A DNA stretch of 64,000 nt, taken from NCBI RefSeq assembly GCF_003334305.1, contig NZ_QOWS01000017.1; one strand, given 5' to 3'. Positions within the stretch are counted from its first letter, which is position 1; the number at the start of each line of letters is the position of its first letter. Both the position numbers and the translations under genes were made by a program. Positions 1 to 64,000 of this stretch are shown here, one piece after another. This DNA comes from Escherichia coli. GTDB lineage: Bacteria > Pseudomonadota > Gammaproteobacteria > Enterobacterales > Enterobacteriaceae. The notes under the pieces are model-generated. The model did not search any database. It was not told the DNA's origin and saw only the letters and a program-made list of their open reading frames with translations.

Positions 1-52
1 AGTTAATGCAACCGGCACGGAATGCAGTCATCTGTCACAGGGAGGAAAGCAA

Positions 53-373
53 ATGAAAACCCCCTTACCGCCCGTCTTACGCGCAGCCCTTTACCGTCGC
101 GCTGTCGCCTGTGCCTGGCTGACCGTGTGCGAACGTCAGCACCGCTACCCGCATCTCACCCTTGAATCACTGGAGGCGGCCATCGCCGCTGAGCTGGAAG
201 GCTTTTATCTGCGCCAGCACGGTGAGGAAAAAGGGCGTCAGATAGCCTGTGCCCTGCTGGAAGATTTAATGGAATCCGGCCCCCTGAAGGCCGCGCCGTC
301 GCTGTCCTTTCTCGGGCTGGTTGTGATGGATGAACTCTGTGCCCGTCACATAAAAGCGCCGGTACTGCACTGA
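53..373 (+). CDS. hypothetical protein, P4-like satellite early region (106 aa)
   Basis: ORF with GGAGG RBS a few nt upstream of ATG; co-directional with and 15 bp upstream of the alpha-type primase gene; no motif recognised. Confidence 0.5.
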
Positions 374-387
374 AGGAGAACAACACC

Positions 388-2721
388 ATGAAAATGAACG
401 TAACCGCCACCGTCAGCCATGCACTCGGCCACTGGCCGCGTATTCTCCCGGCGCTGGGGATTCAGGTGCTGAAAAACCGTCATCAGCCCTGTCCGGTCTG
501 TGGCGGGAGTGACCGCTTCCGTTTTGATGACAGGGAGGGGCGCGGCACCTGGTACTGCAATCAGTGTGGTGCCGGTGACGGCCTGAAACTGGTTGAAAAG
601 GTGTTTGGTGTTTCCCCGTCCGACGCGGCCGCAAAGGTGGCTGCCGTGACCGGCAGCCTGCCACCGGCTGACCCGGCAGTGACGGCCGCCGCCGTTGCTG
701 AAACAGACGCTGCCCGGAAGAACGCCGCCACACTGGCACAAACCCTGATGGCGAAAACCCGTACCGGAACCGGTAACGCCTACCTGACCCGCAAGGGCTT
801 TCCCGGCCGGGAATGCCGGATGCTGACCGGCACACACAGAGCCGGTGGCGTGAGCTGGCGCGCCGGTGACCTTGTGGTGCCACTGTATGACGACAGCGGC
901 GAACTGGTTAACCTTCAGTTAATCAGTGCTGACGGCCGTAAGCGCACCCTGAAAGGCGGACAGGTCAGGGGCACCTGTCACACCCTTGAAGGACAGAATC
1001 AGGCCGGAAAACGTCTGTGGATAGCGGAGGGATACGCGACCGCACTTACCGTACATCACCTGACCGGTGAAACGGTGATGGTGGCGCTTTCTTCCGTGAA
1101 CCTCCTTTCTCTGGCCAGCCTTGCCCGGCAGAAGCATCCGGCCTGTCAGATTGTCCTTGCCGCAGACCGTGACCTCAGCGGTGACGGCCAGAAAAAAGCC
1201 GCCGCAGCCGCAGATGCGTGTGAGGGCGTTGTTGCCCTGCCGCCGGTCTTCGGTGACTGGAATGATGCCTTCACGCAGTACGGCGGGGAGGCCACCCGTA
1301 AGGCCATTTACGATGCCATCCGGCCACCGGCTGAAAGCCCGTTCGACACCATGAGCGAAGCAGAGTTTTCCGCCATGAGTACCAGCGAAAAGGCCATGCG
1401 TATCTATGAGCATTACGGTGAGGCGCTCGCGGTCGATGCCAACGGCCAGCTTCTGTCTCGCTATGAAAATGGTGTCTGGAAGGTGCTGCCGCCACAGGAC
1501 TTTGCCCGGGATGTGGCCGGGCTGTTTCAGCGTCTGCGCGCGCCGTTCTCCTCCGGGAAGGTGGCCTCCGTGGTGGACACCCTGAAGCTGATTATTCCGC
1601 AGCAGGAAGCCCCCTCCCGCCGCCTGATTGGCTTTCGTAACGGTGTGCTCGACACACAGAACGGCACGTTCCACCCGCACAGTCCGTCACACTGGATGCG
1701 CACCCTGTGCGATGTGGATTTCACCCCGCCGGTGGACGGTGAAACGCTGGAGACCCACGCCCCCGCGTTCTGGCGCTGGCTTGACCGTGCCGCCGGTGGC
1801 CGTGCGGAAAAACGCGACGTGATTCTGGCCGCACTGTTTATGGTGCTGGCAAACCGCTATGACTGGCAGCTCTTTCTGGAGGTGACCGGTCCCGGCGGCA
1901 GCGGCAAAAGTATCATGGCCGAAATAGCCACCCTGCTGGCCGGGGAGGATAACGCCACGTCGGCCACCATTGAGACGCTGGAATCCCCGCGTGAACGTGC
2001 CGCGTTAACTGGCTTCTCACTGATACGCCTGCCGGACCAGGAAAAATGGAGCGGCGACGGTGCCGGACTCAAGGCCATCACCGGCGGCGATGCGGTGTCC
2101 GTTGACCCGAAATACCGGGATGCATACTCCACGCATATCCCGGCGGTGATTCTGGCCGTGAACAATAACCCGATGCGCTTCACCGACCGCAGCGGCGGCG
2201 TGTCACGCCGGCGGGTGATTATTCACTTCCCGGAACAGATAGCCCCGCAGGAGCGCGACCCGCAGCTTAAGGACAAAATCACCCGCGAGCTGGCGGTCAT
2301 CGTGCGTCACCTGATGCAGAAGTTCAGCGACCCGATGCTCGCCCGGTCACTGCTTCAGTCCCAGCAGAACTCAGACGAGGCGCTGAACATCAAACGGGAT
2401 GCCGACCCGACGTTTGATTTTATCGGCTATCTGGAAACCCTGCCGCAGACCAGCGGCATGTATATGGGGAACGCCAGTATCATCCCGCGTAATTACCGTA
2501 AATACCTCTATCACGCCTATCTGGCCTACATGGAGGCAAACGGCTACCGGAATGTACTCAGTCTGAAAATGTTCGGGCTGGGGCTGCCGGTGATGCTGAA
2601 GGAATACGGACTGAATTACGAGAAGCGCCATACCAAACAGGGGATACAGACCAACCTGACGCTGAAAGAGGAAAGCTACGGCGACTGGCTGCCAAAATGT
2701 GACGACCCTGCAACAACCTGA
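388..2721 (+). CDS. P4 alpha-type bifunctional primase/helicase
   Basis: 777-aa ORF with AAGGAG RBS; N-terminal zinc ribbon CPVCGG...YCNQCG; Walker A GPGGSGKS at about aa 500; architecture and length match satellite phage P4 alpha as I recall it. Confidence 0.9.
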   Translation: MKMNVTATVSHALGHWPRILPALGIQVLKNRHQPCPVCGGSDRFRFDDREGRGTWYCNQCGAGDGLKLVEKVFGVSPSDAAAKVAAVTGSLPPADPAVTAAAVAETDAARKNAATLAQTLMAKTRTGTGNAYLTRKGFPGRECRMLTGTHRAGGVSWRAGDLVVPLYDDSGELVNLQLISADGRKRTLKGGQVRGTCHTLEGQNQAGKRLWIAEGYATALTVHHLTGETVMVALSSVNLLSLASLARQKHPACQIVLAADRDLSGDGQKKAAAAADACEGVVALPPVFGDWNDAFTQYGGEATRKAIYDAIRPPAESPFDTMSEAEFSAMSTSEKAMRIYEHYGEALAVDANGQLLSRYENGVWKVLPPQDFARDVAGLFQRLRAPFSSGKVASVVDTLKLIIPQQEAPSRRLIGFRNGVLDTQNGTFHPHSPSHWMRTLCDVDFTPPVDGETLETHAPAFWRWLDRAAGGRAEKRDVILAALFMVLANRYDWQLFLEVTGPGGSGKSIMAEIATLLAGEDNATSATIETLESPRERAALTGFSLIRLPDQEKWSGDGAGLKAITGGDAVSVDPKYRDAYSTHIPAVILAVNNNPMRFTDRSGGVSRRRVIIHFPEQIAPQERDPQLKDKITRELAVIVRHLMQKFSDPMLARSLLQSQQNSDEALNIKRDADPTFDFIGYLETLPQTSGMYMGNASIIPRNYRKYLYHAYLAYMEANGYRNVLSLKMFGLGLPVMLKEYGLNYEKRHTKQGIQTNLTLKEESYGDWLPKCDDPATT

Positions 2722-2728
2722 CCCACCT

Positions 2729-2754
2729 GACCGGCATCTGCCGGTCTTTTTTTA
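2729..2754 (+). terminator. rho-independent terminator after primase gene
   Basis: GACCGGC-atct-GCCGGTC hairpin followed by T7 run, 8 bp after the stop codon. Confidence 0.65.
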
Positions 2755-2770
2755 TCCCTGAATTCCCCGA

Positions 2771-3070
2771 AGGTGAACAATCCACTGTTCACCCTTCACC
2801 GTATATTCACCCGTTATCACACTGAAATTAAAAGAGAAAAACGAAAGGTGAACAGTGTGAACAATCAAATCAAAAAAAACTTTTTTCTTCCTGAGTGATT
2901 TCAGCACGGGAAATTAATCCCCTGCACAAGTCACACCGGCAGAATGCCGGAGGTGAAGAATCGAATGTTCACCCTTCACCCATTATTCACCACCTATCCA
3001 ACTGAAATAAAAGGAGAAAACAGAAAGGTGAACAGTGTGAACAGTTCTTTCGAAAAAAAATTTTTTTCTT
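2771..3070. repeat. crr-like replication region: two ~120-bp direct repeats carrying TGTTCACC/GGTGAACA octamers
   Basis: Units at 2771-2890 and 2951-3070 (period 180 bp) align nearly base for base; each has at least three copies of the P4 type I iteron octamer in both orientations and ends in an A8/T8 tract. Confidence 0.75.
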
Positions 3071-3184
3071 ATTTTTAATTGTGCGAAAAACAAGCGACAC
3101 ACGCAGTGTGTATAGATATGTGTATAGTTATATTTTTTGAATATTATAATGTATTACAAATCAATGTGTTAGCTTGTAATATTC

Positions 3185-3203
3185 ACTCCTATTATCGGCA
3201 CCA
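3185..3203 (+). other. att core copy (tRNA-Thr 3'-end-like, ACTCCTATTATCGGCACCA)
   Basis: 19-nt string matching the T-arm-to-CCA end of thrW as I recall it; no full tRNA upstream; second copy at 15262-15279. Confidence 0.6.
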
Positions 3204-3808
3204 TCAAGAAAATCAATAACTTAGCTTAACTTCTCTAAGAAATTGTATCTTCTGTTATCACTTACAAACGCCTATACGTTGTTATGGGCTTTGGTAGTGT
3301 AACACGTATGGGCGAGTAGTTCCCAGGCTCAACCTCGTAACAAGTTCCTTTGAAGCTGGAAGACGTGCCACCGTCTCTAAACCTTCTACCAAAACTCTTA
3401 GCAAGATGTTCCACACCTGGCGCGGTGTCCAATGATGCTACACGTCGTGAGACGTTGCAGAGGATAAACAGGCTAAATGATGGGAAGAGTTTTAAGTGCA
3501 ATAGTGGATTAAAGCCCACCTCTTCAAAACCTAACTTGATCGGGAAAGAATCAAGCTCTAGCACGGTTTCGTCCACCGGAGTACAACGGGTGCCTGATAA
3601 GAGAAGAACTGCTAAGACTTCATAGCTTTTGTGAAAAAGCCCTTTTTAGTGGATACGCCTACGGCGCTTATTTTTTGGTATAACCATCAAAGGCGCTTTA
3701 TGGCTCCTATTGTCTTGAAAATGTATCTTTACTTGTATTGTGTTTTATGCGTAGTCTCCCTGTGTAGTATGTAACTTGTTAATTTTCATATGAATACAGA
3801 GGCACACG

Positions 3809-3967
3809 ATGAAAAACATTGCAGCTATCAAACGGAATAACCGCAAGATTCACGCTCGTAAGTTCCTGTCTACGCCAGAAGGAAAAGCCTGGCTAGAGCG
3901 TAAACAGAGAGAAAACGAAGAAAGAAAACTCCTTAGTGAGTTGAAATGGCTTAGAGAGGATTTCTGA
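3809..3967 (+). CDS. small basic protein (52 aa), hypothetical
   Basis: ATG with AGAGG-like RBS; Lys/Arg-rich; below the size cut-off of the ORF track; translated by hand. Confidence 0.3.
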   Translation: MKNIAAIKRNNRKIHARKFLSTPEGKAWLERKQRENEERKLLSELKWLREDF

Positions 3968-4260
3968 AAATCTCCAGAACGCAACAGGACGCATTCTAAC
4001 GCTGTTTTCATTACTCGGTATAGGGATTATAGGTGATGTGTGTTTAATGCGTCTGTGAGCTTGTTTTGTGCCTTATTTTGCATTTTCATAATGCAGGAGA
4101 GAACACGGAAAGCCTTAAAATTAATTATTGGGGTATTTAAGGCTATTTTTAGGTTATTTAAGGGTATTAAACTTGATTTAATTGATTGAAATATAAACAG
4201 ATAATTATGTATCTTATTGATTTATAAGGTTATTTTTAAATAAAGGTAAATAAAAAATAA

Positions 4261-4300
4261 ATAGCCATAAATAGCTATAAATACATCTAAATACCTATAT
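4261..4300. repeat. four tandem 10-bp A-rich units (ATAGCCATAA / ATAGCTATAA / ATACATCTAA / ATACCTATAT)
   Basis: Read directly; 10-bp period equals the helical repeat, suggesting bent DNA or a phased binding site. Confidence 0.6.
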
Positions 4301-4713
4301 CCCTTCCCTTATGGCTAGATTGCGAGAAGTGCTTAACGCGATTTTCAGCGCCCCCCGATCTGGAAAATCCAGAATCCCCAAATATCAGCAAGGAATTTTC
4401 TTGCGTAATCAACATCGTTTTTACCTATTAAATCATTACACAGAAAGCCTTTCTGTAATGTCTCTCACTAAACTTTCACTAAACACGAGAATGATCGGTT
4501 TTATGTCGGATCAGATGCTAGAAATAGCACCACGTCTCACAAGGGCTGTAAGCGATGAAACCAGTGTTTATGCGGGTGCAGGTCAAAATATAGGCCAAAA
4601 TACATTTAACATAATAAACGTAATATGCACTAAGGAACACATAGAACGCCTTGAGTTGATGTATCAGGGGAAAAGTGGTGGATTTTTTACGTAGGAGCAC
4701 GAGAGGGCTTCTA

Positions 4714-4741
4714 TTGACTTTTGTATGCTATGAAATATAAT
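4714..4741 (+). promoter_or_regulatory. candidate sigma70 promoter (TTGACT-16-TATAAT)
   Basis: Consensus-like hexamers with 16-bp spacer; no convincing ORF downstream, so it may drive a non-coding transcript through the repeat region. Confidence 0.35.
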
Positions 4742-5088
4742 AGAAGGTTTTTTTATGTTGATAGTGATTGCACATTAAAGATTGAAAGCAAATTTAAACA
4801 TAAATTTTCAACACGTGAAAGAGAACTTGTTCGACAAATGATAAAACGTTTATTGAGCAACAATTTTGCAGTGATGCGCTATATGCCGAATTACACAAGG
4901 CTTTGCGAAAGTGATGTAAAAGTGAAGAAAGTAAGAATTGCAACTTTAAGCTACTTTTCATTGAATTTTTTAGTATGGAATTACACAGGAATAAGTTAGG
5001 GATATTCTATGATTTACACAGGGAATATAGGGGGATTATGGCACACACATAGAAAGACATTACACAAAGTGCTATGTGACAAATGGAT

Positions 5089-5300
5089 GTAACGAGAGGT
5101 TACATTCAGCTATCTGAAATGCTCTCTGTAAGAAAGTTGGTAGTAACGATATGTTACATAGACTAATTATTGAATGTAACGATATTACACATCGGTAGTA
5201 ACGATACGTTACATCGACTAATTATTGAATGTAACGATATTACACATCGGTAGTAACGATACGTTACATCGACAGATGATTGGATGTAACGAAAGGTTAC
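5089..5300. repeat. array of seven 15-bp palindromic sites GTAACGA(t/a)A(t/c)GTTAC (iteron/operator/centromere-like)
   Basis: Sites start at 5089, 5143, 5176, 5198, 5231, 5253 and 5286; spacings 54/33/22/33/22/33 bp are all near multiples of 11 bp; includes a 56-bp unit repeated in tandem. Confidence 0.8.
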
Positions 5301-6398
5301 ACAATAAGACTATATTATTTATAATACTAAATAAAACTATATTAGATTATTAATTAGATCATAATAATATTCTTTATATCTATATATATGATCTTTTGCC
5401 TTCCGGCGTTAGCTTCACTCCCTGGCAAGCAGCCTTACTCCGCTACCTTTCGGGCTACGTTGGCTGGCCCGTTCCGCTCACACCGAAAGCAAAGCGTTAC
5501 TTTCTTCGTGTAACTATCGTGGCGGTAACGCCCACGAAGAAATACTATTGCGCTGTGCGCAGAAGAGTAATCACCTAACCAATCATAGATTGCTTATGTG
5601 TTAACTCTCTCTACCTCTTAATTCCACTTCCTACATTTAATAACTCTGTTATTCTCTGTAGTTGTGTAATTACTCGAAGAGAGAGCGGCTAAAGCTCAAT
5701 TACACTCTGCTTTCCTCGTGTAAGTTCACTAAGCCTCAATACAATTTCACTTCCTACATTCTGTAGTCGTGTAATTGTTTTCGGTGGAAAAGCCAGAGGC
5801 GACACCGAAAGAGAATTCTGATCTTATTAATCTTATCTATCTTAGTTAATCTTCTTACTTTATCTACTTTATTATTAATAATAGCTTTATAAGCTCTGTG
5901 TAGCTCTCTGACGCAAGAAACAGCATTCAGGAAGGGAATCACCTTAGAAAAGGTGTTCTTTGCGTCATAATGTGTTTTATGAAGGATTCAGAGGTGTTTC
6001 ATAACAGGAATGTATAGAGGATATTTTAATTAATTAAAAATAAGGGGTCTAAATGCTTCTCTAACAACATTAAGCAGGGTAGGGAATGGAAACGCATTGC
6101 CTACATATAATAAGCTCACTACAGGGCTTTACAGAGCGTTTTATAAAGTGACTCTCTGTTTTATATTTACCATTACCTTTTCATATACCTAACAAATACA
6201 AAATAAGCCCCTTCAATAAGCCTCTGGCGAGCGAAACAGCCATTAGATAAGGGAATGTATTGCTTTTATCAAAATCTCGTCAGAATGCGATTGAGAGTGT
6301 TTTAGCGGATAATGAAGAATAGCACTACATAGAAGAGCACGAATTGTTAAGCAAAATCATAACATACTGAAAAAGATCAGTTTTTTTGTGAAAAGGTA

Positions 6399-6427
6399 TT
6401 GACAAACGTCTCTTTCTGTGCAATAAT
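6399..6427 (+). promoter_or_regulatory. candidate sigma70 promoter (TTGACA-17-AATAAT) for the cargo operon
   Basis: Consensus -35 and near-consensus -10; about 125 nt upstream of the first RBS-preceded ORF, with a hairpin-rich leader. Confidence 0.5.
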
Positions 6428-6554
6428 AGGTATTAGAGGGGACAGGAATAGATTCTTATCCTCTAAATAATTAAACCAATGCACCGCACTTTGAAGCCCA
6501 AGAGGCTTGCAAGGTGTTTTTTCTTTTAACCAAATCGAATAAGGAGGCTAATTA

Positions 6555-6731
6555 ATGAAATATTTCACTCCACAGGATGTAGTAGAAGCCTGGAAACGTG
6601 GTGAGATCAACCGCTTTAAAGTAAGGATGTATAGAAACACCGCTCGCCGTTGTGGTTATCCAGAGCGTGAAAAATGTTTTGACGATGCACTGAAAATTAT
6701 TGATGAACTGCGTAAAGCTGAGAAAGAATAA
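6555..6731 (+). CDS. hypothetical small protein (58 aa)
   Basis: AAGGAGG RBS 6 nt upstream of ATG; first gene after the promoter; translated by hand. Confidence 0.5.
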   Translation: MKYFTPQDVVEAWKRGEINRFKVRMYRNTARRCGYPEREKCFDDALKIIDELRKAEKE

Positions 6732-6753
6732 TAGACAAGAGAAGGAGAAAACT

Positions 6754-6921
6754 ATGAGCGAAACTAAGAAACCAATTCCGCGCACTTACCTTCACGTTGA
6801 CCCTGAAATCTTCAAGGTTTTATTTGCTGAAGCCAAGAAAAGGCAAATTATGGTCAGTGATTTGATGTTAGAAATCATTACTGAAGCAGCAGAGAACATC
6901 AAACAAAAAAAGGGTAAGTGA
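6754..6921 (+). CDS. ribbon-helix-helix-like DNA-binding protein (55 aa)
   Basis: GAAGGAG RBS; N-terminal beta-strand-like segment (RTYLHV) followed by two short helices, an Arc/CopG-type pattern; inferred from sequence pattern only. Confidence 0.5.
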   Translation: MSETKKPIPRTYLHVDPEIFKVLFAEAKKRQIMVSDLMLEIITEAAENIKQKKGK

Positions 6922-6974
6922 TCCTCATTCACTTTAGTAGCGCATTAAGCGTGATTTATAAGGAGATGATTCTA

Positions 6975-7718
6975 ATGTCTAAAATTAAATTGATTCGTGA
7001 AAAATACCAGTATGTTGATAAACAAACAGGAGAAATTAAAGACCGAACTTTGAATATACCGCATTACTTTTGTGAGATTGAATTTATCTACTCCTCAAGT
7101 GTTGATGGTGGAAAAGTTAAGTTTAGTGCAGAAATGCAAAAATTATATTGCTATGTTTCAGATTGGGAGAAATCAGGGGGGATATGTTTTGAAACACAAA
7201 CGAAGTTAAGTAAAGTTTGTGGCTGTAGCCGTAAGACAGTTAATGAACTGATTGGTCTTATGATTAAAATCGGTCTTTTAGAAGAGGTCGGAGAACGAAT
7301 TCCAAAACGTCCTTTAAAATTACGTGCGCTACCTCTCACAGATGCACATATTACTCCCCCAGGAGAATCATCACTCTCTGATCTTTCTGAGGCAGAAGAA
7401 GCACAGGAACAACCTAAAGGCCATAAACAGCCTTCTTTTGATGTTCTTGATGATTGGGATGCGCCTTTACCGTGGGAGACGGAAGAAACACCTGTTTCAT
7501 CAAGTGAAAAGGTAGCTAATGATAATGAGGAGGATGTATTAGAGAATTTTGCCTCTCTTATCATCCAGGAGAAACACACAAGAACAGGAGGAGCATCATT
7601 TATTGAGTTTGCAAATTCACTAGCTTATAGATACGGGCTAAAACGACCAAATGGTATTGAGGCATATTTTTCTAAGAATTACCCAAATGTATATGATGAA
7701 TTTGATATTCCCTTTTAA
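6975..7718 (+). CDS. winged-helix DNA-binding protein with acidic linker (247 aa), possible replication initiator or regulator
   Basis: AAGGAG RBS; helix-turn-helix-like segment LSKVCGCSRKTVNELIGLMIKIGLLEE; Asp/Glu-rich middle; stop overlaps the next RBS. Confidence 0.55.
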   Translation: MSKIKLIREKYQYVDKQTGEIKDRTLNIPHYFCEIEFIYSSSVDGGKVKFSAEMQKLYCYVSDWEKSGGICFETQTKLSKVCGCSRKTVNELIGLMIKIGLLEEVGERIPKRPLKLRALPLTDAHITPPGESSLSDLSEAEEAQEQPKGHKQPSFDVLDDWDAPLPWETEETPVSSSEKVANDNEEDVLENFASLIIQEKHTRTGGASFIEFANSLAYRYGLKRPNGIEAYFSKNYPNVYDEFDIPF

Positions 7719-7748
7719 TAAGGAGGACTATGATTCAATATTTAGTAA

Positions 7749-8009
7749 AAAAATCAAGTAGACAGAATTCAGTGTAATGACACAGGAAAACGCATCTACG
7801 AAACACTTGCTTACCTCTATAAAGGAAAGCCAACACCGCTAAAATATAGCGATGTGTTACATCGAGCAGGGTGCTCTGAAGCTGGTTTAAAATTCTGGCT
7901 GAAACAGCTATCAAATTTCGGTGTTATTGAAATGAAAGAGCTGTCTTTTTCTACATTCAATCTCAAAAGATTAGATAAAGAAATAGAATTCATCTATTCC
8001 ACTCTCTAA
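7749..8009 (+). CDS. second winged-helix-like ORF lacking a canonical start (frameshift/slippage or pseudogene candidate)
   Basis: Open frame encoding ...YSDVLHRAGCSEAGLKFWLKQLSNFGVIEM...; an AGGAGG-ATG at 7730 opens a 15-codon ORF in another frame that crosses an A7 run (7747-7753) directly before this frame opens. Confidence 0.3.
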   Translation, partial: KNQVDRIQCNDTGKRIYETLAYLYKGKPTPLKYSDVLHRAGCSEAGLKFWLKQLSNFGVIEMKELSFSTFNLKRLDKEIEFIYSTL

Positions 8010-8141
8010 AATCTCTCTATGTAATTAAAATATAAAAGGAAAACATTATTATGATAGTAGCTATGTATTGGTTATTGTTCTTTCTCACGTTAGAAGCATA
8101 CTTTGGGGTGTTTTCCTTTAAAAGAAAAGGAAAAGTAAATA

Positions 8142-8558
8142 ATGGCAAAAAGAAAAAACAACGTTGTTAAGAAAATCGGTGATTCAGCTTCTCTTCTAAG
8201 TAAACCTAAACCTAAATCTATTCTAAGACGTAAAGACTTTAAAGAGCTAGTTACGCTCACCAAGCAAAATAGCGCCCCTGGCGAATGGAAAACAGAGATC
8301 ATAGAACATTCTCCCTCTGTGCCTTGTGGAGATGAATTTAACGCCTTGCAAGAAATCTTATCTTCAACACCTGGCGTATTCTGGAAACCTAGAAAAAGAA
8401 AAGAGTATATCGTTGATAGCTCTGATTTACGCAAATACCAGATTTTAGGATTTGAAGATTATAACCACTACGTCGGTTATCTCGCCACCAATGGCCTAAA
8501 TAATTTAGTTCCTGAATTCCAAATTTTAGATAATGCTGATCACTATGGAGACTTTTAA
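8142..8558 (+). CDS. hypothetical protein (138 aa), basic N-terminus
   Basis: ATG preceded by AAAGGAAAAG; no motif recognised. Confidence 0.5.
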   Translation: MAKRKNNVVKKIGDSASLLSKPKPKSILRRKDFKELVTLTKQNSAPGEWKTEIIEHSPSVPCGDEFNALQEILSSTPGVFWKPRKRKEYIVDSSDLRKYQILGFEDYNHYVGYLATNGLNNLVPEFQILDNADHYGDF

Positions 8559-8559
8559 T

Positions 8560-8898
8560 ATGAACAAAAACACGTATGACACAATTTATTCACTAATTAA
8601 TTATTATGAGGATGATTACCTCCTGCCTTTAAACCGCGCTGAACTTGAAGCATACAAAGAAAACACGCCAGGGGCGCTAAATGAGGCGTTTAAACACTGG
8701 GATTTAGCTGTGAATGCCTTTGAGCACCTTTCTAAAAGAGTAGAGATGCTCTGTAAGCGTGAAAACGCATACCTGACAGCCGATCAGATATGGGAGCTAT
8801 CAAACTGGATAGAAGATATTGAATCTGATGTTCGCTATGTAGGGGATGGCCTGGTTGAATTAGCTCAACGCTTAGGCGCTACTATCACAGAAGAATAA
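8560..8898 (+). CDS. hypothetical acidic protein (112 aa)
   Basis: ATG 8560 with GGAG 7 nt upstream, 1 nt after the previous stop; an in-frame upstream ATG at 8533 would overlap the previous gene. Confidence 0.5.
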   Translation: MNKNTYDTIYSLINYYEDDYLLPLNRAELEAYKENTPGALNEAFKHWDLAVNAFEHLSKRVEMLCKRENAYLTADQIWELSNWIEDIESDVRYVGDGLVELAQRLGATITEE

Positions 8899-8927
8899 AA
8901 AAAGCAACAAAAAAGTTGTAAAATATC

Positions 8928-8956
8928 TTGACATTCCATCTATTGTATGTTAATAT
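8928..8956 (+). promoter_or_regulatory. candidate sigma70 promoter (TTGACA-17-TAATAT)
   Basis: Consensus -35; located in a 350-bp gap inside the operon. Confidence 0.45.
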
Positions 8957-9093
8957 AATTATATAGGGGTGATTATTTTTCCTTTATTGGTTCGATATTA
9001 AAAATTCTTCCTGTCATTAAAGGGGAGTAAAATCTCCGCTCCCCGCTTCTCCTCCTTAAGTAAATACTGTGTCATTATACCTCTTTTTTCCTT

Positions 9094-9125
9094 TGTTATG
9101 CATACATCTTGGAGTATGCATAACA
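9094..9125. promoter_or_regulatory. 12-bp perfect inverted repeat TGTTATGCATAC-N8-GTATGCATAACA (operator or RNA hairpin)
   Basis: Read directly; lies between the 8928 promoter and the next gene. Confidence 0.6.
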
Positions 9126-9165
9126 TAGGGTAATTACATAGGTATGAGTTAATAAAAGGCGGCTC

Positions 9166-9189
9166 TAAATGCTGCCTTTTATTTTGCCC
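9166..9189 (+). terminator. weak intrinsic terminator or attenuator
   Basis: AGGCGGC-tctaaat-GCTGCCT stem with one G-U pair, followed by TTTTATTTT. Confidence 0.4.
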
Positions 9190-9247
9190 GTTATGCAACT
9201 TAAAAGTTGTATTTCTTACTTTAAAAAAGGTAACAAGGTTTATATAA

Positions 9248-9460
9248 ATGTTGTTTTTAAACGATAAAGAGCAAATCATCAAGTATAAAGATGAAATGCT
9301 GAAAATTAATCCACAAATTACCGAAATGGTAGCTAAATACGCTGGGTGTTCTGTCGAGGAAGTAGAAAGATGTGTTGAAAAATATTTTTCTCCTTCTACT
9401 CCGTCTACACCTTCCCTTAATGAATTAATCAAATTAAAAGCTAAGGAGATTACTAAATGA
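9248..9460 (+). CDS. hypothetical protein (70 aa)
   Basis: ATG with AAGG upstream; stop overlaps the start of the next gene (ATGA). Confidence 0.5.
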   Translation: MLFLNDKEQIIKYKDEMLKINPQITEMVAKYAGCSVEEVERCVEKYFSPSTPSTPSLNELIKLKAKEITK

Positions 9461-9819
9461 TTATTGATTTAGACACTCTGTTTCCAGTTAGAAAGACTTT
9501 CACAGATATTGTAAGTTATTGTACTGATCCGTTTGCCTCTGTAGAAAGCAAGGTTTTTGCTTCTCTTCCTGCTGATGTTGAGTGCGGCGACTTGATCACC
9601 AGTACTGGCGCTAAATATGAATCAGGAGATGATATCTATGTTGTTATGAGTGAATTTGTAACGGCTGGAGAAAACAAGCCTGTAGATGTGCTACGTAGTA
9701 ATGCTGGTCTTGTCTGCATCAAAGCTGATGCGCTGAATGCTGTAAGTGAAGCAGCAAAAACAGCATTAATTAAAAAAGGCTTCCAGCTTGAAGGGTTCCA
9801 TTCTGTTTTCACTTCTTAA
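9457..9819 (+). CDS. hypothetical protein (120 aa)
   Basis: AAGGAG RBS; translationally coupled to the upstream ORF. Confidence 0.55.
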   Translation: MIIDLDTLFPVRKTFTDIVSYCTDPFASVESKVFASLPADVECGDLITSTGAKYESGDDIYVVMSEFVTAGENKPVDVLRSNAGLVCIKADALNAVSEAAKTALIKKGFQLEGFHSVFTS

Positions 9820-9837
9820 TAAAAGGAATAATAATAA

Positions 9838-10869
9838 ATGATTCTAGGTAATGATTACGTTGATTTAGCTCCGCTTTTCCAGGCACACAGCACTAGAAAC
9901 TTTCTGCTCTCTACCCTCGACTTCACTGATCCGGTGGGCGTTAGTTCTCATAAAGTAGCTGTTTCTCAGCTTGTCGAAAGCAACGAATCTCTGTTCAACA
10001 AAGAAACCTCTCGTTTCTCTTCTGAACACAATGTTACTAAGCGTGAACAAGGTAAAGAATGGCTGATTGAAATCCCGTATTTTCTTCGTGAAGATGTGAT
10101 CCGTCCTTCTGATGTTCAAGGCAAGCGTAAGCCTGGCACTGATTTTCAGGAAACACTCACTGATATCTATGCGGAATATATCGCTAAACACCACGTAGCG
10201 TATCAGCGTACAAAAGAGAGCGTGTTGGCTGCATCTCTGTTTAGCGGTAAAACTTACACGCCTAAAACTGATGATGTTCTTATCGAGTGGGGCAAGCTGT
10301 TTAACGTGGCACCTATGAAAGCCACCTTGAACGCTTCCAGCACTGACACAATGACCGTTTTCAAGCAATTTGACCAGCTTGCTACGGATATGATTGCTAA
10401 GGCACAAAACCAGGCTGCAACCATTGAGCGTGTTGTTGTGTTCTGTAAACCTGCGGCATTCAACGCTATTCGTTACAGTGTTGGTATGGTCAATGCTTTC
10501 CAATATGCAAGCCCTGTAGACGATGCCAACGTGGTGTTTAATGTGCGTTCCCTGCTACCAGGTGTAACTACTTTCACCATTCCAGGAACTAACATTGACC
10601 TGATCAAAGTGACTGATCCGCTACACCTTGCACATATGGCTTCTGATGCGGTTGCTGTGCCTAAATTCGCTAAGGGGGCAGGTGTTTACCAATCTATCTA
10701 TGGGGCAGCTTCCAGCACCTTTGAACTGATCAATGCCGCTCCTGCTGAGGTGTATAGCTATAGCTATGAATCTTCTTCTCGTGGTGATGCTGTTAACGTT
10801 GTTACAGAGAATAGCCAGATGGTGGTAAACCACGGCGTTGGTTTCTCCGTTCAAATCACTGTTAAATAA
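9838..10869 (+). CDS. hypothetical protein (343 aa), no motif recognised
   Basis: Long ORF in AT-rich DNA with AAGGA RBS; followed by a strong terminator. Confidence 0.65.
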   Translation: MILGNDYVDLAPLFQAHSTRNFLLSTLDFTDPVGVSSHKVAVSQLVESNESLFNKETSRFSSEHNVTKREQGKEWLIEIPYFLREDVIRPSDVQGKRKPGTDFQETLTDIYAEYIAKHHVAYQRTKESVLAASLFSGKTYTPKTDDVLIEWGKLFNVAPMKATLNASSTDTMTVFKQFDQLATDMIAKAQNQAATIERVVVFCKPAAFNAIRYSVGMVNAFQYASPVDDANVVFNVRSLLPGVTTFTIPGTNIDLIKVTDPLHLAHMASDAVAVPKFAKGAGVYQSIYGAASSTFELINAAPAEVYSYSYESSSRGDAVNVVTENSQMVVNHGVGFSVQITVK

Positions 10870-10887
10870 TATTTTAACGTGTAATAG

Positions 10888-10925
10888 AGGCGTGGCGTGA
10901 ATAACACGCTTCGCCTTTTTTTATT
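10888..10925 (+). terminator. rho-independent terminator
   Basis: Nested hairpin AGGCG-tg-GCGTG-aataa-CACGC-tt-CGCCT followed by a T-rich run. Confidence 0.65.
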
Positions 10926-10955
10926 TATTTTTAAATTTTGAGAGGTGATTAAAAT

Positions 10956-11159
10956 ATGGAAGTGATTCTGAAATCAAAAAATGGTGTACACGTTTATTTA
11001 GATGCTAATGATTCAAGAGGCTTGTTAAATCTGAAATATCTATGTTCTCTCTTGGATGTTCCATATGAAGGCGTAAAAGCCCGAATGTTCAGATTAAACG
11101 AGAGTATTGATCAAGCTCTACACCATTTCTTAAGCAAAGAAGGTGGTAAAAATGATTAA
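10956..11159 (+). CDS. hypothetical protein (67 aa)
   Basis: GAGAGGTGA RBS; 15 bp upstream of the 612-aa gene. Confidence 0.45.
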   Translation: MEVILKSKNGVHVYLDANDSRGLLNLKYLCSLLDVPYEGVKARMFRLNESIDQALHHFLSKEGGKND

Positions 11160-11173
11160 TAAGGGGATTTTAA

Positions 11174-13012
11174 ATGTTAGAAATTAACACTTCTAAAATT
11201 AAGAACACAGTAACATTTAGTGTAGATAAAGACAGCTTGAAAAAAGCGAAAGACTCTATTACAGGCTTAAAGGAATTCACAGAAAACATCAAGCCAGCTA
11301 AATTAAGGTTTGATAGTGTCACTAAAGGCTATAAGAAAGCACAAAGCGAAGTAGACAAGATTGCTCAACAGAAAGCTAAAACAGAAAAGCAGAATCAAAG
11401 AGCACAAGCTGCCGCAGCAAGAGCACAGGCAAGGCAACAGACACAAATAGCAGCACGTAAAGAGAAAGCAGAATTAAAGCTCCTCGATGTGTCAAGCTCT
11501 ATCAGTGCAATGCACCGCCTCTCTGTAGCGGAACAATACAAAGCTATTGCACAGGCTAGAGAGATAGCAAAACAATATGAGCAAGGGGCTATCTCGCTTG
11601 CACGTATGAATAGTCAGATGAAACGCCTACAACAGCAACAACGTAAGATTAATGGCAACAGAAAAGCTCAATTAGCCCCCGTTAAGGGAGGAGGATCAGG
11701 GAATTCCGCCACGATGGGTGCTCTGTTATTTGGAGGCGCTACAGCGGCTGCTGGCGTGATGGCTGTTAGTAAAGCGTCGGAGTTTGTTAGTAACAGTTTC
11801 GCTAACGCAGAGACACAAGGTGAGCTAATTCAACGTGCAAGGCTTGGCGGTGTAGACGTTAACCAGATGTACAACATTACAGAATGGGCCTATAGAAACG
11901 GCGTTGACTCTATGATGGGTGATCAAGGGGCTAGGAAATACCTGGATCAGATGAAAGATGTTAGGGAACGTGCCGCAAAATCCTATAGTGAAGCTGAATA
12001 TGTAGTCGATAAAAAAACTGGTAAAGGCGGCGAATGGAAAGGCGGTGATAACGCTATTAATGAACTTCTAAACATCGGTGTTATTAACAAGAGCGACCTT
12101 AAAAAATTTGCTGATAATCCAGCCGGATTAATTTCTAAGGCTGTTAATGGAATGATGAAAAAAGGGTTTTCAGACTCCCAAATTGGACAACGTTTAGAAG
12201 ACCTGGGTGATGATTTGATGCTTACATCAAAATATTGGCAACGTTCCGTTAAAGATGTACAAACAAGCATCGAGCAGCAAAAAGCCTCTGGAAAATGGCT
12301 AACAGAAACACAGCAAGATTCTATTGTTAAATTCAGAGAACTAAACAGACAGCTTTCACAGCTTTCTGATGCAAGACAAGTAGCATTTGTAGACGGCTTT
12401 ATGAAATCTCTCGATCCAAAAGTAACGGAAGAGTTTATGAAAAACCTTTCTAATCTCACTCCGTATTTTACAAAGCTGGGAGAAGCTACAGGAAGTCTCT
12501 TTGAAGCTATTATGAAGATTGTAAACTGGTTTAATCGTAATGATGATAAGACAGATGCTATTCAGAAAAATTTAGGTGATGCACCGCCATTAAGCAATGA
12601 AGGAATGAAACAGAATCTTTCTAATCTCGTTCCTGATCAATATAAAGGCGCTGGCACCGGAACAACTAAGCCAGATAACAGCAATTCCCTGTTTAACACT
12701 ATTAAGGGATTGCTTTTCGATGATAAGTCTTCTTCTGTGTCAGATGTAAAAATGTCAGTCAGCGAAGCACCGATAACCAATCTCAAACAGGGCGCTTTAA
12801 ATAATCTTGCAATGACAACTCCGGCTTATAATTTATCTCCTGTGTTTAATCTGAATCCTACATTTGAAGTGGTAACAGAGGTTCCTCTTACTATTAATTC
12901 TGACACATCAAGATTAAGCGATTATGTGGATTTTACAGCGAGATCAAGTCGGGATAGCTTCTTGAAATCATTAACATTAACCAGCTTATCAGGACAATCT
13001 AACGGCGGGTAA
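11174..13012 (+). CDS. large coiled-coil protein with central Gly-rich hydrophobic segment (612 aa); tape-measure-like or membrane-interacting, function unknown
   Basis: AAGGGG RBS; N-terminal approx. 150 aa rich in Q/A/R/K/E; segment GGGSGNSATMGALLFGGATAAAGVMAV; no NTP-binding or catalytic motif seen. Confidence 0.7.
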   Translation: MLEINTSKIKNTVTFSVDKDSLKKAKDSITGLKEFTENIKPAKLRFDSVTKGYKKAQSEVDKIAQQKAKTEKQNQRAQAAAARAQARQQTQIAARKEKAELKLLDVSSSISAMHRLSVAEQYKAIAQAREIAKQYEQGAISLARMNSQMKRLQQQQRKINGNRKAQLAPVKGGGSGNSATMGALLFGGATAAAGVMAVSKASEFVSNSFANAETQGELIQRARLGGVDVNQMYNITEWAYRNGVDSMMGDQGARKYLDQMKDVRERAAKSYSEAEYVVDKKTGKGGEWKGGDNAINELLNIGVINKSDLKKFADNPAGLISKAVNGMMKKGFSDSQIGQRLEDLGDDLMLTSKYWQRSVKDVQTSIEQQKASGKWLTETQQDSIVKFRELNRQLSQLSDARQVAFVDGFMKSLDPKVTEEFMKNLSNLTPYFTKLGEATGSLFEAIMKIVNWFNRNDDKTDAIQKNLGDAPPLSNEGMKQNLSNLVPDQYKGAGTGTTKPDNSNSLFNTIKGLLFDDKSSSVSDVKMSVSEAPITNLKQGALNNLAMTTPAYNLSPVFNLNPTFEVVTEVPLTINSDTSRLSDYVDFTARSSRDSFLKSLTLTSLSGQSNGG

Positions 13013-13046
13013 TTCCCGCCATAACATTACAAGGAAAATTATTATT

Positions 13047-13760
13047 ATGGCGACCGCCGGGATTTTAACCATACGTGCAGCAAATACTCCAGAACAACAC
13101 GTTCAGGCTGTTTACAAAGCAGAACAAGATATAAATTCTACAAAAAACGAAAATAGCAAAGCTAATAAAACAAAAGGAGAGAACGGATTTGCTATTGTTA
13201 CCAGTGGCTTGGCATCTTCTGGCAATGACGTTTATGAAAATTATATGGCCCTGGCCTTTGACAGTGTAGACGATGTGAACGTGAGACGTTCGGCAGATGT
13301 CACAAGCTACCCCGTAGAAAATGGTGCTACTGTGTCTGATCACGTTCAAATTAAAAACAATAAGTTTTCTCTTAAAGGAAGGATCACTGAAACACCGATT
13401 AAAAGCGATCCTGGCTTGTTAAAGAGTGCAGGGGTGAACGGGAACAGAAGATCATTAGCCATAGACTACTTGAATCAGATTATGGACAGTAGACAGCCTT
13501 TTCTTCTTGTTACAGAAAATAAAACTTTTGAGAACGTTGTTTTAACAGGCATCGAATACACAGAAGAGGCAAGCGAATCCCTGGTATTTGATCTTAGCTT
13601 TGAGCAGATCAGATTAGTTTCTTATGGCACTGTATCCACTATTGCACTTAAAACACAACCATCTAAGAACATCGGGGCGAATATGAAAAAACGTGTTAAC
13701 ACTGAAAAATCAAGTAGTGAAGGTGAAGACACTATTACTCCTGCCTTTAAGCAGAAATAG
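13047..13760 (+). CDS. hypothetical protein (237 aa)
   Basis: AAGGA RBS; last gene of the + strand operon, convergent with the integrase. Confidence 0.6.
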   Translation: MATAGILTIRAANTPEQHVQAVYKAEQDINSTKNENSKANKTKGENGFAIVTSGLASSGNDVYENYMALAFDSVDDVNVRRSADVTSYPVENGATVSDHVQIKNNKFSLKGRITETPIKSDPGLLKSAGVNGNRRSLAIDYLNQIMDSRQPFLLVTENKTFENVVLTGIEYTEEASESLVFDLSFEQIRLVSYGTVSTIALKTQPSKNIGANMKKRVNTEKSSSEGEDTITPAFKQK

Positions 13761-13803
13761 CCGTAAACGCCTCTAAAACGCTCTGTAACGATGTAATTAT
13801 AAA

Positions 13804-13840
13804 AGAGGCTGCCAATCTATGTTGAAGCCTCTTTATTGTG
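13804..13840. terminator. bidirectional terminator between convergent operon and integrase
   Basis: AGAGGCT-N15-AGCCTCT hairpin flanked by T-rich runs on both strands. Confidence 0.5.
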
Positions 13841-13841
13841 T

Positions 13842-15176
13842 TTATGGCGTTGTTTTACGCCTTAAATTTGATTTTTTATTGATTGATAAGCCTTTCTCTA
13901 TTTCAGGGTAGCGTAGAAGCTCAATATAGTTTTTAAGCTCTACTGGAGAAGCTGCATTCTTGCTATATGTGCGGAATGTCTCTGTATTGCCGCGTGTATG
14001 GCCCAGGAGAAGGGCGATCCTGTCTTCTGGAATTTGATTTCGATCAAGAAGCTGTGCTACTCCGTGTCTCAGAGAATGAAACACTTTCCTTTCTGTTCCC
14101 TTTTCCCCTAAAGCCTTTCGTTTAGCTCTTGTAAATCTCTGCGTGTGCCACGTGGAACGTTTACCATCAGCACGCTCTGTAATGCTGGCGTGATAGAACA
14201 AAAAGCCATTATGAGGCTTTTCACGCAGCGACAACACCAACGGAGTGATAAGGCTATGTACAGGCACAACACGTGCCGCAGCTTTCGTTTTTCCCTGTGT
14301 GATTTCAAAACACAGCACACCTTCGATCTCTTTCACATCGTCTATTGTGAGACTTGCTATCTCATTGATCCGCATACCTGTATATAAACCGATAAGACAC
14401 AAAGCCATCATTTCTTTGTTTTCTGCTGAATTACCGGAAAATACTTGCAACACCTGCAATAGCTCTTTGTTAGAAAATGCCTCGTAGCTCTCTCTACTTT
14501 GTGCCACATCAAGCCTATGCCCTCGCCAGGGGGAGAGCGCCCTTTCTGGCGCATCGTGGTAACGTGATGAAGCTAACTCCCATAGCTGGGCTATTGGGCT
14601 GATATAATTTGCAATTGATTGTTGTGAAAGAGTTTTTTGCATGTGTTCTATCCAGCCTGTAACAGTGGTGCGGCTCACATCTTGCAATGCAATATCAGGC
14701 TTTTTACGGTAGGAGAGAAACATCTCTACCGCTTTTCTTGCCTTAGCTAAAGTGGCTGGCTTCTTCTTCGTGCTGTTAATTGTCAGGTAGATTTCAAGAA
14801 TTTTAAGCAATGACGGACACGAAGACGCTGTATCTTGCATTCTGGTAGCTGTTTTGGCGTATTTAGCCTTACTGCGTAACAGCTCCAGCGTGTTCTCTAT
14901 TGTGCTGTTTACAGGGGCGACACTCTCCCGTAGGCAATGGTATTCATCTGCAATCTGATCACGCTTTCTACGTGCAACACGAAGATTATTTGTGTGTAGA
15001 CTTCTGACAAACGTCCTTTTTCCTTCAAAAAAGGGCTGCATATACACAGGCAGCGTGATCCTTAAATAGTAGTTACCGTAAGAATCACAGATTAAGTATT
15101 GGTTAGGCTTGTATCTCATAAAATCTCCGGCTAAAGTGTCGGAGCGTTTGTAATGTGAAAATTGATTGTAACGCAT
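13842..15176 (-). CDS. tyrosine-type site-specific integrase
   Basis: Box I GMRINE, box II HSLRHG, LLGH, and a C-terminal tyrosine in TFRTYS; ATG at 15176 (a TTG at 15206 gives the 454-aa track ORF); sits directly inside the right att copy. Confidence 0.85.
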   Translation of the reverse strand: MRYNQFSHYKRSDTLAGDFMRYKPNQYLICDSYGNYYLRITLPVYMQPFFEGKRTFVRSLHTNNLRVARRKRDQIADEYHCLRESVAPVNSTIENTLELLRSKAKYAKTATRMQDTASSCPSLLKILEIYLTINSTKKKPATLAKARKAVEMFLSYRKKPDIALQDVSRTTVTGWIEHMQKTLSQQSIANYISPIAQLWELASSRYHDAPERALSPWRGHRLDVAQSRESYEAFSNKELLQVLQVFSGNSAENKEMMALCLIGLYTGMRINEIASLTIDDVKEIEGVLCFEITQGKTKAAARVVPVHSLITPLVLSLREKPHNGFLFYHASITERADGKRSTWHTQRFTRAKRKALGEKGTERKVFHSLRHGVAQLLDRNQIPEDRIALLLGHTRGNTETFRTYSKNAASPVELKNYIELLRYPEIEKGLSINKKSNLRRKTTP

Positions 15177-15218
15177 AGAAAATGATAATTTTTCTATAAG
15201 ATTCAATCAATTAGTAAT

Positions 15219-15279
15219 GGTCGTAGGTGATGGCATTAACACGAGATTAATCGAGTGTTTTACTCCTATTATCGCACCA
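15219..15279 (+). pseudogene. tRNA-Thr 3'-half remnant (ptwF-like) containing the right att core copy
   Basis: GGTCGTAGGT, then a 33-nt unrelated insert, then ACTCCTATTATCG-CACCA; not a foldable tRNA. Confidence 0.55.
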
Positions 15280-15405
15280 TTAAAATCAAAGAGTTACCCC
15301 ATATTTAAATACACCACGTTTCCTCCTGTGCCGCATTTGTGCCATTGTAACCTTGGCAATTCATCAAAATACTGTTCTGACATCAGGCAGTGCAGGTGCA
15401 GCTAT

Positions 15406-15816
15406 TTAAACCAATTGCTGCCGCCATTCTTTGACGTAGTCAATCAGGGCGCGGAGCTTTGGTGCAATATTGCGACGCTGTGGGAAATACAGATAGAAGC
15501 CCGGAAATTGTGGAAGAAAGTCATCAAGCAGCGATACAAGCTTACCGCTTTCAATATATGGCCTGAAAGTTTCCTGAGTGGCAATTGTTATTCCTCCGCC
15601 GGCAAGAGCCAGCCTCAACATCAGACGCAGATCATTAGTCGTAATCTGCGGTTCAATCGCAAGGTCGAAAGTTCTCCCGTTTTCTTCAAATGGCCAGCGA
15701 TAAGGCGCAACCTCCGGGGACTGACGCCAGCCGATACACTTATGGGTATTTCCCCCGGAGGCGAGAAAGCGCTCTCCACGCCCGGCCGCAAGGATCAGGA
15801 CGACGGGGGCAGGCAT
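15406..15816 (-). pseudogene. yagP: LysR-family regulator fragment (C-terminal substrate-binding domain only)
   Basis: 136-aa reading frame from MPAPVV... matching the yagP remnant as I recall it; no N-terminal HTH domain present; overlaps the paoD 3' end. Confidence 0.6.
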
Positions 15817-16751
15817 GAATCCTCCTCCTGATGGAGACGTACAGAGGCGACTTCTGCCAGCACGGAGAGTGCCAGAGTATGCGCATCCCGGGCTTTGGGG
15901 AATATCCCGACGGGTGCCCGGATTTGCGTTGTTTCCTCCCTGGACCATCCCAGCTCGTGGAGCTTTTGCAGACGTAACGTGTGGGTTCGATAGCTGCCCA
16001 ATGCGCCGAGATAAAAGGGTTTTGCTTCTCGCGCGGCCTGCAACACTGGCAGCTCCCGGTTGAGATCATGGCACAGCAAAATGACCGCCGTATCGGTATC
16101 GATCTGAGCGCTGGCTGAGGCCGGAAAAAGATCGAAGATATGGCTGTCATAGCCTGTGGCTGCTGCAAGACTCGCAGTTGCCTGCGCCTCAAGAGAACGT
16201 CCGTAAATCATCAGCCTGACGCATGGCCTGAACCCCACCTCAAAGCCATTGAGATTCCAGCCCGTTCGGGTTTGCGTGGGCAGGCACACCAGCGATTGTG
16301 CTTGCGGATCGTAGCGCAGCCCCGCCGGTTTTCTCTGTTCCAGACGGTTCAGCACGGCGAGCAGAGGCTGTGCCGAGCGTAGTTTATGGAGCGTCAGCGT
16401 GATCCCACCGCCGCAGGGCAGAACGATGTCAAACCACGGCGAACCTTCGCCATAGCGAATTTCGCGATCGCGGCCTGAGCCCATCATCTCCAGCGCTTCA
16501 AAAGCGGCAGCGGCCTCCACGCAGCCGCCAGAGACAAAACCGCAGTAACGACCATCTTCGCGAACCACCATCTGCGCCCCGAGCGGGCGCGCTGCGCCGC
16601 CGCGTATCTCCACCAGCGTCACCAGCACCGCTCCTTTACCGGACATTAGCGCCTCTACGGCGAAGCGCAGAATGGTCCGGTGGTCATCGGTGAGAAACGC
16701 CTGCTCTGGCTTATGCCAGTGTTCGTCTTTATCAAAAAGCGGGTATGACAT
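15795..16751 (-). CDS. paoD: XdhC-like molybdenum cofactor insertion chaperone
   Basis: 318 aa; position directly downstream of paoC in the paoABCD operon. Confidence 0.85.
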   Translation of the reverse strand: MSYPLFDKDEHWHKPEQAFLTDDHRTILRFAVEALMSGKGAVLVTLVEIRGGAARPLGAQMVVREDGRYCGFVSGGCVEAAAAFEALEMMGSGRDREIRYGEGSPWFDIVLPCGGGITLTLHKLRSAQPLLAVLNRLEQRKPAGLRYDPQAQSLVCLPTQTRTGWNLNGFEVGFRPCVRLMIYGRSLEAQATASLAAATGYDSHIFDLFPASASAQIDTDTAVILLCHDLNRELPVLQAAREAKPFYLGALGSYRTHTLRLQKLHELGWSREETTQIRAPVGIFPKARDAHTLALSVLAEVASVRLHQEEDSCLPPSS

Positions 16752-16760
16752 TGTTTCTCC

Positions 16761-18959
16761 TTAAACCACATCCGGCAGCTTATCGAGCAGCTTATCCAGA
16801 GTGATGGGATAATCCCGTACCCGAATACCGGTGGCGTTATACACCGCGTTGGCGATAGCCGCGCTCACGCCGCACAGGCCCAGCTCACCGACACCTTTGG
16901 CCTTCATCGGGGAGGATATGGGGTCGGTATCATCCAGGAAAATCACCTCCTGTTTTGGGATATCCGCATGGACCGGCACCTCATACCCCGCCATATCGTG
17001 ATTAACGAAGTAGCCCAAACGGTCATCCACCGCCAGCTCCTCCATCAGTGCCGCGCCCATGCCCATAGTCATTGCGCCAATGACCTGGCTGCGCGCAGTT
17101 TTCGGATTCAGGATGCGTCCTGCAGCACACACAGCGAGCATACGCCGGACCCGAACTTCTCCCGTCGCGCTATGCACGCCGACCTCCACAAAATGCCCGG
17201 CAAAGGTCGACTGCTGGTACTCTTTGCTCAGTGTTCCGAATTCAATGCTCTCTTCCGCTGTCAGTCTGCCGCCTGCGGTGGCTTCATGTAGCGTGGCGCT
17301 TCGGGTACCGTTGGTAATCTTGCCGTCGGCAAACTGCGACTGCTCAGGATCAAACCCGACTGCCGAGGCAATCATTTCGCGAAGCTTCATACAGGCGGCG
17401 TAAACGCCGGAGGTGGAGGTATTCGCGCCCCATTGTCCACCAGAACCCGCAGAAACCGGGAAACTGGAATCGCCGAGGTGAACCGCAACCTGCTCCAGCG
17501 GTACGCCAAGCATTTCCGCTGCCGTCTGGGCCAGAATGGTGTAGCTGCCGGTGCCAATGTCGGTCATGTCCGTTTCTACGGTAACGGTGCCGTTTTGTTC
17601 GAGGTGAACCCGAGCACCCGATTTTTCCAGCAGATTATTGCGAAAGCCCGCCGCAACACCGTGGCCGACTAGCCACTCCCCGTCGCGCACCTGTCCGGGT
17701 GTGGCGTTGCGCTGCTTCCAGCCAAATTTATCCGCTCCGGTGCGCAAGCACTCGATAAGCTGACGGCGAGAGAAGCAGCGCGTCGGGTCGGCGGGGTCAA
17801 CCTGAGTGTCATTCAGGATGCGAAACTCGACGGGATCGATGCCCGCTTTTTCCGCCAGTTCGTCGATCGCGATTTCGAGCGCCATCAGACCGGGGGCTTC
17901 GCCGGGCGCACGCATGGCGTTCCCTTCCGGCAAATCAAGCGTGGCGAGCCGCAGGCCGGTATGACGATTCGCCCCGGCGTAGAGTAATTCGCTTTGCTGT
18001 ACCGCCGTTTCCGGCGTGCCGCCGGGCAGGTTTCCAGACCAGCTTTCATGTGAGATAGCGGTGATTTTCCCGCTCTGGTCGGCACCGATACGCAAGTGCT
18101 GAAGGGTGGCGGGGCGGTGCGTGGTGTTATTGGGAATAGAGGGGCGGGGGAGCATCACTTTAACCGGACGTTTCACCGCTCGGGCGGCGAGGGCCGCCAG
18201 CAGCGCATCGCTTCTCAGGAACAGCTTGCCGCCAAACCCTCCGCCGATATACGGGGAGATAATACGCACATTCTCCACGGGAACTTTCAGCGTTTTTGCC
18301 AGATCGGTGCGGCACCAGTCAATCATCTGATTTGAGGTCCAGAGGGTAAGCTTATTTCCATCCCAGACGGCCATCGAGGCATGCGGCTCCATCGCCATAT
18401 GGCTCTGGTCCGGGGTCGTGTAGGTAGCATCAATCTTCACCGCAGCGGAGGTGAAAGCCCCGTCAAAGTCACCGACGTTTTTGTCGGGCGTGTCTTCCGG
18501 CGGCTGATTGACGGCCTGTTTTTCGTCCGCCAGGGGGTAAGCTCCTTTATTACGGCGATAGTGTGCCTGCACCAGCGAGGCCGCCGCTCGCGCCTGTTCG
18601 AAGGTCTCGGCCACTACCAGCGCAATGGCCTGATGATAGTGCTCAATAGTGGGGCCGCCTAACAGCCTGGCGGTGTTTTTGTCGCCTTTGCCGAGTGCCC
18701 CGGCGTTACTGGCGGTAATGACAGCCAGTACGCCCGGCGCTTTTTGCGCGGCGTCCGTATCAAGGGCGGTGAGGCGTCCTTTGGCAATGGCGGAACCGAC
18801 GATATAGCCATAGGCGGCGTTGGGGGCCTCTTCATGCCATTCGTAGGCGTAGCGTGCCGTGCCGGTAGTTTTCAGCGGTCCGTCGATGCGGTCATGGGGA
18901 CGACCGACAACCTTCAGCTGATCGATCGGGTTTTCCCCTGCGGGTTTATCAAATTTCAT
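16761..18959 (-). CDS. paoC: periplasmic aldehyde oxidoreductase, molybdopterin subunit
   Basis: 732 aa; operon context. Confidence 0.9.
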
Positions 18960-19912
18960 GCCTGTGCCCTCGCTTCAGCCAGTACGGAGGCAAGCGTTCG
19001 CTTCGCCAACAGGAGTTTAAAGGTGTTTTCAGCGGTGGGATGGGCGCTGGCGAACAGCGTGTCATATACGGCCTGCGCCCCCTGGGATAGCTGAGCATCC
19101 GCAGCCTCAATGCGCCAGGGCTTATGTGCTACTCCGCCCAGCGCGACGCGCCCGCTGCCGTCAGGCTGAATAATCGCCGCGACCGATACCAGGGCAAAGG
19201 CGTAGGAGGCGCGATCGCGCACCTTACGGTAGATATGTTTTCCGCCGAGCGGTGGAGGTAACGTCACCGCAACGATAAGCTCACCGGGAAGCAGGGCGGT
19301 TTCAATGTGCGGCGTTTTCCCCGGTGGGTGATAAAAATCAGCCAGTGTGATACTGCGAGTCTTTCCCTCCGGCGTGATGGTTTCCACCACCGCATCCAGC
19401 AACCGCATTGCGACCGCCATATCGCTCGGATGGGTGGCTATGCAGGCTTCACTTACGCCTACCACCGCGTGCTGACGGCTAAAGCCTTCAAGCGCCGCGC
19501 AGCCGCTCCCGGGCAGGCGCTTATTGCAGGGCTGATTGGTGTCGTAAAAATAGGGGCAGCGCGTGCGCTGGAGCAGATTACCTGCGGTGGTTGCCTGATT
19601 ACGTAACTGACCAGATGCGCCAGCGAGCAGGGCGCGGGAGAGTACCGCGTAATCACGACGCACGCGCTCGTGAGCCGCCAGGTCGGTGTTCCGTACCAGT
19701 GCGCCGATGCGCAGCCCACCCGCGTCGGTCACTTCAATCTTATCGAGCCCGAGGCCGTTCACATCGATAAGGTGGGTGGGCGTTTCAATTTCCAGCTTCA
19801 TCAGGTCCAGCAGATTGGTCCCGCCCGCGATAAATTTTGCGCCGGGTACGCGCTGAGCGCTAAGTGCCGCCTCGGCTGGGGTGTTCACTCGTTCATAGGT
19901 AAACGCCTTCAT
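18956..19912 (-). CDS. paoB: periplasmic aldehyde oxidoreductase, FAD-binding subunit
   Basis: 318 aa; 4-bp overlaps with paoA and paoC. Confidence 0.9.
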
Positions 19913-20598
19913 GATTTTATCTCCCCCGCAGCATCTTCAATGGCGGCAAGGATGTTAGCGTATGCACCACAGCGACAGATGTTGCCGCTCATACGTTCAC
20001 GGATCTCATCGGCAGTTGTTTCTGGAGCGGAAACCAAATCGACCGTGACGTGACTGGGAATGCCGTCCTGAATCTCTTTTAGCACCGCTACTGATGAGCA
20101 AATTTGCCCGGAGGTGCAGTAGCCGCACTGGAAGCCATCATGCTTGATAAAGGCCGCCTGCATGGGGTGAAGATTATCTGGCGAACCCAGGCCTTCAATG
20201 GTGGTGATCTCGGCCCCCTGATGCATGACTGCAAGCGTCAGGCAGGCATTAAGCCTGCGACCATTGACCAGCACGGTACAGGCTCCGCACTGTCCGTGAT
20301 CGCAACCTTTCTTGGTACCGATCAAATGCAGATTTTCACGCAAAGCGTCCAGTAGCGTGGTTCGGGTATCCACCTCAAGCTGCTCGGTTTTGCCGTTCAC
20401 CTTCAGTGTCAGGGGCATTATCTCTGGCGCGGGTGTAGCTGCCGGAACGCTTGCCGCCAGCGTAGAATGAGGATAAACCACGGCGGTCGCCGCTGTTGCG
20501 GCGCTCACTTTAATCAGATCGCGACGGGTCAAACTTAAATCGTGCGGCTCGTGCTTCCCAACCCGATTATCTTCGGGGTATTCGCCTTGGTTGCTCAT
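19909..20598 (-). CDS. paoA: periplasmic aldehyde oxidoreductase, 2Fe-2S subunit with Tat signal
   Basis: 229 aa; twin-arginine motif [17 protein letters not shown]; Cys clusters [10 protein letters not shown] and CGYC. Confidence 0.9.
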
Positions 20599-21015
20599 AC
20601 CAGGCCTCCGGTATTCTAAAGGGGAAAATAAGAGTGCGTTGCGAGAGTGCTGATGCTTTTTTAAATGTTAAGCATAGTCGGCGACAGCAGGAGGATTATT
20701 CTTAAAACGCGAATGCAGCTATGAGCCCGGCTAATAAATTCATGTTCGCCGGGATGTTGATGATGATGGGAGCTGGTTTATTGCTTTAGTTGTACGATGC
20801 AAAAACCAATAAGGAAACCTGTGATTTTCAGCTCTGCATCACCCTGCAAATCTCTGTCACTTCTAATATAAAAATAGGGAGAAATGATGGAGCTTATATT
20901 CATTGGCGATTAGGAAACCATCTTGTTATACAAAACAATACAGTTCTTTACATTTGCCTTGTTTTATGAATACTCCTGAAGAGGTGTATAACATAATGGT
21001 ACAAGCAGGGTAGAT

Positions 21016-21630
21016 ATGAATATATTTGAACAAACTCCACCGAACCGCAGACGTTATGGTCTTGCTGCATTCATTGGGCTGATTGCTGGCGTTGTTTCCG
21101 CATTCGTGAAGTGGGGGGCTGAAGTTCCATTGCCGCCACGTAGCCCGGTGGATATGTTTAATGCAGCGTGTGGCCCGGAATCATTAATCAGGGCTGCAGG
21201 CCAAATTGATTGCTCGCGTAATTTTCTCAATCCACCGTATATTTTTCTTCGAGACTGGTTGGGGCTGACAGATCCCAATGCGGCTGTTTATACCTTTGCC
21301 GGGCATGTCTTTAACTGGGTTGGTGTTACGCACATTATCTTTTCGATAGTGTTTGCTGTCGGTTATTGTGTGGTCGCTGAAGTATTTCCAAAAATTAAAC
21401 TCTGGCAGGGCTTACTGGCAGGTGCTTTAGCCCAACTTTTTGTTCATATGATTTCATTCCCTCTCATGGGACTGACGCCACCTCTGTTTGATCTCCCGTG
21501 GTATGAGAATGTTTCTGAAATTTTTGGACATTTAGTCTGGTTCTGGTCTATTGAAATTATTCGCAGAGATTTACGAAACAGAATTACTCATGAGCCAGAC
21601 CCTGAGATCCCTTTAGGCTCAAACAGATAA
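21016..21630 (+). CDS. yagU: inner membrane protein YagU
   Basis: 204 aa with several hydrophobic segments; divergent from the pao operon. Confidence 0.85.
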
Positions 21631-21644
21631 TGCATTGAATGATA

Positions 21645-21672
21645 AAAATGGCGCAAATACAGCGCCATTTTT
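21645..21672 (+). terminator. rho-independent terminator after yagU
   Basis: GGCGC-aaataca-GCGCC hairpin followed by ATTTTTA. Confidence 0.55.
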
Positions 21673-21877
21673 ATAGGTTAAAAACATTGCTTTTTATATT
21701 CTGATGCAGATAGTCAGTGAGTATATCGCGCTACTTCAGGATGATGTAGATCCGAAGAACGCTACAGAAGAGAGGCATTGTTGCTGGCAAATAGAAGAAG
21801 TATCGGGTTTTGTTACCCCTGAAAAACGAAGCCCCGCTATTATCGCTGGCGGGGCATTGCAATTAATTATTGTATGT

Positions 21878-22207
21878 TTATAACGGTGTCAGCCCGTATT
21901 TAGCCCTTGCACGATTGCAAGCCTCATTGACGACTCCGTTCTCACCAGACATGGCGAATTCTCTGCATGTGGACGATCGATTTTTATATATCGTGCAGCA
22001 GGCATTTTTGCCCGGGGTTCCTGCAAGGGCAATACATCGGGGGTTTTTCTGATTGGTACCGCTCATGCATCGGTGAAAAGGGGATATTTGTTCAGTGAGC
22101 CTGGCGGGAATAGTACCGCCAGCATCGTCGGCTTCGGCCCAGTAAAAAGAGACGCGGAAAAATGCACAACAGGCACCACACGTCATGCATGGATTCAGAT
22201 TGCTCAT
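21878..22207 (-). CDS. ykgJ: Cys-rich ferredoxin-like protein YkgJ
   Basis: 109 aa with CMTCGACC and further Cys pairs. Confidence 0.8.
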
Positions 22208-22519
22208 AATTCACCAGTACAGCTAAAAATCGTAAAGAGAACAGCGGTACATCGTATGTAAGAACGTACCGCGGTTGGCTGGGGAACTTTCGATAGTGTG
22301 AGTATTGAATGATTTCCAGCCGTTACCGATTTTACGTACTAATTCGTGATTAAACCACTCGTTAGCAGGCTGCCTGATACCTTTCCGTGTCTCCTGAACA
22401 CTATGGTGTGCATATGAGAAAGCCCATCGTTACAGGTGATATTGACGATCGCTTCCACATCATTTAAACGATTTTTGGGGCTCTGAGGTGGAATTCTTCC
22501 CTCGACCGATGGATAAGTC

Positions 22520-23230
22520 TTAGTCCGCCGAAGGGGGCTTAGCCGGACAGGAATCGCTAATCTTAATGAATTTGTCGTTATAGACCAGATAATGATTCCC
22601 CGGCTGACGTAACTCAGGCTGATGAACCACGTCTCCCGGACGTAGATACCAGGCATCGCCTTCCTCTTCGGTCGAATCACATCCTGGCTTAATCAGTAGC
22701 TTAAACCATGTGTTGCCAGTGTTACTTACCGTTCCTGTCACCTTGTCGAAGGACCATTTAAACTGAACCTGACGTGGTCGTACTACCAGAATGGTATCCA
22801 TCACCACCACCGGCTCCGTGCTGACCTCGCCGCCGGTTGGGCTACGTCTTGTCTGGTTACGAGTGGGGACTTCGCGAAATGAGACCCGGTAGTAGCGCTC
22901 GCGGTTATCCCGTGGACCATGATAGTAAAATTTAAAATACTCGCTCTCACCAGCCTGCAACGCCAGTTGGCGGGGGGCGAAAAGCAGTTCACCATCCACC
23001 GGTCGGGTGCGCAATTCACTGCTGCCCGGGCTATCAATAGCACTGATGGCAATACGGTATATCCGTGCGCTTTTGTTGTTATTCACTACACGTTTGCTGA
23101 CAAAGTCAGTCTCGGACGGCAGCGAAAATGTCAGATTGCCGACCGAAATCGCCTGTGTCAAAGGTGCCGCCAGCATACAGACCGCTGTCAGCAGGGCTTT
23201 AGTTAATGTTACGCCACGTCGCCTGAACAT
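22520..23230 (-). CDS. ecpE: E. coli common pilus chaperone EcpE
   Basis: Start taken at MFRRRG (236 aa) with signal peptide; last gene of the ecp operon. Confidence 0.85.
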
Positions 23231-24842
23231 GAATCTCTCCTGAAGCGCTGACTTCGCCAAACCAGCCGTTATCATCTACCGTACGCAGCGAAATGGCGTT
23301 ATCCATTGGAATCGAAAATTTGACTGTGGTCTTATCCATCTGCCCCACTTCGCCAGAGATATCAGTCCACGGTGTGGTCAACCACAGCGCATCGGTCATA
23401 TCCCGCCAGCTATCATCGCACCCGGCATCGTAGGTTTTTGTAGCTCCGTTGCGGGTAATAAAGGAAAGTGTCGCCGGGAACGGTACTTTCGCCTTACCGT
23501 CATCGGAGCTGAAGACACAATAGGAGCGCCCGCCAATCACCTGCGCGGGTCCGGTCACCTTGATCAGCACTTCGTCGGCAGCTGTTTTACCGCTGGTGGT
23601 TACGATATAGCCGAAATCGAGTGCCGACTCGCCGCTGCCAACATATCCCTCCCGCGACGGTGTCTGAGTATATTCATCGGAGATAATACTGATGCTGAAA
23701 TCACGGGGTTTGATAATCAGCGTGTTGGAGGTAGAAAATTCATACCAGCCAGACTCCGGTGATGTGGTGTTCTGAAAGCGAAAGTTGAATAGATCTTTGG
23801 TGTTGATATCGCTGATCCCGAGGTTCACCATCTGCTTAAAGAAGTTGCTCGAGAAGAAAACATAGATCGAGTCTGCGCTCTTCATCTCGTTGAAGGTGTA
23901 GTAATAGGCGGTATTGCTCACCGGTTTCCATGAACTGCCATTCAGACTGAACTGCATATCGTACGCCCCGACGGCCGAGGCTAACGACGAGTTGGCGATC
24001 GCCGGGAATATATGGATTGAGGTGTTGCTGAGTCCGTTTGTTTGCAGGGTATAGTTGACCATCTTACAACTTAATCCTGAAAGGCTGCCGATGGTCTGTG
24101 TCCGGCAGTCGGCGTTCCCTTCGCCCAGAGTCGGTACTCCGTCGCTGTTGATAAATACCTCCGCCAGCGAGTGGGTATTTATTAACCGCAGATTTGCTGC
24201 TTTCGTATGGGTGACGTTGCGAACATACCAGTTGCCGGTGGCCTGATCCTTACAGCGTGCGCCGCTGCTGGCGTCATAGTTCACAGAGGTCTGGCAGGCA
24301 TTGATGGTCATTGTAAAGCTGCTGCCGACGGGCATTTGTTGCAGATACTGGTAAAACGCGTCTGACAACATGCCGTGCATCCACTTCGCGCCGCCGCTGG
24401 TCACCGTCGCGCCATAAAATCCACTGGCGTCGGTGGTTTGCGGCAGGATAAGACTGGTGGTCATATTACACCCAGCGTACCAGTTGATGCAGCGCAAGCC
24501 AGTTAAAGGAGATGAAACTGGTGAATTTTCCAGCCACATATCAAACTTCCAGTTGGTATAAAGGCCGGTGTTGTAACCGTTATCAATGTAGCCGAGGCTT
24601 TGCTGATAGATGGTTCCTGAACCAGTGTATTTTAAACCGGTCCAGCGGTTGGCACCGGTCAGGCGCGGATCCAGCGCCCCGCCAGGAGTGACGAAAAAGT
24701 TGTCGTCTGAGTTGTTTTCGACAAACACAAACTCGCGTGCCGGTGCATCCGCCCAGGTTGTTTTGCTCACTGCCGCTCTGAGCTCAGTTACTGGCCAGAT
24801 TAGCGCGAAAATTATCATCGTTATTAGTAGGTTAACTCTCAT
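23199..24842 (-). CDS. ecpD: E. coli common pilus tip adhesin EcpD
   Basis: 547 aa with signal peptide; operon order. Confidence 0.9.
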
Positions 24843-27357
24843 TCTCTTCTCCTGTCTGCGTCACCGCCGCCCACGATGAGAGGCCGCTGCAGACCACATC
24901 ACCGACCCAGACGGCACCGCGCGCCTGGTTGAGTTCCAGTGCCACTTCGCAGGTTTTATTGCCACTGTAGCGAAAATCGATAGTGGGATATTTCTTATCC
25001 ACGTCCATGACAAACTCGCCGTTTTCATCGGTTCGGGTTCGGCCGATATGGTTGTTAATCCGTGCGTTAGCCAGCAGTGTGCCGTCTTCCGCACGGATAC
25101 GACCGGAGACGGTAACCATCTGCTTCACCTCTGGCTCAATGACAGCGACATTGCCTGGATAGAGAGTCAGATGGCTTTTGCGGCCGCTGACGATATCGTA
25201 GCTGTCGAGTGAGTTTTTGCTGTTCTGTAACTCCACCTCATATCTTCCATAGGGAGAGAGCGGGAGATAGTTACGCTTGCCGTTAAGCGGGAAAATCCGC
25301 CCGTTGATTTTGGCGCTGATCTGACCGTCGTCCTCCAGCCCGGTGTTGAATATCACCCCAGCGTTGCCATCAGTCCGCCCGCTGGCAGCGATGTTTTTAC
25401 CCTGCCAGCCGACGCTGCCATTGGCGGTCAAGTTGGTATTGATGTAGCCGTCCGCCGCGCTATTGACGTTCAGCGTTCCGCTGGCGTAACGAGCGTCGAA
25501 CTGTGCATACGCCCCACCGCTGAGGGTTTTGTCATCACCGGTATCGCCGGAGATGGCACGTGACAGATTGGCACCAACAGTGCGAATGGTTCCTTCATCA
25601 AACTGTTTGCGTGCTGACAGGTTTGCCATGGTGTAGCCGTTTTGATGGGTCATCCCTGCGCTAAACCAGTTGCCCAGTGGTAGCGAGAGATCGAGAGCGA
25701 TATATTTCCCTGTATTGGCGTTGCTGTCGCCGTTGTTATAGCGCTGAATACCGGCCCGCAGGCCAAGCGAACCAAAGGTACCGCTGTAGACATTTTGATA
25801 GTAATCTGCCGTGTAATAATGGCTGTTGTAACGGCGGTCATCATTGTAGCTGATGCTGAATGTGCCCAGCTTCGACCACAGTGAGTTCAGGTTGAGTGTG
25901 CCGCCGATTGCACGGTTGTCGGCATCGCTACGTCGCAATTGATTGCCAATGCGGGTTTTTTCCTGGTTAACCCACAGCGAACTAAAGCCTCCCGGTAGAG
26001 TGGCGCTGATGCTGCCGATGCTGCTCCATGAGCTGTCACTGGCCAGCATATTTTGCAGGTTAACGTTGATCGCCCCCCCAAGCGGCAGCGTCAGACGGGT
26101 TTCACCCACCGCCTGATTATCGTATCCATATCCCGTTGCCGCCCAGCTAAGCGTACTCAATGAGCCGGAGGTCGAGGCACCTGCTAGCCAACTCTCTTTA
26201 GCTGGTCGCGTCTTTTTCCCGTTTTCCGACCAGCGATCCATATGAAAGCTACCGCCCCATACCTGCCACGCCAGTGGTGCACCGACGCCGCGCCCCCGGC
26301 TAAACAGCTTATTGACCCGCTGGGGGCGTTTGCTGATCACGCGACCGTTAACGATCACCTCAACTTCCACATCGTAAATCCCGTACGGTAGACCCCGGGT
26401 ATCCACTTCATGATTGCCCATAGTGAAGTTCTGAACGCTTAGTAGCCGCCCATCACGGGTGAGATGTACTTCGCCCGCCGCCGGTAAAAAGGCGATCACT
26501 GGCGTGGCTGACTGGCTGCTGTCGAAGATGGTGGAGCTGGCCTGGTTTCCCCAGGAAAGGCCGTAAATCTTCCCTGCTGAAATGGCGGTCATCGGCCCTA
26601 AGGACTGCAAGTTCCAGGTGTCGAGCATTCCACCGGCAAATCGGTGACCGGCAAAATCGCGTTCATACATCGCTTTATATAATTCACTGTCCTGTTGACC
26701 GCTACCGATCCCGTACAGCGAGCCGTCGAGCACCACATGATGTTCGCGCAGCGCAGTAACGTTATTCAGCGACAGATAGCTGGATGTGTTGCTCCCGCCG
26801 TTACGCAACTGGTTGTTATAGACGCCCAAGTTATAGCTCAGATTACTGCTGAGGGTGTTAACACTGGACTGCCCGATGTCTTCGCTACGTGAGCGTAGTA
26901 CGGTGCCCAGCGCTTCGCGCTTGACCACCAGCTGCAGCAGCAGTTGGCGCAAGCTGAGATCCAGCTGCGCGTTGTCAGTCAGGGGGATGGTAAGGGCCTC
27001 ATTGAACGGGGCGTTGGCCAGAGCCATCAGCTGCTGTCGAGTTTGTTCGCTGACACTGGCGTTATCTTCACTCTCTTCCAGCTGTATTTTCCGGATGCGT
27101 AGCTGTCCATCATCCAGCCAGATAAAAGCGCTGCCGATTCGCTGATCGTCCTGGCGACCCTGGCTACCGGCGAGATGAATATAGAGCGGGACGCTCATGC
27201 CGTCCTGAAGCGCCTGACTGAAGGCCTGCGGAATAATCACCCCACCTATTTGCTGCGCACTTATGTCAGCAGCGCTGGCATCGGGTTGAACGAACAAAAA
27301 GACCATGCCGAAGGCAAACTGGGCTTTCAGTCCTGGGGAGAACCGTCGTAAAGGCAT
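24832..27357 (-). CDS. ecpC: E. coli common pilus usher EcpC
   Basis: 841 aa; operon order. Confidence 0.9.
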
Positions 27358-27382
27358 TGTCGTTATCCATCTGCACAGCTAT

Positions 27383-28051
27383 CTATTTCACGGGAATGAA
27401 CTTATCACCCTGCCAAAGTGCAACCCGTCCTTTGTTATCCGCAGTGTCCACACGGGTAAAACGACGCGACTTGCCCGGCATCAGGTAGTAATTCTCTTTA
27501 CACTCCTTACCGTTGGCGGCTTTCAGGCAAGGGCCGTAGGCGAGGATCCGCAGCGTCGCATTTCCTGTATTTGTCAGGGAGCCGTTGGCGTACTGAAAGT
27601 GGTAGTTCGCCTGGCGAGGGGCGACGACCAGAATGGTGCCGATGCGGGCGGAAGCAGTGGCCACAGCGCTGCGGTTGGCATTATCGCGCTGCGCATCACT
27701 GAGGGCCTGATCAAACCAGACAATGCGGTAGTAGCGCTCTTTTTCATCTGCGGGTCCCTTATAGAAGAAGCGGATCACTTCGCTGGCTTGGGCGGGTAGC
27801 AGCAAGCTGGCGGGAGTGAGTAGCAACTCATCCGGCTTGTCCATTGAGATAACCTGCCCGTCGTCAAGCGGTGAAGAGAGCCGTTCGAGACGGATATTGA
27901 TAAGGCGACCACTGTCGGTACTGTTTTTGATCGTTTTGCTCAGCGTGCTGCTGTCACTGTTCATAAACGATGATATATCGCCGACATCCAGCGCCTGGGC
28001 CGGAGGTATTCCGGAAAACAGCAGAGCGAGAGGCAGAAGGTGCTTTTTCAT
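27383..28051 (-). CDS. ecpB: E. coli common pilus chaperone EcpB
   Basis: 222 aa with signal peptide. Confidence 0.9.
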
Positions 28052-28108
28052 AACAATTCCGTCCAGGAATAAAGCAGGGGGGCTACCCCTGCTGGTACAT
28101 CAGAGAGA

Positions 28109-28696
28109 TTAACTGGTCCAGGTCGCGTCGAACTGTACGCTAACGTCGCCGCTCCAGATGCCTTCCGGTAGAGTGCTGTAATCGGTTACTGCGGTGGTAC
28201 CATTGGTGGTGCCGCTGATGATGGTGAAGGTGAAACCATCCTGTGCGGTGGTACGATTGCTGGCATTGTAACCGTTAGCCAGCGGGCTAAGGTTGCCGCC
28301 CAGTACGCCGTTGGCGGTATCGATCATCACGGTATCGCCAGTTTTTTCGACTGCCGCGCCGTTATAATCCACGCCCACATTCAGTGTGGAACCTGAGGTA
28401 TCCAACTGGGTTAATGTGTTGGTGATAAGACGTGAGGTCAGTTTAAAGGCGGTAGCCGTTGAGTCACCCTCGATAGCCACGTCAAATAGACCTTTCTGTG
28501 AGTTAAAACCTTTAATGCCTTCGGCATACTGGAACGCCAGGCTACCGAGTGGCGTCACAACCAGCTTACTGGTGGTGTCTTTTTTGGCTGTTGCCGACCA
28601 GGTCGCTACAGCCTGAGCTGTTACGTCAGCAGCCTGCGCCACACCCATGCCGGTAAACACCGTTACCAGAGCTATTGCCAGAACCTTTTTTTTCAT
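28109..28696 (-). CDS. ecpA: E. coli common pilus major subunit EcpA (MatB)
   Basis: 195 aa starting [22 protein letters not shown]. Confidence 0.9.
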
Positions 28697-28770
28697 TGCA
28701 TTTCTTCCCGAGTTGAATTGAGGACGTGATGTCCCAGTGAGTCATTTTTTAAAACTAACTTGCCTGGAGT

Positions 28771-29382
<612 letters not shown>

Positions 29383-30399
29383 TTACAGGTGCATTCAGTT
29401 TCCTTAGTAAACCGGAAGTAAATAAGATACGTAGTACATATCAATAAAGGTTAAACGAGATTAAGTTTAATTATTTTCGATTGGGCTTAAATTTATGTTT
29501 TTTTCCCGATGAGTGTCAATATGTGAACGGAAAAGGAATTCAATGGTTAAGTCAATATTTAGAAAAACTGAAAATATTGCTTTTTTGATAAGAAGAAAAA
29601 GACATTTGGTTTCATAAGGTTATTGGCAATATAACGTTCAATTCTTACTTGCATTTTATATTGGTCAGGAACTTTGCCCTGAAGTGTTAGGAATAGTCTT
29701 AATGCGCTGTGTGATGGACTAGTAAAAAAAACAAGTTTTAAGGGTAAGGGATAGAATATAAAACTATAATGAGCTGTCATTGAAGATGATTTGCCAATCA
29801 GTAAGAAATTTTAATGGATTAACATGCCGCACAAAATGGTTATAGGTGTTCATTACAATAAGTGATGGAAAATTGAACGGGCGTATGTACGTCATCTGTT
29901 CGGTAAGACCCCCAAGAGCCAGATTAAGTGAAGTTAAACGAAGGCTGCCAGCTGTCACAGGAACGATGGCCTCTTTGTCAGGGCACTGAGTGCAGTTATC
30001 TGTGCGCGTTACTCTAACTGGCACTCGAACGTCGGCGATGGGCTTACCGGTGGATCAAACTGTTCCTGTGGCGTAAACGTTTTTATGTTAGTACCAACAG
30101 ATTTACCACATTTATCATCTTAACAGTTTGAGTGAAAACGCAGGCTGCGCCGCAAAGGGAGGAGACTGAGTGGCGTGTTCAGTCTAAAAGAGGGTTGATG
30201 CCAGCATACAGGGGCGAAGCTGGTCAACAAGTCAACATTAAGATAATGGAATATTCGGAGAGAAACGTCAGGCAGTTGGCCTCAAATGAACAGGAAGAAT
30301 ATATCCCCAGGAAAATTAATGTTGGTGTTATAAACACACCAACATTAATCCGATCTGATTATTAATCAGACAAATATCGTTAATTCGTCGAATTTTGAA

Positions 30400-30540
30400 T
30401 CAACGTTTTTTCTTACGACCCTGAACGGCCTTAAAACGTGGATTAGATTTACAAATCACATACAACCGTCCTTTTCGCTTCACAATCTGACAGTCTTGAT
30501 GGCGTTCTTTTGCGGTACGCAGAGAGTTAAGAACTTTCAT
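30400..30540 (-). CDS. rpmJ2: ribosomal protein L36 paralog
   Basis: 46-aa [49 protein letters not shown] translated by hand; start overlaps the rpmE2 stop. Confidence 0.8.
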
Positions 30541-30806
30541 TACGCCCCCTTTTTCGTGCTAACAAAACGACCAAAACGTTGGGTGAACCGTGCAACATTT
30601 CCTTCTGATGCCACTGTTCTCAGCTTCCCTGTATAGAACGGGTGCGATTTCGAAGAGACATCAATTGTTACGTACGGATACGTTACGCCATCCAGCTCAA
30701 TCTCACGGTCTGTTTTGATAGTCGAGCCGATTTTAAAGTACTCATCAACACTGGTGTCGTGGAACACCACAGTACGATACTCAGGATGGATATTGGGCTT
30801 CATCAT
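30540..30806 (-). CDS. rpmE2: ribosomal protein L31 paralog (zinc-independent)
   Basis: 88 aa starting [18 protein letters not shown]. Confidence 0.85.
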
Positions 30807-30820
30807 TTTTACCTGTTATG

Positions 30821-30843
30821 TTATAACATAACCATAAAGATAC
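30821..30843. promoter_or_regulatory. Zur box upstream of rpmE2-rpmJ2
   Basis: Perfect palindrome ATGTTATAACAT at 30827-30838 within TGTTATGTTATAACATAACC, about 20 bp upstream of the rpmE2 start. Confidence 0.6.
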
Positions 30844-32382
30844 ATGCTCATCCGGATCATTTCAACACCCAATCCCTGTGACTCTTTGTGGATGTGGAAT
30901 TTTCGCAACGGGGAACTCTGGCATTGTTAGCAGCCATTGGTGACGCTCCCATAAACGCCTGGATGAGTGATTGATGATGGTTTTGCTGAGAGTATGGATT
31001 TTTCGACAATGGAGGTTATCTCCACTTTACTGGCCGATGATTTATCGCAGTATGATTGATTACCTGACAGCGTGTATTCCTCTCCCACGGATATAATAAT
31101 TACTTACAAAAAGGGAGAGGATGCATATTTTAAATATCACTGAAGTGAACAGTTTATTGCCGTTATTAATAGAAATGGAGAAATAAATAGGCGTATTCTA
31201 CAATTGCGACAAAAACAACGATATTAATCAGTTTATGACTGATTTGTTGTACTTTATTCTCTTTCATTGGTACTTCCTCGCTTTAAAAAAGAGCGCACTT
31301 CGTAAGTGCCCTTATATAAATAACGAGTTTGGTCAACCAATTTTTTGACATGTATCACAAATTTGAATAGATGTATTACATCGGCTATCTTTTATTGCAC
31401 CAACGTCATTGATATATGTCGCCTGAAGTCAGTTCCGGGAATGAGTCTGATCTCAAGACTGGCCCAGTCCGGGCGTTGATTGGCGCTGAGGAGCATATCG
31501 CATCTCATCATAATGTCGTATCTCCTGGGGTGTTATACAAGATATCGTTGTTGGTGACCTGGGAGAGGAATTGAGTTCTATTAAACCGTCAACTATGCCG
31601 GATACATACTGGATTACACTGCAGGCACGCCTTACGAGAGAACGTGCCGCAGTGACGGGTTAATTATCTGAAAGAATTTGTGAGGCTGTATCGGTTACTC
31701 ATTGATTTGATAGTTTTACTCTCGGGAGAGTAATAGATATTTAATCTATTAACGGAAACCAGCCAGTTCCTTTCGATGCCTGAATTTGATTCCATAGTTT
31801 ATCCGGAATGGTTAATTCATGAATAAGTTGTGTTCTCGTTCATGAGAAGCATAACGTAAAGGGAAAAGCTCGATTAGACGGCAGGATTTGTCAGGGGTTA
31901 TGAACGAAATTCATAAATCTGTTTGAGTGTTGCGATGGGTAGTGCAAGTTCGAAATCTCCGCAATTTACAGTCCGATGAAGGAAAATGAATATCCATAAA
32001 AAATATATCGATTTATTCTGGCGTATATACCTACTTCGACGTATTTCCAATAGTTGTTAATTAAAGGCAGGCCATTATTATTCACTCTGAATAATGAATT
32101 ATTCACTGTCCGCAGAGTAAAAAATATAACTTAGGTGTCTATTTAATGACTTGCACAAAAAGCTAAATTTTCACCCATAAATAAAAATATAATCCCGCGC
32201 CCAACCACCTGATGAGTGGCTACAGACACTGGATATATTAGGTGGCGGTGCACTTTCTTACATAAAGGTATTTCCTTTTCTGCGGAAAAGGAAATCGGGA
32301 AATCCCCGGTTTTTCTGACAAGCAGACGCCATTATTTGTGTCTGCCTATGTTCGTTAATTCGTTCATCAGGAAATTATCTCA

Positions 32383-35300
32383 ATGTCGCGTTATAAAACA
32401 GGTCATAAACAACCACGATTTCGTTATTCAGTTCTGGCCCGCTGCGTGGCGTGGGCAAATATCTCTGTTCAGGTTCTTTTTCCACTCGCTGTCACCTTTA
32501 CCCCAGTAATGGCGGCACGTGCGCAGCATGCGGTTCAGCCACGGTTGAGCATGGGAAATACTACGGTAACTGCTGATAATAACGTGGAGAAAAATGTCGC
32601 GTCGTTTGCCGCAAATGCCGGGACATTTTTAAGCAGTCAGCCAGATAGCGATGCGACACGTAACTTTATTACCGGAATGGCCACAGCTAAAGCTAACCAG
32701 GAAATACAGGAGTGGCTCGGGAAATATGGTACTGCGCGCGTCAAACTGAATGTCGATAAAGATTTCTCGCTGAAGGATTCTTCGCTGGAAATGCTTTATC
32801 CGATTTATGATACGCCAACAAATATGTTGTTCACTCAGGGAGCAATACATCGTACCGACGATCGTACTCAGTCAAATATTGGTTTTGGCTGGCGTCATTT
32901 TTCAGGAAATGACTGGATGGCGGGGGTGAACACCTTTATCGACCATGATTTATCCCGTAGTCATACCCGCATTGGTGTTGGTGCGGAATACTGGCGCGAT
33001 TATCTGAAACTGAGCGCCAATGGTTATATTCGGGCTTCTGGCTGGAAAAAATCGCCGGATATTGAGGATTATCAGGAACGCCCGGCGAATGGTTGGGATA
33101 TCCGCGCAGAGGGCTATTTACCTGCCTGGCCGCAGCTTGGCGCAAGCCTGATGTATGAACAGTATTATGGCGATGAAGTCGGGCTGTTTGGTAAAGATAA
33201 GCGCCAGAAAGACCCGCATGCTATTTCTGCCGAGGTGACCTATACGCCAGTGCCTCTTCTGACACTGAGCGCCGGGCATAAGCAGGGCAAGAGCGGTGAG
33301 AATGACACTCGCTTTGGCCTGGAAGTTAATTATCGGATTGGCGAACCTCTGGAGAAACAACTCGATACAGACAGCATTCGCGAGCGTCGAATGCTGGCAG
33401 GCAGCCGCTATGACCTGGTTGAGCGTAATAACAACATCGTTCTTGAGTACCGCAAATCTGAAGTGATCCGTATTGCTCTGCCTGAGCGTATTGAAGGTAA
33501 GGGCGGTCAGACACTTTCCCTGGGGCTTGTGGTCAGCAAAGCAACTCACGGACTGAAAAATGTGCAGTGGGAAGCGCCGTCATTACTGGCTGAAGGTGGC
33601 AAAATTACCGGTCAGGGTAGTCAGTGGCAAGTAACGCTCCCGGCTTATCGTCCAGGCAAAGACAATTATTATGCGATTTCTGCGGTTGCCTACGATAACA
33701 AAGGCAATGCCTCAAAACGCGTGCAGACAGAGGTGGTCATTACCGGAGCAGGTATGAGTGCCGATCGCACGGCGTTAACGCTTGACGGTCAGAGCCGTAT
33801 TCAAATGCTTGCTAACGGTAATGAGCAAAGACCGCTGGTGCTGTCTCTGCGCGACGCCGAGGGCCAGCCAGTCACGGGCATGAAAGATCAGATCAAGACT
33901 GAACTAACTTTCAAACCGGCTGGAAATATTGTGACTCGTACCCTGAAGGCCACTAAATCACAGGCAAAGCCAACACTGGGTGAGTTCACCGAAACTGAAG
34001 CCGGGGTGTATCAGTCTGTCTTTACTACCGGAACGCAGTCAGGTGAGGCAACGATTACTGTTAGCGTTGATGGCATGAGCAAAACCGTCACTGCAGAACT
34101 GCGGGCCACGATGATGGATGTGGCAAACTCCACCCTGAGCGCTAACGAGCCGTCAGGTGACGTGGTTGCTGATGGTCAGCAAGCCTATACGTTGACGTTG
34201 ACTGCGGTGGACTCCGAGGGTAATCCGGTGACGGGAGAAGCCAGCCGCTTGCGATTTGTTCCGCAAGACACTAATGGTGTAACCGTTGGTGCCATTTCGG
34301 AAATAAAACCAGGCGTTTACAGCGCCACGGTTTCTTCGACCCGTGCCGGAAACGTTGTTGTGCGTGCTTTCAGCGAGCAGTATCAGCTGGGCACATTACA
34401 ACAAACGCTGAAGTTTGTTGCCGGGCCGCTTGATGCAGCACATTCGTCCATCACCCTGAATCCTGATAAACCGGTGGTTGGCGGTACAGTTACGGCAATC
34501 TGGACGGCAAAAGATGCTAATGACAACCCTGTAACTGGTCTCAATCCGGATGCACCGTCATTATCGGGCGCAGCTGCTGTAGGTTCTACGGCATCAGGCT
34601 GGACGGATAATGGCGACGGGACCTGGACTGCGCAGATTTCTCTCGGCACTACGGCGGGTGAATTAGAGGTTATGCCGAAGCTAAATGGACAGGATGCGGC
34701 AGCGAATGCGGCTAAAGTAACCGTGGTGGCTGATGCGTTATCTTCAGGCCAGTCGACAGTGTCTGTAGCCGCAGATCGCGTAAAAGCAGGCGAAAGCACA
34801 ACCGTGACGCTTATTGCAAAAGATGCACATGGCAACGCTATCAGTGGTCTTTCCCTGTCGGCAAGCCTGACGGGTGCTGCGTCTGAAGGGGCGACTGTTT
34901 CTGGTTGGACCGAAAAAGGTGATGGTTCCTATGTCGCTACGCTGACAACAGGTGGAAAGACGGGTGAGCTTCTCGTCATGCCGCTATTCAACGGCCAGCC
35001 AGCAGCCACCGAAGCCGCGCAGTTGACTGTCATTGCGGGGGAGATGTCATCAGCGAACTCTACGCTTGTTGCTGACAATAAGGCTCCGACCGTCAAAACG
35101 ACGACGAAACTCACCTTCACCGTGAAGGATGCGTACGGGAACCTTGTCACCGGGCTGAAGCCAGATGCACCGCAGTTTAGTGGTGCCGCCAGCACGGGGA
35201 CAGAGCGACCTTCAACAGGAGACTGGACAGAAACAAGTAATGGGGTCTACGTGGCGACCTTGACTCTGGGATCTGCCGCGGGCCAGTTGTCTGTGATGCC

Positions 35301-36636
35301 GCGAGTGAACGGCCAAAATGCCGTTGCTCAGCCACTGGTGCTGAATGTTGCTGGTGACGCATCTAAGGCTGAGATTCGTGATATGACGGTGAAGGTTGAT
35401 AACCAGCTGGCTAATGGACAATCGACTAACCAGGTAACCCTGACCGTTGTGGACACCTATGGTAACCCGTTGCAGGGACAAAATGTGACGCTGACTCTGC
35501 CGAAAGGTGTGACCAGCAAGACGGGGAATACGGTAACAACCGATGCGGCAGGTAAAGCCGACATTGAGCTGATGTCAACGGTTGCCGGGGAACACAGCAT
35601 CACGGCCTCAGTGAATAATGCTCAGAAGACGGTTACGGTGAAATTCAAGGCGGATTTCAGTACCGGTCAGGCGAGTCTGGAGGTTGATAGCGCCGCGCCA
35701 AAAGTAGCAAACGGCAAAGATGCCTTTACGCTGACGGCGACCGTTGAGGATAAAAATGGTAACCCTGTTCCAGGGAGCCTGGTGACCTTTAATCTGCCCC
35801 GGGGTGTCAAGCCGCTTACAGGCGATAATGTCTGGGTGAAAGCCAACGATGAGGGGACAGCAGAGTTGCAGGTGGTTTCAGTGACTGCCGGAACGTATGA
35901 GATCACGGCATCGGCGGGGAATAGCCAGCCTTCGGATACGCAGACTATAACGTTTGTAGCCGATAAGGCTACCGCAACCGTCTCCGGTATTGAGGTGATT
36001 GGCAACTATGCGCTGGCGGACGGCAAAGCCAAACAAACGTATAAAGTTACGGTGACTGATGCCAATAACAATTTGGTGAAAGATAGCGACGTGACGCTGA
36101 CTGCCAGCCCGGCTTCGTTAAACCTGGAACCGAATGGCACTGCGACAACGAATGAGCAAGGGCAGGCTATTTTCACCGCTACCACTACTGTTGCGGCGAC
36201 ATACACACTCAAGGCGCAAGTGAGTCAGACCAACGGTCAGGTATCAACGAAAACTGCCGAATCTAAATTCGTTGCGGATGATAAAAACGCGGTACTCACC
36301 GCATCATCTGATATGCAATCTCTGGTGGCGGATGGGAAATCGACTGCGAAGCTGGAGGTGACACTGATGTCGGCAAACAACCCCGTTGGCGGGAATATGT
36401 GGGTCGACATTCAGACGCCGGAAGGGGTGACGGAGAAGGATTATCAGTTCCTGCCGTCGAAAAATGACCATTTCGTGAGCGGAAAAATCACGCGTAAATT
36501 TAGTACCAGCAAGCCTGGTGTCTATACGTTCACATTTAACGCCCTGACCTATGGCGGGTACGAAATGAAGCCAGTGACGGTGACCATTACCGCGGTGGAT
36601 GCCGATACGGCAAAGGACGAGGAGGCGATGAAATAA
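32383..36636 (+). CDS. fdeC: intimin/invasin-like adhesin with Ig-like repeats, apparently intact
   Basis: 1417 aa; N-terminal MSRYKTGHKQPRFRYSVLARCVAW; position between rpmE2 and ykgA where K-12 carries the disrupted eaeH. Confidence 0.8.
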   Translation: MSRYKTGHKQPRFRYSVLARCVAWANISVQVLFPLAVTFTPVMAARAQHAVQPRLSMGNTTVTADNNVEKNVASFAANAGTFLSSQPDSDATRNFITGMATAKANQEIQEWLGKYGTARVKLNVDKDFSLKDSSLEMLYPIYDTPTNMLFTQGAIHRTDDRTQSNIGFGWRHFSGNDWMAGVNTFIDHDLSRSHTRIGVGAEYWRDYLKLSANGYIRASGWKKSPDIEDYQERPANGWDIRAEGYLPAWPQLGASLMYEQYYGDEVGLFGKDKRQKDPHAISAEVTYTPVPLLTLSAGHKQGKSGENDTRFGLEVNYRIGEPLEKQLDTDSIRERRMLAGSRYDLVERNNNIVLEYRKSEVIRIALPERIEGKGGQTLSLGLVVSKATHGLKNVQWEAPSLLAEGGKITGQGSQWQVTLPAYRPGKDNYYAISAVAYDNKGNASKRVQTEVVITGAGMSADRTALTLDGQSRIQMLANGNEQRPLVLSLRDAEGQPVTGMKDQIKTELTFKPAGNIVTRTLKATKSQAKPTLGEFTETEAGVYQSVFTTGTQSGEATITVSVDGMSKTVTAELRATMMDVANSTLSANEPSGDVVADGQQAYTLTLTAVDSEGNPVTGEASRLRFVPQDTNGVTVGAISEIKPGVYSATVSSTRAGNVVVRAFSEQYQLGTLQQTLKFVAGPLDAAHSSITLNPDKPVVGGTVTAIWTAKDANDNPVTGLNPDAPSLSGAAAVGSTASGWTDNGDGTWTAQISLGTTAGELEVMPKLNGQDAAANAAKVTVVADALSSGQSTVSVAADRVKAGESTTVTLIAKDAHGNAISGLSLSASLTGAASEGATVSGWTEKGDGSYVATLTTGGKTGELLVMPLFNGQPAATEAAQLTVIAGEMSSANSTLVADNKAPTVKTTTKLTFTVKDAYGNLVTGLKPDAPQFSGAASTGTERPSTGDWTETSNGVYVATLTLGSAAGQLSVMPRVNGQNAVAQPLVLNVAGDASKAEIRDMTVKVDNQLANGQSTNQVTLTVVDTYGNPLQGQNVTLTLPKGVTSKTGNTVTTDAAGKADIELMSTVAGEHSITASVNNAQKTVTVKFKADFSTGQASLEVDSAAPKVANGKDAFTLTATVEDKNGNPVPGSLVTFNLPRGVKPLTGDNVWVKANDEGTAELQVVSVTAGTYEITASAGNSQPSDTQTITFVADKATATVSGIEVIGNYALADGKAKQTYKVTVTDANNNLVKDSDVTLTASPASLNLEPNGTATTNEQGQAIFTATTTVAATYTLKAQVSQTNGQVSTKTAESKFVADDKNAVLTASSDMQSLVADGKSTAKLEVTLMSANNPVGGNMWVDIQTPEGVTEKDYQFLPSKNDHFVSGKITRKFSTSKPGVYTFTFNALTYGGYEMKPVTVTITAVDADTAKDEEAMK

Positions 36637-36756
36637 TTTTAAGAATATGAAAGTAACATTCTAATAAACAATAATGGCGTTGACATCTTCAACGCCATTA
36701 TTTATTGAATTTCCTGACAGTAGTCTCGTTATAAATTCATTTAGATATAGCGAAAA

Positions 36757-37647
36757 CTAAACCGGACGAACGGGGATAAAAATTTCGCAAACAACATCAT
36801 TGCTATCCTTTTCTACGAAATCTTCATTGTAATAAAACCGCTCAATATCACTGCCGTTCACTCTGGCTAACCCCCTGGCGGGTAATTCCATCAGATAGAG
36901 GTTTCGCGCCCATTCAGGGTAGTGCTCCCACTCACCTTCATAGCGGAAAGAGGCATACAGTCCTCGGTTAATTGTCCACTCTTTCGGCATCTCTGAATCG
37001 GTTTGTTTGCATACCGTACCGGCAAAAGTTTCAACCGTGAGCAAATCGACCGATTTTGTTGACGGTTCAAACGTGGAGACGAAATAGATATCCGTCTTAA
37101 AATTATTCATACATCTGGCTAAATGATGACGTCGCAGTTTGACTTCTTCATCCGGTGATTTATTCGACACTTCAATGTCATATTTAAATGAGTTGCCAAA
37201 AATAGGTGTCTCAGGAAAATTGACTAATCTACACTCCGTCTTTTGCTGTTGACGTATTAAAAAAGAAGGGAAGATATTTGCGAGATCCCAATAATCACGG
37301 TGGCGGTATTCACGGGGAGAGCAGCCGAATAACTTTTTAAATTCGCGGCTGAATGACTGCTGTGAATCAAAATGCAAAGAGAGTGCAATATCAAGCATAG
37401 ATTTCGCGGTGAGCCGGACAAGAATGGCGGCACGACAAAGCCTTCGTTTGCGAATGTATTCTCCCAAAGGCACATGCATGAAATTTCGGAACAGAAGCTG
37501 GATGTTGCGTCTGCTGTAGCCAGATTTCTGTGCGATATCTTCGATTGAAATAGGGTGCTCAAGATTGCACTCAATCCACTTCAGGAGCTGCTGTAGAATC
37601 TTCTGCCTGATCATCACATTCTCCATTGATTCTTCGTCATATCGCAC
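36757..37647 (-). CDS. ykgA: AraC-family transcriptional regulator
   Basis: 296-aa ORF with AraC-type HTH near the N-terminus; exact start uncertain. Confidence 0.7.
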   Translation of the reverse strand: MRYDEESMENVMIRQKILQQLLKWIECNLEHPISIEDIAQKSGYSRRNIQLLFRNFMHVPLGEYIRKRRLCRAAILVRLTAKSMLDIALSLHFDSQQSFSREFKKLFGCSPREYRHRDYWDLANIFPSFLIRQQQKTECRLVNFPETPIFGNSFKYDIEVSNKSPDEEVKLRRHHLARCMNNFKTDIYFVSTFEPSTKSVDLLTVETFAGTVCKQTDSEMPKEWTINRGLYASFRYEGEWEHYPEWARNLYLMELPARGLARVNGSDIERFYYNEDFVEKDSNDVVCEIFIPVRPV

Positions 37648-37862
37648 ATTTTCGTTATGCCCTGGGCCCTAAGTGTATCAAAAACAGCAAGGGCGAAGGC
37701 AAAAGCACTGGTAGCGTCTGCTTCGTTGTCCCCGAAAATAGAGAGGTTTCAGTCCTGCATTATTAATGAATTTTTTGCATAAGTGATATCAAAATCCACG
37801 TACTAATTTGAGGTTACGTTTTAACGTAGACTCATTGTTCATGCCTAATGGAGGGACTGACA

Positions 37863-38732
37863 GTGGAATTTTCCGTATTAAGTAACAATCTGAAAATGTC
37901 GATGATGGGATTTGGTGTTTTTCAGGTTACCGATAAAAACGTGTGCAAACAGTCAGTGTTGAACGCTATCCGCACAGGTTATCGACTCATCGACACTGCA
38001 GCGGTATACGGTAATGAAGATGCCGTCGGTGAAGCCGTTCGTGAAGCTATATCTGAAGGTTTATGTACCCGAGATGAGTTATTTATAACGTCTAAATTGT
38101 GGGTGCAGGATATGTTGAATCAGGATACGGCAGCAGCAGGTATTGAAGCATCATTAAAAAAATCGGGACTAGAGTACTTCGACCTCTATTTATTGCACCA
38201 GGCTATGCGCGATTATTTCAGTGCGTGGCGTGCACTCGAAGATGCCTATGAAGAGGGCAAATTAAAAGCAATTGGGGTTTCCAATTTCTATCCTCATGTT
38301 CTGGCGAACTTTTGTGAAACGGTAAGAGTTAAACCGATGGTCAACCAGGTCGAGTTGCATCCCTATTTTGCCCAACCAGAGGCGCTGGCAACCATGAAGT
38401 ATTATAACGTGCAGCCTGAAGCATGGGCTCCGTTAGGTGGTGGACGACATAAACCCTTTGAAAATAATCTGCTTCAGAGTATTGCAGATGCCCATCAAAA
38501 ATCGATTTCTCAAGTCATTCTGCGTTGGAATATTCAACGGGGAGTGGTCGTTATTCCGAAATCGACACATCAACAGCGTATCGAAGAAAATTTTGCTATC
38601 TGGGATTTCTCACTGACAGAGAAAGAAATGGCACAAATTAGTTCGCTTGATTTGGGTTATGTTGGGGAGTCGGTAAAACATTTTAATCCTGAATTTGTTC
38701 GTGGTTGTCTTGCTGTAAAAATACATGATTGA
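37863..38732 (+). CDS. aldo-keto reductase
   Basis: GTG start 7 nt after GGAGGG; AKR-like N-terminus MSMMGFGVFQ and conserved IDTAAVYGNE; the track ORF begins at an upstream ATG (37848) lacking an RBS. Confidence 0.8.
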   Translation: MEFSVLSNNLKMSMMGFGVFQVTDKNVCKQSVLNAIRTGYRLIDTAAVYGNEDAVGEAVREAISEGLCTRDELFITSKLWVQDMLNQDTAAAGIEASLKKSGLEYFDLYLLHQAMRDYFSAWRALEDAYEEGKLKAIGVSNFYPHVLANFCETVRVKPMVNQVELHPYFAQPEALATMKYYNVQPEAWAPLGGGRHKPFENNLLQSIADAHQKSISQVILRWNIQRGVVVIPKSTHQQRIEENFAIWDFSLTEKEMAQISSLDLGYVGESVKHFNPEFVRGCLAVKIHD

Positions 38733-38891
38733 TATTAATCATATATTTTACCTGAGACGACAAGAATCTTTTAACAGGGGAGTGATATTGATCTTCACTC
38801 TGTCATATCTCCGGTAATATGGCGTCAGGCTTCATCATCAGAAAGGGGGCCTGACGCCTGAAAAAGTGAACAACAGACAGTGTTCGGATTA

Positions 38892-39485
38892 TCAATATTC
38901 AGTTTTTAACGTTGAACTGGATTCATTACTGCGTTGTTTAAGAATTTCCCGCGCCGAATCTGCCATTATCATGACAGCACCTGCCAGCATCAGAGTATCT
39001 TTCAATACCAGGCGACCAGCACCGGATAAATAAGGGAAACCATGATGAGCGTCACCCAATGCGGGTACCCATGCCTCCGGGGTGGTGATTAAAAATGAGA
39101 GTGTTACCAGCGGCGTGGTAAATGCCATCAGTCCTCCCAATAAACCTAACCAGCGATTGACAGGATTAGCCAAAACCAGCAGAGCAATAATCACCTCCAC
39201 GACGCCAAGACCGTTGGAAAAACCATAGGTATTATTGGCCGTTTGCCATGCCCTTGCTTCTGGTTTGTATTCGCCTTCGTGAGTCAGATACTGTTTATAG
39301 TCTTCCGGGTGTTCATAAAAGAACGACATTAGTGGACTGTTTGCGACGAATGGTGTAATGCTGTCTGCCTCGTAAGGGACAAACTTTAATAACCCAATCC
39401 ACATAAAAACAATTGCAATACTCAGACGAATCAATGTCAGGCCAATTTTATCTCCCCGACTTAACAGGTGCAGGTATTTTTCCAT
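38892..39485 (-). CDS. rclC: reactive chlorine resistance inner membrane protein RclC
   Basis: 197 aa from MEKYLHLLS with multiple TM segments; operon with rclB and rclA. Confidence 0.8.
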   Translation of the reverse strand: MEKYLHLLSRGDKIGLTLIRLSIAIVFMWIGLLKFVPYEADSITPFVANSPLMSFFYEHPEDYKQYLTHEGEYKPEARAWQTANNTYGFSNGLGVVEVIIALLVLANPVNRWLGLLGGLMAFTTPLVTLSFLITTPEAWVPALGDAHHGFPYLSGAGRLVLKDTLMLAGAVMIMADSAREILKQRSNESSSTLKTEY

Positions 39486-39496
39486 TGTGAACATCC

Positions 39497-39733
39497 TTAT
39501 TTATACAATACTGCTGTTGCGGTTGAATTATTATCAATTCGCATCGATGTGACTTTCCAGGATGAAGCATTATATTTTCTGGCTATATCAGCAATGGTAT
39601 CCTCCAGAACTGTCGGTGATGCTGATACTGACGAGACGCTGATATGTTTCAGAATTATTTTATCATCTGCATTGGTGGAAAATGCCATAACGCCAGATAA
39701 TAGTGTTGCAAATAAAACAGATTTTTTAAACAT
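39497..39733 (-). CDS. rclB: small periplasmic protein RclB
   Basis: 78 aa from MFKKSVLFATLLSGVMAFSTNA (signal peptide). Confidence 0.8.
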   Translation of the reverse strand: MFKKSVLFATLLSGVMAFSTNADDKIILKHISVSSVSASPTVLEDTIADIARKYNASSWKVTSMRIDNNSTATAVLYK

Positions 39734-39841
39734 ATAAAATACCATCAATGAAGTGATTAAGAAGTTATAGAGTAACAGGGAATTAATAAGATTCTTTTCT
39801 CTGAGACGCCAGAATATTTGTTCTTGCGTCTGATTTTGAGT

Positions 39842-41167
39842 TTATTTGACTAATGAAAATAGATCATTGAGTGATTCGCTCATCGACGGATGAGTAAATA
39901 TCTGATCGCGTAATATGCTATAAGGCAGCCCGGCATCCATCACCATTTTCACTATATTGATCATCTCGTGGGAGTCAACACACAGCAGTGATGCCCCTAA
40001 TATACGTTGGGTTTTATTATCAACAATCGCTTTTAATACCCCACGAGTATCATTCATCACTCTGGCACGCGGAATTGCAGCTACAGGCAATGTCACCACC
40101 TGAATATCAGCACCACTCTCTCTGGCCTGTTCTTCTGTCATACCAACCCTGGACAGTGGCGGTGTCATGAATACGGAATAAGGCACATTTTTCCGATCAT
40201 CAGTACTACGTCTGCCTTCTCCCAGCAACTCATCACGCACAATGCGGTAATCATCCAGTGAAATATAAGTAAATTGCAGCCCGCCGGTAACATCTCCCAT
40301 CGCCCAAATATTGTCTGCGGTGGTATGTAATTGCTTGTCAACGACAATTGCCCCGCGCTCGTTTACTGCGATACCGGCATTTTCTGGATGTAACGAAGCG
40401 GTAGCCGGTTGACGACCGGAAGCTATTAACAGTGCATCCACCGCCAGTTGGGCGTGCTCGCTATGCACTTGCACTTGATTTTCATTGTGACTGATTCGCT
40501 CCACATGGGCATTGAGGATAATATCGACGCCCTGATCGCGTAAAATCGTCGCGATATTATCAGCAATATCCCGATCTTCCCGAGGCAAAAACAGCGAAGC
40601 TGCTTCTAAAATGGTTACCTTGCTGCCAAAATTAGCGAACATAGAGGCGAACTCAACGCCAATATATCCGCCGCCCAAAATACCTAAATGCCCAGGCAAT
40701 TCTTTTAGATTAAGTAATCCGGTGCTGTCATATACACCAGGCGTGGTGGTAATTCCAGGAATTGGCGGAACCACGGTTTGTGCACCGGTATTAATAAAAA
40801 TTTTCTCGCCATGAATTTCCAGATTTCCCTCAGGCCGATGAACACGCAGGCTATGATTATTGATAAACTCCGCCTGGCCGTCGATCACGTCGATATTGGG
40901 CATATCCGCAAGATTATGAAAATTCTTATTACGTAAAAAATTAACCACTTCATTTTTACGCTGTATGGCACGGACAAAATCTGTGTGCTGCTGTGCGTCA
41001 TGAACCAATGTTTTGGTTGGGATGCAGCCGATATTAATACAGGTCCCGCCATACATTGCATTTGATTGTTCGATGAGAGCCACTCGCCAACCTGCTTTTG
41101 CCAGCGTGACGGCTAATGTTTTTCCAGCCTTGCCAAAACCAATAATCACTGCCTGATATTTATTCAT
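39842..41167 (-). CDS. rclA: pyridine nucleotide-disulfide oxidoreductase RclA
   Basis: 441 aa from MNKYQAVIIGFGKAGK (FAD-binding GxGxxG); redox-active CINIGC. Confidence 0.85.
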   Translation of the reverse strand: MNKYQAVIIGFGKAGKTLAVTLAKAGWRVALIEQSNAMYGGTCINIGCIPTKTLVHDAQQHTDFVRAIQRKNEVVNFLRNKNFHNLADMPNIDVIDGQAEFINNHSLRVHRPEGNLEIHGEKIFINTGAQTVVPPIPGITTTPGVYDSTGLLNLKELPGHLGILGGGYIGVEFASMFANFGSKVTILEAASLFLPREDRDIADNIATILRDQGVDIILNAHVERISHNENQVQVHSEHAQLAVDALLIASGRQPATASLHPENAGIAVNERGAIVVDKQLHTTADNIWAMGDVTGGLQFTYISLDDYRIVRDELLGEGRRSTDDRKNVPYSVFMTPPLSRVGMTEEQARESGADIQVVTLPVAAIPRARVMNDTRGVLKAIVDNKTQRILGASLLCVDSHEMINIVKMVMDAGLPYSILRDQIFTHPSMSESLNDLFSLVK

Positions 41168-41392
41168 GATGATTTCCTGTCGAAACGCGTTCATTTGACA
41201 TCATGACTATAGACGCAAAAGAGCAAATACCATTTCTTCACAACGCTTGATATTTTGTCTTATCGTCTGGTATTTTCTTTTTCTTAATCAGAATCACAAA
41301 ACAAAAATCATGATTAACCATTTGATGGTATTAGATTAGTTATTTACTAAGATTGTTGGTGTTTGTAATCAAAAACCACTCAGGAGTCTGAT

Positions 41393-42247
41393 ATGGATGC
41401 CCTTAGCCGTTTGTTGATGCTTAACGCTCCACAAGGAACGATCGATAAGAATTGCGTGTTAGGAAGTGACTGGCAGCTTCCACATGGTGCCGGGGAATTA
41501 TCGGTTATTCGTTGGCATGCGTTAACGCAAGGAGCGGCGAAGCTGGAAATGCCGACGGGAGAGATTTTTACATTACGCCCGGGAAATGTGGTCCTGCTAC
41601 CACAAAATTCAGCTCATCGCCTGAGTCATGTCGATAATGAATCGACCTGTATTGTCTGCGGCACTCTTCGGTTGCAACATTCGGCGCGTTATTTTTTAAC
41701 GTCTTTGCCGGAAACGCTGTTTTTAGCACCGGTTAACCACAGCGTGGAATATAACTGGCTGAGGGAGGCGATCCCGTTTTTACAACAGGAATCCAGATCG
41801 GCGATGCCGGGAGTGGATGCACTGTGTAGCCAGATCTGCGCTACATTCTTTACCCTCGCGGTGCGTGAGTGGATTGCACAGGTTAATACTGAGAAAAACA
41901 TTCTCAGTTTGCTTCTGCATCCACGTCTTGGTGCGGTAATACAGCAAATGCTGGAAATGCCAGGACACGCCTGGACCGTCGAATCGCTGGCCAGCATCGC
42001 TCACATGTCCCGGGCAAGTTTTGCCCAGCTTTTCCGTGATGTTTCCGGAACCACGCCGCTGGCTGTATTAACAAAGTTGCGTCTACAAATAGCGGCCCAG
42101 ATGTTTTCCCGGGAAATGCTCCCTGTTGTGGTGATCGCTGAGTCAGTAGGCTATGCCAGTGAATCATCTTTTCACAAGGCGTTTGTCCGCGAGTTTGGTT
42201 GTACTCCGGGAGAATATCGGGAAAGGGTCAGACAGCTTGCACCCTGA
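41393..42247 (+). CDS. rclR: AraC-family redox-sensing regulator RclR
   Basis: 284 aa; divergent from rclA; C-terminal AraC HTH. Confidence 0.85.
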   Translation: MDALSRLLMLNAPQGTIDKNCVLGSDWQLPHGAGELSVIRWHALTQGAAKLEMPTGEIFTLRPGNVVLLPQNSAHRLSHVDNESTCIVCGTLRLQHSARYFLTSLPETLFLAPVNHSVEYNWLREAIPFLQQESRSAMPGVDALCSQICATFFTLAVREWIAQVNTEKNILSLLLHPRLGAVIQQMLEMPGHAWTVESLASIAHMSRASFAQLFRDVSGTTPLAVLTKLRLQIAAQMFSREMLPVVVIAESVGYASESSFHKAFVREFGCTPGEYRERVRQLAP

Positions 42248-42774
42248 ATAAAACCGCCAGAAATCAGGGCAAAGATAATCCGCATTCCGGGAGTTGTGAG
42301 CCTTTCAACTATTTCTATTTCCAACGGTGGTTTGGGCTTTATATATTTTTTTTCTGATGGACTCTAGCTCAGTTTTTAAATAAAAATGCAAACTAAATTG
42401 CTTCAATTAAATAAAACCCCGACTATTACTTGATACGTGATTATTGTCGGTGATTTTTTTGTACACCATCAGTGTATATCTCAATAACCCCTGAATAAGT
42501 AGCTCTGAATAGGTATAAGGGATGTAGCCTTTTTAAATGGATTTCTTATGCCAAAAATGAACGTCGATTTCCCCATAAAATGTGAGCGATGCCGAAAGAA
42601 ATAAAATTAGTTATTGCATTTGAAGTTTGGATGAAAGATCATCATTTGTCATACAAATGAGGGGTGGTATGTTGCTAGCCAATTAAAAAAGAACGCCATA
42701 TTTATTGATGATTGATCCCCCGGTGGGGGGGAAACATCGGGCATAAATGGGCATGAAGTAATGGAGTATTAGTT

Positions 42775-64000: not shown

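What the first reader, a model, noticed from the sequence alone, without database searches (positions are those of the whole stretch)
2771..3070. P4-type crr-like replication region immediately downstream of the alpha primase/helicase gene
Two ~120-bp direct repeats 180 bp apart, each with multiple TGTTCACC/GGTGAACA octamers, follow the alpha gene and its terminator. This matches what I recall of the P4 cis replication region bound by alpha, and shows the window opens inside a P4-like satellite whose int, ori and late genes must lie upstream or be missing.
Basis: partly seen in the sequence, partly recalled or inferred. Interest (0 to 1): 0.4.

Follow-up and report, generated by a model that had tools for sequence, protein, structure and literature searches.

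The report
P4 satellite phage replication region (crr)
The two 120-bp repeats are the long-known "cis replication region" (crr) of satellite phage P4, sitting at the right end of an intact P4-type prophage in an E. coli chromosome, so the finding is correct but ordinary.

Summary
Window 2767-2886 and 2947-3066 are two 120-nt direct repeats (97/120 identical, 180 nt start to start). They lie 46 nt after the stop of a 777-aa primase-helicase gene and just after its terminator. The 300-nt block matches the annotated crr of phage P4 (X51522, X05623). Repeat 1 is 120/120 identical, repeat 2 is 117/120, and the 60-nt spacer is 49/60. All ten 8-mers that P4's record annotates as "ori type 1 repeat" are present at the same offsets with the same variants. 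The adjacent alpha protein is 772/776 identical to P4 alpha, and its origin-binding domain is 100% identical to PDB 1KA8.

The window is E. coli strain A7. Upstream of it lie thrW, int, GajA/GajB, cos, psu, delta, sid, an ori with six exact iterons, eps and cnr. The prophage ends at a 21-bp attR core at window 3185-3205.

The same crr occurs in 1127 of 5426 complete E. coli genomes, and single-unit or double-unit versions follow alpha genes in other Enterobacterales.

Verdict: already known, low interest. The only new points are minor. The int/att module is thrW-type and swapped exactly at the crr edge, and the number of crr units varies between genera.

The parts
53..373 (+). ORF106 homologue. 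This is P4 cnr, the copy-number regulator (the name is from my knowledge of P4). RefSeq annotates it as a DUF5375 protein.
   Evidence: It occupies the same position as P4 ORF106 in X51522. It matches phrog_5991 at E = 2e-55 over 106/106 residues and lies within the 97% identical block.
388..2721 (+). alpha gene: a 777-aa primase, SF3 helicase and origin-binding protein.
   Evidence: It is 772/776 identical to P4 alpha. Residues 671-770 are 100% identical to PDB 1KA8, the P4 origin-binding domain. It matches phrog_2249 'DNA primase' at E = 1e-241.
2729..2756 (+). Rho-independent terminator of alpha (GACCGGCATCTGCCGGTC followed by T7).
   Evidence: The terminator scan finds 7 pairs, 6 of them G-C, then TTTTTTTATC. 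It aligns without mismatch to P4's annotated 't-alpha'. The hairpin is conserved in 14 of 14 aligned loci from several genera.
2767..2886 (.). crr direct repeat 1 (120 nt).
   Evidence: Reported by the repeat finder. It is 120/120 identical to P4 crr repeat 1.
2887..2946 (.). 60-nt spacer between the crr repeats. It contains the small hairpin CCGGCAGAATGCCGG at 2936-2950, which runs 4 nt into repeat 2.
   Evidence: It has 11/60 mismatches to P4 against 3/240 in the repeats, Fisher p = 2e-6. The hairpin is read directly from the sequence.
2947..3066 (.). crr direct repeat 2 (120 nt).
   Evidence: Reported by the repeat finder. It is 117/120 identical to P4 crr repeat 2, and the differences at 2999-3001 lie outside the iterons.
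2772..2779 (-). Type I iteron, GGTGAACA (exact).
   Evidence: Found. It corresponds to the P4 'ori type 1 repeat' at L001 4573-4580.
2786..2793 (+). Type I iteron, TGTTCACC (exact). It forms an inverted pair with 2772-2779.
   Evidence: Found. It corresponds to P4 L001 4587-4594.
2804..2811 (+). Type I iteron variant, TATTCACC (1 mismatch).
   Evidence: Found. It corresponds to P4 L001 4605-4612.
2847..2854 (-). Type I iteron, GGTGAACA (exact).
   Evidence: Found. It corresponds to P4 L001 4648-4655.
2856..2863 (-). Type I iteron variant, TGTGAACA (1 mismatch), in tandem with 2847-2854.
   Evidence: Found. It corresponds to P4 L001 4657-4664.
2952..2959 (-). Type I iteron variant, GGTGAAGA (1 mismatch).
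   Evidence: Found. It corresponds to P4 L001 4753-4760.
2966..2973 (+). Type I iteron, TGTTCACC (exact).
   Evidence: Found. It corresponds to P4 L001 4767-4774.
2984..2991 (+). Type I iteron variant, TATTCACC (1 mismatch).
   Evidence: Found. It corresponds to P4 L001 4785-4792.
3027..3034 (-). Type I iteron, GGTGAACA (exact).
   Evidence: Found. It corresponds to P4 L001 4828-4835.
3036..3043 (-). Type I iteron variant, TGTGAACA (1 mismatch).
   Evidence: Found. It corresponds to P4 L001 4837-4844.
2872..2886 (.). A8-C-T6 tract that closes repeat 1. Its counterpart at 3052-3066 closes repeat 2.
   Evidence: Read directly from the sequence. The A-run is invariant at 2874-2879 across 14 loci from several genera, although it lies outside the iterons. 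Its role (bending or easy melting) is inferred only.
3107..3130 (+). Tandem 12-mers TGTGTATAGATA/TGTGTATAGTTA. These are candidate arm-type integrase-binding sites of the satellite's attP, on the P arm.
   Evidence: Found by TRF and the repeat finder. The 9-mer TGTGTATAG recurs on the int side at L003 6646 (+), at 6689 (-) overlapping the int ATG, and at 6747 (-, 1 mismatch). The tandem pair ends 54 nt before the core, against 53 nt in P4 (and P4 annotation).
3185..3205 (+). attR core ACTCCTATTATCGGCACCATC. It duplicates the 3' end of tRNA-Thr (thrW) and marks the right end of the prophage.
   Evidence: The 21-nt exact duplicate of L003 6514-6534, which is the 3' end of the annotated tRNA-Thr, is shown. 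It is the only copy in the window. In strain DETEC-S565 the sequence to the right of it directly follows the intact tRNA-Thr.

Best explanation
Window 2767-3066 is the crr (cis replication region) of a P4-type satellite prophage. It is a cluster of ten binding sites (type I iterons, consensus TGTTCACC) for the satellite's own alpha protein, arranged as two 120-bp units 60 bp apart.

The proposed mechanism has four steps.
1. When the prophage is derepressed and excised by its integrase at the thrW att sites, alpha is made.
2. Alpha's C-terminal winged-helix domain binds the iterons both at ori (six exact copies 4.7 kb away, between sid and the HTH gene) and at crr.
3. Alpha multimers bridge the two clusters, looping the DNA.
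4. This lets alpha's helicase open ori and its primase start theta-type replication using the host polymerase.

crr is therefore a cis-acting, positively required partner of ori and not an origin itself. In the integrated, repressed state it is silent.

Shown here: the sequence identity of crr, ori, alpha and the element's layout to P4. Taken from knowledge of P4, not tested here: alpha binding, looping, and the cis requirement.
For: (1) Identity to P4's annotated crr. [quoted passage not shown] The repeats are 237/240 identical.

(2) All ten annotated 'ori type 1 repeats' are present at identical offsets from the alpha stop codon, with identical variant spellings (one search compared).

(3) The cognate protein is present. 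Alpha is 772/776 identical to P4 alpha. Its residues 671-770 are 100% identical to the crystallised P4 origin-binding domain 1KA8.

(4) The partner ori is present on the same element, with six exact iterons at L003 13127-13230 in the P4 arrangement. It lies 4,711 bp from crr, against 4,720 bp in P4.

(5) The element is complete. It has int, cos, psu, delta, sid, epsilon, cnr, alpha and 21-bp att cores 11,845 bp apart.

(6) There is evidence of selection. The repeats are more conserved than the spacer (3/240 against 11/60 mismatches, p = 2e-6). Across 14 loci from E. coli, Enterobacter, Citrobacter, Cedecea, Intestinirhabdus, Mangrovibacter and Tenebrionibacter, the three iterons not used for ascertainment are invariant at 15/24 columns against 24/79 for other columns (p = 0.007). 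Iteron positions after the alpha stop are kept.

(7) Literature held in the library supports the function. crr is called the 'cis required region for replication' and described as essential for replication (bioRxiv 10.64898/2026.03.30.715334). Alpha is said to bind with a winged-helix domain at the origin repeats, followed by unwinding and priming (PMC4234260).
Against: Nothing in the sequence argues against it. There are three limits.

(1) Function is transferred from P4 by near-identity. No binding or replication assay exists for this strain.

(2) The primary papers on crr (Flensburg & Calendar 1987; Ziegelin et al. 1993) were not held in the library. The looping model and the statement that crr is not itself the origin therefore rest on my own knowledge and on the GenBank feature notes.

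(3) Single-unit crr versions in other genera show that the two-repeat form is not obligatory. The role of the duplication as such is unexplained.
Confidence: 0.93

Rival explanations
1. The repeats are a dead relic: a crr inherited in a cryptic, non-replicating P4 remnant and kept only by recent descent.
For: Many P4-like elements in E. coli are degraded. For example, L007 has a truncated alpha gene, a psu pseudogene and a decaying second repeat. At 97% identity to P4, the conservation in this one element could be due to recency alone.
Against: Every P4 core gene in the A7 element is an intact ORF of P4 length, apart from a short delta. cos, ori, both att cores and the alpha ORF are intact. 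Across more divergent relatives the iterons stay fixed while the sequence between them drifts. That pattern indicates selection on the sites, not mere recency.
Confidence: 0.05
2. The iteron cluster acts mainly as a negative copy-number or incompatibility element. It would titrate or 'handcuff' alpha, like the extra iteron clusters of iteron plasmids (for example P1 incA), and would not be a positive replication element.
For: It is an iteron cluster outside the origin, next to the initiator gene and the copy-number regulator cnr. P4 can live as a plasmid, where such control would matter (own knowledge).
Against: The P4 records define the region genetically as required in cis for replication. 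Engineered P4 phasmids keep it as essential for replication. A purely negative element would not be required. A dual role, both bridging and copy control through Cnr-alpha, is not excluded.
Confidence: 0.02

Closest known systems
crr of satellite phage P4 (GenBank X05623 features 2733-3032; X51522 features 4291-4590)
   Same: The architecture is the same: 120 + 60 + 120 nt. The position is the same: 46 nt after the alpha stop and directly after t-alpha. The ten type I iterons have the same order, orientation and variant spelling. Repeats are 237/240 identical. The cognate alpha DNA-binding domain is identical, and the ori partner lies at the same distance.
   Different: There are 11 substitutions in the 60-nt spacer and 3 in repeat 2, all outside the iterons. 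Homology to P4 ends exactly at the last base of repeat 2 (3066). In P4, 116 nt separate crr from the leuX-type att arm repeats. Here 40 nt of unrelated sequence lead to thrW-type arm repeats.
P4-like satellite prophages of Enterobacterales (Moura de Sousa & Rocha 2022, PMC8628076; Rousset et al. 2022, PMC9122126)
   Same: The core gene set and order are int - hotspot - psu - delta - sid - alpA-like - epsilon - alpha. The integrase module is exchangeable, and a defence-system hotspot lies between int and psu.
   Different: Those surveys define elements by proteins and delimit them by int and alpha. They do not treat crr, ori or att. This element shows that the non-coding crr and attR lie beyond alpha. 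crr-like DNA occurs in 1127 of 5426 complete E. coli genomes with no RefSeq feature under it.
Single-unit crr of P4-like elements in other genera (Cedecea L048, Citrobacter L050 and L122, Intestinirhabdus L071, Mangrovibacter L081, Tenebrionibacter L131, E. coli L008)
   Same: The offset after the alpha terminator is the same. The iteron layout is the same: an inverted pair, one or two direct copies, then a tandem pair about 75 nt on, closed by an A-run/T-run.
   Different: These have only one unit of about 120 nt. The iterons are mostly one-mismatch variants (AGTGAACA, TGTTCACT). Alpha is 80-85% identical.

Membership tests
P4 crr (cis replication region) | Two 120-bp direct repeats separated by about 60 bp | tested here: met
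   The repeats are 2767-2886 and 2947-3066, with spacing 180. P4's annotation shows the same geometry.
P4 crr (cis replication region) | Repeats carry the type I octamer (TGTTCACC) that also occurs at ori | tested here: met
   There are 5 exact and 5 one-mismatch copies in crr and 6 exact copies at the ori position, L003 13127-13230.
P4 crr (cis replication region) | Located just downstream of the alpha gene and its terminator, between alpha and attP | tested here: met
   The alpha stop is at 2721, the terminator at 2729-2756, crr at 2767-3066, the arm repeats at 3107-3130 and the att core at 3185-3205.
P4 crr (cis replication region) | Sequence homology to P4 crr | tested here: met
   There is 94.5-94.8% identity over 367 nt, E = 2e-162. 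The repeats are 237/240 identical.
P4 crr (cis replication region) | A cognate alpha protein with the iteron-binding winged-helix domain is encoded in cis | tested here: met
   Alpha is 772/776 identical to P4 alpha. Residues 671-770 are identical to 1KA8.
P4 crr (cis replication region) | Bound by alpha protein | not testable with these tools
   This is inferred from the identity of both the protein domain and the DNA sites to P4. A gel-shift or footprint assay is needed.
P4 crr (cis replication region) | Required in cis for replication from ori (the genetic definition) | not testable with these tools
   This is stated for P4 in the GenBank feature notes and. A deletion and replication assay of the A7 element is needed.
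P4-like satellite prophage | Core set int, psu, delta, sid, alpA-like HTH, epsilon and alpha in P4 order (criteria of PMC8628076) | tested here: met
   The RefSeq annotation of A7 at L003 6697-17895 shows them. There is 96.5-97% nucleotide identity to P4 over P4 4291-10436 and 10903-11624. The criteria were read.
P4-like satellite prophage | cos site and flanking att duplication (a mobilisable unit of P4 size) | tested here: met
   The cos cohesive end is 18/19 identical to P4. The 21-bp cores are 11,845 bp apart, against P4's 11,624 bp.
Phage P4 itself (same int/att and accessory genes) | leuX-specific integrase and attP, plus gop/beta/cII | tested here: not met
   There is no homology to P4 1-4290. 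Integration is at tRNA-Thr with a different core and different arm repeats. GajA/GajB occupy the hotspot.

The most novel reading that the evidence does not exclude
The about 120-nt crr unit, not the P4 double repeat, is the ancestral and sufficient alpha-loading module, because single units follow intact alpha genes in several genera. The two-unit form of the E. coli P4 lineage would then be a later duplication that tunes alpha occupancy or plasmid-state copy number. The right edge of crr would be a fixed junction at which int/att modules are swapped, since four different sequences start exactly after repeat 2 in different strains.
Probability: 0.35. Interest if true: 0.2.

Novelty: already known. 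Interest (0 to 1): 0.1.

Why it matters
It matters little as a discovery, since crr has been a textbook feature of P4 since 1987. It has three practical uses.

First, it fixes the true right boundary of this prophage. The sequence crr - arm sites - attR core at 3185-3205 lies beyond the last gene, whereas protein-based satellite finders stop at alpha.

Second, it shows the element is very probably replication-competent and mobilisable, so the Gabija system it carries is mobile too.

Third, neither crr (present in about a fifth of complete E. coli genomes) nor the ori of this element carries any RefSeq feature. A simple DNA model of crr and ori would improve satellite annotation.

Tried and rejected
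(1) Primary literature. Ziegelin et al. 1993 (PMC413647) and the Lindqvist/Dehò/Calendar review (PMC372931) are not held. The mechanism therefore rests on GenBank feature notes, two secondary papers and my own knowledge. PMC9942202 mentions crr only in passing, and its other 'crr' hits were 'crRNA'.

(2) Scan of genome contigs with the 16-mer GTGAACAGTGTGAACA. 97 of these have no alpha homologue and are chance matches in unrelated phyla, and only 23 are real. The conservation statistics were corrected for this ascertainment by leaving out the pattern columns.

(3) RNA reading. Rfam at gathering thresholds finds nothing in window 1-16000. The small ORFs across the repeats (2773-2898, 2944-3078, 2752-2907) were dismissed because the region is P4's non-coding crr, and divergence between relatives follows the iterons and ignores any reading frame.

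(4) Arm-type integrase sites as an explanation of the octamers. This was rejected because the integrase arm motif is a different sequence (TGTGTATAG) located at 3107-3130.

(5) A third thrW core at the far end of the neighbouring island. None was found, even with 3 mismatches.

Full report

Yes. The repeat finder on window 2300-3600 returns, as its top family, two 120-nt direct repeats at 2767-2886 and 2947-3066. They are 81% identical with a start-to-start spacing of 180. 97 matches in 120 has a binomial tail near 1e-34.

The octamer TGTTCACC, on either strand, occurs exactly five times inside the 300-nt block. It occurs only three more times in the remaining 63.7 kb. About 1.7 are expected for the whole window, and no shuffle out of 100 reaches 8. 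With one mismatch allowed there are ten sites, five per repeat.

The block begins 46 nt after the stop codon of a 777-aa ORF (388-2721) that matches the PHROG 'DNA primase' family at E = 1e-241. It comes directly after a G+C-rich hairpin with a T-run at 2729-2756.

**2. What is it?**

A blastn search of window 2700-3120 against 50,697 phage records hits only phage P4. The match is 94.5-94.8% identical over query 1-367, E = 2e-162. [quoted passage not shown]

- Repeat 1 is 120/120 identical to P4 repeat 1.
- Repeat 2 is 117/120 identical to P4 repeat 2.
- The 60-nt spacer has 11 substitutions.
- The contrast between repeats and spacer is significant (Fisher p = 2e-6).
- All ten iterons sit at the same distance from the alpha stop as in P4, with the same spellings, including the one-mismatch variants TATTCACC, TGTGAACA and GGTGAAGA.

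The neighbouring protein is 772/776 identical to P4 alpha. Its residues 671-770 are identical to the crystallised P4 origin-binding domain, PDB 1KA8. The small ORF before it (53-373) is P4 ORF106, which I know as cnr.

**3. Context**

The first 8 kb of the window are 100% identical to the chromosome of E. coli strain A7, from orangutan faeces, NZ_CP028767.1.

The record upstream of the window reads as follows: proA, tRNA-Thr, tyrosine integrase, ATP-dependent nuclease, UvrD-type helicase, psu, an ogr/delta-like gene, sid (annotated 'glycoprotein 3'), an HTH regulator, an icd-like gene, the derepression protein (epsilon), an ORF151 homologue, DUF5375 (ORF106) and alpha.

Comparison of this stretch with the whole P4 genome gives these results.

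- There is one 6.15-kb block at 97.0% identity, from P4 4291 (the end of crr) to 10436 (inside delta). A second block covers psu to the right cos end at 96.5%.
- Six exact type I iterons lie at L003 13127-13230, between sid and the HTH gene. They match P4's ori arrangement and lie 4,711 bp from crr, against 4,720 bp in P4.
- The cos junction is present with one mismatch in the 19-nt cohesive end.
- P4 positions 1-4290 (gop, beta, cII, int, attP) have no counterpart.
- In their place are a different integrase and a Gabija pair: GajA at E = 1e-253 and GajB at E = 3e-229. This is the known defence hotspot of P4-like satellites (PMC9122126; PMC8628076).

**4. The end of the element**

P4 homology stops at window 3066, the last base of repeat 2.

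A 21-nt sequence, ACTCCTATTATCGGCACCATC, forms the 3' end of the tRNA-Thr gene at the integrase side (L003 6514-6534). It is repeated exactly at window 3185-3205, and that is its only occurrence in the window. In strain DETEC-S565 the DNA to the right of 3205 follows the intact tRNA-Thr directly. So 3185-3205 is attR, and the satellite measures 11,845 bp between cores, against P4's 11,624 bp.

Between crr and attR lie two tandem 12-mers, TGTGTATAGATA/TGTGTATAGTTA, at 3107-3130. Their 9-nt core recurs on the integrase side: once direct, once inverted across the int start codon, and once inverted inside int with one mismatch. The tandem pair ends 54 nt before the core. This mirrors the annotated 'attP arm sequence repeats' of P4 (53 nt) with a different sequence.

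The satellite is therefore P4's replication, immunity and hijacking core joined to a thrW-type int/att module, with the joint exactly at the crr edge. Other strains show other joints at the same point. L010 shares this window's arm, L011 shares P4's, and L006 and L009 have yet others.

**5. How it most likely works**

Both the sites and the protein domain that reads them are essentially identical to P4, so I transfer the P4 mechanism.

1. After derepression and excision, alpha binds the type I iterons at ori and at crr through its C-terminal winged-helix domain.
2. Alpha multimers bridge the two clusters.
3. The helicase opens ori and the primase domain starts bidirectional theta replication.
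4. Cnr, encoded just upstream, modulates alpha.

The library supports two of these points. crr is the 'cis required region for replication' and is described as essential for replication. Alpha binds origin repeats through a winged-helix domain, followed by unwinding and priming. The looping step, and the statement that initiation is at ori and not at crr, come from my own knowledge of Ziegelin et al. 1993 and Krevolin et al. 1985. I could not open either paper.

**6. Comparative evidence for constraint**

The 300-nt crr finds matches in 1127 of 5426 complete E. coli genomes. 1067 of these carry at least 80% of it. All matches are chromosomal, and most have no annotated feature under the match.

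In diverged E. coli copies the iterons and the closing A-run/T-run persist while the sequence between them changes. Examples are L006, at 74% identity, and L008, which has a single unit.

A scan of one genome per species with a 16-mer from the tandem iteron pair gave mostly chance hits. It also gave 23 loci with an alpha homologue. These come from Enterobacter, Citrobacter, Cedecea, Intestinirhabdus, Mangrovibacter, Tenebrionibacter, Pantoea and Pectobacterium.

Where alpha is 80-85% identical, a crr unit follows the terminator at the same offset with the same iteron layout. It occurs either once (Cedecea, Citrobacter, Intestinirhabdus, Mangrovibacter, Tenebrionibacter) or twice, at spacings of 151-180 nt (Enterobacter, and an Enterobacteriaceae MAG).

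In a 14-sequence alignment, the three iterons that were not part of the search pattern are invariant at 15/24 columns, against 24/79 for the remaining columns (p = 0.007). The A-run at 2874-2879 is also invariant.

**7. Rivals**

A 'dead relic' reading is unlikely. The element is complete and the sites are conserved beyond recent descent. A purely negative, titrating role conflicts with the genetic definition of crr, although a contribution to copy control is not excluded. RNA and coding readings were rejected. The integrase arm sites are a separate motif.

**8. Novelty and verdict**

The feature is already known. It is P4's crr, nearly base for base, in a P4-type prophage. The mildly new points are the thrW-type att/int module joined exactly at the crr edge, the one-unit against two-unit variation among genera, and the absence of any annotation for crr or ori in RefSeq. 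Interest is 0.1.

Noticed in passing
window 3206 to about 15300: A second, AT-rich (33-47% GC) island of about 12 kb lies directly after the satellite's attR, so two elements sit in tandem at thrW. It encodes a Rep/O-like protein (6918-7718), a major head protein (9838-10869), a tape-measure-like protein (11174-13012), a tail-fibre or endolysin-like protein (13047-13760) and a tyrosine integrase at the far end (13842-15206, minus strand). In other strains it sits directly at tRNA-Thr. No third copy of the thrW core was found.
   Followed up: partly
window 3206-6555, especially 5084-5301: About 3.3 kb has no ORF above 127 aa and only one small annotated gene. It contains seven copies of a 21-nt partly palindromic motif (TGGATGTAACGAnAnGTTACA), including a 55-nt tandem repeat of 2.8 copies at 5139-5292. 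This is a candidate iteron origin for the second island. There are no Rfam hits. Strain SC467 has a 'recombinase family protein' in the matching stretch.
   Followed up: partly
L003 7868-11190 (strain A7, upstream of the window): The satellite carries a complete Gabija system between int and cos/psu, replacing P4's gop/beta/cII. GajA scores E = 1e-253 and GajB scores E = 3e-229.
   Followed up: yes
window 3107-3130 and L003 6646, 6689, 6747: The motif TGTGTATAG is arranged like P4's attP arm repeats: a tandem pair 54 nt from the core, and one inverted copy across the int start codon. The sequence differs from P4's, which suggests a thrW-specific integrase with P4-type attP architecture. A second repeated motif, GTCCGTATTnGTCCnTAACC, occurs twice in the int-side arm at about L003 6551-6570 and 6603-6622.
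   Followed up: partly
window 3066/3067: The breakpoint of homology to P4 falls exactly at the last base of crr repeat 2. Different E. coli strains carry at least four unrelated sequences from that point on. Several single-unit crr loci in Citrobacter, Intestinirhabdus and Tenebrionibacter are followed by the same ATGTGTATAG arm motif as here.
   Followed up: partly
L003 11981-12226 (strain A7, upstream of the window): The delta gene is a short 81-aa ogr/Delta-like ORF, whereas P4 delta has 166 aa. Homology to P4 is interrupted between P4 10436 and 10903.
   Followed up: no
window 2936-2950: The spacer ends in a small hairpin, CCGGCAGAATGCCGG, whose stem matches that of the alpha terminator (CCGGCATCTGCCGG at 2732-2745). 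This hints that the duplication which made the two repeats once included the terminator.
   Followed up: no
L032, L132, L049, L073, L108, L123 (other genera): In Citrobacter sp. R56 and Tenebrionibacter the double iteron pattern lies about 0.8-1 kb beyond the alpha stop, not directly after it. In Pectobacterium and Enterobacter cancerogenus loci the 16-mer lies about 0.7-2.2 kb from the alpha gene, upstream of it in the three Pectobacterium loci, possibly at their ori.
   Followed up: no
window 15406-15744: The right flank of the second island is a truncated LysR-family gene next to paoD. In K-12, as I recall, the prophage CP4-6 occupies this thrW-paoABCD interval, so this is a heavily re-used integration hotspot.
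   Followed up: no

What the first reader, a model, noticed from the sequence alone, without database searches (positions are those of the whole stretch)
3185..15279. Direct repeats of a tRNA-Thr 3'-end-like core bracket a ~12 kb AT-rich integrative element stacked next to a P4-like satellite
ACTCCTATTATCGGCACCA (3185-3203) recurs as ACTCCTATTATCG-CACCA (15262-15279) in the same orientation. The right copy lies in a tRNA 3'-half remnant directly outside the integrase start and beside the yagP fragment. The left copy is ~125 bp past the P4-type crr repeats. Everything between is AT-rich. Either two elements are integrated in tandem at one att site, or this is int-proximal cargo of one degenerate P4-like satellite that has lost sid/delta/psu.
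Basis: partly seen in the sequence, partly recalled or inferred. Interest (0 to 1): 0.7.

Follow-up and report, generated by a model that had tools for sequence, protein, structure and literature searches.

The report
Tandem phage satellites at tRNA-Thr gene
The two short repeats are real integration scars showing that a 12-kb mobile element sits next to a P4-like satellite at the thrW tRNA gene. The 12-kb element looks like an undescribed parasite of large virulent phi92-type coliphages, because it carries its own capsid genes plus a copy of those phages' DNA-end sequence.

Summary
ACTCCTATTATCGGCACCA (3185-3203) is the last 19 nt of thrW. It recurs at 15262-15279, minus one G in this strain only. 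Joining thrW to the DNA after the right copy rebuilds, at 100% identity, an empty site found in 948 of 5,426 complete E. coli genomes. The window (E. coli A7) reads thrW, an 11.8-kb P4-like satellite, core, a 12.1-kb AT-rich element, core, yagP. The P4-like satellite has its own integrase, and its psu, delta and sid genes lie left of the window. The 12-kb element sits alone directly after thrW in 393 genomes. So tandem integration is right and "one degenerate P4" is wrong.

The 12-kb element is not P4, PICI, cf-PICI or PLE. It encodes an integrase, a Rep with iterons, a gpD-like decoration protein, a major capsid protein, a tape-measure protein and a tail-tube initiator. It has no recognisable portal or terminase. 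Its tail genes resemble those of virulent Stephanstirmvirinae myoviruses (up to 61% aa). It carries 40-46 nt that straddle the physical genome end of phi92-like phages. A second class of variants carries the phAPEC8-type version instead. The family is conserved under purifying selection in at least seven enterobacterial genera. It is most likely a new satellite family. Transfer is untested.

The parts
388..2721 (+). alpha primase-helicase of the neighbouring P4-like satellite. The rest of that satellite (int, nuclease and UvrD cargo, psu, delta, sid, icd, epsilon) lies left of the window.
   Evidence: RefSeq annotation of the identical genome A7; ORF list.
2767..3066 (+). P4-type crr: two 120-nt direct repeats (2767-2886 and 2947-3066), 81% alike.
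   Evidence: the repeat finder family D1.
3185..3203 (+). 19-nt thrW 3'-end core. It is attR of the P4-like satellite and at the same time attL of the 12-kb element.
   Evidence: Identical to thrW 3' end. In ST866 the same downstream DNA follows thrW itself.
3204..3953 (.). Left arm of the element. It is 98-99% identical in all E. coli variants and contains a 52-aa ORF at 3809-3967.
   Evidence: blastn against 21 family loci; RefSeq CDS WP_000788777.1.
4314..4389 (+). Copy of the helper phage's genome terminus: TTGCGAGAAGTGCT|TAACGCGATTTTCAGCGCCCCCCGAT ... CCCCAAATATCA. The predicted terminase cut lies at 4333|4334, give or take 1 nt.
   Evidence: 93.5% identity to phi92 318-363, straddling the 343|344 boundary of its annotated direct terminal repeat. 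40/40 identical in most E. coli variants. Mt1B1_P17's 328-bp terminal repeat starts at GTGCTT|AACGCG. The Klebsiella element and Klebsiella phage share their own variant.
5084..5385 (.). Putative replication origin: five copies of the GTAACGNNNNNGTTAC palindrome in 55-nt repeats (5084-5303), followed by a very AT-rich stretch.
   Evidence: Other variants have different repeat arrays at the same position together with a diverged Rep.
6555..6921 (+). Two small conserved ORFs (58 aa at 6555-6731; 55 aa at 6754-6921). The second shows a faint Arc-like repressor hint.
   Evidence: Conserved into Klebsiella with dN/dS 0.06-0.33. PHROG hit at E = 0.025 only.
6975..7718 (+). Replication initiator-like protein (O-like / winged helix).
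   Evidence: PHROG 270/391, E = 7.5e-7 and 2e-5.
8142..9460 (+). Three conserved proteins of unknown function (138 aa at 8142-8558; 112 aa at 8560-8898; 70 aa at 9248-9460).
   Evidence: No Pfam, PHROG, NCBIfam or PADLOC hit. dN/dS 0.04-0.17. Hundreds of homologues in Klebsiella. AF2 model of the 138-aa protein was unreliable, pLDDT 53.
9457..9819 (+). gpD-like capsid decoration protein (120 aa).
9838..10869 (+). Major capsid protein (lambda gpE family, PF03864).
   Evidence: PHROG 29, E = 9e-14. PF03864 on all homologues. End-to-end 22% identity to the Phapecoctavirus MCP. dN/dS 0.15.
10956..11159 (+). 67-aa protein in front of the tape-measure gene, in the same position as a small ORF in the helper phages.
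   Evidence: Synteny with Bas62 and phiWec190. No sequence similarity.
11174..13012 (+). Tape-measure protein homologue (612 aa).
   Evidence: PHROG 16051, E = 4e-54. 28-36% aa identity to phi92-like and phAPEC8-like TMPs. The first 87 nt are 86% identical to Bas62 at DNA level.
13047..13760 (+). Dit-like / tail-tube initiator protein (237 aa).
   Evidence: Pfam PF21821, E = 7e-29. 61% aa identity to the Justusliebigvirus 'tail tube initiator protein' and 53-56% to Phapecoctavirus.
13842..15119 (-). Tyrosine integrase of the 12-kb element.
   Evidence: PHROG 1, E = 1.5e-33. Unrelated to the P4-like Int and only distantly related (24% over the catalytic domain) to K-12 IntF.
15262..15279 (+). 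attR core of the element: the thrW 3' 19-mer lacking one G.
15406..15744 (-). yagP (LysR-type) fragment, chromosomal flank. It is also a fragment at empty sites.
   Evidence: RefSeq annotation.

Best explanation
The two repeats are att cores left by site-specific integration into the 3' end of the tRNA-Thr gene thrW. The locus holds two independent elements.

Shown:
- A 12.1-kb element (3204-15279) integrated first, using the tyrosine integrase at its right end.
- An 11.8-kb P4-like satellite with its own, unrelated integrase then inserted at the regenerated thrW end. The middle core is therefore P4-attR and element-attL at once.
- The 12-kb element belongs to a conserved enterobacterial family.

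Inferred:
- The family most likely consists of phage satellites that parasitise large virulent Stephanstirmvirinae myoviruses. For this copy the helper would be phi92-like (Justusliebigvirus).
- On infection the element would excise and replicate from its iteron origin with its own Rep.
- It would build a small shell, roughly T=4 in capacity, from its own capsid and gpD-like decoration proteins.
- Its 12-13 kb genome would be cut and packaged by the helper's terminase, which recognises the element's copy of the helper's genome-terminus sequence at 4314-4389.
- It would use helper tails, with its own tape-measure and tube-initiator proteins replacing or competing with the helper's.
For: Tandem integration:
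- The cores are identical to the thrW 3' end.
- The element lies alone directly after thrW in ST866 and in 393 of 5,426 genomes.
- The empty site was rebuilt at 100% identity and occurs in 948 genomes.
- The P4-like element is complete, with its own int, psu, delta, sid and alpha genes.
- The integrases are unrelated.

A family under selection:
- The same gene order occurs in Klebsiella, Sodalis, Citrobacter, Enterobacter, Cronobacter and Serratia.
- dN/dS is 0.03-0.2.
- Klebsiella copies are bracketed by 24-nt tRNA-Gly repeats.
- Ten E. coli copies measure 12.0-13.4 kb.

Link to the helper phages:
- The Dit-like protein is 61% identical, the TMP 28-36% identical, and the MCP is a full-length homologue of Stephanstirmvirinae proteins.
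- GC is 38.7% against 37.4% in Bas62.
- A 40-46 nt non-coding segment is identical or nearly identical to the boundary of phi92's annotated 343-bp terminal repeat. BME3's terminal repeat was measured at 342 bp with PhageTerm (PMC12210895).
- A second class of variants has a replaced module that matches phAPEC8-like phages 270-357 nt from their record ends. The Mt1B1_P17 genome starts exactly inside the motif.
- The Klebsiella element and a Klebsiella phage share lineage-specific changes in the motif.
- The motif occurs once or twice per genome in 361 E. coli chromosomes, in unannotated DNA.

Own capsid:
- MCP of family PF03864 plus a decoration-protein fold.

Incomplete virion gene set:
- No portal, terminase, sheath or tube gene was detected.
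Against: - There is no direct evidence of excision, replication or packaging. The attP junction was absent from IMG/VR and from metagenome contigs, and every metagenome copy that was checked is integrated.
- Only one of the helper's two terminal-repeat boundaries is copied, so how a terminal repeat would be made is unclear.
- The shared motif could instead be a regulatory site that happens to lie at the phage end.
- The MCP is only 22% identical to the helper's, and no portal or scaffold gene is present. Assembly of a packaging-competent shell therefore needs unproven cross-compatibility.
- Structural-gene similarity does not track the site class.
- The literature check covers only open-access papers and bioRxiv, so an existing description could have been missed.
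Confidence: 0.6

Rival explanations
1. The element is an anti-phage island rather than a transmissible satellite. Its diverged capsid, tape-measure and tube-initiator proteins would poison helper assembly, and the terminus copy would titrate or misdirect the phage terminase. The element itself would spread only by other routes.
For: The structural genes are homologues of exactly those of one virulent phage subfamily. There are no portal or terminase genes. No packaged or circular form was found. Satellites commonly interfere with their helpers (established knowledge of P4, SaPI and PLE).
Against: No PADLOC family was hit. An own Rep and iteron origin, an integrase, a decoration protein and a tight 12-13.4 kb size range are what a packaged replicon needs, and a pure decoy does not need them. 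Interference and transfer are also not mutually exclusive.
Confidence: 0.2
2. The element is the decayed remnant of a temperate relative of phi92-like phages, in other words a cryptic prophage. The terminus motif would be a relic with no present function.
For: It has phage-derived structural genes, an integrase and a tRNA att site. RefSeq labels are generic phage names. thrW is a classic site for cryptic prophages such as CP4-6 and Sp1.
Against: The same compact gene set and order occur in at least seven genera. The genes are intact with dN/dS 0.03-0.2. No pseudogene debris of other virion genes was seen. The terminus motif is kept at 40/40 identity while flanking non-coding DNA is unrelated to the phage, and it exists in two helper-specific classes.
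Confidence: 0.1
3. The shared 40-46 nt is not a packaging site. It would be a promoter or operator bound by a helper early protein, which the island uses to sense infection.
For: It lies about 340 nt upstream of the first early gene in phi92. Satellites such as PLE and PICI are induced by helper proteins (established knowledge).
Against: Conservation is centred exactly on the physical DNA end in two phage genera. The sequence is GC-rich and unlike a sigma-70 promoter. The scan found no promoter-like site there.
Confidence: 0.1
4. This is the first reader's second option: the AT-rich block is cargo of a single degenerate P4-like satellite that lost sid, delta and psu.
For: Within the window only alpha and crr of P4 are visible, and an integrase sits at the far end of the block.
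Against: psu, delta, sid and a separate integrase lie just left of the window. The block occurs without any P4 DNA directly after thrW in 393 genomes. The P4-to-block junction exists in only 2 genomes.
Confidence: 0.01

Closest known systems
Satellite phage P4 (helper P2)
   Same: Integrative, 11.6-kb class, inserted at a tRNA gene. It has its own replication module and carries the helper's DNA-end recognition sequence (cos), so the helper terminase packages it into a small T=4 capsid. A true P4-like element is the immediate neighbour here.
   Different: P4 makes the small capsid from the helper's coat protein using Sid and Psu, and its helper is temperate. The 12-kb element has no psu, delta, sid or alpha genes. 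It encodes its own MCP and decoration protein plus tail-assembly proteins. Its presumed helpers are virulent 145-150 kb myoviruses with direct terminal repeats rather than cos ends.
Capsid-forming PICIs (cf-PICIs)
   Same: Chromosomal islands of Enterobacteria that encode their own HK97-fold capsid protein and take tails from a helper.
   Different: cf-PICIs also encode portal, protease, head-tail connectors, small terminase and HNH, plus AlpA and Pri-Rep. None of those was detectable here. cf-PICIs do not carry tape-measure or tube-initiator genes.
PLE of Vibrio cholerae (helper ICP1) and PICMIs of Vibrionaceae
   Same: Integrated satellites that exploit strictly virulent phages; ICP1 is a myovirus. 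They replicate with their own Rep at an iteron origin.
   Different: There is no sequence relationship. PLE uses a large serine recombinase and remodels ICP1's coat protein. PICMIs carry no capsid genes. Neither is known from Escherichia or Klebsiella.
Acinetobacter satellite phage Aci01-2-Phanie
   Same: About 12 kb, with its own capsid, dependent on an unrelated virulent myophage for the tail (as summarised in PMC11476376).
   Different: Phanie is a phi29-like, protein-primed, non-integrating phage with its own packaging ATPase. The element here is integrative, has a lambda-gpE-type MCP, and shares tail genes and a DNA-end motif with its presumed helper.
Known thrW islands: CP4-6 of K-12, Sp1 and Sp2 of O157 Sakai
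   Same: Same att site (thrW 3' end, next to yagP). Sakai also has two elements in tandem, one of them P4-like.
   Different: Gene content and integrases are unrelated to the 12-kb element.

Membership tests
tRNA-targeting integrative element (tyrosine-recombinase island) | Integrase gene at one end. | tested here: met
   13842-15119 (-), PHROG 1, E = 1.5e-33.
tRNA-targeting integrative element (tyrosine-recombinase island) | Direct repeats identical to the tRNA 3' end at both boundaries. | tested here: met
   19-nt core at 3185 and 15262. It is exact in relatives.
tRNA-targeting integrative element (tyrosine-recombinase island) | A precise empty site exists in relatives. | tested here: met
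   948 genomes, 100% identical to the rebuilt junction.
tRNA-targeting integrative element (tyrosine-recombinase island) | Excised circular form (attP). | tested here: inconclusive
   The exact attP junction was not found in IMG/VR or in metagenome contigs. Absence from assemblies is weak evidence.
P4-like satellite (applied to the 12-kb element) | psu, delta, sid and alpha primase-helicase genes. | tested here: not met
   No such hits among its proteins. These genes belong to the neighbouring element.
P4-like satellite (applied to the left neighbour) | int, psu, delta, sid, epsilon, alpha and crr repeats. | tested here: met
   RefSeq annotation of A7. crr-type 2 x 120-nt repeats.
PICI | int plus an AlpA or Stl-type regulator plus pri-rep, with terS, ppi or rpp for packaging redirection. 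| tested here: not met
   Int and a Rep-like protein are present. No AlpA, primase, TerS or Ppi-like family was detected.
cf-PICI | Full head module: MCP, portal, protease, head-tail adaptors, TerS and HNH. | tested here: not met
   Only an MCP and a decoration-like protein were found.
PLE | Large serine recombinase, RepA_N initiator, Vibrio host, ICP1 helper. | tested here: not met
   It has a tyrosine integrase and an O-like Rep, and the hosts are Enterobacteriaceae.
Phage satellite (functional definition) | Lacks a complete virion and packaging gene set. | tested here: met
   No portal, terminase, sheath, tube or baseplate wedge genes in 12 kb.
Phage satellite (functional definition) | Carries the helper's packaging or DNA-end signal. 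| tested here: met
   40-46 nt identical or near-identical to the terminal-repeat boundary of phi92-like phages. Alternative class for phAPEC8-like phages. That the motif functions as a packaging site is inferred.
Phage satellite (functional definition) | Helper-dependent induction and transfer. | not testable with these tools
   This needs infection experiments.
Cryptic (decaying) prophage | Pseudogenes, variable truncations and relaxed selection. | tested here: not met
   Conserved synteny across genera and dN/dS 0.03-0.2. Individual truncated copies do exist, for example in strain M8.

The most novel reading that the evidence does not exclude
A previously undescribed, widespread family of integrative satellites of virulent Stephanstirmvirinae myoviruses (phi92-like and phAPEC8-like phages, which include candidates for phage therapy). 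The family occurs in about 7% of complete E. coli genomes and is common in Klebsiella. These elements would build their own decorated small capsid and be packaged by the helper terminase through a copy of the helper's direct-terminal-repeat end. They would supply their own tape-measure and tube-initiator proteins, and they would switch helper genus by exchanging a roughly 1-kb cassette that holds the terminus motif.
Probability: 0.5. Interest if true: 0.85.

Novelty: new variant of a known kind. Interest (0 to 1): 0.74.

Why it matters
Tandem islands at thrW are routine, so the att repeats themselves are not news.

The 12-kb element is different. If it is a satellite, it would be the first one tied to large virulent coliphages and Klebsiella phages with direct terminal repeats. 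It would add a new strategy to satellite biology: own coat and decoration protein plus own tail-assembly proteins, but the helper's portal, terminase and tail.

It would also give a sequence-level handle on where Stephanstirmvirinae terminases cut. It would identify a common chromosomal factor, present in 361-393 of 5,426 complete E. coli genomes, that may lower the efficacy of phi92-like and phAPEC8-like therapeutic phages or move DNA between strains.

The idea is directly testable, because helper candidates (the BASEL phage Bas62, phi92, Mt1B1_P17) and carrier strains are available.

Tried and rejected
- **tRNA and RNA families.** No tRNA gene is in the window, so the repeats are not part of a local tRNA. 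Rfam at E <= 1 gave only two sub-threshold chance hits in 2700-15400.
- **Protein libraries.** NCBIfam and PADLOC gave nothing beyond the integrase. PHROGs on ten extra small ORFs gave nothing convincing.
- **Helper head homologues.** The 120-aa and 67-aa proteins show no BLASTP similarity to the helper ORFs in the same positions. The 120-aa protein was assigned by fold instead.
- **Structure of the 138-aa protein.** The AF2 model had pLDDT 53, so no fold search was run.
- **Second terminal-repeat boundary.** The helper's other boundary, and a second CCCCnAAATATC motif, were searched for in the element. None was found.
- **Excised circle.** An exact attP junction search in IMG/VR and in metagenome contigs gave zero hits. 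The 26 metagenome contigs carrying the element-specific flank of the motif were aligned to thrW, the element and yagP; those that reach a boundary carry chromosomal flanks, and none has a terminal overlap indicating a circle.
- **Covariation with structural genes.** Similarity of Dit, TMP and MCP to the two phage genera does not covary with the class of terminus site.
- **GC-rich island at 5385-5580.** RNA folding gave z = -1.8 and -1.9, which is not compelling.
- **Literature.** Ten searches found no description of a satellite of Stephanstirmvirinae or of this island. Phanie turned out to be a phi29-like, unrelated system.

Full report
**1. The observation**

The 19-mer ACTCCTATTATCGGCACCA is at 3185-3203, and ACTCCTATTATCG-CACCA is at 15262-15279, in the same orientation. 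Shuffles of the window give 0.01 expected matches even with 3 mismatches. There is no tRNA gene in the window. The block between the repeats has 38.7% GC, against 56-64% on both sides.

**2. Where the window comes from**

The region is 100% identical to E. coli strain A7, NZ_CP028767.1. In that genome the layout is as follows:

- proA, then thrW (tRNA-Thr), which lies 8.6 kb left of the window start.
- A P4-like satellite. It has a tyrosine integrase next to thrW, an ATP-dependent nuclease and a UvrD helicase as cargo, then psu, delta, sid, an icd-like gene, the derepression protein gene and the alpha primase. Alpha ends at window 2721.
- The P4-type crr repeats at 2767-3066.
- The left core.
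- The AT-rich block, with a second integrase at its right end.
- The right core, a yagP fragment, and paoDCBA.

The 19-mer is exactly the last 19 nt of thrW, including the CCA.

**3. Boundaries**

In strain ST866 the AT-rich block follows thrW directly. The sequence after the core (TCAAGAAAATCAATAAC...) is identical to window 3204 onward.

That thrW-to-block junction is present in 393 of 5,426 complete E. coli genomes. The P4-to-block junction is present in only 2.

Joining thrW to the DNA that follows the right core gives a 521-nt sequence. It is found uninterrupted, at 100% identity, in 948 genomes. This is the empty site.

In other carriers the right core is an exact 19-20-mer, so the missing G is private to A7.

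The DNA just upstream of the right core is element DNA with only loose resemblance to the tRNA. K-12's longer ptwF remnant belongs to CP4-6. The three integrases that use this site are the P4-like Int, IntF of CP4-6 and the Int of this element. The P4-like Int is unrelated to this element's Int, and IntF shares only 24% identity over the catalytic domain. O157 Sakai also has two elements in tandem at thrW.

Conclusion: these are two elements in tandem at one att site. The P4-like element lies next to the intact tRNA end, so it arrived second (inference). The 'single degenerate P4' alternative is refuted.

**4. What the 12-kb element encodes**

From left to right:

- A left arm (3204-3953) that is 98-99% identical in all variants.
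- A non-coding motif shared with phages (4314-4389; see section 6).
- Five palindromic GTAACGN5GTTAC sites in 55-nt repeats, followed by an AT-rich stretch (5084-5385).
- Two small ORFs.
- An O-like replication initiator at 6975-7718.
- Three proteins of unknown function.
- A major capsid protein of the lambda-gpE family, PF03864.
- A 67-aa protein.
- A 612-aa tape-measure homologue.
- A Dit-like protein, PF21821.
- The integrase.

No portal, terminase, protease, sheath, tube or lysis gene was detected. No defence family was hit.

**5. A conserved family**

Homologues of the capsid protein, the decoration-like protein and the 138-aa protein occur in E. coli, E. albertii, Klebsiella, Citrobacter, Enterobacter, Cronobacter, Kluyvera, Leclercia, Raoultella, Serratia and Sodalis. 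All are labelled hypothetical or 'capsid protein'.

Gene order is the same in Klebsiella and Sodalis loci. The Klebsiella copy is bracketed by 24-nt repeats of a tRNA-Gly 3' end. A truncated E. coli copy sits at leuX.

dN/dS is 0.03-0.2 for the capsid, decoration, tape-measure, Dit-like and unknown proteins. Ten E. coli copies measure 12,032-13,399 bp between cores.

The repeat array at the origin position differs between variants, along with the Rep protein. That fits exchangeable Rep and iteron modules.

This is not the picture of a decaying prophage.

**6. Link to virulent Stephanstirmvirinae phages**

Protein similarity:

- The Dit-like protein is 61% identical to the 'tail tube initiator protein' of Justusliebigvirus (phi92-like) phages and 53-56% identical to that of Phapecoctavirus.
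- The tape-measure protein is 28-36% identical. Its first 87 nt are 86% identical at DNA level to phage Bas62.
- The capsid protein aligns end to end with the Phapecoctavirus MCP at 22%.
- In the phages the order is decoration, MCP..., small ORF, TMP, tube initiator. The element keeps those two pairs and drops everything between them.
- GC content also matches: 38.7% against 37.4%.

The shared non-coding segment is the key result. The only other DNA-level match to a whole helper genome is a non-coding segment, window 4314-4359. In the phage collection it hits 62 records, all from this subfamily.

- In phi92 the match (positions 318-363) straddles the inner boundary, 343|344, of the annotated 343-bp direct terminal repeat. 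BME3's terminal repeat was measured at 342 bp with PhageTerm (PMC12210895).
- Most E. coli variants carry TTGCGAGAGGTGCTTAACGCGATTTTCAGCGCCCCCCGAT, which is 40/40 identical to phi92 and Bas62. A7 has one substitution.
- The Klebsiella element keeps the core and shares CCCCCATTTT with a Klebsiella phage, where the E. coli pair has CCCCCCGAT.
- A second class of E. coli variants has the 3962-4805 module replaced. The replacement holds a diverged copy that matches Phapecoctavirus phages at 81% over 83 nt, including a 24-nt run specific to that genus. The matches lie 270-357 nt from the record ends.
- Mt1B1_P17 has an exact 328-bp terminal repeat whose first base falls at GTGCTT|AACGCG. That is one nucleotide from the phi92 annotation.
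- The phi92 motif is present once, rarely twice, in 361 of 5,426 E. coli chromosomes, in unannotated DNA.

The element therefore carries the sequence at which two helper genera have their physical DNA end, in helper-specific versions.

**7. Proposed mechanism**

Shown:

- The att structure, a self-contained integrase, Rep and origin set, and own coat and decoration genes.
- Tail-assembly genes related to the helper's.
- The terminus motif.
- An incomplete virion gene set.
- Purifying selection.

Inferred:

- Infection by a phi92-like phage triggers excision and Rep-driven replication.
- The element's MCP and decoration protein form a small shell. A 12-13 kb genome is in the P4 / T=4 size class (established knowledge of P4).
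- The shell would need the helper's portal, and possibly its scaffold and protease.
- The helper terminase recognises and cuts the motif and packages the element.
- Helper tails are used, with the element's tape-measure and tube-initiator proteins either incorporated or interfering.

Open points:

- Only one of the two terminal-repeat boundaries is copied.
- The trigger for induction is unknown.
- No excised or packaged form was seen in assemblies.

**8. Rivals**

- A non-transmissible defence or decoy island (0.2).
- A cryptic prophage (0.1).
- The motif is a regulatory site rather than a packaging site (0.1).
- A single degenerate P4 (0.01).

The evidence for and against each is given under rival explanations.

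**9. Comparison with known systems**

The element works most like P4 in carrying the helper's DNA-end signal and in its small genome. It resembles cf-PICIs in having its own capsid protein, and PLE and PICMIs in having a virulent helper.

It fails the defining gene sets of P4-like elements, PICIs, cf-PICIs and PLEs. Phanie, another 12-kb satellite of a virulent myophage, is phi29-like and unrelated.

Ten literature searches found no description of a satellite of Stephanstirmvirinae or of this island. The library holds open-access papers and bioRxiv only, so a missed report remains possible.

**10. Verdict**

The AT-rich element they bracket is a strong candidate for a new satellite family of virulent phi92-like and phAPEC8-like phages.

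Confidence is about 0.97 for tandem integration and about 0.6 for the satellite model. Novelty: new variant of a known kind. Interest: 0.74.

Noticed in passing
L001 7995-11317 (A7 genome, left of the window): Immediately after its integrase, the P4-like neighbour carries an ATP-dependent nuclease plus a UvrD-helicase pair. This looks like a Gabija-type defence cargo in the known P4 hotspot.
   Followed up: no
window 3489-3509 and 13634-13654: A perfect 21-nt inverted repeat links the conserved left arm and the 3' part of the Dit-like gene. The right arm is specific to A7: ST866 and L021 differ at 7 of 21 nt there. The helper Bas62 has 13 of these nucleotides at the homologous spot. This could reflect an antisense RNA or a gene conversion.
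   Followed up: partly
window 3204-3953: The leftmost 750 bp of the element are 98-99% identical in all E. coli variants, including those only 72-75% identical in the capsid and tape-measure genes. The reason is unknown. Integrase arm sites, a recombination directionality factor or an RNA are possibilities.
   Followed up: no
window 5084-5303; L020/L021/L023 about 5430-5560; L025/L032 about 1517 and 5523; L005 5180-5403: The repeat array at the putative origin is a different palindromic unit in different variants: GTAACGN5GTTAC, GGTAGGTCACTGTGAGCTAGGG, ACAGAATTCTGTTAGACACCCCC, and 32-mers in Klebsiella. The Rep protein has diverged in step. This suggests swapping of the Rep and iteron modules.
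   Followed up: partly
L031 3290-4608 (also L029, L030, L020, L024): Variants with the phAPEC8-type terminus motif carry a serine recombinase (resolvase/invertase-like) gene right next to it, on the opposite strand.
   Followed up: no
L045 (metagenome contig OLUB01000024.1, 65.8 kb), position 1: This gut-metagenome contig begins at GGTGCTTAACGCG, 5 nt from the predicted cut site, and runs on through the element. It could be a real DNA end, or an assembly break at the repeat shared with a phage.
   Followed up: partly
window 5385-5580: A 200-nt GC-rich island lies inside AT-rich non-coding DNA just past the AT-rich stretch. RNA folding gave z-scores of only -1.8 and -1.9, and there was no Rfam hit.
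   Followed up: partly
L061 (E. coli M8) 10649-18526: A copy of the family truncated by IS911 sits at tRNA-Leu (leuX). It has a ParB/Srx-domain gene and an integrase pseudogene and lies next to a BREX system. The family therefore uses several tRNA sites.
   Followed up: partly
window 15406-15744: yagP is only a fragment (LysR substrate-binding domain) even in genomes with an empty thrW site. An intact yagP is annotated in O157 Sakai.
   Followed up: no
window 6032-6053: A 22-nt AT-rich match (95%) to phi92 DNA about 900 bp inside its right end. E = 5e-4 in a 2-kb target, so it may be chance.
   Followed up: no

What the first reader, a model, noticed from the sequence alone, without database searches (positions are those of the whole stretch)
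3240..3700. GC-rich ~400-bp island in an AT-rich non-coding stretch: possible structured RNA
Immediately after the left att core the sequence jumps to ~50% GC with many short inverted repeats, then ends near a weak hairpin plus T-run (3651-3676). The two overlapping track ORFs here (3262-3576 minus, 3350-3625 plus) start with GTG/TTG and have no RBS. A non-coding RNA, such as a satellite immunity or regulatory RNA, or a degraded gene are both possible.
Basis: inference. Interest (0 to 1): 0.4.

Follow-up and report, generated by a model that had tools for sequence, protein, structure and literature searches.

The report
New large structured RNA beside tRNA
The GC-rich patch is a gene for a previously uncatalogued ~450-nucleotide folded RNA that, with a tiny conserved basic protein, marks the tRNA-side end of a family of satellite/defence islands in E. 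coli and related gut bacteria; what it does is unknown.

Summary
Window 3240-3700 is a GC-enriched (44.7%, against 28-33% in the flanks), gene-free block just inside the left att core of a ~12 kb AT-rich integrative element.

It is not a degraded gene. Both ORFs acquire stop codons in a 97%-identical relative and have no protein-family match.

It is the + strand gene of a large structured RNA, about 3260-3715, with the conserved block spanning 3241-3739. The evidence:
- Across 54 non-redundant homologues, 116 predicted pairs are 94.6% canonical, against 34-42% in slid controls.
- 45 of those pairs show changes on both sides.
- A covariance model of the core domain gives 98% pairing, with 31 of 47 pairs doubly changed, and recovers unseeded Pantoea and Erwinia copies.
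- G·U outnumbers A·C 584 to 92, and GNRA loops appear on the + strand only, which fixes the strand.

No Rfam 15 family matches.

The RNA always lies 60-100 nt downstream of, and co-oriented with, a tRNA gene or its att fragment (Thr-CGU, Leu-CAA or Gly-CCC). It is usually followed by a conserved ~50-aa basic two-helix protein, then by variable, often defence, cargo.

Its function is inferred only. My best guess is a promoter-proximal RNA-protein module controlling island expression.

The parts
3186..3206 (+). attL core of the ~12 kb element. It is a copy of the 3' end of tRNA-Thr (thrW). Here it is shared with the upstream P4-like satellite.
   Evidence: An exact 16-mer lies at 3188-3203. The same sequence ends thrW in L002 and L004. 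The attR copy lies at 15261-15285.
3244..3251 (+). Upstream copy of a lineage-specific direct repeat (TGTATCTT) that brackets the RNA. It contains a -10-like TATCTT 8 nt before a conserved CA at 3259-3260.
   Evidence: The repeat occurs on both flanks, with different sequence in each lineage: TTGTAACTT in one, TTATCAGTGA in another (alignment). Its role is unknown; it could be an integrase arm site, an operator or a promoter.
3260..3715 (+). The structured RNA gene. The ends are approximate, about +/-10 nt at the 5' end and +/-25 nt at the 3' end.
   Evidence: - nhmmer places the family at 3241-3739.
- 116 consensus pairs are 94.6% canonical, against 34-42% in slid controls, and 45 pairs show changes on both sides.
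- G·U outnumbers A·C 584 to 92.
3269..3314 (+). 5' hairpin (helix 1), 16 bp.
   Evidence: 8 of the 16 pairs show changes on both sides. For example GCCUAUACG/CGUAUGGGC in the window is replaced by GCCACUGUG/CACAGUGGC elsewhere.
3326..3357 (+). Helix 5 (GGCUCAA/UUGAAGCU). It encloses a variable-length insertion site: short here, a ~20-nt GAAA-capped hairpin in other lineages, and ~70 nt in Pantoea-type copies.
   Evidence: Alignments; pair counts.
3358..3378 (+). Helix 6 hairpin (GGAAGACG...CGUCUCU).
   Evidence: GACG/CGUC here is replaced by GAGU/ACUC elsewhere.
3392..3622 (+). Core domain, closed by the long-range helices 7 (3396-3403 with 3610-3617) and 8 (3407-3412 with 3601-3607). It contains:
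- helix 9 (3413-3428);
- helices 11/12, with a GUGA loop (3436-3459);
- helix 15 (3536-3554);
- helices 16/17 (3562-3596);
- the invariant single-stranded stretches AUAAACAGGC, UGGGAAGA, GCUCU and CCUGAUAAGAG.
   Evidence: Covariance model R1 scores 180.7 bits, E 7e-46, on the + strand only. In the 59-sequence model alignment, pairing is 98.0% and 31 of 47 pairs show changes on both sides, against 6-10 in slid controls.
3488..3530 (+). Lineage-specific extra hairpin inserted in the loop of helix 14. It is absent from about 89% of the non-redundant homologues.
   Evidence: Gap profile; alignment.
3626..3639 (+). Helix 19: a short stem capped by a GNRA tetraloop (CUUUU-GUGA-AAAAG).
   Evidence: All 5 pairs show changes on both sides, for example UCCCU-GCGA-AGGGA in other lineages.
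3649..3715 (+). 3' region. It contains the weak hairpin plus U-run (about 3656-3676), a second hairpin, and a conserved UAUGGCUCCUAUUGUCU tail. The structure here is tentative.
   Evidence: The lineages align poorly in this region. Helices 20 and 21 and the long-range AGUAG/CUAUU pairing lack covariation support. The terminator scan makes no call here.
3722..3729 (+). Downstream copy of the bracketing direct repeat TGTATCTT.
3809..3967 (+). p52, a conserved 52-aa basic protein with the invariant motif KRNNRKIHARKFLxTPEGxAWL. It is the likely partner of the RNA.
   Evidence: - It follows the RNA in about 46 of 56 non-redundant homologues.
- It is 66-82% identical across lineages whose capsids are only 24-53% identical.
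- It is predicted to form a two-helix hairpin, pLDDT 89.
- It has no Pfam, PHROG or NCBIfam match.
3262..3576 (-). Mechanical ORF of 104 aa with a GTG start. It is not a gene.
   Evidence: It has stop codons in the 97%-identical relative L145 and is fragmented in all other lineages. It has no PHROG match. PGAP does not annotate it in any genome inspected.
3350..3625 (+). Mechanical ORF of 91 aa with a TTG start. It is not a gene.
   Evidence: It has 3 stop codons in L145 and is fragmented elsewhere. It has no PHROG match.

Best explanation
**Shown.**
- Window ~3260-3715 (+ strand) encodes a large RNA of ~450 nt here and 420-560 nt in relatives. It has a conserved multi-helix fold: a 5' hairpin, a variable-insert helix, and a core domain closed by two long-range helices. 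It carries several GNRA-capped stems and invariant single-stranded junctions.
- With the ~50-aa basic two-helix protein p52 encoded ~90 nt downstream, it forms the most conserved module of a diverse family of integrase-bearing islands in Enterobacterales. These islands are satellite-like, with capsid genes, and/or carry defence cargo.
- The module always sits at the tRNA-proximal end of the island. It lies 60-100 nt after a tRNA gene or its att fragment, on the same strand, and ahead of the variable cargo and the remaining + strand genes.

**Inferred.**
- The RNA is the first thing transcribed into the island. Transcription starts either by read-through from the host tRNA promoter (no consensus promoter or terminator intervenes) or from a weak promoter of its own.
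- The RNA works together with p52 as a leader-type ribonucleoprotein that engages conserved host machinery, most plausibly the transcription elongation complex.
- In that role it decides how much transcription or expression proceeds into the island. It would act as an insulation/antitermination or RNA-based immunity switch, analogous in logic to phage lambda nutL-N or to the untranslated immunity leader of satellite P4.
For: **Structure**
- 12-sequence alignment: 81 pairs, 96.3% paired against 36-39% in slid controls, 31 pairs doubly changed against 3-7.
- 54-sequence alignment: 116 pairs, 94.6% paired against 34-42%, 45 pairs doubly changed against 12-17, and 0 of 500 shuffles reach the observed values.
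- Core covariance model: 98.0% paired, 31 of 47 pairs doubly changed.
- Sequences not in the seed score 224 bits (Pantoea), 180 bits (Erwinia), and 53, 37 and 28 bits for divergent copies.

**Strand**
- G·U outnumbers A·C 584 to 92.
- The alifold energy is -67.9 on the plus strand against -57.0 on the minus strand.
- GNRA loops appear only when the + strand is read.

**Not coding**.

**Context**
- A tRNA or an att fragment lies upstream, co-oriented, in 48 of 56 non-redundant homologues.
- p52 follows the RNA in about 46 of 56.
- p52 is the best-conserved protein of the family.
- The p52 family is narrow and confined to Enterobacterales.
- All element genes except the integrase are on the + strand, downstream of the RNA, and there is no divergent repressor gene.
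- No sigma-70-like promoter or terminator was called between tRNA and RNA, or between RNA and p52, in four lineages.
- Cargo immediately downstream is variable and often defensive.

**Prevalence**: 630 of 5426 complete E. coli genomes have a match.
Against: - No expression data were available, so transcription, RNA ends and the RNA-p52 interaction are all inferred.
- The fold, with more than 100 bp and conserved junctions, is far more elaborate than any known nut, put or EAR antitermination element or the P4 CI RNA.
- No canonical intrinsic terminator follows the RNA. The U-run after helix 20 is not conserved in the Pantoea-type lineage.
- p52 has no detectable similarity to N proteins or to any known family.
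- Some islands break the pairing. L003 has the full RNA but a different 99-aa protein, and L006 has a miniaturised RNA and no p52.
- Cargo genes are not always co-oriented with the RNA.
- In this window a P4-like satellite separates the RNA from thrW. tRNA read-through therefore cannot be its only source of transcription.
Confidence: 0.45

Rival explanations
1. A free-standing, stable trans-acting RNA or ribonucleoprotein, possibly a ribozyme or an RNA scaffold/decoy in the manner of GOLLD, ROOL or OLE. It would be released from the tRNA co-transcript by normal tRNA 3' processing. It would act on a conserved host or helper-phage target (tRNA, ribosome, RNA polymerase or a nuclease) rather than on transcription of its own island.
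For: - The fold is complex: 15 or more helices, several GNRA loops and invariant junction sequences, as is typical of ribozymes and RNP scaffolds.
- The RNA and p52 are far more conserved than the rest of the island, and across islands with unrelated cargo and different integrases. This suggests a conserved, non-island target.
- The RNA is constantly adjacent to a tRNA gene.
- Precedent, from my own knowledge rather than tested here: GOLLD and ROOL are large prophage-borne RNAs often found next to tRNA genes.
Against: - No similarity to any known ribozyme or large RNA family.
- No defined 3' end or terminator.
- No expression or processing data.
- No self-cleaving motif was recognised.
- A T-box-like UGGN pairing with the tRNA NCCA end fits one lineage but not the window lineage (my own inspection).
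Confidence: 0.35
2. A passive 3' trailer or insulator. The folded RNA would simply replace the tRNA's lost native trailer and terminator after integration. It would ensure correct tRNA 3' maturation and stop or slow tRNA-promoter read-through, with no further function.
For: - It sits directly after the reconstituted tRNA 3' end in every lineage.
- No promoter was called upstream.
- A hairpin plus pyrimidine/U-rich tract lies near the 3' end in most lineages.
Against: - A simple terminator of ~30 nt would be enough. Purifying selection on more than 100 base pairs and on invariant junctions is not explained.
- The U-tract is not conserved in all lineages, and the scan calls no terminator.
- The RNA is retained where a second element separates it from the tRNA, as in this window.
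- The tight linkage to p52 is unexplained.
Confidence: 0.1
3. A DNA-level element rather than an RNA. It could be the P' arm of attP, with integrase, IHF and excisionase binding sites. It could also be a packaging site or a single-strand DNA origin whose hairpins form in DNA.
For: - It lies immediately beside the att core.
- Lineage-specific 8-10-nt direct repeats, which look like protein-binding sites, bracket it.
Against: - Integrases and cores differ between lineages (thrW, leuX, tRNA-Gly), yet the block is conserved.
- Substitutions preserve base pairing rather than sequence.
- G·U tolerance is strongly strand-asymmetric.
- The loops are GNRA tetraloops.
- Variable-length hairpin insertions occur at fixed sites.
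- The element carries a Rep-type initiator gene and an iteron array elsewhere.
Confidence: 0.04
4. A protein-coding gene or its decayed remnant, corresponding to one of the two overlapping ORFs.
For: ORFs of 104 and 91 codons exist in the window.
Against: - Both ORFs contain stop codons in a 97%-identical relative, and their reading frames are broken in every other lineage.
- Indels are not multiples of three.
- Neither ORF has a PHROG match.
- Neither is annotated in any RefSeq genome inspected.
- A decaying pseudogene would not show compensatory base-pair changes.
Confidence: 0.01

Closest known systems
GOLLD and ROOL RNAs (large ornate prophage-associated RNAs; Rfam families)
   Same: All are several hundred nucleotides long, fold into many helices and are carried by prophage-like elements. 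They are frequently found next to tRNA genes and have unknown biochemical function. These properties of GOLLD and ROOL come from my own knowledge of the literature and were not tested here.
   Different: - No covariance-model match to them or to any of the 4227 Rfam families.
- This RNA is found in Enterobacterales.
- It sits beside the host tRNA gene used as the attachment site, rather than beside phage tRNA arrays.
- It is coupled to a dedicated ~50-aa protein.
Satellite P4 immunity leader / CI RNA (Rfam C4 antisense RNA family)
   Same: - Both belong to satellite-type elements without an obvious protein repressor.
- Both involve an untranslated, promoter-proximal RNA region ahead of the element's main operon.
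   Different: - CI is ~70 nt and acts by pairing with the repeated seqA/seqC sites.
- Here the RNA is ~450 nt with a single complex fold.
- There is no Rfam match.
- No seqA/B/C-type repeats were identified.
Phage lambda nutL-N processive antitermination module
   Same: - The gene order matches: a leader RNA element is followed directly by a small, very basic protein gene at the start of a long operon.
- Both have hairpins with GNRA-type loops.
- An invariant GCUCU recalls the boxA core.
   Different: - nut sites are ~50 nt.
- p52 (52 aa, two helices) has no detectable similarity to N.
- The boxA resemblance covers 5 nt only and lies in a predicted helix.
- There is no evidence of terminators to be overridden.
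tRNA 3' external transcribed spacers with a function (e.g. E. coli 3'ETS-leuZ)
   Same: Both would be functional RNAs made as the downstream part of a tRNA primary transcript, if the read-through model is right.
   Different: The 3'ETS is a short, largely unstructured sponge of host origin. This RNA is a large folded molecule brought in by a mobile element.
ColE1 RNA II with Rom/Rop
   Same: Both pair a ~500-nt folded RNA with a ~50-60-aa helical-hairpin protein encoded nearby.
   Different: - No sequence or fold match. Foldseek finds no PDB relative of p52.
- No antisense partner is seen.
- The element carries a Rep-type initiator gene and an iteron array elsewhere.

Membership tests
Any Rfam 15 family, including GOLLD, ROOL, OLE, HEARO, RNase P, tmRNA, group I/II introns, C4/CI and 6S | A covariance-model match at or near the family's gathering score. 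| tested here: not met
   - No hit within 3240-3700 at gathering thresholds.
- None at E<=10 in a 1.7-kb search.
- None at E<=0.1 in five divergent loci, where only the adjacent tRNAs were found.
Conserved structured RNA (generic) | Base pairs are maintained by compensatory substitutions well above controls. | tested here: met
   - Full-length alignment: 94.6% paired against 34-42% in slid controls, and 45 doubly changed pairs against 12-17.
- Core-domain model alignment: 98.0% paired, and 31 of 47 pairs doubly changed against 6-10.
- 0 of 500 shuffles reach the observed values.
- Caveat: the shuffle and slide controls are not formal probabilities, and the alignment is fitted to the model.
Protein-coding gene | An open reading frame conserved among homologues, or homology to known proteins. 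| tested here: not met
   Stop codons and frame breaks appear in close and distant homologues. There is no PHROG match.
tRNA / tmRNA | A cloverleaf or tRNA-like domain detectable by ARAGORN. | tested here: not met
   ARAGORN finds no gene in the window. In the relatives, only the upstream host tRNA is found.
Intrinsic terminator at the 3' end | A G+C-rich stem of at least 5 bp followed by a U-run. | tested here: not met
   The scan makes no + strand call in the window, L004, L049 or L163. The window has only a 4-bp stem plus U6 at about 3656-3676.
Lambda-type N/nut module | A boxA (CGCUCUUA-like) plus a boxB hairpin, and an N-family protein with an arginine-rich motif and Nus/RNAP-binding regions. 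| tested here: inconclusive
   - Only a GCUCU pentamer and GNRA-loop hairpins are present.
- p52 is basic but matches no Pfam, PDB or PHROG family.
- Functional antitermination cannot be tested with these tools.
P4 CI-type RNA immunity | A short processed RNA complementary to repeated target sites in the same leader. | tested here: not met
   There is no C4/CI model hit. No such repeat system is evident in the alignments. Processing cannot be tested here.
Phage satellite (the host element, not the RNA) | A small integrative element with an integrase and a replication initiator, some virion genes, and no complete virion or packaging set. | tested here: inconclusive
   - The element spans about 12.1 kb between the att copies.
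- It encodes a tyrosine integrase, an O-like replication initiator, a capsid E-like protein and a phi92 gp134-like protein.
- No portal or terminase was recognised.
- Helper dependence is not testable here. Some RNA-bearing relatives look like defence islands without capsid genes.

The most novel reading that the evidence does not exclude
The RNA and p52 form a new ribonucleoprotein machine, possibly catalytic. It would be fed by host tRNA-gene transcription and would act on a conserved host component such as RNA polymerase, tRNA or the ribosome. Through that action it would sense or control the state of satellite/defence islands. It would be a new functional class of large bacterial RNA, present in about one in nine sequenced E. 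coli strains.
Probability: 0.25. Interest if true: 0.9.

Novelty: categorically new. Interest (0 to 1): 0.78.

Why it matters
Large, intricately folded bacterial RNAs are rare. Each one characterised so far (RNase P, tmRNA, group I/II introns, the IscB guide RNA) has revealed new biochemistry.

This one sits unannotated in about 12% of complete E. coli genomes. It is also found in Klebsiella, Enterobacter, Citrobacter, Pantoea and Erwinia. All of these organisms are easy to manipulate genetically.

It is the most conserved feature of a family of tRNA-integrating islands that carry capsid genes and anti-phage defence cargo. It is tightly linked to an uncharacterised 50-aa protein.

If it controls island expression or mobility, it is a new regulatory principle for satellites and defence islands. 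If it acts in trans, it may be a new RNP or ribozyme.

In practical terms, it supplies a new Rfam-type family and a marker for the left boundary of these islands.

Tried and rejected
1. **Genome-collection scan.** The 15-base pattern was too unspecific. Longer patterns on the viral and metagenome collections then supplied the diversity.
2. **Single-sequence folding.** It gave no signal and was not used as evidence.
3. **Resemblance of p52 to ribosomal protein bL34.** phmmer E-values were about 1. The resemblance disappeared with a family profile and in Pfam, so I dropped it.
4. **Foldseek on the p52 model.** It found nothing in the PDB, so a Rom/Rop-like assignment is unsupported.
5. **Ideas checked by eye or by counting on the alignment, then dropped.**
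   - T-box-like UGGN pairing with the tRNA NCCA end: the window lineage has UGGC against an A discriminator.
   - CsrA sponge: 7 GGA motifs in 455 nt, which is the chance expectation.
   - RNase P-like or group I-like conserved motifs: only short word matches and no covariance-model hit.
   - An RNA segment specifying the target tRNA: the 5' hairpin sequence does not track the tRNA identity.
6. **Identity with O157 prophages Sp1/CP-933H at thrW.** Sakai Sp1 is a different, lambda-like remnant.
7. **Literature searches.** I searched for a prior description of the RNA, of p52 accessions or of the element and found none. The library is incomplete, so prior description cannot be excluded.
8. **Phage and plasmid databases.** The phage database has no homologue. 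The two plasmid-database hits are a mislabelled chromosome and one plasmid copy.
9. **Long-range pairings.** AGUAG/CUAUU and CCA/UGG, and the 3' helices 20 and 21, were predicted but lack covariation support. I treat them as tentative.

Full report
**Context.** The window is Escherichia coli and is 100% identical to strain A7 over this region.
- Positions 1 to about 3180 are the right end of a P4-like satellite, with an alpha primase-helicase at 388-2721 followed by repeat-rich ori/crr-like DNA.
- At 3186-3206 lies a copy of the 3' end of tRNA-Thr (thrW).
- A second, AT-rich element of about 12.1 kb runs from that core to a second core copy at 15261-15285.
- This second element encodes an O-like replication initiator, gpD/gpE-like head proteins (PF03864), a 612-aa protein related to phage phi92 gp134, and a 237-aa protein. 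It also encodes a tyrosine integrase, the only gene on the minus strand.
- In most carrier strains this second element sits directly after thrW.

**Observation check.**
- The block 3240-3700 is 44.7% GC, peaking at 48.5%. The flanks are 28-33% and the whole element averages 38.7%.
- The two ORFs and the weak hairpin plus T-run exist as described, but the terminator scan does not call the hairpin.
- PGAP leaves the block unannotated in every RefSeq genome I inspected.

**Conservation.**
- 630 of 5426 complete E. coli genomes carry a match.
- Divergent copies, 66-94% identical, align only over about 3243-3715. They lie in the same place and orientation behind other tRNA genes: leuX, a tRNA-Gly gene and variant thrW islands.
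- Pattern scans of viral and metagenome collections, plus a few genome hits, raised the set to 55 clusters at 98.5% identity.
- Column conservation and nhmmer delimit the family to window 3241-3739, with a single copy in the window.

**Not coding.**
- Both ORFs pick up stop codons in a 97%-identical relative, and their frames are broken in all other lineages.
- Insertions of about 14, 20, 45 and 70 nt occur at fixed points.
- Neither ORF matches a PHROG family.

**Structure.**
- RNAalifold on 12 sequences predicts 81 pairs. Of these cells, 96.3% are canonical against 36-39% when partners are slid by 1-3 columns, and 31 pairs are changed on both sides against 3-7.
- On 54 non-redundant sequences it predicts 116 pairs in 21 helices. 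Pairing is 94.6% against 34-42%, and 45 pairs are changed on both sides against 12-17. Doubly changed cells number 436 against 21-58, and 0 of 500 shuffles reach the observed values.
- The best-supported helices are:
  - the 5' hairpin;
  - the two long-range helices that close the core (window 3396-3412 with 3601-3617);
  - hairpins 9, 12, 15, 17 and 19.
- A covariance model of the core hits the window only on the + strand, at 3392-3622 with 180.7 bits.
- The same model finds sequences that were not in its seed: Pantoea at 224 bits, Erwinia at 180 bits, and three divergent copies at 53, 37 and 28 bits.
- The model-based alignment of 59 sequences is 98.0% paired, with 31 of 47 pairs changed on both sides. 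That alignment is fitted to the model, so it leans towards it.
- The 3' 70 nt and two predicted long-range pairings are not supported by covariation and stay tentative.

**Strand.**
- In the predicted pairs G·U outnumbers A·C 584 to 92.
- The consensus fold is better on the + strand, -67.9 against -57.0 kcal/mol and 82 against 67 pairs.
- The capping loops read as GNRA (GUGA, GAGA, GCGA, GAAA) only on the + strand.
- This is also the strand of the upstream tRNA and of all downstream element genes.

**Known families.** No Rfam 15 family matches, whether at gathering thresholds, at E<=10 on a short region, or at E<=0.1 in five divergent loci. ARAGORN finds no tRNA-like gene, and the phage database has no homologue. 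Literature searches found no description, but the library is incomplete.

**Genomic grammar.**
- In 48 of 56 non-redundant loci, a co-oriented tRNA or its att fragment ends 34-75 nt before my trimmed start. Complete genes are tRNA-Thr(CGU) in 21 loci, tRNA-Leu(CAA) in 12 and tRNA-Gly(CCC) in 1; 14 more loci have only a tRNA 3' fragment.
- In about 46 of 56 loci, a ~50-aa ORF with good Shine-Dalgarno spacing follows 40-64 nt after the trimmed end.
- This protein, p52 (window 3809-3967), carries the invariant motif KRNNRKIHARKFLxTPEGxAWL.
- It stays 66-82% identical across lineages whose capsids are 24-53% identical and whose other proteins are often undetectable.
- It is predicted to form two helices, pLDDT 89, and has no Pfam, NCBIfam, PHROG, PDB or Foldseek relative.
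- The family is small: 194 clusters at 90% identity and 43 at 50% identity among 1.84 billion representatives. All named members come from Enterobacterales.
- Directly downstream comes variable cargo, often defensive: Eco29kI and XcyI restriction-modification systems, a type IIG enzyme, and SIR2 and TIR proteins.
- Exceptions show modular evolution:
  - L005 keeps the core domain but has an unrelated 5' domain.
  - L006 keeps the 5' domain and helix 7 but has a miniature core and no p52.
  - L003 and L005 carry a different 99-aa lysine-rich ORF.
- Lineage-specific 8-10-nt direct repeats bracket the RNA. Their role is unexplained.

**Mechanism (inference).**
- No sigma-70 consensus promoter or terminator is called between tRNA and RNA, or between RNA and p52, in four lineages. 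This fits read-through from the tRNA promoter.
- On the other hand, -10-like hexamers lie 8 nt before a conserved CA at 3259-3260. In this window a P4-like element also separates the RNA from thrW. An own promoter therefore cannot be excluded.
- Three facts together point to a target that is conserved host machinery:
  - the RNA-p52 pair is the first unit of an otherwise single-strand gene array;
  - there is no divergent repressor gene;
  - the pair is conserved across islands with different integrases and cargo.
- I therefore favour a leader-type RNP that gates transcription or expression entering the island, following the logic of lambda nutL-N or of P4's RNA immunity.
- The elaborate fold argues almost as strongly for a free-standing RNP or ribozyme acting in trans.
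- A passive trailer/terminator, a DNA-level att arm or origin, and a decayed gene are each contradicted by the covariation, by the strand asymmetry or by the ORF analysis.

**Verdict.** The RNA appears to be a new class. Its existence, strand, core fold and genomic grammar are shown here. Its ends, expression and function are not.

Noticed in passing
window 1-3180: This is the right end of a P4-like satellite. It has an alpha primase-helicase at 388-2721, then two ~120-150-bp direct repeats rich in TGAACAGTGTGAACA at about 2760-2880 and 2935-3060, which look like crr/ori. It lies in tandem with the second element on the same thrW att core.
   Followed up: partly
window 3809-3967 (p52) and relatives: An orphan ~50-aa basic two-helix protein is conserved more strongly than any other island protein and is always next to the RNA. 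It has no family assignment anywhere. A weak bL34-like phmmer hit was not confirmed with a family profile.
   Followed up: yes
window 3244-3251 and 3722-3729; L004, L163 groups: Lineage-specific 8-10-nt direct repeats bracket the RNA gene: TGTATCTT, TTGTAACTT or TTATCAGTGA. They may be integrase arm-type sites placed unusually far (~540 bp) from the core, or operators or promoter elements.
   Followed up: partly
window 3968-6550: This 2.6-kb stretch has no annotated gene in the identical RefSeq genome. It contains AT-rich short tandem repeats at 4124-4165 and an array of seven 21-nt GTAACG-N5-GTTAC units at 5084-5301, organised as three 55-nt super-repeats. The array is probably made of iterons or operators.
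   Followed up: partly
window 5385-5575: A second GC-rich patch (about 51% GC) lies inside the gene-free stretch. Its folding z-scores are about -2 on both strands. The held homologues are 94-97% identical, so covariation could not be tested. It might be another RNA or a small gene.
   Followed up: partly
window 9457-13760: The element encodes gpD-like and gpE-like head proteins, a 612-aa protein related to phage phi92 gp134 (PDB 21vq_V) and a 237-aa tail-fibre/endolysin-like protein. No portal or terminase was recognised. This gene set looks like an uncharacterised satellite type.
   Followed up: partly
L006, L276, L277, L281 (relatives): The slot immediately after the RNA-p52 module holds anti-phage cargo: Eco29kI and XcyI restriction-modification systems, a type IIG enzyme, and SIR2 and TIR-domain proteins. 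The module therefore marks the edge of a defence-gene hotspot at leuX and thrW.
   Followed up: partly
window 21636-21835: A full-length match to Rfam IS009 (202 bits, + strand). This is the only Rfam hit in the 64-kb window.
   Followed up: no
window 15261-15285: The right att copy has a 1-nt deletion relative to the left core (TCCTATTATC-GCACCA). The integrase start codon lies only ~55 bp from it, so the integrase's upstream region would be completed by the RNA-side DNA after excision.
   Followed up: no

What the first reader, a model, noticed from the sequence alone, without database searches (positions are those of the whole stretch)
4889..5800. Further repeat families and GC-rich hairpin segments in the 3-kb control region
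Four copies of TTACACA(A/G)(G/A)G lie at about 4891, 4981, 5014 and 5061; TTACAC is also the variant half-site in the palindrome array, so these may be isolated half-sites. A GC-rich 170-bp segment (5396-5570) contains a long hairpin TTCTTCGTG-N24-CACGAAGAA. A ~40-bp unit TTCACTTCCTACATT...CTGTAG...GTGTAATT recurs at ~5620-5690 and ~5744-5785, each with CTACA...TGTAG inverted repeats. With the phased A-tract repeats at 4261-4300 this makes a ~3 kb region with almost no convincing genes, like a plasmid or phage origin/control region, or a source of small RNAs.
Basis: seen in the sequence. Interest (0 to 1): 0.4.

Follow-up and report, generated by a model that had tools for sequence, protein, structure and literature searches.

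The report
Replication origin of a phage-satellite-like island
The repeats and hairpins are real and lie beside the replication origin of a 12-kb mobile island in the E. coli chromosome that is probably a parasite of phi92-type phages; most of them are one short DNA box that points toward the origin's melting region from both sides.

Summary
All three observations are real, with small coordinate corrections. The window is E. coli chromosome. Positions 3204-15261 form a low-GC island at tRNA-Thr, bounded by att repeats and carrying a lambda-O-like initiator (6975-7718).

The neighbouring palindrome array holds that initiator's iterons. In 26 of 26 typed relatives, five iteron families pair with five initiator N-domains. 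A 92-bp stretch of 13% GC (5302-5393) follows the array.

The TTACACA copies, the 5' arm of the TTCTTCGTG hairpin and the 3' arms of both 40-bp units belong to one box family, TTACACR. Eight boxes lie on the + strand left of the AT-rich stretch and four on the - strand right of it. In 70 relatives the counts are 351:9 on the left and 0:225 on the right. The boxes are kept whatever the iteron type, so they are not initiator half-sites.

The GC-rich block is non-coding because of frequent 1-nt indels, and is 98-99.7% identical across islands. Its alternative version (module B, TTGCACR boxes) always accompanies a different initiator C-domain.

Best reading: cis-acting origin-flanking elements. 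A structured RNA is not excluded. The island family appears undescribed and is probably a satellite of phi92-like phages.

The parts
3185..3203 (+). attL: copy of the 3' end of tRNA-Thr (thrW), left boundary of the island. attR is at 15262-15279.
   Evidence: ACTCCTATTATCGGCACCA matches the last 19 nt of thrW, and ACTCCTATTATCG-CACCA recurs at 15262-15279 next to the integrase.
4436..4442 (+). Outlying TTACACA box, + strand
4891..5066 (+). Four TTACACA boxes (4891-4897, 4981-4987, 5014-5020, 5060-5066), all on the + strand.
   Evidence: The segment 4858-5112 is kept at 82-95% identity in islands of all five iteron/initiator types.
5084..5301 (.). Array of seven TGTAACG-N-CGTTACA palindromes, the type-1 iterons of the island initiator. 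It holds three more + strand TTACACA boxes at 5185, 5240 and 5297.
   Evidence: family D1. Proximal iteron type matches the initiator N-domain in 26/26 loci.
5302..5393 (.). AT-rich stretch (13% GC), the presumed DNA unwinding element. The boxes reverse polarity across it.
   Evidence: Composition, polarity.
5394..5570 (.). GC-rich non-coding block. Its nearly invariant core is 5465-5565. CCGCTCACACCGAA (5474-5487) and TGCGCTGTGCGCA (5549-5561) are also present in the otherwise unrelated module B.
   Evidence: Mean pairwise identity is 0.984-0.997, against 0.80 in the first gene. 1-nt indels are at high frequency and the ORF is not conserved. Shared blocks.
5502..5541 (.). Hairpin TTCTTCGTG (5502-5510) / CACGAAGAA (5533-5541) with apex GGCG-GTAA-CGCC (5521-5532). 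Its 5' arm overlaps a - strand box (5507-5513).
   Evidence: Variants are indels in the internal loop, G/A at the first loop base and one U-G-compatible change.
5620..5671 (.). 40-bp unit, copy 1. It is an imperfect inverted pair AATTCCAC ... GTGTAATT around CTACA/TGTAG, and its 3' arm is a - strand box (5663-5669).
   Evidence: The 17-nt insert is absent in L006.
5710..5723 (-). CTTTCCTCGTGTAA, a second copy of the 5500-5513 motif, containing a - strand box (5717-5723)
   Evidence: (D20)
5743..5776 (.). 40-bp unit, copy 2. Its 3' arm is a - strand box (5768-5774).
   Evidence: L025-type islands carry only one unit, through a deletion between the two copies.
5779..5811 (.). Hairpin TTTCGGTG / CACCGAAA closing the conserved block. 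ACACCGAAAG also occurs at 5480-5489.
   Evidence: and direct reading
6975..7718 (+). Replication initiator (247 aa) with three parts: a variable N-terminal HTH domain, a C-domain of type A, and a C-terminal ...DEFDIPF tip
   Evidence: PHROG replication initiation / O-like families, E 7.5e-7. Pfam HTH_36, E 2.7e-4. Modular structure.

Best explanation
Positions 4889-5800 are the flanks of the vegetative replication origin of a 12-kb integrative island (3204-15261).

The core of the origin is the array of palindromic iterons (5084-5301), bound by the variable N-terminal HTH domain of the island's lambda-O-like initiator, followed by a 92-bp, 13%-GC unwinding stretch (5302-5393).

This layer is a 7-bp box, TTACACR, placed many times on the top strand to the left of the unwinding stretch and on the bottom strand to its right, so that every box points at the unwinding stretch. 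The four TTACACA repeats are left-hand boxes. The 5' arm of the TTCTTCGTG hairpin, the CTTTCCTCGTGTAA repeat and the 3' arms of the two 40-bp units are the right-hand boxes.

Between the unwinding stretch and most right-hand boxes lies a nearly invariant, non-coding, hairpin-prone GC block.

Inferred mechanism, not shown: an origin-associated protein reads the oriented boxes and organises the DNA on both sides of the melted stretch. Candidates are the initiator's type-A C-domain or a product of the downstream type-A genes. The GC block would be the place where helicase and primase are brought in. The initiator's C-terminal DIPF tip looks like the SSB tail that recruits PriA, DnaG and the chi subunit.
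For: Shown:
- Island limits and att repeats.
- The initiator matches O-like families and HTH_36.
- Five iteron families pair with five initiator N-domains in 26/26 loci, in both module backgrounds.
- 12 of 19 TTACACR matches in the window lie in 1.3 kb, eight on + to the left and four on - to the right of the AT-rich stretch.
- The same polarity holds in 70 distinct related loci: left 351 on + and 9 on -; right 0 on + and 225 on -.
- Module A has 153/153 TTACACR right-hand boxes and module B has 72/72 TTGCACR. Left-hand G-variant boxes are enriched in B, 64/126 against 34/225.
- Module type always accompanies its own initiator C-domain type (46 of 47 A records and all 26 B records), although 1.2-1.9 kb of shared DNA lies between them.
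- The block 5394-5815 has 97.5-99.8% mean pairwise identity, against 80-95% for DNA to its right.
- Frequent 1-nt indels and a non-conserved ORF exclude coding.

From the literature:
- The lambda origin is four 18-bp iterons plus a 38-bp AT-rich stretch (PMC3349717).
- Replicons of the Vibrio cholerae phage satellite PLE are a RepA plus a cognate iteron origin in a non-coding region, and the two covary (PMC8263062).
- DDDIPF is the conserved SSB C-terminal interaction motif (PMC5872125).
Against: - No protein has been shown or predicted to bind the boxes.
- The small RHH-like protein (6754-6921) is invariant between A and B, so it does not explain the A/G box change.
- Module type also travels with the whole downstream gene set, so linkage rather than function could explain part of its association with the initiator C-domain.
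- Related loci are close relatives, so box counts are not independent events. The real replication of the pattern is A versus B.
- Hairpin conservation is weak. In 18 records the 5' arm of the CTTTCGG/CCGAAAG hairpin loses a base without compensation.
- Near-identity of the block could partly reflect recent recombinational spread.
- Nothing here shows that replication starts at this place.
Confidence: 0.55

Rival explanations
1. The GC-rich block and the hairpin units (about 5394-5815) are transcribed into a structured non-coding RNA. This could be a regulator of island or helper genes, as SviR is in the Vibrio cholerae phage satellite PLE or CI RNA in P4. It could instead be a primer or R-loop RNA that activates the origin. 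On this reading the boxes are incidental parts of its stems.
For: - Both strands fold better than shuffles: + strand -122.9 kcal/mol, z -4.6; - strand -152.5 kcal/mol, z -6.4.
- The block is a GC-normal patch between AT-rich DNA (13% and 23% GC) and is almost invariant.
- Modules A and B share a colinear layout of hairpin, variable hairpin and GCGC-TGT-GCGC.
- The few stem changes seen are G-U-compatible on the + strand.
- A promoter-like site (GTTACA-18-TATAAT, 5296-5325) overlaps the last iteron and reads into the region.
Against: - No Rfam family matches at E<=1.
- No terminator is conserved on either strand, and the promoter-like site exists only with type-1 iterons.
- The 40-bp hairpin units are absent from module B while the boxes persist as a variant.
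- One hairpin arm varies without compensation.
- Strand preference is contradictory between modules A and B.
- There is not enough sequence diversity for a covariation test.
- No complementarity to the leader exceeds shuffles.
Confidence: 0.25
2. The oriented boxes are operators or packaging signals rather than replication elements. They could be sites for a repressor or activator that controls island induction. They could also be terminase small-subunit sites of a pac region, as in the hexamer sets on both sides of P1 pac.
For: - The island carries, 530 bp to the left (4314-4359), a 46-bp copy of the phi92 terminal-repeat boundary at 93.5% identity.
- Sets of short oriented repeats on both sides of a central site are known from pac sites (from memory).
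- The island has no recognisable repressor gene.
Against: - The boxes bracket the iterons and the AT-rich stretch exactly.
- The phi92-like site is missing from 17 of 50 A and 25 of 32 B records that still have the boxes.
- There is no cluster of boxes in a phi92-like genome, at most 4 per kb.
- The main gene promoter (6399-6427) lies 600 bp beyond the last box.
Confidence: 0.13
3. The repeats are relics without present function. They would be leftovers of an ancestral type-1 iteron array and of recombination joints created by the shuffling of iteron cassettes.
For: - Relatives carry patchworks of single iterons of foreign types left of the active array.
- TTACAC is also the variant half of two type-1 iterons.
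Against: - Box polarity is absolute in two unrelated module types, and the right-hand box variant is all-or-none.
- Identity is 97.5-99.8% where neighbouring non-coding DNA is 88-95%.
Confidence: 0.05

Closest known systems
Bacteriophage lambda ori / O protein (lambdoid theta origins)
   Same: - Several palindromic roughly 18-bp iterons lie next to an AT-rich stretch (PMC3349717).
- The initiator has a specificity-determining N-terminal domain and matches O-like PHROG families.
- Iterons and N-domain are exchanged together between relatives.
   Different: - The origin lies 1.7 kb upstream of the initiator gene, not inside it.
- No P-like helicase loader was found.
- There is an extra layer of oriented TTACACR boxes and a 170-bp conserved GC block.
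- The initiator ends in an SSB-like DIPF tip.
PLE, a phage satellite of Vibrio cholerae (helper phage ICP1): RepA plus an origin in a large non-coding region
   Same: - It is an integrated island of similar size, linked to a virulent myovirus.
- The origin, with semi-palindromic iterons, sits in a multi-kb non-coding region.
- The replicon is modular and the initiator N-domain covaries with the iterons (PMC8263062, PMC7145576).
   Different: - PLE RepA has a RepA_N domain, which is a different family.
- No oriented flanking boxes are reported there.
- The present island encodes its own capsid protein, a tape-measure homologue and a baseplate homologue.
- Helper dependence is untested here.
RSF1010 oriV (iterons, GC-rich and AT-rich stretches, then ssiA/ssiB hairpins); primosome assembly sites of ColE1-type plasmids (from memory)
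   Same: Conserved hairpin-forming DNA lies directly beside the unwinding stretch of an iteron origin. In those plasmids the hairpins act in single-stranded form as priming sites.
   Different: - There is no sequence similarity, and no island-encoded primase.
- Hairpin conservation here is only partial.
- Function as a priming site is pure inference.
Initiator boxes of opposite polarity around an unwinding element: E. coli oriC DnaA-box subcomplexes, P1 oriR DnaA boxes at both ends, archaeal ORB elements (from memory)
   Same: Asymmetric short boxes lie in opposite orientation on the two sides of the unwinding element.
   Different: Only 3 of the 12 boxes are within one mismatch of TTWTNCACA, and no perfect DnaA box lies in 4400-5900.

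Membership tests
Iteron-type theta origin with lambda-O-like initiator | Initiator protein homologous to O-like / HTH replication initiators | tested here: met
   PHROG 270, 391, 345 and 678 (replication initiation, O-like), best E 7.5e-7. Pfam HTH_36, E 2.7e-4. Both matches are weak but consistent.
Iteron-type theta origin with lambda-O-like initiator | Tandem repeated binding sites next to an AT-rich unwinding stretch | tested here: met
   Seven palindromes at 5084-5301, then 92 bp of 13% GC.
Iteron-type theta origin with lambda-O-like initiator | Specific pairing of iterons and initiator DNA-binding domain | tested here: met
   Five iteron types match five N-domain types in 26/26 loci with none discordant. 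This is comparative evidence only; binding was not tested.
Iteron-type theta origin with lambda-O-like initiator | Origin inside the initiator gene, plus a P-like helicase loader (lambda proper) | tested here: not met
   The origin is 1.7 kb upstream of the gene. No loader-like match was found among ten island proteins.
Iteron-type theta origin with lambda-O-like initiator | Replication actually initiates here | not testable with these tools
   Needs a replication assay or start-site mapping.
DnaA boxes | Match to TTATNCACA / TTWTNCACA | tested here: not met
   Only the boxes at 5012, 5183 and 5238 come within one mismatch, and none is perfect in 4400-5900.
Known structured RNA family (Rfam) | Covariance-model match | tested here: not met
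   cmscan of 2500-8000, both strands, E<=1: no match. No tRNA or tmRNA.
Novel structured non-coding RNA | Compensatory base changes, conserved promoter and terminator, a transcript | tested here: inconclusive
   Fold z-scores are -4.6 and -6.4. Diversity is too low for covariation and one stem arm is not conserved. Transcripts cannot be tested here.
Protein-coding gene over the GC block (ORF 5396-5578; WP_001323649.1 in a relative) | Reading frame conserved among relatives | tested here: not met
   From the same start, products run from 38 to 92 aa in several different frames. 32 of 56 records stop at 38 aa, and 1-nt indels are common.
Phage satellite (helper-dependent island) | Integrase and att sites, own replicon, helper-derived packaging or morphogenesis functions | tested here: met
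   - att repeats and integrase and a replicon.
- A 46-bp copy of the phi92 terminal-repeat boundary.
- A tape-measure homologue (31-54% identity) and a baseplate homologue (61% identity, E 1e-81) of adjacent phi92-like genes.
- A capsid protein.
Phage satellite (helper-dependent island) | Induction, replication and transfer depend on a helper phage | not testable with these tools
   Needs infection experiments. No paper on such an element was found in the held library.

The most novel reading that the evidence does not exclude
The island is the first member of an undescribed family of E. coli satellites that parasitise virulent phi92-type (Stephanstirmvirinae) phages, an E. coli counterpart of the Vibrio cholerae phage satellite PLE. 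Its origin would use a new architecture with four elements:
- swappable iteron and N-domain cassettes;
- a strictly polar box family converging on the unwinding stretch;
- a conserved module matched to the initiator's C-domain;
- an initiator that carries an SSB-tail mimic to pull host primosome proteins, or helper replication proteins, onto the origin.
Probability: 0.35. Interest if true: 0.75.

Novelty: new variant of a known kind. Interest (0 to 1): 0.55.

Why it matters
DNA similar to this region occurs in about 14-16% of complete E. coli genomes (752-872 of 5426), yet these stretches carry almost no annotation.

If the reading is right, the 'gene-less' 3.4 kb is the working cis-acting core of a mobile element (attachment arm, helper-like end site, origin). 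The element would belong to a kind so far known in Vibrio (PLE) but not described for virulent coliphages, which are candidates for phage therapy.

The strict box polarity and the two independent layers of covariation give clean, cheap experiments on how such an origin is recognised and fired. One layer pairs iterons with the initiator N-domain, the other pairs module type with the C-domain.

Tried and rejected
- **Rfam, tRNA and tmRNA scans** found nothing.
- **Coding reading of the GC block** is rejected by indels and a non-conserved frame.
- **Boxes as half-sites of the type-1 iteron** is rejected, because they persist with four other iteron/initiator types.
- **DnaA boxes** are rejected for most copies.
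- **Derivation from the helper phage.** Only the 46-bp site at 4314-4359 matches a phi92-like genome. There is no box cluster and no match to the GC block.
- **Invertible segment driven by the serine recombinase seen in some relatives.** All similar segments in about 40 loci lie in the same orientation as the window, so there is no sign of inversion.
- **RHH-like gene 2 as the box reader** shows no covariation with the box variant. Gene 1 types correlate only loosely.
- **Pairing between module A RNA and the gene leader** is not better than shuffles.
- **Search for more divergent versions for covariation.** The species-representative genomes gave 3 loci, all Escherichia-like. IMG/VR gave 25 contigs and metagenomes about 60 genuine contigs, all of module A or B with only trivial variation.
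- **Identification with the O157 prophage CP-933H/Sp1** is rejected. The Sakai thrW locus carries other elements.
- **Global alignment of modules A and B** is not credible apart from two short colinear blocks.

Full report
**Where the region is.** The window is E. coli chromosome and is 100% identical to strain A7. Positions 388-2721 encode a P4-type primase, followed by P4 crr-like repeats. At 3185-3203 there is a 19-nt copy of the 3' end of tRNA-Thr (thrW), and the same sequence minus one base recurs at 15262-15279 beside a tyrosine integrase.

The DNA between these copies (3204-15261, 12.06 kb, about 36-40% GC) is therefore a second integrative island sitting in tandem with the P4-like element. 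In other strains it sits directly at thrW, or at a tRNA-Gly. Its first 3.35 kb carries a single annotated 52-aa ORF. All other genes run rightward from 6555, and the integrase reads leftward at the far end. The finding (4889-5800) lies in the middle of that gene-poor stretch.

**The observation.**
- TTACACA(A/G)(G/A)G matches exactly at 4891, 5014 and 5060. The 4981 copy ends in A. These are the only matches in 64 kb, where 0.38 are expected.
- The GC-rich segment is real: 0.60 and 0.48 GC after 92 bp of 0.13 GC.
- The hairpin arms are at 5502-5510 and 5533-5541 with a 22-nt spacer, not 24.
- The two 40-bp units are at 5620-5671 and 5743-5776.

**The neighbouring palindromes are iterons, so this is an origin.** The 247-aa protein at 6975-7718 matches phage replication-initiation and O-like families (best E 7.5e-7) and Pfam HTH_36.

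I collected relatives from complete E. coli genomes, IMG/VR, species-representative genomes and metagenomes. In these, similarity to the window breaks at two places at once: the palindrome array (about 5112-5320) and the first 117 codons of the initiator (6977-7325).

Reading the sequences shows five unrelated palindromic repeat families, each lying directly left of the AT-rich stretch and each paired with its own initiator N-domain. In all 26 distinct loci where both could be typed, the two agree (T1 6, T2 8, T3 4, T4 7, T5 1). This is the pattern known from the lambda origin (PMC3349717) and from the replicons of PLE, a phage satellite of Vibrio cholerae (PMC8263062). Binding and initiation themselves are not shown.

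**The TTACACA copies are not initiator half-sites.** The segment that carries them (4858-5112) is kept at 82-95% identity in islands of all five types.

With the shorter core TTACACR, 12 of the window's 19 matches fall in 4436-5774. Eight lie on the + strand (4436, 4891, 4981, 5014, 5060, 5185, 5240, 5297), all left of the AT-rich stretch. Four lie on the - strand (5507, 5663, 5717, 5768), all right of it.

The three observations are therefore largely one box family whose polarity flips across the unwinding stretch.

In 70 distinct related loci, counting TTRCACR, the left side has 351 boxes on + and 9 on -, and the right side has 0 on + and 225 on -. These loci are close relatives, so the counts are not independent. 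However, the rule holds in two versions of the right-hand DNA that are otherwise unalignable (next section).

Only three boxes come within one mismatch of a DnaA box. A phi92-like genome has no cluster of them.

**The GC block and two module types.** Right of the AT-rich stretch, relatives carry either module A (as in the window, about 5394-6130) or an unrelated module B of about 480-570 bp.

Within module A, 5394-5815 is 97.5-99.8% identical on average, and 99.7% in 5471-5565. DNA to its right falls to 88-95%, and the first gene to 80%.

The block is not coding:
- 1-nt indels are frequent at six positions.
- The ORF 5396-5578, annotated once in a relative, gives products of 38-92 aa in several frames.

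Modules A and B share only two colinear short blocks, CCGCTCACA(C/A)CGAA and TGCGCTGTGCGC, 69-75 nt apart. A pattern built from them finds only this island family in IMG/VR, and only A- or B-type cores among the genuine metagenome hits.

Both modules can draw a hairpin ending in CCGCTCACA, a variable hairpin, and GCGC-TGT-GCGC. The structural signal is weak, however:
- In 18 records the 5' arm of the first hairpin loses a base with no compensation.
- The 40-bp units do not exist in module B.
- L025-type islands have one unit instead of two.

What does persist in module B is the box, as a variant. All 72 right-hand boxes of B are TTGCACR and all 153 of A are TTACACR. The G variant is also enriched among left-hand boxes of B (64/126 against 34/225).

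**A second covariation.** The initiator has three parts. After the variable N-domain comes a C-domain of two kinds. Type A is found in 46 of 47 module-A records (three of them with an internal deletion, and one record with a third type). Type B is found in all 26 module-B records, one of which has a different C-terminal end.

Between the module and the C-domain lie 1.2-1.9 kb that A and B islands share at 85-92% identity (leader, two small genes, N-domain). N-domains T1, T3 and T4 occur in both backgrounds. Recombination in this stretch is evidently frequent.

The unbroken association therefore suggests that the module works with a type-specific factor, either the C-domain itself or a product of the downstream genes, which also differ between A and B. 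That caveat (linkage to the whole downstream set) cannot be removed here.

Nearly all initiators (all but one B record) end in D/S-I/L-P-F (window...YDEFDIPF), like the SSB C-terminal motif DDDIPF that contacts DnaG, PriA and others (PMC5872125). The resemblance is read from the sequence and is untested.

**RNA or DNA?** Rfam finds nothing at E<=1. Both strands of 5390-5820 fold better than shuffles (+ z -4.6, - z -6.4). Module B folds better on the + strand and module A slightly better on the - strand. The few stem changes are G-U-compatible on +.

A promoter-like site overlaps the last type-1 iteron and points into the region, but it is not present with other iteron types, and no terminator is conserved.

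I therefore rank the DNA-level reading first (0.55), meaning oriented boxes plus a conserved entry or priming block beside the unwinding stretch. The structured-RNA reading is a live rival (0.25).

**Context: a probable satellite of phi92-type phages.**
- Window 4314-4359 is 93.5% identical to phi92 positions 363-318, which straddle the inner boundary (343/344) of the 343-bp left terminal repeat. The same match occurs in 54 Justusliebigvirus-type records.
- The 612-aa protein has phage homologues only among tape-measure proteins of Stephanstirmvirinae.
- That protein and the next one (61% identity, E 1e-81) match two adjacent genes of a phi92-like genome.
- The island also has its own capsid protein.
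- The end-like site is present in 33 of 50 A and 7 of 32 B records with enough upstream DNA.

I found no paper describing such an element in the held library. The O157 prophages at thrW are different elements. Helper dependence is an inference.

**Verdict.** The origin is a new variant of a known kind: a lambda/PLE-like iteron origin with an added polar box layer and a module matched to the initiator C-domain.

Noticed in passing
window 4314-4359: This 46-bp stretch is 93.5% identical to phi92 positions 363-318, which span the inner boundary of the 343-bp left direct terminal repeat. It matches 54 phi92-like phage records and is a candidate helper terminase or end site. It is present in many relatives but not all.
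   Followed up: partly
window 11174-13760: The 612-aa tape-measure-like protein and the 237-aa 'baseplate' protein are homologues (31-54% and 61% identity) of two adjacent genes of a phi92-like genome, in the same order. A 343-aa capsid protein lies upstream at 9838-10869. The island seems to carry its own versions of helper tail parts.
   Followed up: partly
window 7695-7718 (end of the initiator): Nearly all initiator variants, of both C-domain types, end in D/S-I/L-P-F, resembling the E. coli SSB C-terminal interaction motif DDDIPF.
   Followed up: partly
window 388-3184: A P4-like satellite lies directly upstream (777-aa alpha primase at 388-2721; crr-like GGTGAACA repeats at 2750-3050). 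Two different satellite-like elements therefore sit in tandem at thrW. In strain A7 the P4-like element also carries a nuclease/UvrD-helicase pair next to its integrase.
   Followed up: partly
L005 2075-2614, L006 2075-2614, L007 3161-3712 (slot equivalent to window 4387-4820): Some relatives carry a roughly 180-aa serine recombinase on the - strand in this slot. phi92 itself encodes a resolvase/invertase (gp053). No inverted arrangement was seen among about 40 loci.
   Followed up: partly
window 5906-5967 and 6222-6290: Two copies of a hairpin unit CTCTG(A/G)CG...AAACAGC...GGGAAT...CGTCA occur here. Related copies exist in module B islands. Function unknown.
   Followed up: no
window 6399-6525: A near-consensus promoter (TTGACA-17-AATAAT with TG) is followed by a hairpin AAGCC-N5-GGCTT and a T-run just before the first gene (6555). 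In relatives the stem is kept while the loop differs. It could be an attenuator or a short leader RNA.
   Followed up: no
L002, L004, L010, L025 and others, 300-900 bp left of the AT-rich stretch: Relatives carry patchworks of several iteron families in tandem, including second AT-rich stretches. Only the array nearest the module matches the resident initiator. These look like traces of repeated cassette exchange.
   Followed up: partly
window 3204-3962: The left end of the island, next to attL, includes a roughly 48% GC patch at 3260-3640 and a 52-aa ORF. It is 98-99% identical in all thrW-integrated relatives and different in tRNA-Gly-integrated ones. It is probably the attP arm that goes with the integrase.
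   Followed up: no
L005 3724-3900 (equivalent to window 5397-5573): RefSeq annotates a 58-aa hypothetical protein (WP_001323649.1) over the GC block. The frame is not conserved among relatives, so the call is probably spurious.
   Followed up: yes
phage records MG065639.1 and relatives; locus L023: Records named 'Campylobacter phage A150/A145/C3/A110a' are Justusliebigvirus genomes (marked UNVERIFIED). A contig of a MAG labelled Bacillota carries this Escherichia island, which is probably a binning error.
   Followed up: no

What the first reader, a model, noticed from the sequence alone, without database searches (positions are those of the whole stretch)
5089..5300. Helically phased array of seven palindromic GTAAC-N5-GTTAC sites
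Seven 15-bp sites (consensus GTAACGATAnGTTAC; two carry the variant right half TACAC) start at 5089, 5143, 5176, 5198, 5231, 5253 and 5286. Spacings of 54/33/22/33/22/33 bp are all close to multiples of 11 bp, placing sites on one face of the helix. This looks like an iteron set, partition centromere or multi-operator for a dimeric protein; the RHH and wHTH proteins downstream are candidate binders. No ParA/ParM-type ATPase is present, so a complete partition system is not supported.
Basis: seen in the sequence. Interest (0 to 1): 0.6.

Follow-up and report, generated by a model that had tools for sequence, protein, structure and literature searches.

The report
Replication-origin repeats of a phage satellite
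The seven palindromic repeats are most likely the binding sites ("iterons") of the replication origin of a 12-kb phage satellite integrated in the E. coli chromosome. They are matched to the DNA-binding domain of a satellite protein that virulent phages appear to have copied, possibly to attack this origin.

Summary
Five perfect GTAAC-N5-GTTAC sites and two GTAAC-N5-TACAC variants lie at 5089-5300 and nowhere else in 64 kb. A 55-bp tandem duplication produced four of them.

The array sits in a gene-poor part of a 12.1-kb integrative element (about 3185-15280). The element encodes a capsid protein and tail proteins related to phi92-like phages. The most AT-rich DNA of the element (5313-5392, 90% AT) follows the array directly.

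In 45 related loci the same slot holds one of five unrelated arrays with 22-23 bp spacing. In 42 of the 45, the array next to the AT-rich DNA matches the N-terminal winged-helix allele of the downstream 247-aa protein (6975-7718). The RHH allele does not co-vary.

That protein matches phage replication-initiator families. Its model resembles the N-terminal domain of PLE RepA, and it ends in an SSB-like acidic IPF tail.

Best reading (about 0.72): an iteron origin with its cognate initiator. The operator, packaging-site and partition readings are weaker.

Phages inny, muut and Mt1B1_P17 carry near-identical copies of these DNA-binding domains, fused to a MUG113/T5orf172-like domain, but inny has no such array. 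This mirrors Odn of phage ICP1, which cuts the PLE origin. Binding, replication and cleavage are all untested.

The parts
3185..15280 (+). The 12.1-kb integrative satellite-like element that contains the array. It is bounded by the direct repeats ACTCCTATTATCG(G)CACCAT at 3185 and 15262 and lies in tandem after a P4-like satellite at tRNA-Thr (thrW).
   Evidence: Whole-element contigs of 12.3 kb bounded by the tRNA 3' end.
4888..5066 (+). Conserved left flank with four direct TTACACA motifs (4891, 4981, 5014, 5060). It is present in all family members whatever their array type.
5089..5300 (.). Type-A iteron array. Seven dyad sites at 5089-5103, 5143-5157, 5176-5190 (variant), 5198-5212, 5231-5245 (variant), 5253-5267 and 5286-5300.
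5139..5292 (+). A 55-bp tandem repeat, 2.8 copies with two sites per unit. It accounts for the two extra sites relative to the five-site relatives.
5301..5395 (.). AT-rich stretch (87% AT; 5313-5392 is the most AT-rich 80 nt of the whole element at 90%). It holds two GATC sites (5357, 5390) and is the presumed DNA-unwinding element.
5396..5560 (.). Conserved G+C-rich segment (45% AT) with hairpin potential, immediately right of the AT-rich DNA. Its function is unknown. A single-strand initiation or primosome site is one possibility, offered as inference only.
   Evidence: No Rfam match.
6399..6427 (+). Strong promoter-like site (TTGACA-17-TG-AATAAT) ahead of the operon that encodes the 58-aa protein, the RHH protein and the initiator.
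6754..6921 (+). RHH-like 55-aa protein. It does not co-vary with the array, and phages inny and muut carry a 99-100% identical copy.
6975..7718 (+). Rep-like initiator of 247 aa. It has an N-terminal beta-hairpin plus winged helix (aa 1-129, nt 6975-7361) that carries the specificity, a disordered acidic linker (aa 134-182), a small helical domain, and the C-terminal tail DEFDIPF (nt 7695-7715).

Best explanation
The array is the iteron set of the replication origin of a 12-kb phage satellite.

Proposed mechanism (inference unless marked otherwise):
1. Dimers of the 247-aa protein encoded at 6975-7718 bind the seven dyad sites through the N-terminal winged-helix domain.
2. The array of bound dimers, spaced two or three helical turns apart, distorts the DNA and opens the adjacent 95-bp AT-rich stretch (5301-5395).
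3. The protein's C-terminal part (acidic disordered linker, small helical domain, SSB-like D-x-IPF tail) recruits replisome components of the host or the helper phage that normally dock on the SSB tail, for example PriA, DnaG, the Pol III chi subunit, or phage equivalents.

What is shown here:
- The sites, their spacing and the AT-rich neighbour.
- The modular co-variation of array type with the DNA-binding domain.
- The similarity of that domain to replication initiators.

What is inferred:
- Binding, unwinding, recruitment, and dependence on a helper phage of the phi92/phAPEC8 group.
For: (1) Anatomy. There are seven dyad sites at 22/33/54-bp spacing. They are followed directly by the most AT-rich 80 nt of the element and lie inside a 3.3-kb stretch with almost no genes.

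(2) Cognate pairing. In related loci the same slot holds five unrelated arrays, each with 22-23 bp spacing:
- A: GTAAC-N5-GTTAC
- B: GGTAGGTCAyWGTGArCTA
- C: ACAGAATTCTGT
- D: GATACCCCTATCAA
- E: TAGGAAnTGnnTTCCTA
The array adjacent to the AT-rich DNA matches the N-terminal allele of the downstream protein in 42 of 45 loci. Random pairing gave a mean of 9.9 and a maximum of 23 in 100,000 permutations. All loci taken from isolate genomes are concordant.

(3) The RHH allele does not co-vary.

(4) Four of the DNA-binding-domain types (A, B, C, E) were scanned. Each independently hits PHROG families annotated 'replication initiation protein', 'O-like' or 'DnaD-like helicase loader' (E down to 3e-10), and none hits a family annotated as repressor or terminase. 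Pfam gives HTH_36.

(6) Three different C-terminal versions, and homologues only 25-40% identical, all end in an acidic (I/L)PF tail like SSB's DDDIPF (PMC5872125).

(7) No other replication gene is found in the element, so the satellite needs such a module.

(8) Phages carry 93-100% identical copies of domain types A, C and F fused to a nuclease-like domain. The whole inny genome contains no type-A array. This is the pattern described for ICP1 Odn, which targets the PLE origin.
Against: - No experiment shows binding or replication.
- The array is 1.7 kb from the initiator gene, not within or next to it as in lambda or many plasmids.
- No DnaA box lies near the array.
- The element has no helicase, primase or loader gene.
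- The loci are related, so the co-variation reflects about five independent modules, not 45 events.
- Three metagenome contigs are discordant. They may be assembly chimeras.
- Site 5089 and several 'relic' arrays persist in elements whose protein has a different domain, so not every array copy is cognate.
Confidence: 0.72

Rival explanations
1. Operator or enhancer array. The wHTH protein is a transcription factor, and the sites control a promoter at the array's right end (-35 GTTACA at 5296, -10 TATAAT at 5320) or act at a distance on the operon.
Against: The promoter-like match is not present after type B or type C arrays. No type-A site lies near the real operon promoter at 6399, 1.1 kb away. 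No gene follows the array for 1.2 kb. All PHROG matches are to replication initiators. The SSB-like tail has no obvious role in a repressor.
Confidence: 0.1
2. Packaging recognition site. The array is a pac/cosB-like site bound by a small-terminase-like wHTH protein that directs the satellite DNA into helper capsids.
For: Small terminases use N-terminal wHTH domains and repeated, phased sites. Satellites commonly encode their own packaging specificity. This rests on general knowledge, not on a test made here.
Against: There is no terminase match in PHROGs or Pfam. The nearest specific structure is a replication initiator. A different segment (4314-4356) is the one that resembles the helper's terminal-repeat region. 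The protein has a long disordered acidic linker and no oligomerisation core.
Confidence: 0.05
3. Partition centromere bound by the RHH or wHTH protein, as the first reader also suggested.
For: Phased direct repeats resemble parC-type centromeres, and an RHH protein is encoded nearby.
Against: No ParA/ParM/TubZ-type NTPase is found in the element. The element is integrated and carries an integrase. The RHH allele does not co-vary with the array.
Confidence: 0.02
4. Decoy or relic repeats without a present function. They would be left over from earlier origin modules or would serve only to titrate a phage DNA-binding protein.
For: Non-cognate 'relic' arrays do persist in relatives, for example type A, B, C and D sites in L003, L015 and L025.
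Against: In this window the array is the one adjacent to the AT-rich DNA and it matches the resident protein's domain. That is the configuration found in 42 of 45 loci. The type-A half-sites are conserved in an element that is only about 81% identical in this region (L005), where the changes within sites fall in the central N5.
Confidence: 0.06

Closest known systems
PLE ori / RepA module of Vibrio cholerae satellites, and ICP1 Odn (PMC7145576, PMC8263062)
   Same: It is a satellite of a virulent myovirus. Semi-palindromic iterons lie in a non-coding region and are bound by an initiator whose N-terminal domain carries the specificity and which has no helicase or primase activity. Origin and DNA-binding-domain modules are swapped between satellite variants. 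The helper phage carries a chimeric protein with a copy of the satellite's DNA-binding domain joined to a T5orf172-type (GIY-YIG clan) domain. The best specific structural match of the domain modelled here is PLE RepA-NTD (4RO3).
   Different: There is no detectable sequence similarity to PLE RepA, and Pfam RepA_N is not hit. There are seven 15-19 bp sites rather than three ~30-bp iterons. The initiator ends in an SSB-like IPF tail. At least five module types exist rather than two. The phage proteins carry two DNA-binding domains in tandem. Here the phage copy is 93-100% identical to the satellite domain, against 42% for Odn. Nuclease activity is not established.
Bacteriophage lambda ori / O protein
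   Same: An array of dyad-symmetric sites, each presumably bound by a dimer, is followed by an AT-rich unwinding region and then by a G+C-richer palindromic segment. Specificity lies in the initiator's N-terminal domain and recruitment in the C-terminal part. Lambdoid phages likewise exchange ori/O specificities. PHROG 'O-like' families are hit.
   Different: The origin is not inside the initiator gene. There is no P-type helicase loader gene. The C-terminal part is unrelated.
Iteron plasmids (pSC101, F, P1, R6K, RK2; winged-helix Rep proteins)
   Same: Direct repeats at roughly 22-bp spacing next to an AT-rich region, with a winged-helix initiator encoded in cis (established knowledge).
   Different: There are no DnaA boxes. 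The satellite protein has one winged helix rather than two. The sites are palindromic. The element is integrative and probably replicates only after induction.
SaPI/PICI origins (Pri-Rep)
   Same: A satellite origin made of iterons next to AT-rich DNA, with allele-specific Rep/ori pairs (established knowledge).
   Different: SaPI Rep is a helicase encoded next to a primase gene, and the origin lies immediately 3' of rep. Neither is the case here.

Membership tests
Iteron-type replication origin | Several direct copies of one binding site at about two-turn spacing | tested here: met
   There are seven sites at 22/33/54 bp. The other array types in the same slot have 22-23 bp spacing.
Iteron-type replication origin | An adjacent AT-rich unwinding region | tested here: met
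   5301-5395 is 87% AT, and 5313-5392 is the most AT-rich 80 nt of the 12-kb element.
Iteron-type replication origin | A cis-encoded initiator whose DNA-binding domain is specific for the repeats | tested here: met
   The evidence is indirect. Array type and N-terminal domain allele are concordant in 42 of 45 loci across five types. Physical binding was not tested.
Iteron-type replication origin | The fragment supports initiator-dependent replication | not testable with these tools
   This needs a replication assay or marker-frequency analysis.
RepA_N / PLE-type satellite replicon | An initiator N-terminal domain with the RepA_N/DnaD-like fold | tested here: inconclusive
RepA_N / PLE-type satellite replicon | Origin and DNA-binding-domain modules exchanged between satellite variants | tested here: met
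Lambda ori/O/P replicon | The origin lies inside the initiator gene, and a P-type helicase loader is encoded next to it | tested here: not met
   The array is 1.7 kb upstream of the gene. No loader-like gene is found in the element.
Plasmid partition centromere (parC/parS) | An adjacent ParA/ParM/TubZ NTPase gene and centromere-binding protein gene | tested here: not met
   No NTPase is found among the element's ORFs. The RHH allele does not co-vary with the array.
Odn-like origin-directed nuclease (applies to the phage proteins inny_184, muut_154 and the Mt1B1_P17 protein) | A DNA-binding domain copied from the satellite initiator | tested here: met
   Type A: 96% aa (tblastn) and 97.6% nt identity (BLASTP alignment). 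Type F: 100% nt identity to 64 E. coli chromosomes. Type C: 93-95% aa identity. The inny genome contains no type-A array.
Odn-like origin-directed nuclease (applies to the phage proteins inny_184, muut_154 and the Mt1B1_P17 protein) | A GIY-YIG/T5orf172 nuclease domain that cleaves the origin | tested here: inconclusive
   Pfam gives MUG113 at E 4.6e-4 and T5orf172 at E 0.11. PHROG 681 'endonuclease' scores E 4e-18, but against the C-terminal part of that profile. The AlphaFold model of this domain has pLDDT of about 33. Cleavage is not testable here.

The most novel reading that the evidence does not exclude
The array is the contested target in an origin-directed arms race in E. coli. Virulent Stephanstirmvirinae phages (Justusliebigvirus inny and muut, Phapecoctavirus Mt1B1_P17) carry a chimeric protein. 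Its first winged helix is a near-exact copy of a satellite initiator's DNA-binding domain (types A, F and C), and its C-terminal MUG113/T5orf172-like domain would cut or block the satellite origin, as ICP1 Odn does to PLE. The satellites would escape by swapping array and DNA-binding domain together, leaving stacks of relic arrays. Type B, the commonest type, has no phage copy in the collection searched. In addition, the initiator would recruit the replisome through a mimic of the SSB C-terminal tail.
Probability: 0.4. Interest if true: 0.85.

Novelty: new variant of a known kind. Interest (0 to 1): 0.7.

Why it matters
If correct, this defines the replicon of a widespread family of satellites in E. 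coli and other Enterobacteriaceae. Searches of the held literature found no description of this family. The satellites appear to parasitise large virulent phi92/phAPEC8-like phages, which are used in phage therapy.

It offers a second, independent case of the Odn-type phenomenon (phage against satellite origin), so far described only for Vibrio ICP1 and PLE, with at least five specificity modules available for direct swap experiments in a tractable host.

It also suggests a testable way for a helicase-less initiator to recruit a replisome, through an SSB-tail mimic. How RepA_N-like initiators do this is stated as an open question in PMC7145576.

Tried and rejected
- Rfam at E<=1 over 2700-16000 gave only two sub-threshold chance hits away from the array. 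No tRNA was found.
- blastn in 'distant' mode of 4600-5700 against phages gave no match.
- No DnaA box (TTWTNCACA) lies near the array.
- The sigma-70-like site at 5296-5325 was considered as the regulated promoter. It was rejected because it is absent after type B and C arrays.
- A res site for the serine recombinase that neighbours the array in relatives was considered. It was rejected because the window's element lacks that gene and the arrays co-vary with the wHTH protein instead.
- Folding of the G+C-rich segment 5385-5600 gave z-scores of only -2.4 and -2.0. The 1-kb non-coding stretch is too conserved for covariation analysis.
- The whole genome of phage inny was scanned for array types A, B, C and E, and none was found.
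- The PDB sequence search was uninformative for the initiator and for the phage C-terminal domain.
- NCBIfam and PADLOC gave nothing relevant.
- A word-indexed homologue search with the phage C-terminal domain found nothing.
- The AlphaFold model of the phage protein was unusable in its C-terminal domain, so its nuclease fold could not be checked.
- Literature searches found no description of these satellites or of an E. coli Odn analogue. The library is incomplete, so this is not proof of novelty.

Full report
OBSERVATION

The sequence shows seven 15-bp sites starting at 5089, 5143, 5176, 5198, 5231, 5253 and 5286, with spacings of 54/33/22/33/22/33 bp. Five are perfect GTAAC-N5-GTTAC sites. 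With one mismatch allowed, these are the only five matches in the 64-kb window; shuffles gave a mean of 1.23 and none of 100 reached five. The other two sites end in TACAC. With their flanks the sites are 17-19 bp palindromes, for example ATGTAACGAGAGGTTACAT.

Three qualifications apply.
- A 55-bp unit holding two sites is tandemly repeated 2.8 times at 5139-5292. Close relatives have five sites at 54/33/22/33. The window's array therefore carries a recent duplication.
- At 10.5 bp per turn the sites spiral around the helix, with phases from 0 to 274 degrees. They line up only for an 11.0-bp repeat.
- The 'variant half' belongs to a second motif, TTACACA. Nine of its 12 copies in the window lie within 4436-5669.

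WHERE IT LIES

The window is from the chromosome of E. coli strain A7.

Positions 1-3066 are the end of a P4-like satellite (alpha primase, crr) integrated at tRNA-Thr.

From 3185 to about 15280 lies a second element, bounded by direct repeats (ACTCCTATTATCG(G)CACCAT). It has:
- a 3.3-kb stretch almost free of genes, which holds the array;
- an operon starting at a strong promoter-like site (6399-6427) that encodes a 58-aa protein, a 55-aa RHH-like protein and a 247-aa wHTH protein;
- a lambda-E-type major capsid protein, a tape-measure-like protein, a Dit-like tail protein and a tyrosine integrase.

The tape-measure-like and Dit-like proteins are 30-61% identical to inny_105 and inny_106 of the phi92-like phage inny. 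Sequences from this 6-kb region occur in about 1,480 of 5,426 complete E. coli genomes, and 162 genomes hold most of the region. Whole-element contigs of 12.3 kb bounded by the tRNA 3' end were found in three sequencing runs. The element looks like a satellite of phi92/phAPEC8-like phages. No description of it was found in the held literature.

Directly right of the array lies the most AT-rich DNA of the element (5301-5395 is 87% AT; 5313-5392 is 90%). A conserved G+C-rich segment follows (5396-5560).

THE DECISIVE COMPARISON

Related loci came from complete genomes, IMG/VR contigs, metagenome contigs and Logan assemblies. They share the left flank and the right flank. Between the flanks they carry one of five unrelated repeat arrays, each with 22-23 bp spacing:
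- A: GTAAC-N5-GTTAC
- B: GGTAGGTCAyWGTGArCTA
- C: ACAGAATTCTGT
- D: GATACCCCTATCAA
- E: TAGGAAnTGnnTTCCTA

The homologues of the downstream 247-aa protein share their C-terminal part but have five unrelated N-terminal domains of about 100-130 residues.

The array next to the AT-rich DNA predicts the domain allele:

| Array | Domain allele | Concordant loci |
|---|---|---|
| A | A | 8 |
| B | B | 12 |
| C | C | 4 |
| D | F | 9 |
| E (plus a degenerate E variant) | E | 9 |

That is 42 of 45 loci. Random pairing gave a mean of 9.9 and never more than 23 in 100,000 permutations. The loci are related, so this reflects about five independent modules rather than 45 events. The three exceptions are metagenome contigs and may be assembly chimeras across the 1.4-kb conserved spacer.

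The RHH allele does not follow the array: one allele accompanies arrays A, B and C. The wHTH protein is therefore the cognate binder. This is an inference from co-variation, not a measured interaction.

WHAT THE PROTEIN IS

Four of the domain types (A, B, C, E) were scanned against PHROGs. Each independently matches families annotated as replication initiation protein, O-like initiator or DnaD-like helicase loader (E down to 3e-10), and none matches a family annotated as repressor or terminase. Pfam reports HTH_36.

An AlphaFold model built on 23 homologues shows:
- a confident beta-hairpin plus winged helix (residues 6-118);
- a disordered acidic linker (residues 134-182);
- a small helical domain.

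All versions of the C-terminal part end in an acidic (I/L)PF tail: DEFDIPF here, and DDFDIPF and YDSIPF in versions with otherwise different C-terminal regions. Homologues only 25-40% identical have FEDLPF, FDPIPF, FEIPF or FELPF, and several also have an internal DD(I/L/V)P(F/C) motif. This resembles the SSB C-terminal motif DDDIPF, through which SSB binds DnaG and other replication proteins (PMC5872125). The resemblance is a short linear motif, and its function here is inferred.

MECHANISM

I conclude, with confidence of about 0.72, that 5089-5300 plus 5301-5395 is an iteron-type origin. Dimers of the initiator would occupy the dyad sites. The nucleoprotein array would open the AT-rich DNA. 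The C-terminal part would bring in host or helper replisome components. The element has no helicase, primase or loader gene, so replication probably depends on the helper, as PLE replication depends on ICP1.

RIVAL EXPLANATIONS

- Operator array (0.10). The promoter-like site at 5296-5325 is not conserved after type B or C arrays. No type-A site lies near the operon promoter.
- Packaging site (0.05). There is no terminase similarity, and a different segment (4314-4356) is the one that resembles the helper's terminal-repeat region.
- Partition centromere (0.02). There is no NTPase, and the element is integrative.
- Relic or decoy repeats (0.06). Relic arrays do exist in relatives, but here the array is the cognate one and is the one adjacent to the AT-rich DNA.

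THE PHAGE CONNECTION

Window 6742-7367 is 97.6% identical to phage inny. inny_184 (367 aa) consists of a type-A domain (96% aa identity by tblastn; BLASTP alignment), a type-E domain and a phage-specific C-terminal domain.

The orthologues in two other phages have the same architecture with a different first domain:
- muut: type F, 100% nt identical to the satellite gene in 64 E. coli chromosomes;
- Phapecoctavirus Mt1B1_P17: type C, 93-95% aa identity.

Type B, the commonest type among the satellites, has no phage counterpart in the collection searched.

The whole inny genome has no type-A array, so its type-A domain has no cognate target of its own. The phage C-terminal domain gives Pfam MUG113 (E 4.6e-4) and T5orf172 (E 0.11), both in the GIY-YIG clan, and PHROG 681 'endonuclease' (E 4e-18). 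Its AlphaFold model was unusable.

This is the pattern of ICP1 Odn: a RepA-like DNA-binding domain fused to a T5orf172 nuclease that binds the PLE iterons and cuts the origin, driving swaps of origin and RepA modules. The mosaic stacks of relic arrays in some satellites would fit repeated origin replacement. I give this reading a probability of about 0.4. No nuclease activity has been shown, and the direction of transfer is unknown.

COMPARISON WITH KNOWN SYSTEMS

The origin works like the PLE ori/RepA module, like lambda ori/O and like plasmid iteron origins. It is not a member of the lambda O/P family, because the origin is not inside the gene and there is no P-type loader. Membership in RepA_N is unresolved. 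It fails the partition-centromere test. The distinctive points are the SSB-like tail on an initiator, at least five interchangeable specificity modules, and near-identical phage copies of those modules.

VERDICT

I rate it a new variant of a known kind, interest 0.7.

Noticed in passing
window 3185-15280: A 12.1-kb integrative element sits in tandem with a P4-like satellite at thrW. It encodes a lambda-E-type capsid protein (9838-10869), a tape-measure-like protein (11174-13012) and a Dit-like tail protein (13047-13760). The two tail proteins are 30-61% identical to inny_105 and inny_106 of a phi92-like phage. It appears to be an undescribed satellite family that is widespread in E. coli and has relatives in other Enterobacteriaceae.
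   Followed up: partly
window 4314-4356: A 43-bp segment is 93-97% identical to the terminal-repeat region of phi92-like phages (phi92 positions 318-357, inside the annotated left terminal repeat; inny 138625-138667). It may mimic a packaging signal.
   Followed up: no
window 7695-7715 (last 7 codons of 6975-7718): The initiator ends in DEFDIPF. An acidic (I/L)PF tail like SSB's DDDIPF is kept in three otherwise different C-terminal versions and in homologues only 25-40% identical. Some homologues also have an internal DDIPF-like motif.
   Followed up: partly
window 6754-6921: The 55-aa RHH-like gene is 99-100% identical to genes of the virulent phages inny (inny_185) and muut (muut_153), where it also precedes the wHTH-containing gene. 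The phage and the satellite have exchanged this segment very recently.
   Followed up: partly
window 4436-5669: Nine of the 12 TTACACA motifs in the 64-kb window cluster here. Eight are on the + strand to the left of and inside the array, and one is inverted at 5663. The left-flank copies are conserved in family members of every array type, so something other than the variable wHTH domain may recognise them.
   Followed up: partly
window 5396-6400: About 1 kb of non-coding DNA between the origin and the operon is 93-100% conserved across the family. It includes a G+C-rich hairpin-prone segment (5396-5560; folding z-scores -2.4 and -2.0). There is no Rfam match. One relative (L005) has a different sequence in this position.
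   Followed up: partly
L019 27797, 30682, 31563, 33871, 35605, 36464 (phage inny 127.8-136.5 kb): Six GGCGGGAA[A/G]TGGTTTCCCGCC hairpins lie just downstream of early promoter-like sites in phage inny. They share the 13-nt core GGAAGTGGTTTCC with the satellites' type-E iterons, and type E is the domain present as the second wHTH in the three phage proteins examined (inny, muut, Mt1B1_P17). Whether this is coincidence or a native target of that domain is unclear.
   Followed up: no
L003 3230-3720, L015, L025 1215-1550: Some satellites carry stacks of two to five different arrays, and even two AT-rich segments, in the same slot. Only the array nearest the conserved right flank matches the resident DNA-binding domain. 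The junctions between cassettes fall inside GTAAC sites.
   Followed up: partly
L004 2084-2623, L005 2193-2744, L006 2194-2745, L021 1385-1924: Most relatives carry a ~180-aa serine recombinase (Resolvase family) 400-900 bp left of the array. Some also carry an HTH gene and an HNH endonuclease, and some sit at a different attachment site next to thiM. The window's element lacks the recombinase.
   Followed up: no
L001 4695-8017 (upstream of the window start): The neighbouring P4-like satellite carries an ATP-dependent nuclease plus a UvrD-type helicase pair between its integrase and psu. This looks like a defence cargo of the Gabija type; the name is from memory and was not tested.
   Followed up: no

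Follow-up and report, generated by a model that had tools for sequence, protein, structure and literature searches.

An element at thrW and the operon at its core

The window (the whole stretch of 64,000 nucleotides of Escherichia coli DNA that was analysed) carries an element of ~12.1 kb, spanning 3186-15281 with attL (3204-15281 is also given), with 19-bp thrW repeats at both ends and a tyrosine integrase at one end:

3186-3203: attL core CTCCTATTATCGGCACCA, the 3' end of tRNA-Thr thrW (exact motif match)
13842-15119, minus strand: tyrosine integrase, PGAP-annotated with this start (the ORF reaches 15206); phrog_1, E 1e-33
15264-15281: attR core ACTCCTATTATCG-CACCA, read from the sequence; one base is deleted in this strain

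In 15 other loci the complete 19-bp attR core occupies this position. In strain 20.1 and in many IMG/VR loci an intact thrW directly precedes the island; here a P4-like satellite lies between thrW and the island. The IMG/VR matches are prophage calls from isolate genomes, and neither IMG/VR nor JGI metagenome contigs yielded an excised (attP) junction. The island locus is the CP4-6/intF "cryptic prophage" locus.

A sequence-only reading of the window had described twelve same-strand ORFs of 58, 55, 247, a broken wHTH ORF, 138, 112, 70, 120, 343, 67, 612 and 237 aa running up to the convergent integrase, and all of them were found; in strain A7, whose copy is 100% identical, PGAP annotates the same genes. 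The AT-richness noted for the block was borne out (GC 0.34-0.43 vs 0.57-0.62 in the flanks), as was the near-consensus promoter with a hairpin-bearing leader (TTGACA-17-AATAAT at 6399-6427, two leader hairpins). The unit had been taken to be 6399-13760, which covers the operon only; the whole unit is 3186-15281. Nor is the operon a cargo of unrecognisable proteins outside any nameable family: four of them (343, 237, 612 and 247 aa) fall into recognisable phage families by profile matches, and the operon is the core of the element itself, comprising regulators, a replication initiator and capsid and tail genes. Its first part contains the following features:

6399-6427, plus strand: promoter-like site P1, TTGACA-17-AATAAT, extended TG
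6555-6731, plus strand: 58-aa protein, putative regulator of several allelic types, with orthologues in Klebsiella and Enterobacter islands
6754-6921, plus strand: 55-aa RHH-like protein, putative regulator, with orthologues across genera; RHH assigned by sequence reading
6975-7718, plus strand: 247-aa wHTH replication-initiator-like protein (Rep); phrog_270 E 7.5e-7, phrog_391 E 2e-5
7730-8009, plus strand: conserved 92-aa wHTH gene, ATG at 7730, with a frameshift in this copy from one additional A within a run of A
8142-8558, plus strand: 138-aa core protein with basic N-terminus, conserved across genera; dN/dS 0.13-0.47
8560-8898, plus strand: 112-aa acidic helical core protein, conserved across genera; dN/dS 0.05-0.33
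8928-8956, plus strand: promoter-like site P2, TTGACA-17-TAATAT, TG, in the 350-nt gap before the capsid and tail genes
9248-9460, plus strand: 70-aa protein with an Enterobacter island orthologue; dN/dS ~0.1

The leader after P1 folds into two hairpins, at 6437-6464 and at 6486-6517, of which the second is terminator-like and has a U-run behind it (z only -1.5), and the gap around P2 holds hairpins and a terminator-like element at ~9157-9189. Alleles of the 58-aa protein share 60-100% identity among E. coli islands, and the 3' end of its gene together with the RBS that comes next shares 86% identity with a locus of phage VEcB, a 51-nt match in a regulatory region. Rep also matches O-like/DnaD-like families; in other island types it is replaced by unrelated Rep proteins in similar position. 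The wHTH ORF that had been called start-less is indeed present but is actually the conserved 92-aa gene; the frameshift was found by comparison with L004, L021 and L025, and dN/dS is 0.04-0.13. Neither the 55-aa nor the 112-aa protein had a family match in profile searches; a scaffold-like role of the latter is speculation. The AF2 model of the 138-aa protein was poor (pLDDT 61, pTM 0.29). Family profiles of the eight small core proteins and of Rep gave no significant match in the phage.

Capsid and tail genes related to phi92-like phages

The second part of the operon encodes structural proteins:

9457-9819, plus strand: 120-aa protein directly upstream of the capsid gene, positioned as phi92 gp123
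9838-10869, plus strand: 343-aa major capsid protein (Phage_cap_E, HK97 fold family); PF03864 full length, E 4e-14; phrog_29 E 9e-14
10894-10910, plus strand: terminator-like hairpin 3' of the capsid gene
10956-11159, plus strand: 67-aa protein placed like phi92 gp133, immediately ahead of the tape measure gene; under strong constraint, dN/dS 0.02-0.06
11174-13012, plus strand: 612-aa tape measure homologue (phi92 gp134-like); phrog_16051 E 4e-54; PDB 21vq_V Phi92_gp134 E 2e-38
13047-13760, plus strand: 237-aa tail tube initiator homologue (Dit-like, phi92 gp135-like); PF21821 (Dit_like) E 7e-29; PDB 21vq_N Phi92_gp135 E 3e-78

The 120-aa protein and gp123 both end in VFTS, and hhalign of the two was not significant. 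The best folds for its AF2 model (pLDDT 67.7) were ~124-aa accessory chains in the capsid structures of Bas63, Sf14 and PhiTE (prob 0.95-1.0, TM 0.42-0.51); judged from this mediocre model, it is probably a capsid decoration protein. The capsid family HMM matches the VEcB capsid protein (E 1.8e-15). The capsid protein itself is 20% identical to phi92 gp124 (dN/dS 0.12-0.16), and the nearest phage capsid proteins, those of Pakpunavirus, phi92 and a Limnohabitans phage, are 20-25% identical. The 67-aa protein has orthologues across genera; similarity to gp133 was not detectable.

Phage homologues of the tape measure share 26-42% identity with it, and its family HMM matches VEcB with E 1e-89. Aligned with phi92, its first 50 residues are 64% identical, 8 of its last 12 residues agree and the middle is 18-44% identical; the termini are thus the most helper-like parts, and the phi92 protein is longer by 22+46+10 residues. 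The first 87 nt of the gene have 86% DNA identity to the phage gene. The tube initiator is 61% identical to that of Justusliebigvirus (dN/dS 0.05-0.09) and also matches the tube initiators 9cuy_K and Pam3 gp17. In a search of 50,697 phage records, the only matches to the tape measure and to the tube initiator came from Stephanstirmvirinae. Searches of the ORFs against PHROGs, Pfam and NCBIfam revealed no terminase, portal, sheath or tube, and no baseplate, fibre or lysis genes were recognisable in the island.

The genes stand in the order of the phi92 structural module, with decoration and capsid first and small ORF, tape measure and tube initiator further on (identity 26-61% for gp134 and gp135, 20% for gp124), but the island has no counterparts of gp125-gp132 (neck, sheath, tube, chaperone) or of anything beyond gp135, and adds integrase, Rep and regulators. 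Confident homology to a characterised phage structural module, which the sequence-only reading had named as an outcome that would refute it, exists for three genes, as a collapsed subset of the phi92 module and not as a prophage; both a satellite and a cryptic structural module had been left open by the sequence-only reading.

The left arm carries a copy of a phage genome-end site

The left arm is gene-poor but holds an iteron array and a pac-like element of ~80 bp:

3809-3967, plus strand: 52-aa ORF, hypothetical protein, the sole left-arm gene annotated by PGAP (strains A7 and 20.1)
4309-4390, plus strand: pac-like element, homologous to the inner boundary of the direct terminal repeat in Stephanstirmvirinae, the putative helper phages
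5084-5303: iteron array, 55-bp period, five copies of a TGTAACGAnAnGTTACA-type palindrome; repeat families D2-D4
5544-5757: non-coding block, conserved from genus to genus and containing repeats of CACTTCCTACATT..CTGTAGTYGTGTAATT units

The pac-like element, whose phage orientation is the minus strand of the window, is 93-96% identical to phi92 318-363 over 46 bp (93.5% for this copy), and an alignment (A1) revealed invariant blocks common to islands and phages of several genera. One of them is the invariant 10-mer GTGCTTAACG at 4329-4338. In three phage lineages this 10-mer holds the boundary of the terminal repeat, namely in phi92 (343 bp), WPEC4 (328 bp) and Klebsiella phage phi1_175008 (343 bp); for BME3, a terminal repeat of 342 bp was determined by PhageTerm (PMC12210895). 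The equivalent cut in the island is predicted at 4333|4334. The element occurs as a single copy in a 149-kb phage genome and in each island, in fixed position and strand. The other terminal-repeat boundary has no recognisable island copy, candidates being at chance level, and a search of the Sodalis island revealed no pac-like element.

The iteron array is probably the replication origin; type B and Klebsiella islands are without the iteron cluster and carry a different Rep. The block at 5544-5757 is 75-86% identical to Klebsiella and Enterobacter islands. Variable defence-type cargo, which had been considered for the operon, is absent there but does exist in the left arm of relatives (type IV restriction-like HNH and Dam methylase); PADLOC gave no defence family match.

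The island is conserved across genera and covaries with phage genera

The unit was present in 725 of 5426 complete E. coli genomes (13%), in 285 of these with at least 80% coverage, and also in Klebsiella, Enterobacter, Citrobacter, Cronobacter, Sodalis and Serratia; the capsid family extends across Enterobacterales. Gene order is the same in Klebsiella, Enterobacter and Sodalis islands, and from genus to genus the compact set of genes is retained, with 30-60% identity between the proteins. With dN/dS of 0.02-0.22 for structural and small genes overall (individually up to 0.47 for the 138-aa and 0.33 for the 112-aa protein), the sequences show the unit to be under purifying selection. The earlier suggestion of a conserved unit thus holds, as part of an integrase-bearing island that appears undescribed.

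In E. coli, two island types, in both of which the integrase is 97-99% identical, covary in sequence with two phage genera: in type A, pac-like element and tube initiator both match Justusliebigvirus, and in type B both match Phapecoctavirus (81% identity over 85 bp for the pac-like element). The Klebsiella and Enterobacter islands are without the tube initiator, and the tape measure of the former is not more similar to Klebsiella phages than to those of E. coli.

Comparison with known satellites

P4-like satellites, whose helper is P2, carry a copy of the helper packaging site (P4 cos). The island resembles P4 as an enterobacterial, tRNA-integrated element of ~12 kb with such a copy, but has none of the P4 features alpha primase, sid, psu, delta and use of the P2 capsid protein, and its putative helper is virulent with direct terminal repeats instead of cos ends. 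Like PLE, it is an integrative island in the 12-18 kb range, putatively specialised on a virulent myovirus, with a replication initiator and a probable origin of its own; for lack of terminase and portal genes it would need the helper for its packaging motor and virion parts, and the helper yield is expected to be lower. PLE, however, uses a large serine recombinase, whereas the island has a tyrosine integrase at thrW, and by its description PLE has the helper's own coat protein remodelled by the external scaffold TcaP (bioRxiv 10.1101/2023.03.01.530633), whereas the island brings a major capsid protein, a tape measure and a tube initiator of its own. An own HK97-fold capsid in place of the helper's, in the same hosts, is shared with the cf-PICIs, which in Enterobacteria are described as encoding the whole capsid and packaging set and stealing tails alone (bioRxiv 10.1101/2022.09.08.507074). 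Unlike these, the island lacks terminase, portal, protease and connector, encodes tail-core proteins and mimics the terminal-repeat site of the helper. Satellites of virulent phages have been described with PICMI in Vibrionaceae and MiniFlayer/Mulch in Streptomyces; according to the abstracts, the latter encode encapsidation machinery, PICMIs are minimal without capsid-remodelling genes, and a satellite-encoded tape measure or tube initiator, present in the island, is mentioned for neither (PMC10803314, PMC10690885). The Streptomyces satellites are from unrelated hosts.

A putative satellite of virulent myoviruses

A thrW-bounded island with its own capsid, tape measure and tube initiator genes and a copy of a genome-end site from phi92-type phages, which are large and virulent, is most likely an undescribed satellite that spreads by hijacking them. 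From the sequence comparisons we give a probability of about 0.6 to the reading that it represents a new satellite family of virulent phi92/phAPEC8-like myoviruses and, jointly, that the helpers are virulent ~150-kb Stephanstirmvirinae with direct terminal repeats, for type A, to which this island belongs, phi92/Justusliebigvirus. Against this reading stand the distance of the capsid protein from that of the helper, the copying of a single repeat boundary, the negative search for an excised junction in IMG/VR and JGI metagenome contigs, the lack of a tube initiator in Klebsiella and Enterobacter islands, the negative result for a pac-like element in the Sodalis island and the Klebsiella tape measure, which is not especially near to Klebsiella phages.

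The island could instead be a defence island that acts through decoys and is itself not transduced: its capsid, tape measure and tube initiator homologues would poison the assembly of invading phi92-like phages, the copied terminal-repeat boundary would titrate or misdirect the phage terminase, and Rep and iterons would merely raise the dose. The structural homologues are indeed helper-like where helper contacts would be, interference with tail assembly is described as a defence strategy of satellites and prophages (PMC11364771), relatives carry restriction-type cargo, and an excised or packaged form was not found in IMG/VR or JGI metagenome contigs. We regard the decoy as unlikely since a full-length capsid protein with a decoration-like partner under purifying selection, integrase and att sites and a single conserved cut site are what transfer needs, beyond the needs of a decoy, and PADLOC gave no match; moreover, interference and transfer coexist in known satellites, which makes this largely a subset of the satellite model. 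Quite unlikely, too, is a satellite or defective relative of an unsampled phage group with an island-close capsid, in which the likeness to Stephanstirmvirinae would reflect shared ancestry and not the current helper. It would fit the low identities of capsid (20-25% to the nearest, from Pakpunavirus, phi92 and the Limnohabitans phage) and tape measure (26-42%), as well as Felix O1-like capsid hints in fold and sequence that concern the 120-aa protein and, in weak form, the capsid protein. However, the pac-like element (93-96% to Justusliebigvirus over 46 bp; in type B 81% to Phapecoctavirus over 85 bp), the tube initiator (61% to Justusliebigvirus), the 5' 87 nt of the tape measure gene (86%) and the 51-nt regulatory match to VEcB argue for recent, specific links to sampled phages.

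A decaying prophage remnant whose surviving ORFs have no current function is disfavoured and very improbable. Its position in a "cryptic prophage" locus, one frameshifted gene and the gene-poor left arm would agree with decay, but the same compact gene set persists in different genera, with 30-60% identity between the proteins and low dN/dS, the left arm holds conserved, functional-looking non-coding elements, and the related phages are strictly virulent 150-kb viruses with a structural module of 30 kb, of which the island has a non-contiguous subset in kept order.

As a satellite, the island would be de-repressed upon helper infection, with the 58-, 55- and 92-aa proteins and the terminator-bearing leader as candidate switches, would be excised by the integrase and would then replicate from the iterons via Rep. 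Its capsid protein and the decoration-like 120-aa protein would form capsids sized for 12 kb on the helper portal; with the capsid protein only ~20% identical to that of the helper, its fit to helper portal and scaffold is putative. The helper terminase would recognise and cut the mimicked GTGCT|TAACG site and package island DNA; that only one of the two terminal-repeat boundaries is copied counts against a simple way of generating the ends. Tape measure and tube initiator, helper-like at the N-terminal 50 residues and the C-terminal tip, would fit helper baseplates and recruit helper chaperone, tube and sheath, so that the tails would be satellite-specific or chimeric. Diversion of helper parts would lower the phage yield and thereby protect the host population.

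Boundaries and locus of the integrative element

The island is delimited by the end of the tRNA-Thr gene thrW and by an imperfect copy of it:

3186-3203: thrW 3' end, CTCCTATTATCGGCACCA
15264-15281: copy of the thrW end with one base deleted, beside the integrase gene

Since thrW repeats are present at both ends, the element comprises 3204-15281 (~12.1 kb). In many other genomes 19-bp thrW direct repeats flank the element on both sides, and in several an intact thrW directly precedes it; together with the tyrosine integrase they provide the island's own function for integration and excision. In K-12, different genes are found behind intF at the same locus. Window 1-3181 holds the end of another, P4-like satellite, with a DUF5375 gene, an alpha primase-helicase gene (388-2721) and two 120-nt repeats (2767-2886 and 2947-3066). 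As this element is inserted between thrW and the island, what appear to be two different satellites stand in tandem at one tRNA gene; a tRNA scan of the window returned zero tRNA genes. Directly outside attR (15406-15948) lies a truncated LysR-type gene (yagP pseudogene), followed by paoDCBA.

The operon and its conservation

The sequence-only reading had described an AT-rich block of twelve same-strand ORFs that runs towards a convergent integrase, behind a near-consensus promoter and a hairpin-rich leader. Indeed, the ORF listing of window 4000-17000 contained the twelve ORFs and the convergent integrase (425/454 aa), the GC content is 0.34-0.43 compared with 0.57-0.62 in the flanks, a TTGACA-17-AATAAT site with an extended TG is located at 6399-6427, and the leader has two hairpins with a U-run after the second. 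The same genes were annotated by PGAP in E. coli strain A7, which is 100% identical to the window. One wHTH ORF had been taken as start-less; it is really a conserved 92-aa gene with an ATG at 7730, broken in this strain by one extra A. The run (within 7730-8009) has seven A (A7) here and six (A6) in strain 20.1, and the frameshift may stem from a sequencing error, mark a pseudogene or reflect slippage-prone phase variation. The view that no protein belongs to a nameable family is contradicted by the following assignments:

247-aa protein: replication initiator-like (Rep; O-like and DnaD-like PHROGs, 7.5e-7)
120-aa protein: encoded directly upstream of the capsid gene, the same position as the phi92 decoration protein gp123
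9838-10869: major capsid protein, 343 aa (Phage_cap_E PF03864 over the whole length, E 4e-14; phrog_29)
612-aa protein: tape measure (PHROG family, 4e-54; solved Phi92_gp134, 2e-38)
237-aa protein: tail tube initiator (Dit_like PF21821, 7e-29; solved Phi92_gp135, 3e-78; tube initiators of other myoviruses)

NCBIfam gave no match for ten operon proteins, including Rep, Rfam (E<0.1, window 1-17 kb) gave nothing but a chance-level rli47 match, and the AF2 model of the 138-aa protein was too poor for a fold search.

Of 5426 complete E. coli genomes, 725 (13%) contain the operon, 285 of them with at least 80% coverage. Members of the capsid family also occur in Klebsiella (721 sequences in a single cluster), Enterobacter, Citrobacter, Cronobacter, Dryocola, Sodalis and Serratia. 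Where named, the sources of the family are bacterial genome assemblies, several of the contigs being megabase-sized. The earlier suggestion that the gene set might be a conserved unit was borne out: the same order, again followed by a convergent integrase, occurs in Klebsiella, Enterobacter and Sodalis neighbourhoods, which have orthologues of the 58-, 55-, 138-, 112-, 70-, 120-, 343-, 67- and 612-aa proteins and in which Rep is replaced by other wHTH proteins. In comparisons with further E. coli copies, the structural genes have dN/dS values of 0.02-0.22 and the small ORFs mostly values of 0.05-0.3. Judged from these ratios, the operon consists of working genes and not of debris.

Two island types with a common integrase occur in E. 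coli:

Type A (this window, L004-L014, L016 and L020): best match of the pac-like element in Justusliebigvirus, 93-96%; tube initiator closest to Justusliebigvirus, 61%
Type B (L017-L019): best match of the pac-like element at Phapecoctavirus genome ends, 81% over 85 bp, in two places per record; tube initiator closest to Phapecoctavirus, 53%

One type A island (L012) is recombinant within the pac-like element, and L015, which combines type B proteins with a type A-like pac element, is thus also a mosaic. The pac-like versions of Klebsiella and Enterobacter islands are closest to Klebsiella phage. The 350-nt gap before the capsid and tail genes (8899-9247) contains hairpins as well as a strong promoter-like site (8928-8956) and a terminator-like element (~9157-9189). 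It is kept among type A islands only and may give rise to a small RNA of ~225 nt or to an attenuated leader.

Structural proteins related to Stephanstirmvirinae

A search of 50,697 phage records with the tape measure gave 134 matches, essentially all of them phi92/phAPEC8-type Stephanstirmvirinae, the presumed helpers. Over its first 87 nt the gene has 86% identity with its phage counterpart. Compared with the phi92 protein, which is longer by 78 residues spread over three insertions, identity is 64% over the first 50 residues, 8 of 12 at the C-terminal end and 18-44% in the middle. The best conserved parts are therefore the ends that would be expected to contact the helper chaperone and hub. 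A host-matched tape measure was looked for in Klebsiella islands, and none was seen. The tube initiator is also closest to phi92/phAPEC8-type phages in the same 50,697 records (61% identity), with weaker matches to 643 records in other genera; E. coli and Sodalis islands have it, those of Klebsiella and Enterobacter do not. The order 120-aa protein, capsid, 67-aa protein, tape measure and tube initiator is that of phi92 gp123, gp124, gp133, gp134 and gp135, minus gp125-gp132; similarity of the 67-aa protein to gp133 was not significant in BLASTP and hhalign comparisons.

The nearest phage capsid proteins have just 20-25% identity to the 343-aa protein; the profile of the island capsid family matches the capsid protein of phage VEcB with an E-value of 1.8e-15. 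In this strain dS of the capsid gene is 0.5-0.7 versus 0.1-0.2 for the neighbouring genes. Diversifying selection was rejected, since dN/dS relative to further E. coli copies is 0.12-0.16 and synonymous changes account for the excess divergence, which indicates an older allele. The allele is also a rarer one and falls into a 94% cluster of 83 sequences, while the common 88% cluster has 2818. The 120-aa protein shares a C-terminal VFTS with phi92 gp123, their overall similarity being not significant in BLASTP and hhalign. Its AF2 model is of moderate quality (pLDDT 67.7), and its six best matches by fold are accessory chains (~124-147 aa) of the Bas63, Sf14 and PhiTE capsids, which we take by inference as decoration proteins. 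The 120-aa protein is a probable capsid decoration protein.

A perfect 21-nt inverted repeat connects the left arm (3489-3509) with the 3' part of the tube-initiator gene (13634-13654). The left copy, whose flank resembles a degenerate gp135-like C-terminus, is kept in every E. coli island that was compared; a perfect right copy occurs in this strain only, which ruled out an invertible segment.

A homologue of the phage terminal-repeat boundary

When the left arm was compared with all phages by blastn, one specific match was obtained, within the following element:

4309-4390: pac-like element, homologue of the inner boundary of the phage direct terminal repeat

Window 4314-4359 has 93.5% identity with phi92 318-363, and Stephanstirmvirinae of Klebsiella and Citrobacter match over 68-78 bp with 78-81% identity. 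Since the direct terminal repeat of phi92 is annotated as 1-343, the match straddles its inner boundary. An alignment of islands and phages from several genera has a non-coding conservation pattern, with invariant blocks (GTGCTTAACG, C.CCC and AAATATC) separated by variable spacers, and the phi92 boundary lies inside an invariant 10-mer, GTGCT|TAACG. The boundary was checked independently: the Phapecoctavirus-like phage WPEC4 has an exact 328-bp terminal repeat ending at CGCGTT|AAGCAC, and Klebsiella phage phi1_175008 an exact 343-bp repeat with the same end point. For BME3, a close phi92 relative, a 342-bp terminal repeat was determined by PhageTerm (PMC12210895).

The 149-kb VEcB genome has a single copy of the element. 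Each island likewise has one copy, of constant strand and located upstream of the capsid gene at a distance of 5.0-6.8 kb. The boundary homology, the shared 10-mer and the covariation with phage genus are consistent, at sequence level, with a helper packaging signal, and GTGCT|TAACG is a candidate for the terminase cut site of Stephanstirmvirinae, of which a limited literature check found no description. Both terminal-repeat boundaries read GTTR|AGCMC (phi92 junction sequence L029, 2649-2660 and 2961-2972; left genome ends of phi92, WPEC4 and phi1_175008), each with a CCCnAAATATC box nearby in inverted orientation; the two motifs may be the terminase recognition logic of the subfamily. Candidates for a second boundary in the island, searched for with these motifs, were at chance level.

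Left arm and exchanged sequences

The 3.2-kb 'gene-poor' left arm contains an iteron array at 5084-5303 (five copies, period of 55 bp), which is missing from islands with another Rep type. A GC-rich patch at about 5385-5585 within the AT-rich DNA was rejected as a structured RNA, as it folds only weakly better than shuffles (z -1.8 and -2.05). Beside it, a non-coding block (5544-5757) with repeated CACTTCCTACATT..CTGTAGTYGTGTAATT units is conserved in Klebsiella and Enterobacter islands. A ~40-bp stretch (3435-3476) resembles the apparent flanking repeats of an Enterobacter island (L025 2022-2060 and 15412-15445) and may be left over from a different attachment site. In relatives (L021 2968-5083; L025 2311-4726; L024 821-4133), the left arm encodes a short Xer-like tyrosine recombinase (186-205 aa) and variable cargo, namely a type IV restriction-like HNH protein with a 258-aa partner, an orphan Dam methylase or a large serine recombinase; no trace of this recombinase or cargo was found in the window. 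Within the operon, 6702-6752 (3' end of the 58-aa gene and RBS of the 55-aa gene) shares 86% identity with VEcB 74917-74871, the end of a 61-aa RHH-like gene and the next RBS, which hints at regulatory modules exchanged between island and phage.

The island as a putative phage satellite

Scans of the island ORFs with PHROGs, NCBIfam and Pfam (and with PADLOC for five proteins) revealed no gene for a terminase, portal, sheath, tube, baseplate wedge or fibre and none for lysis; the set of virion and packaging genes is incomplete. An integrase with att sites, a Rep-like protein with iterons, a copy of a phage genome end and a partial structural set, combined with the lack of terminase, portal, sheath, tube and lysis genes, form the signature of a phage satellite. 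We therefore propose, with a probability of roughly 60%, that the element is a satellite of virulent Stephanstirmvirinae. Infection by the helper would de-repress the island, which would then excise and replicate; satellite-sized capsids would be formed, the helper terminase would cut the island at the mimicked site, and the tails would be chimeric. More tentative, at slightly below even odds, is the full proposal that the island represents the first satellite family of virulent, terminal-repeat-packaging enterobacterial myoviruses, which makes its own capsid shell and tail inner core, steals portal, terminase, tube, sheath and baseplate and is packaged via a copied cut site, and the first with such a split.

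The weak points of the satellite reading are the distant capsid, the single recognisable boundary, the absence of an excised form from public contigs and the tube initiator missing in some genera. The excised attP junction had 0 matches in IMG/VR and JGI metagenome contigs, and the IMG/VR loci are all prophages called in isolate genomes and thus do not speak for encapsidation. Next to these null results has to be set a decoy-type defence without transfer, which we regard as unlikely; PADLOC-DB 2.0 gave no match among the 58-, 55-, 138-, 112- and 343-aa proteins. When the six-frame translated VEcB genome was searched with family HMMs for Rep and the eight small core proteins, nothing significant was found. 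A satellite of an unsampled phage group, to be considered with the distant capsid on one side and the phi92-type tail proteins and boundary on the other, appears still less probable. A prophage remnant is very improbable. An intact or defective Stephanstirmvirinae prophage was rejected since there are no contiguous phage segments and only three proteins, stretches of 46, 51 and 87 nt and the tube-initiator gene match the 149-kb phage genome.

Among known systems, the proposed satellite would work most like PLE and cf-PICI. It resembles PLE in its virulent helper and lack of packaging genes, but PLE has a large serine recombinase, a RepA_N-type initiator and the external scaffold TcaP, whereas the island integrase is a tyrosine recombinase; generic PHROGs and NCBIfam scans of the island named no match to PLE-type families, the two being set apart by description. 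Like cf-PICI it encodes its own capsid protein, but beyond this and the decoration-like protein, the terminase small subunit, portal, protease and head-tail connectors of cf-PICI were not found. A P4-like satellite was rejected because alpha primase-helicase, sid/psu/delta and a P2-type cos are not present between the island att sites and no ORF matched; the P4-type genes of the locus belong to the neighbouring element (window 1-3181). A classical PICI, with alpA, pri-rep and terS or a capsid-redirection gene by the integrase, was rejected as well, since AlpA, primase and TerS gave no matches; its integrase is divergent from the repressor, whereas that of the island is convergent with the operon. 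A literature search found no description of a satellite of phi92/rV5/phAPEC8-type phages, nor of a bacterial satellite encoding a tape measure and a tube initiator. We regard the island as a putative new family of phage satellites.

Implications

To our knowledge, very few satellites of strictly virulent phages are known (PLE, PICMI and MiniFlayer), and our literature search found no description of one in E. coli. The island would give a second model system for satellites of virulent phages, frequent in E. coli and with hundreds of Klebsiella sequences, and part of the classical CP4-6/intF 'cryptic prophage' locus would be reclassified in many strains. It raises the mechanistic questions of how a foreign capsid protein assembles on the helper portal and why tape measure and tube initiator are replaced. 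Phages of the phi92/phAPEC8 type are popular candidates for phage therapy. Since the island is common and its apparent helpers are candidates for therapy, its carriage might influence how well therapy works and might promote gene transfer by 'lytic' phages.
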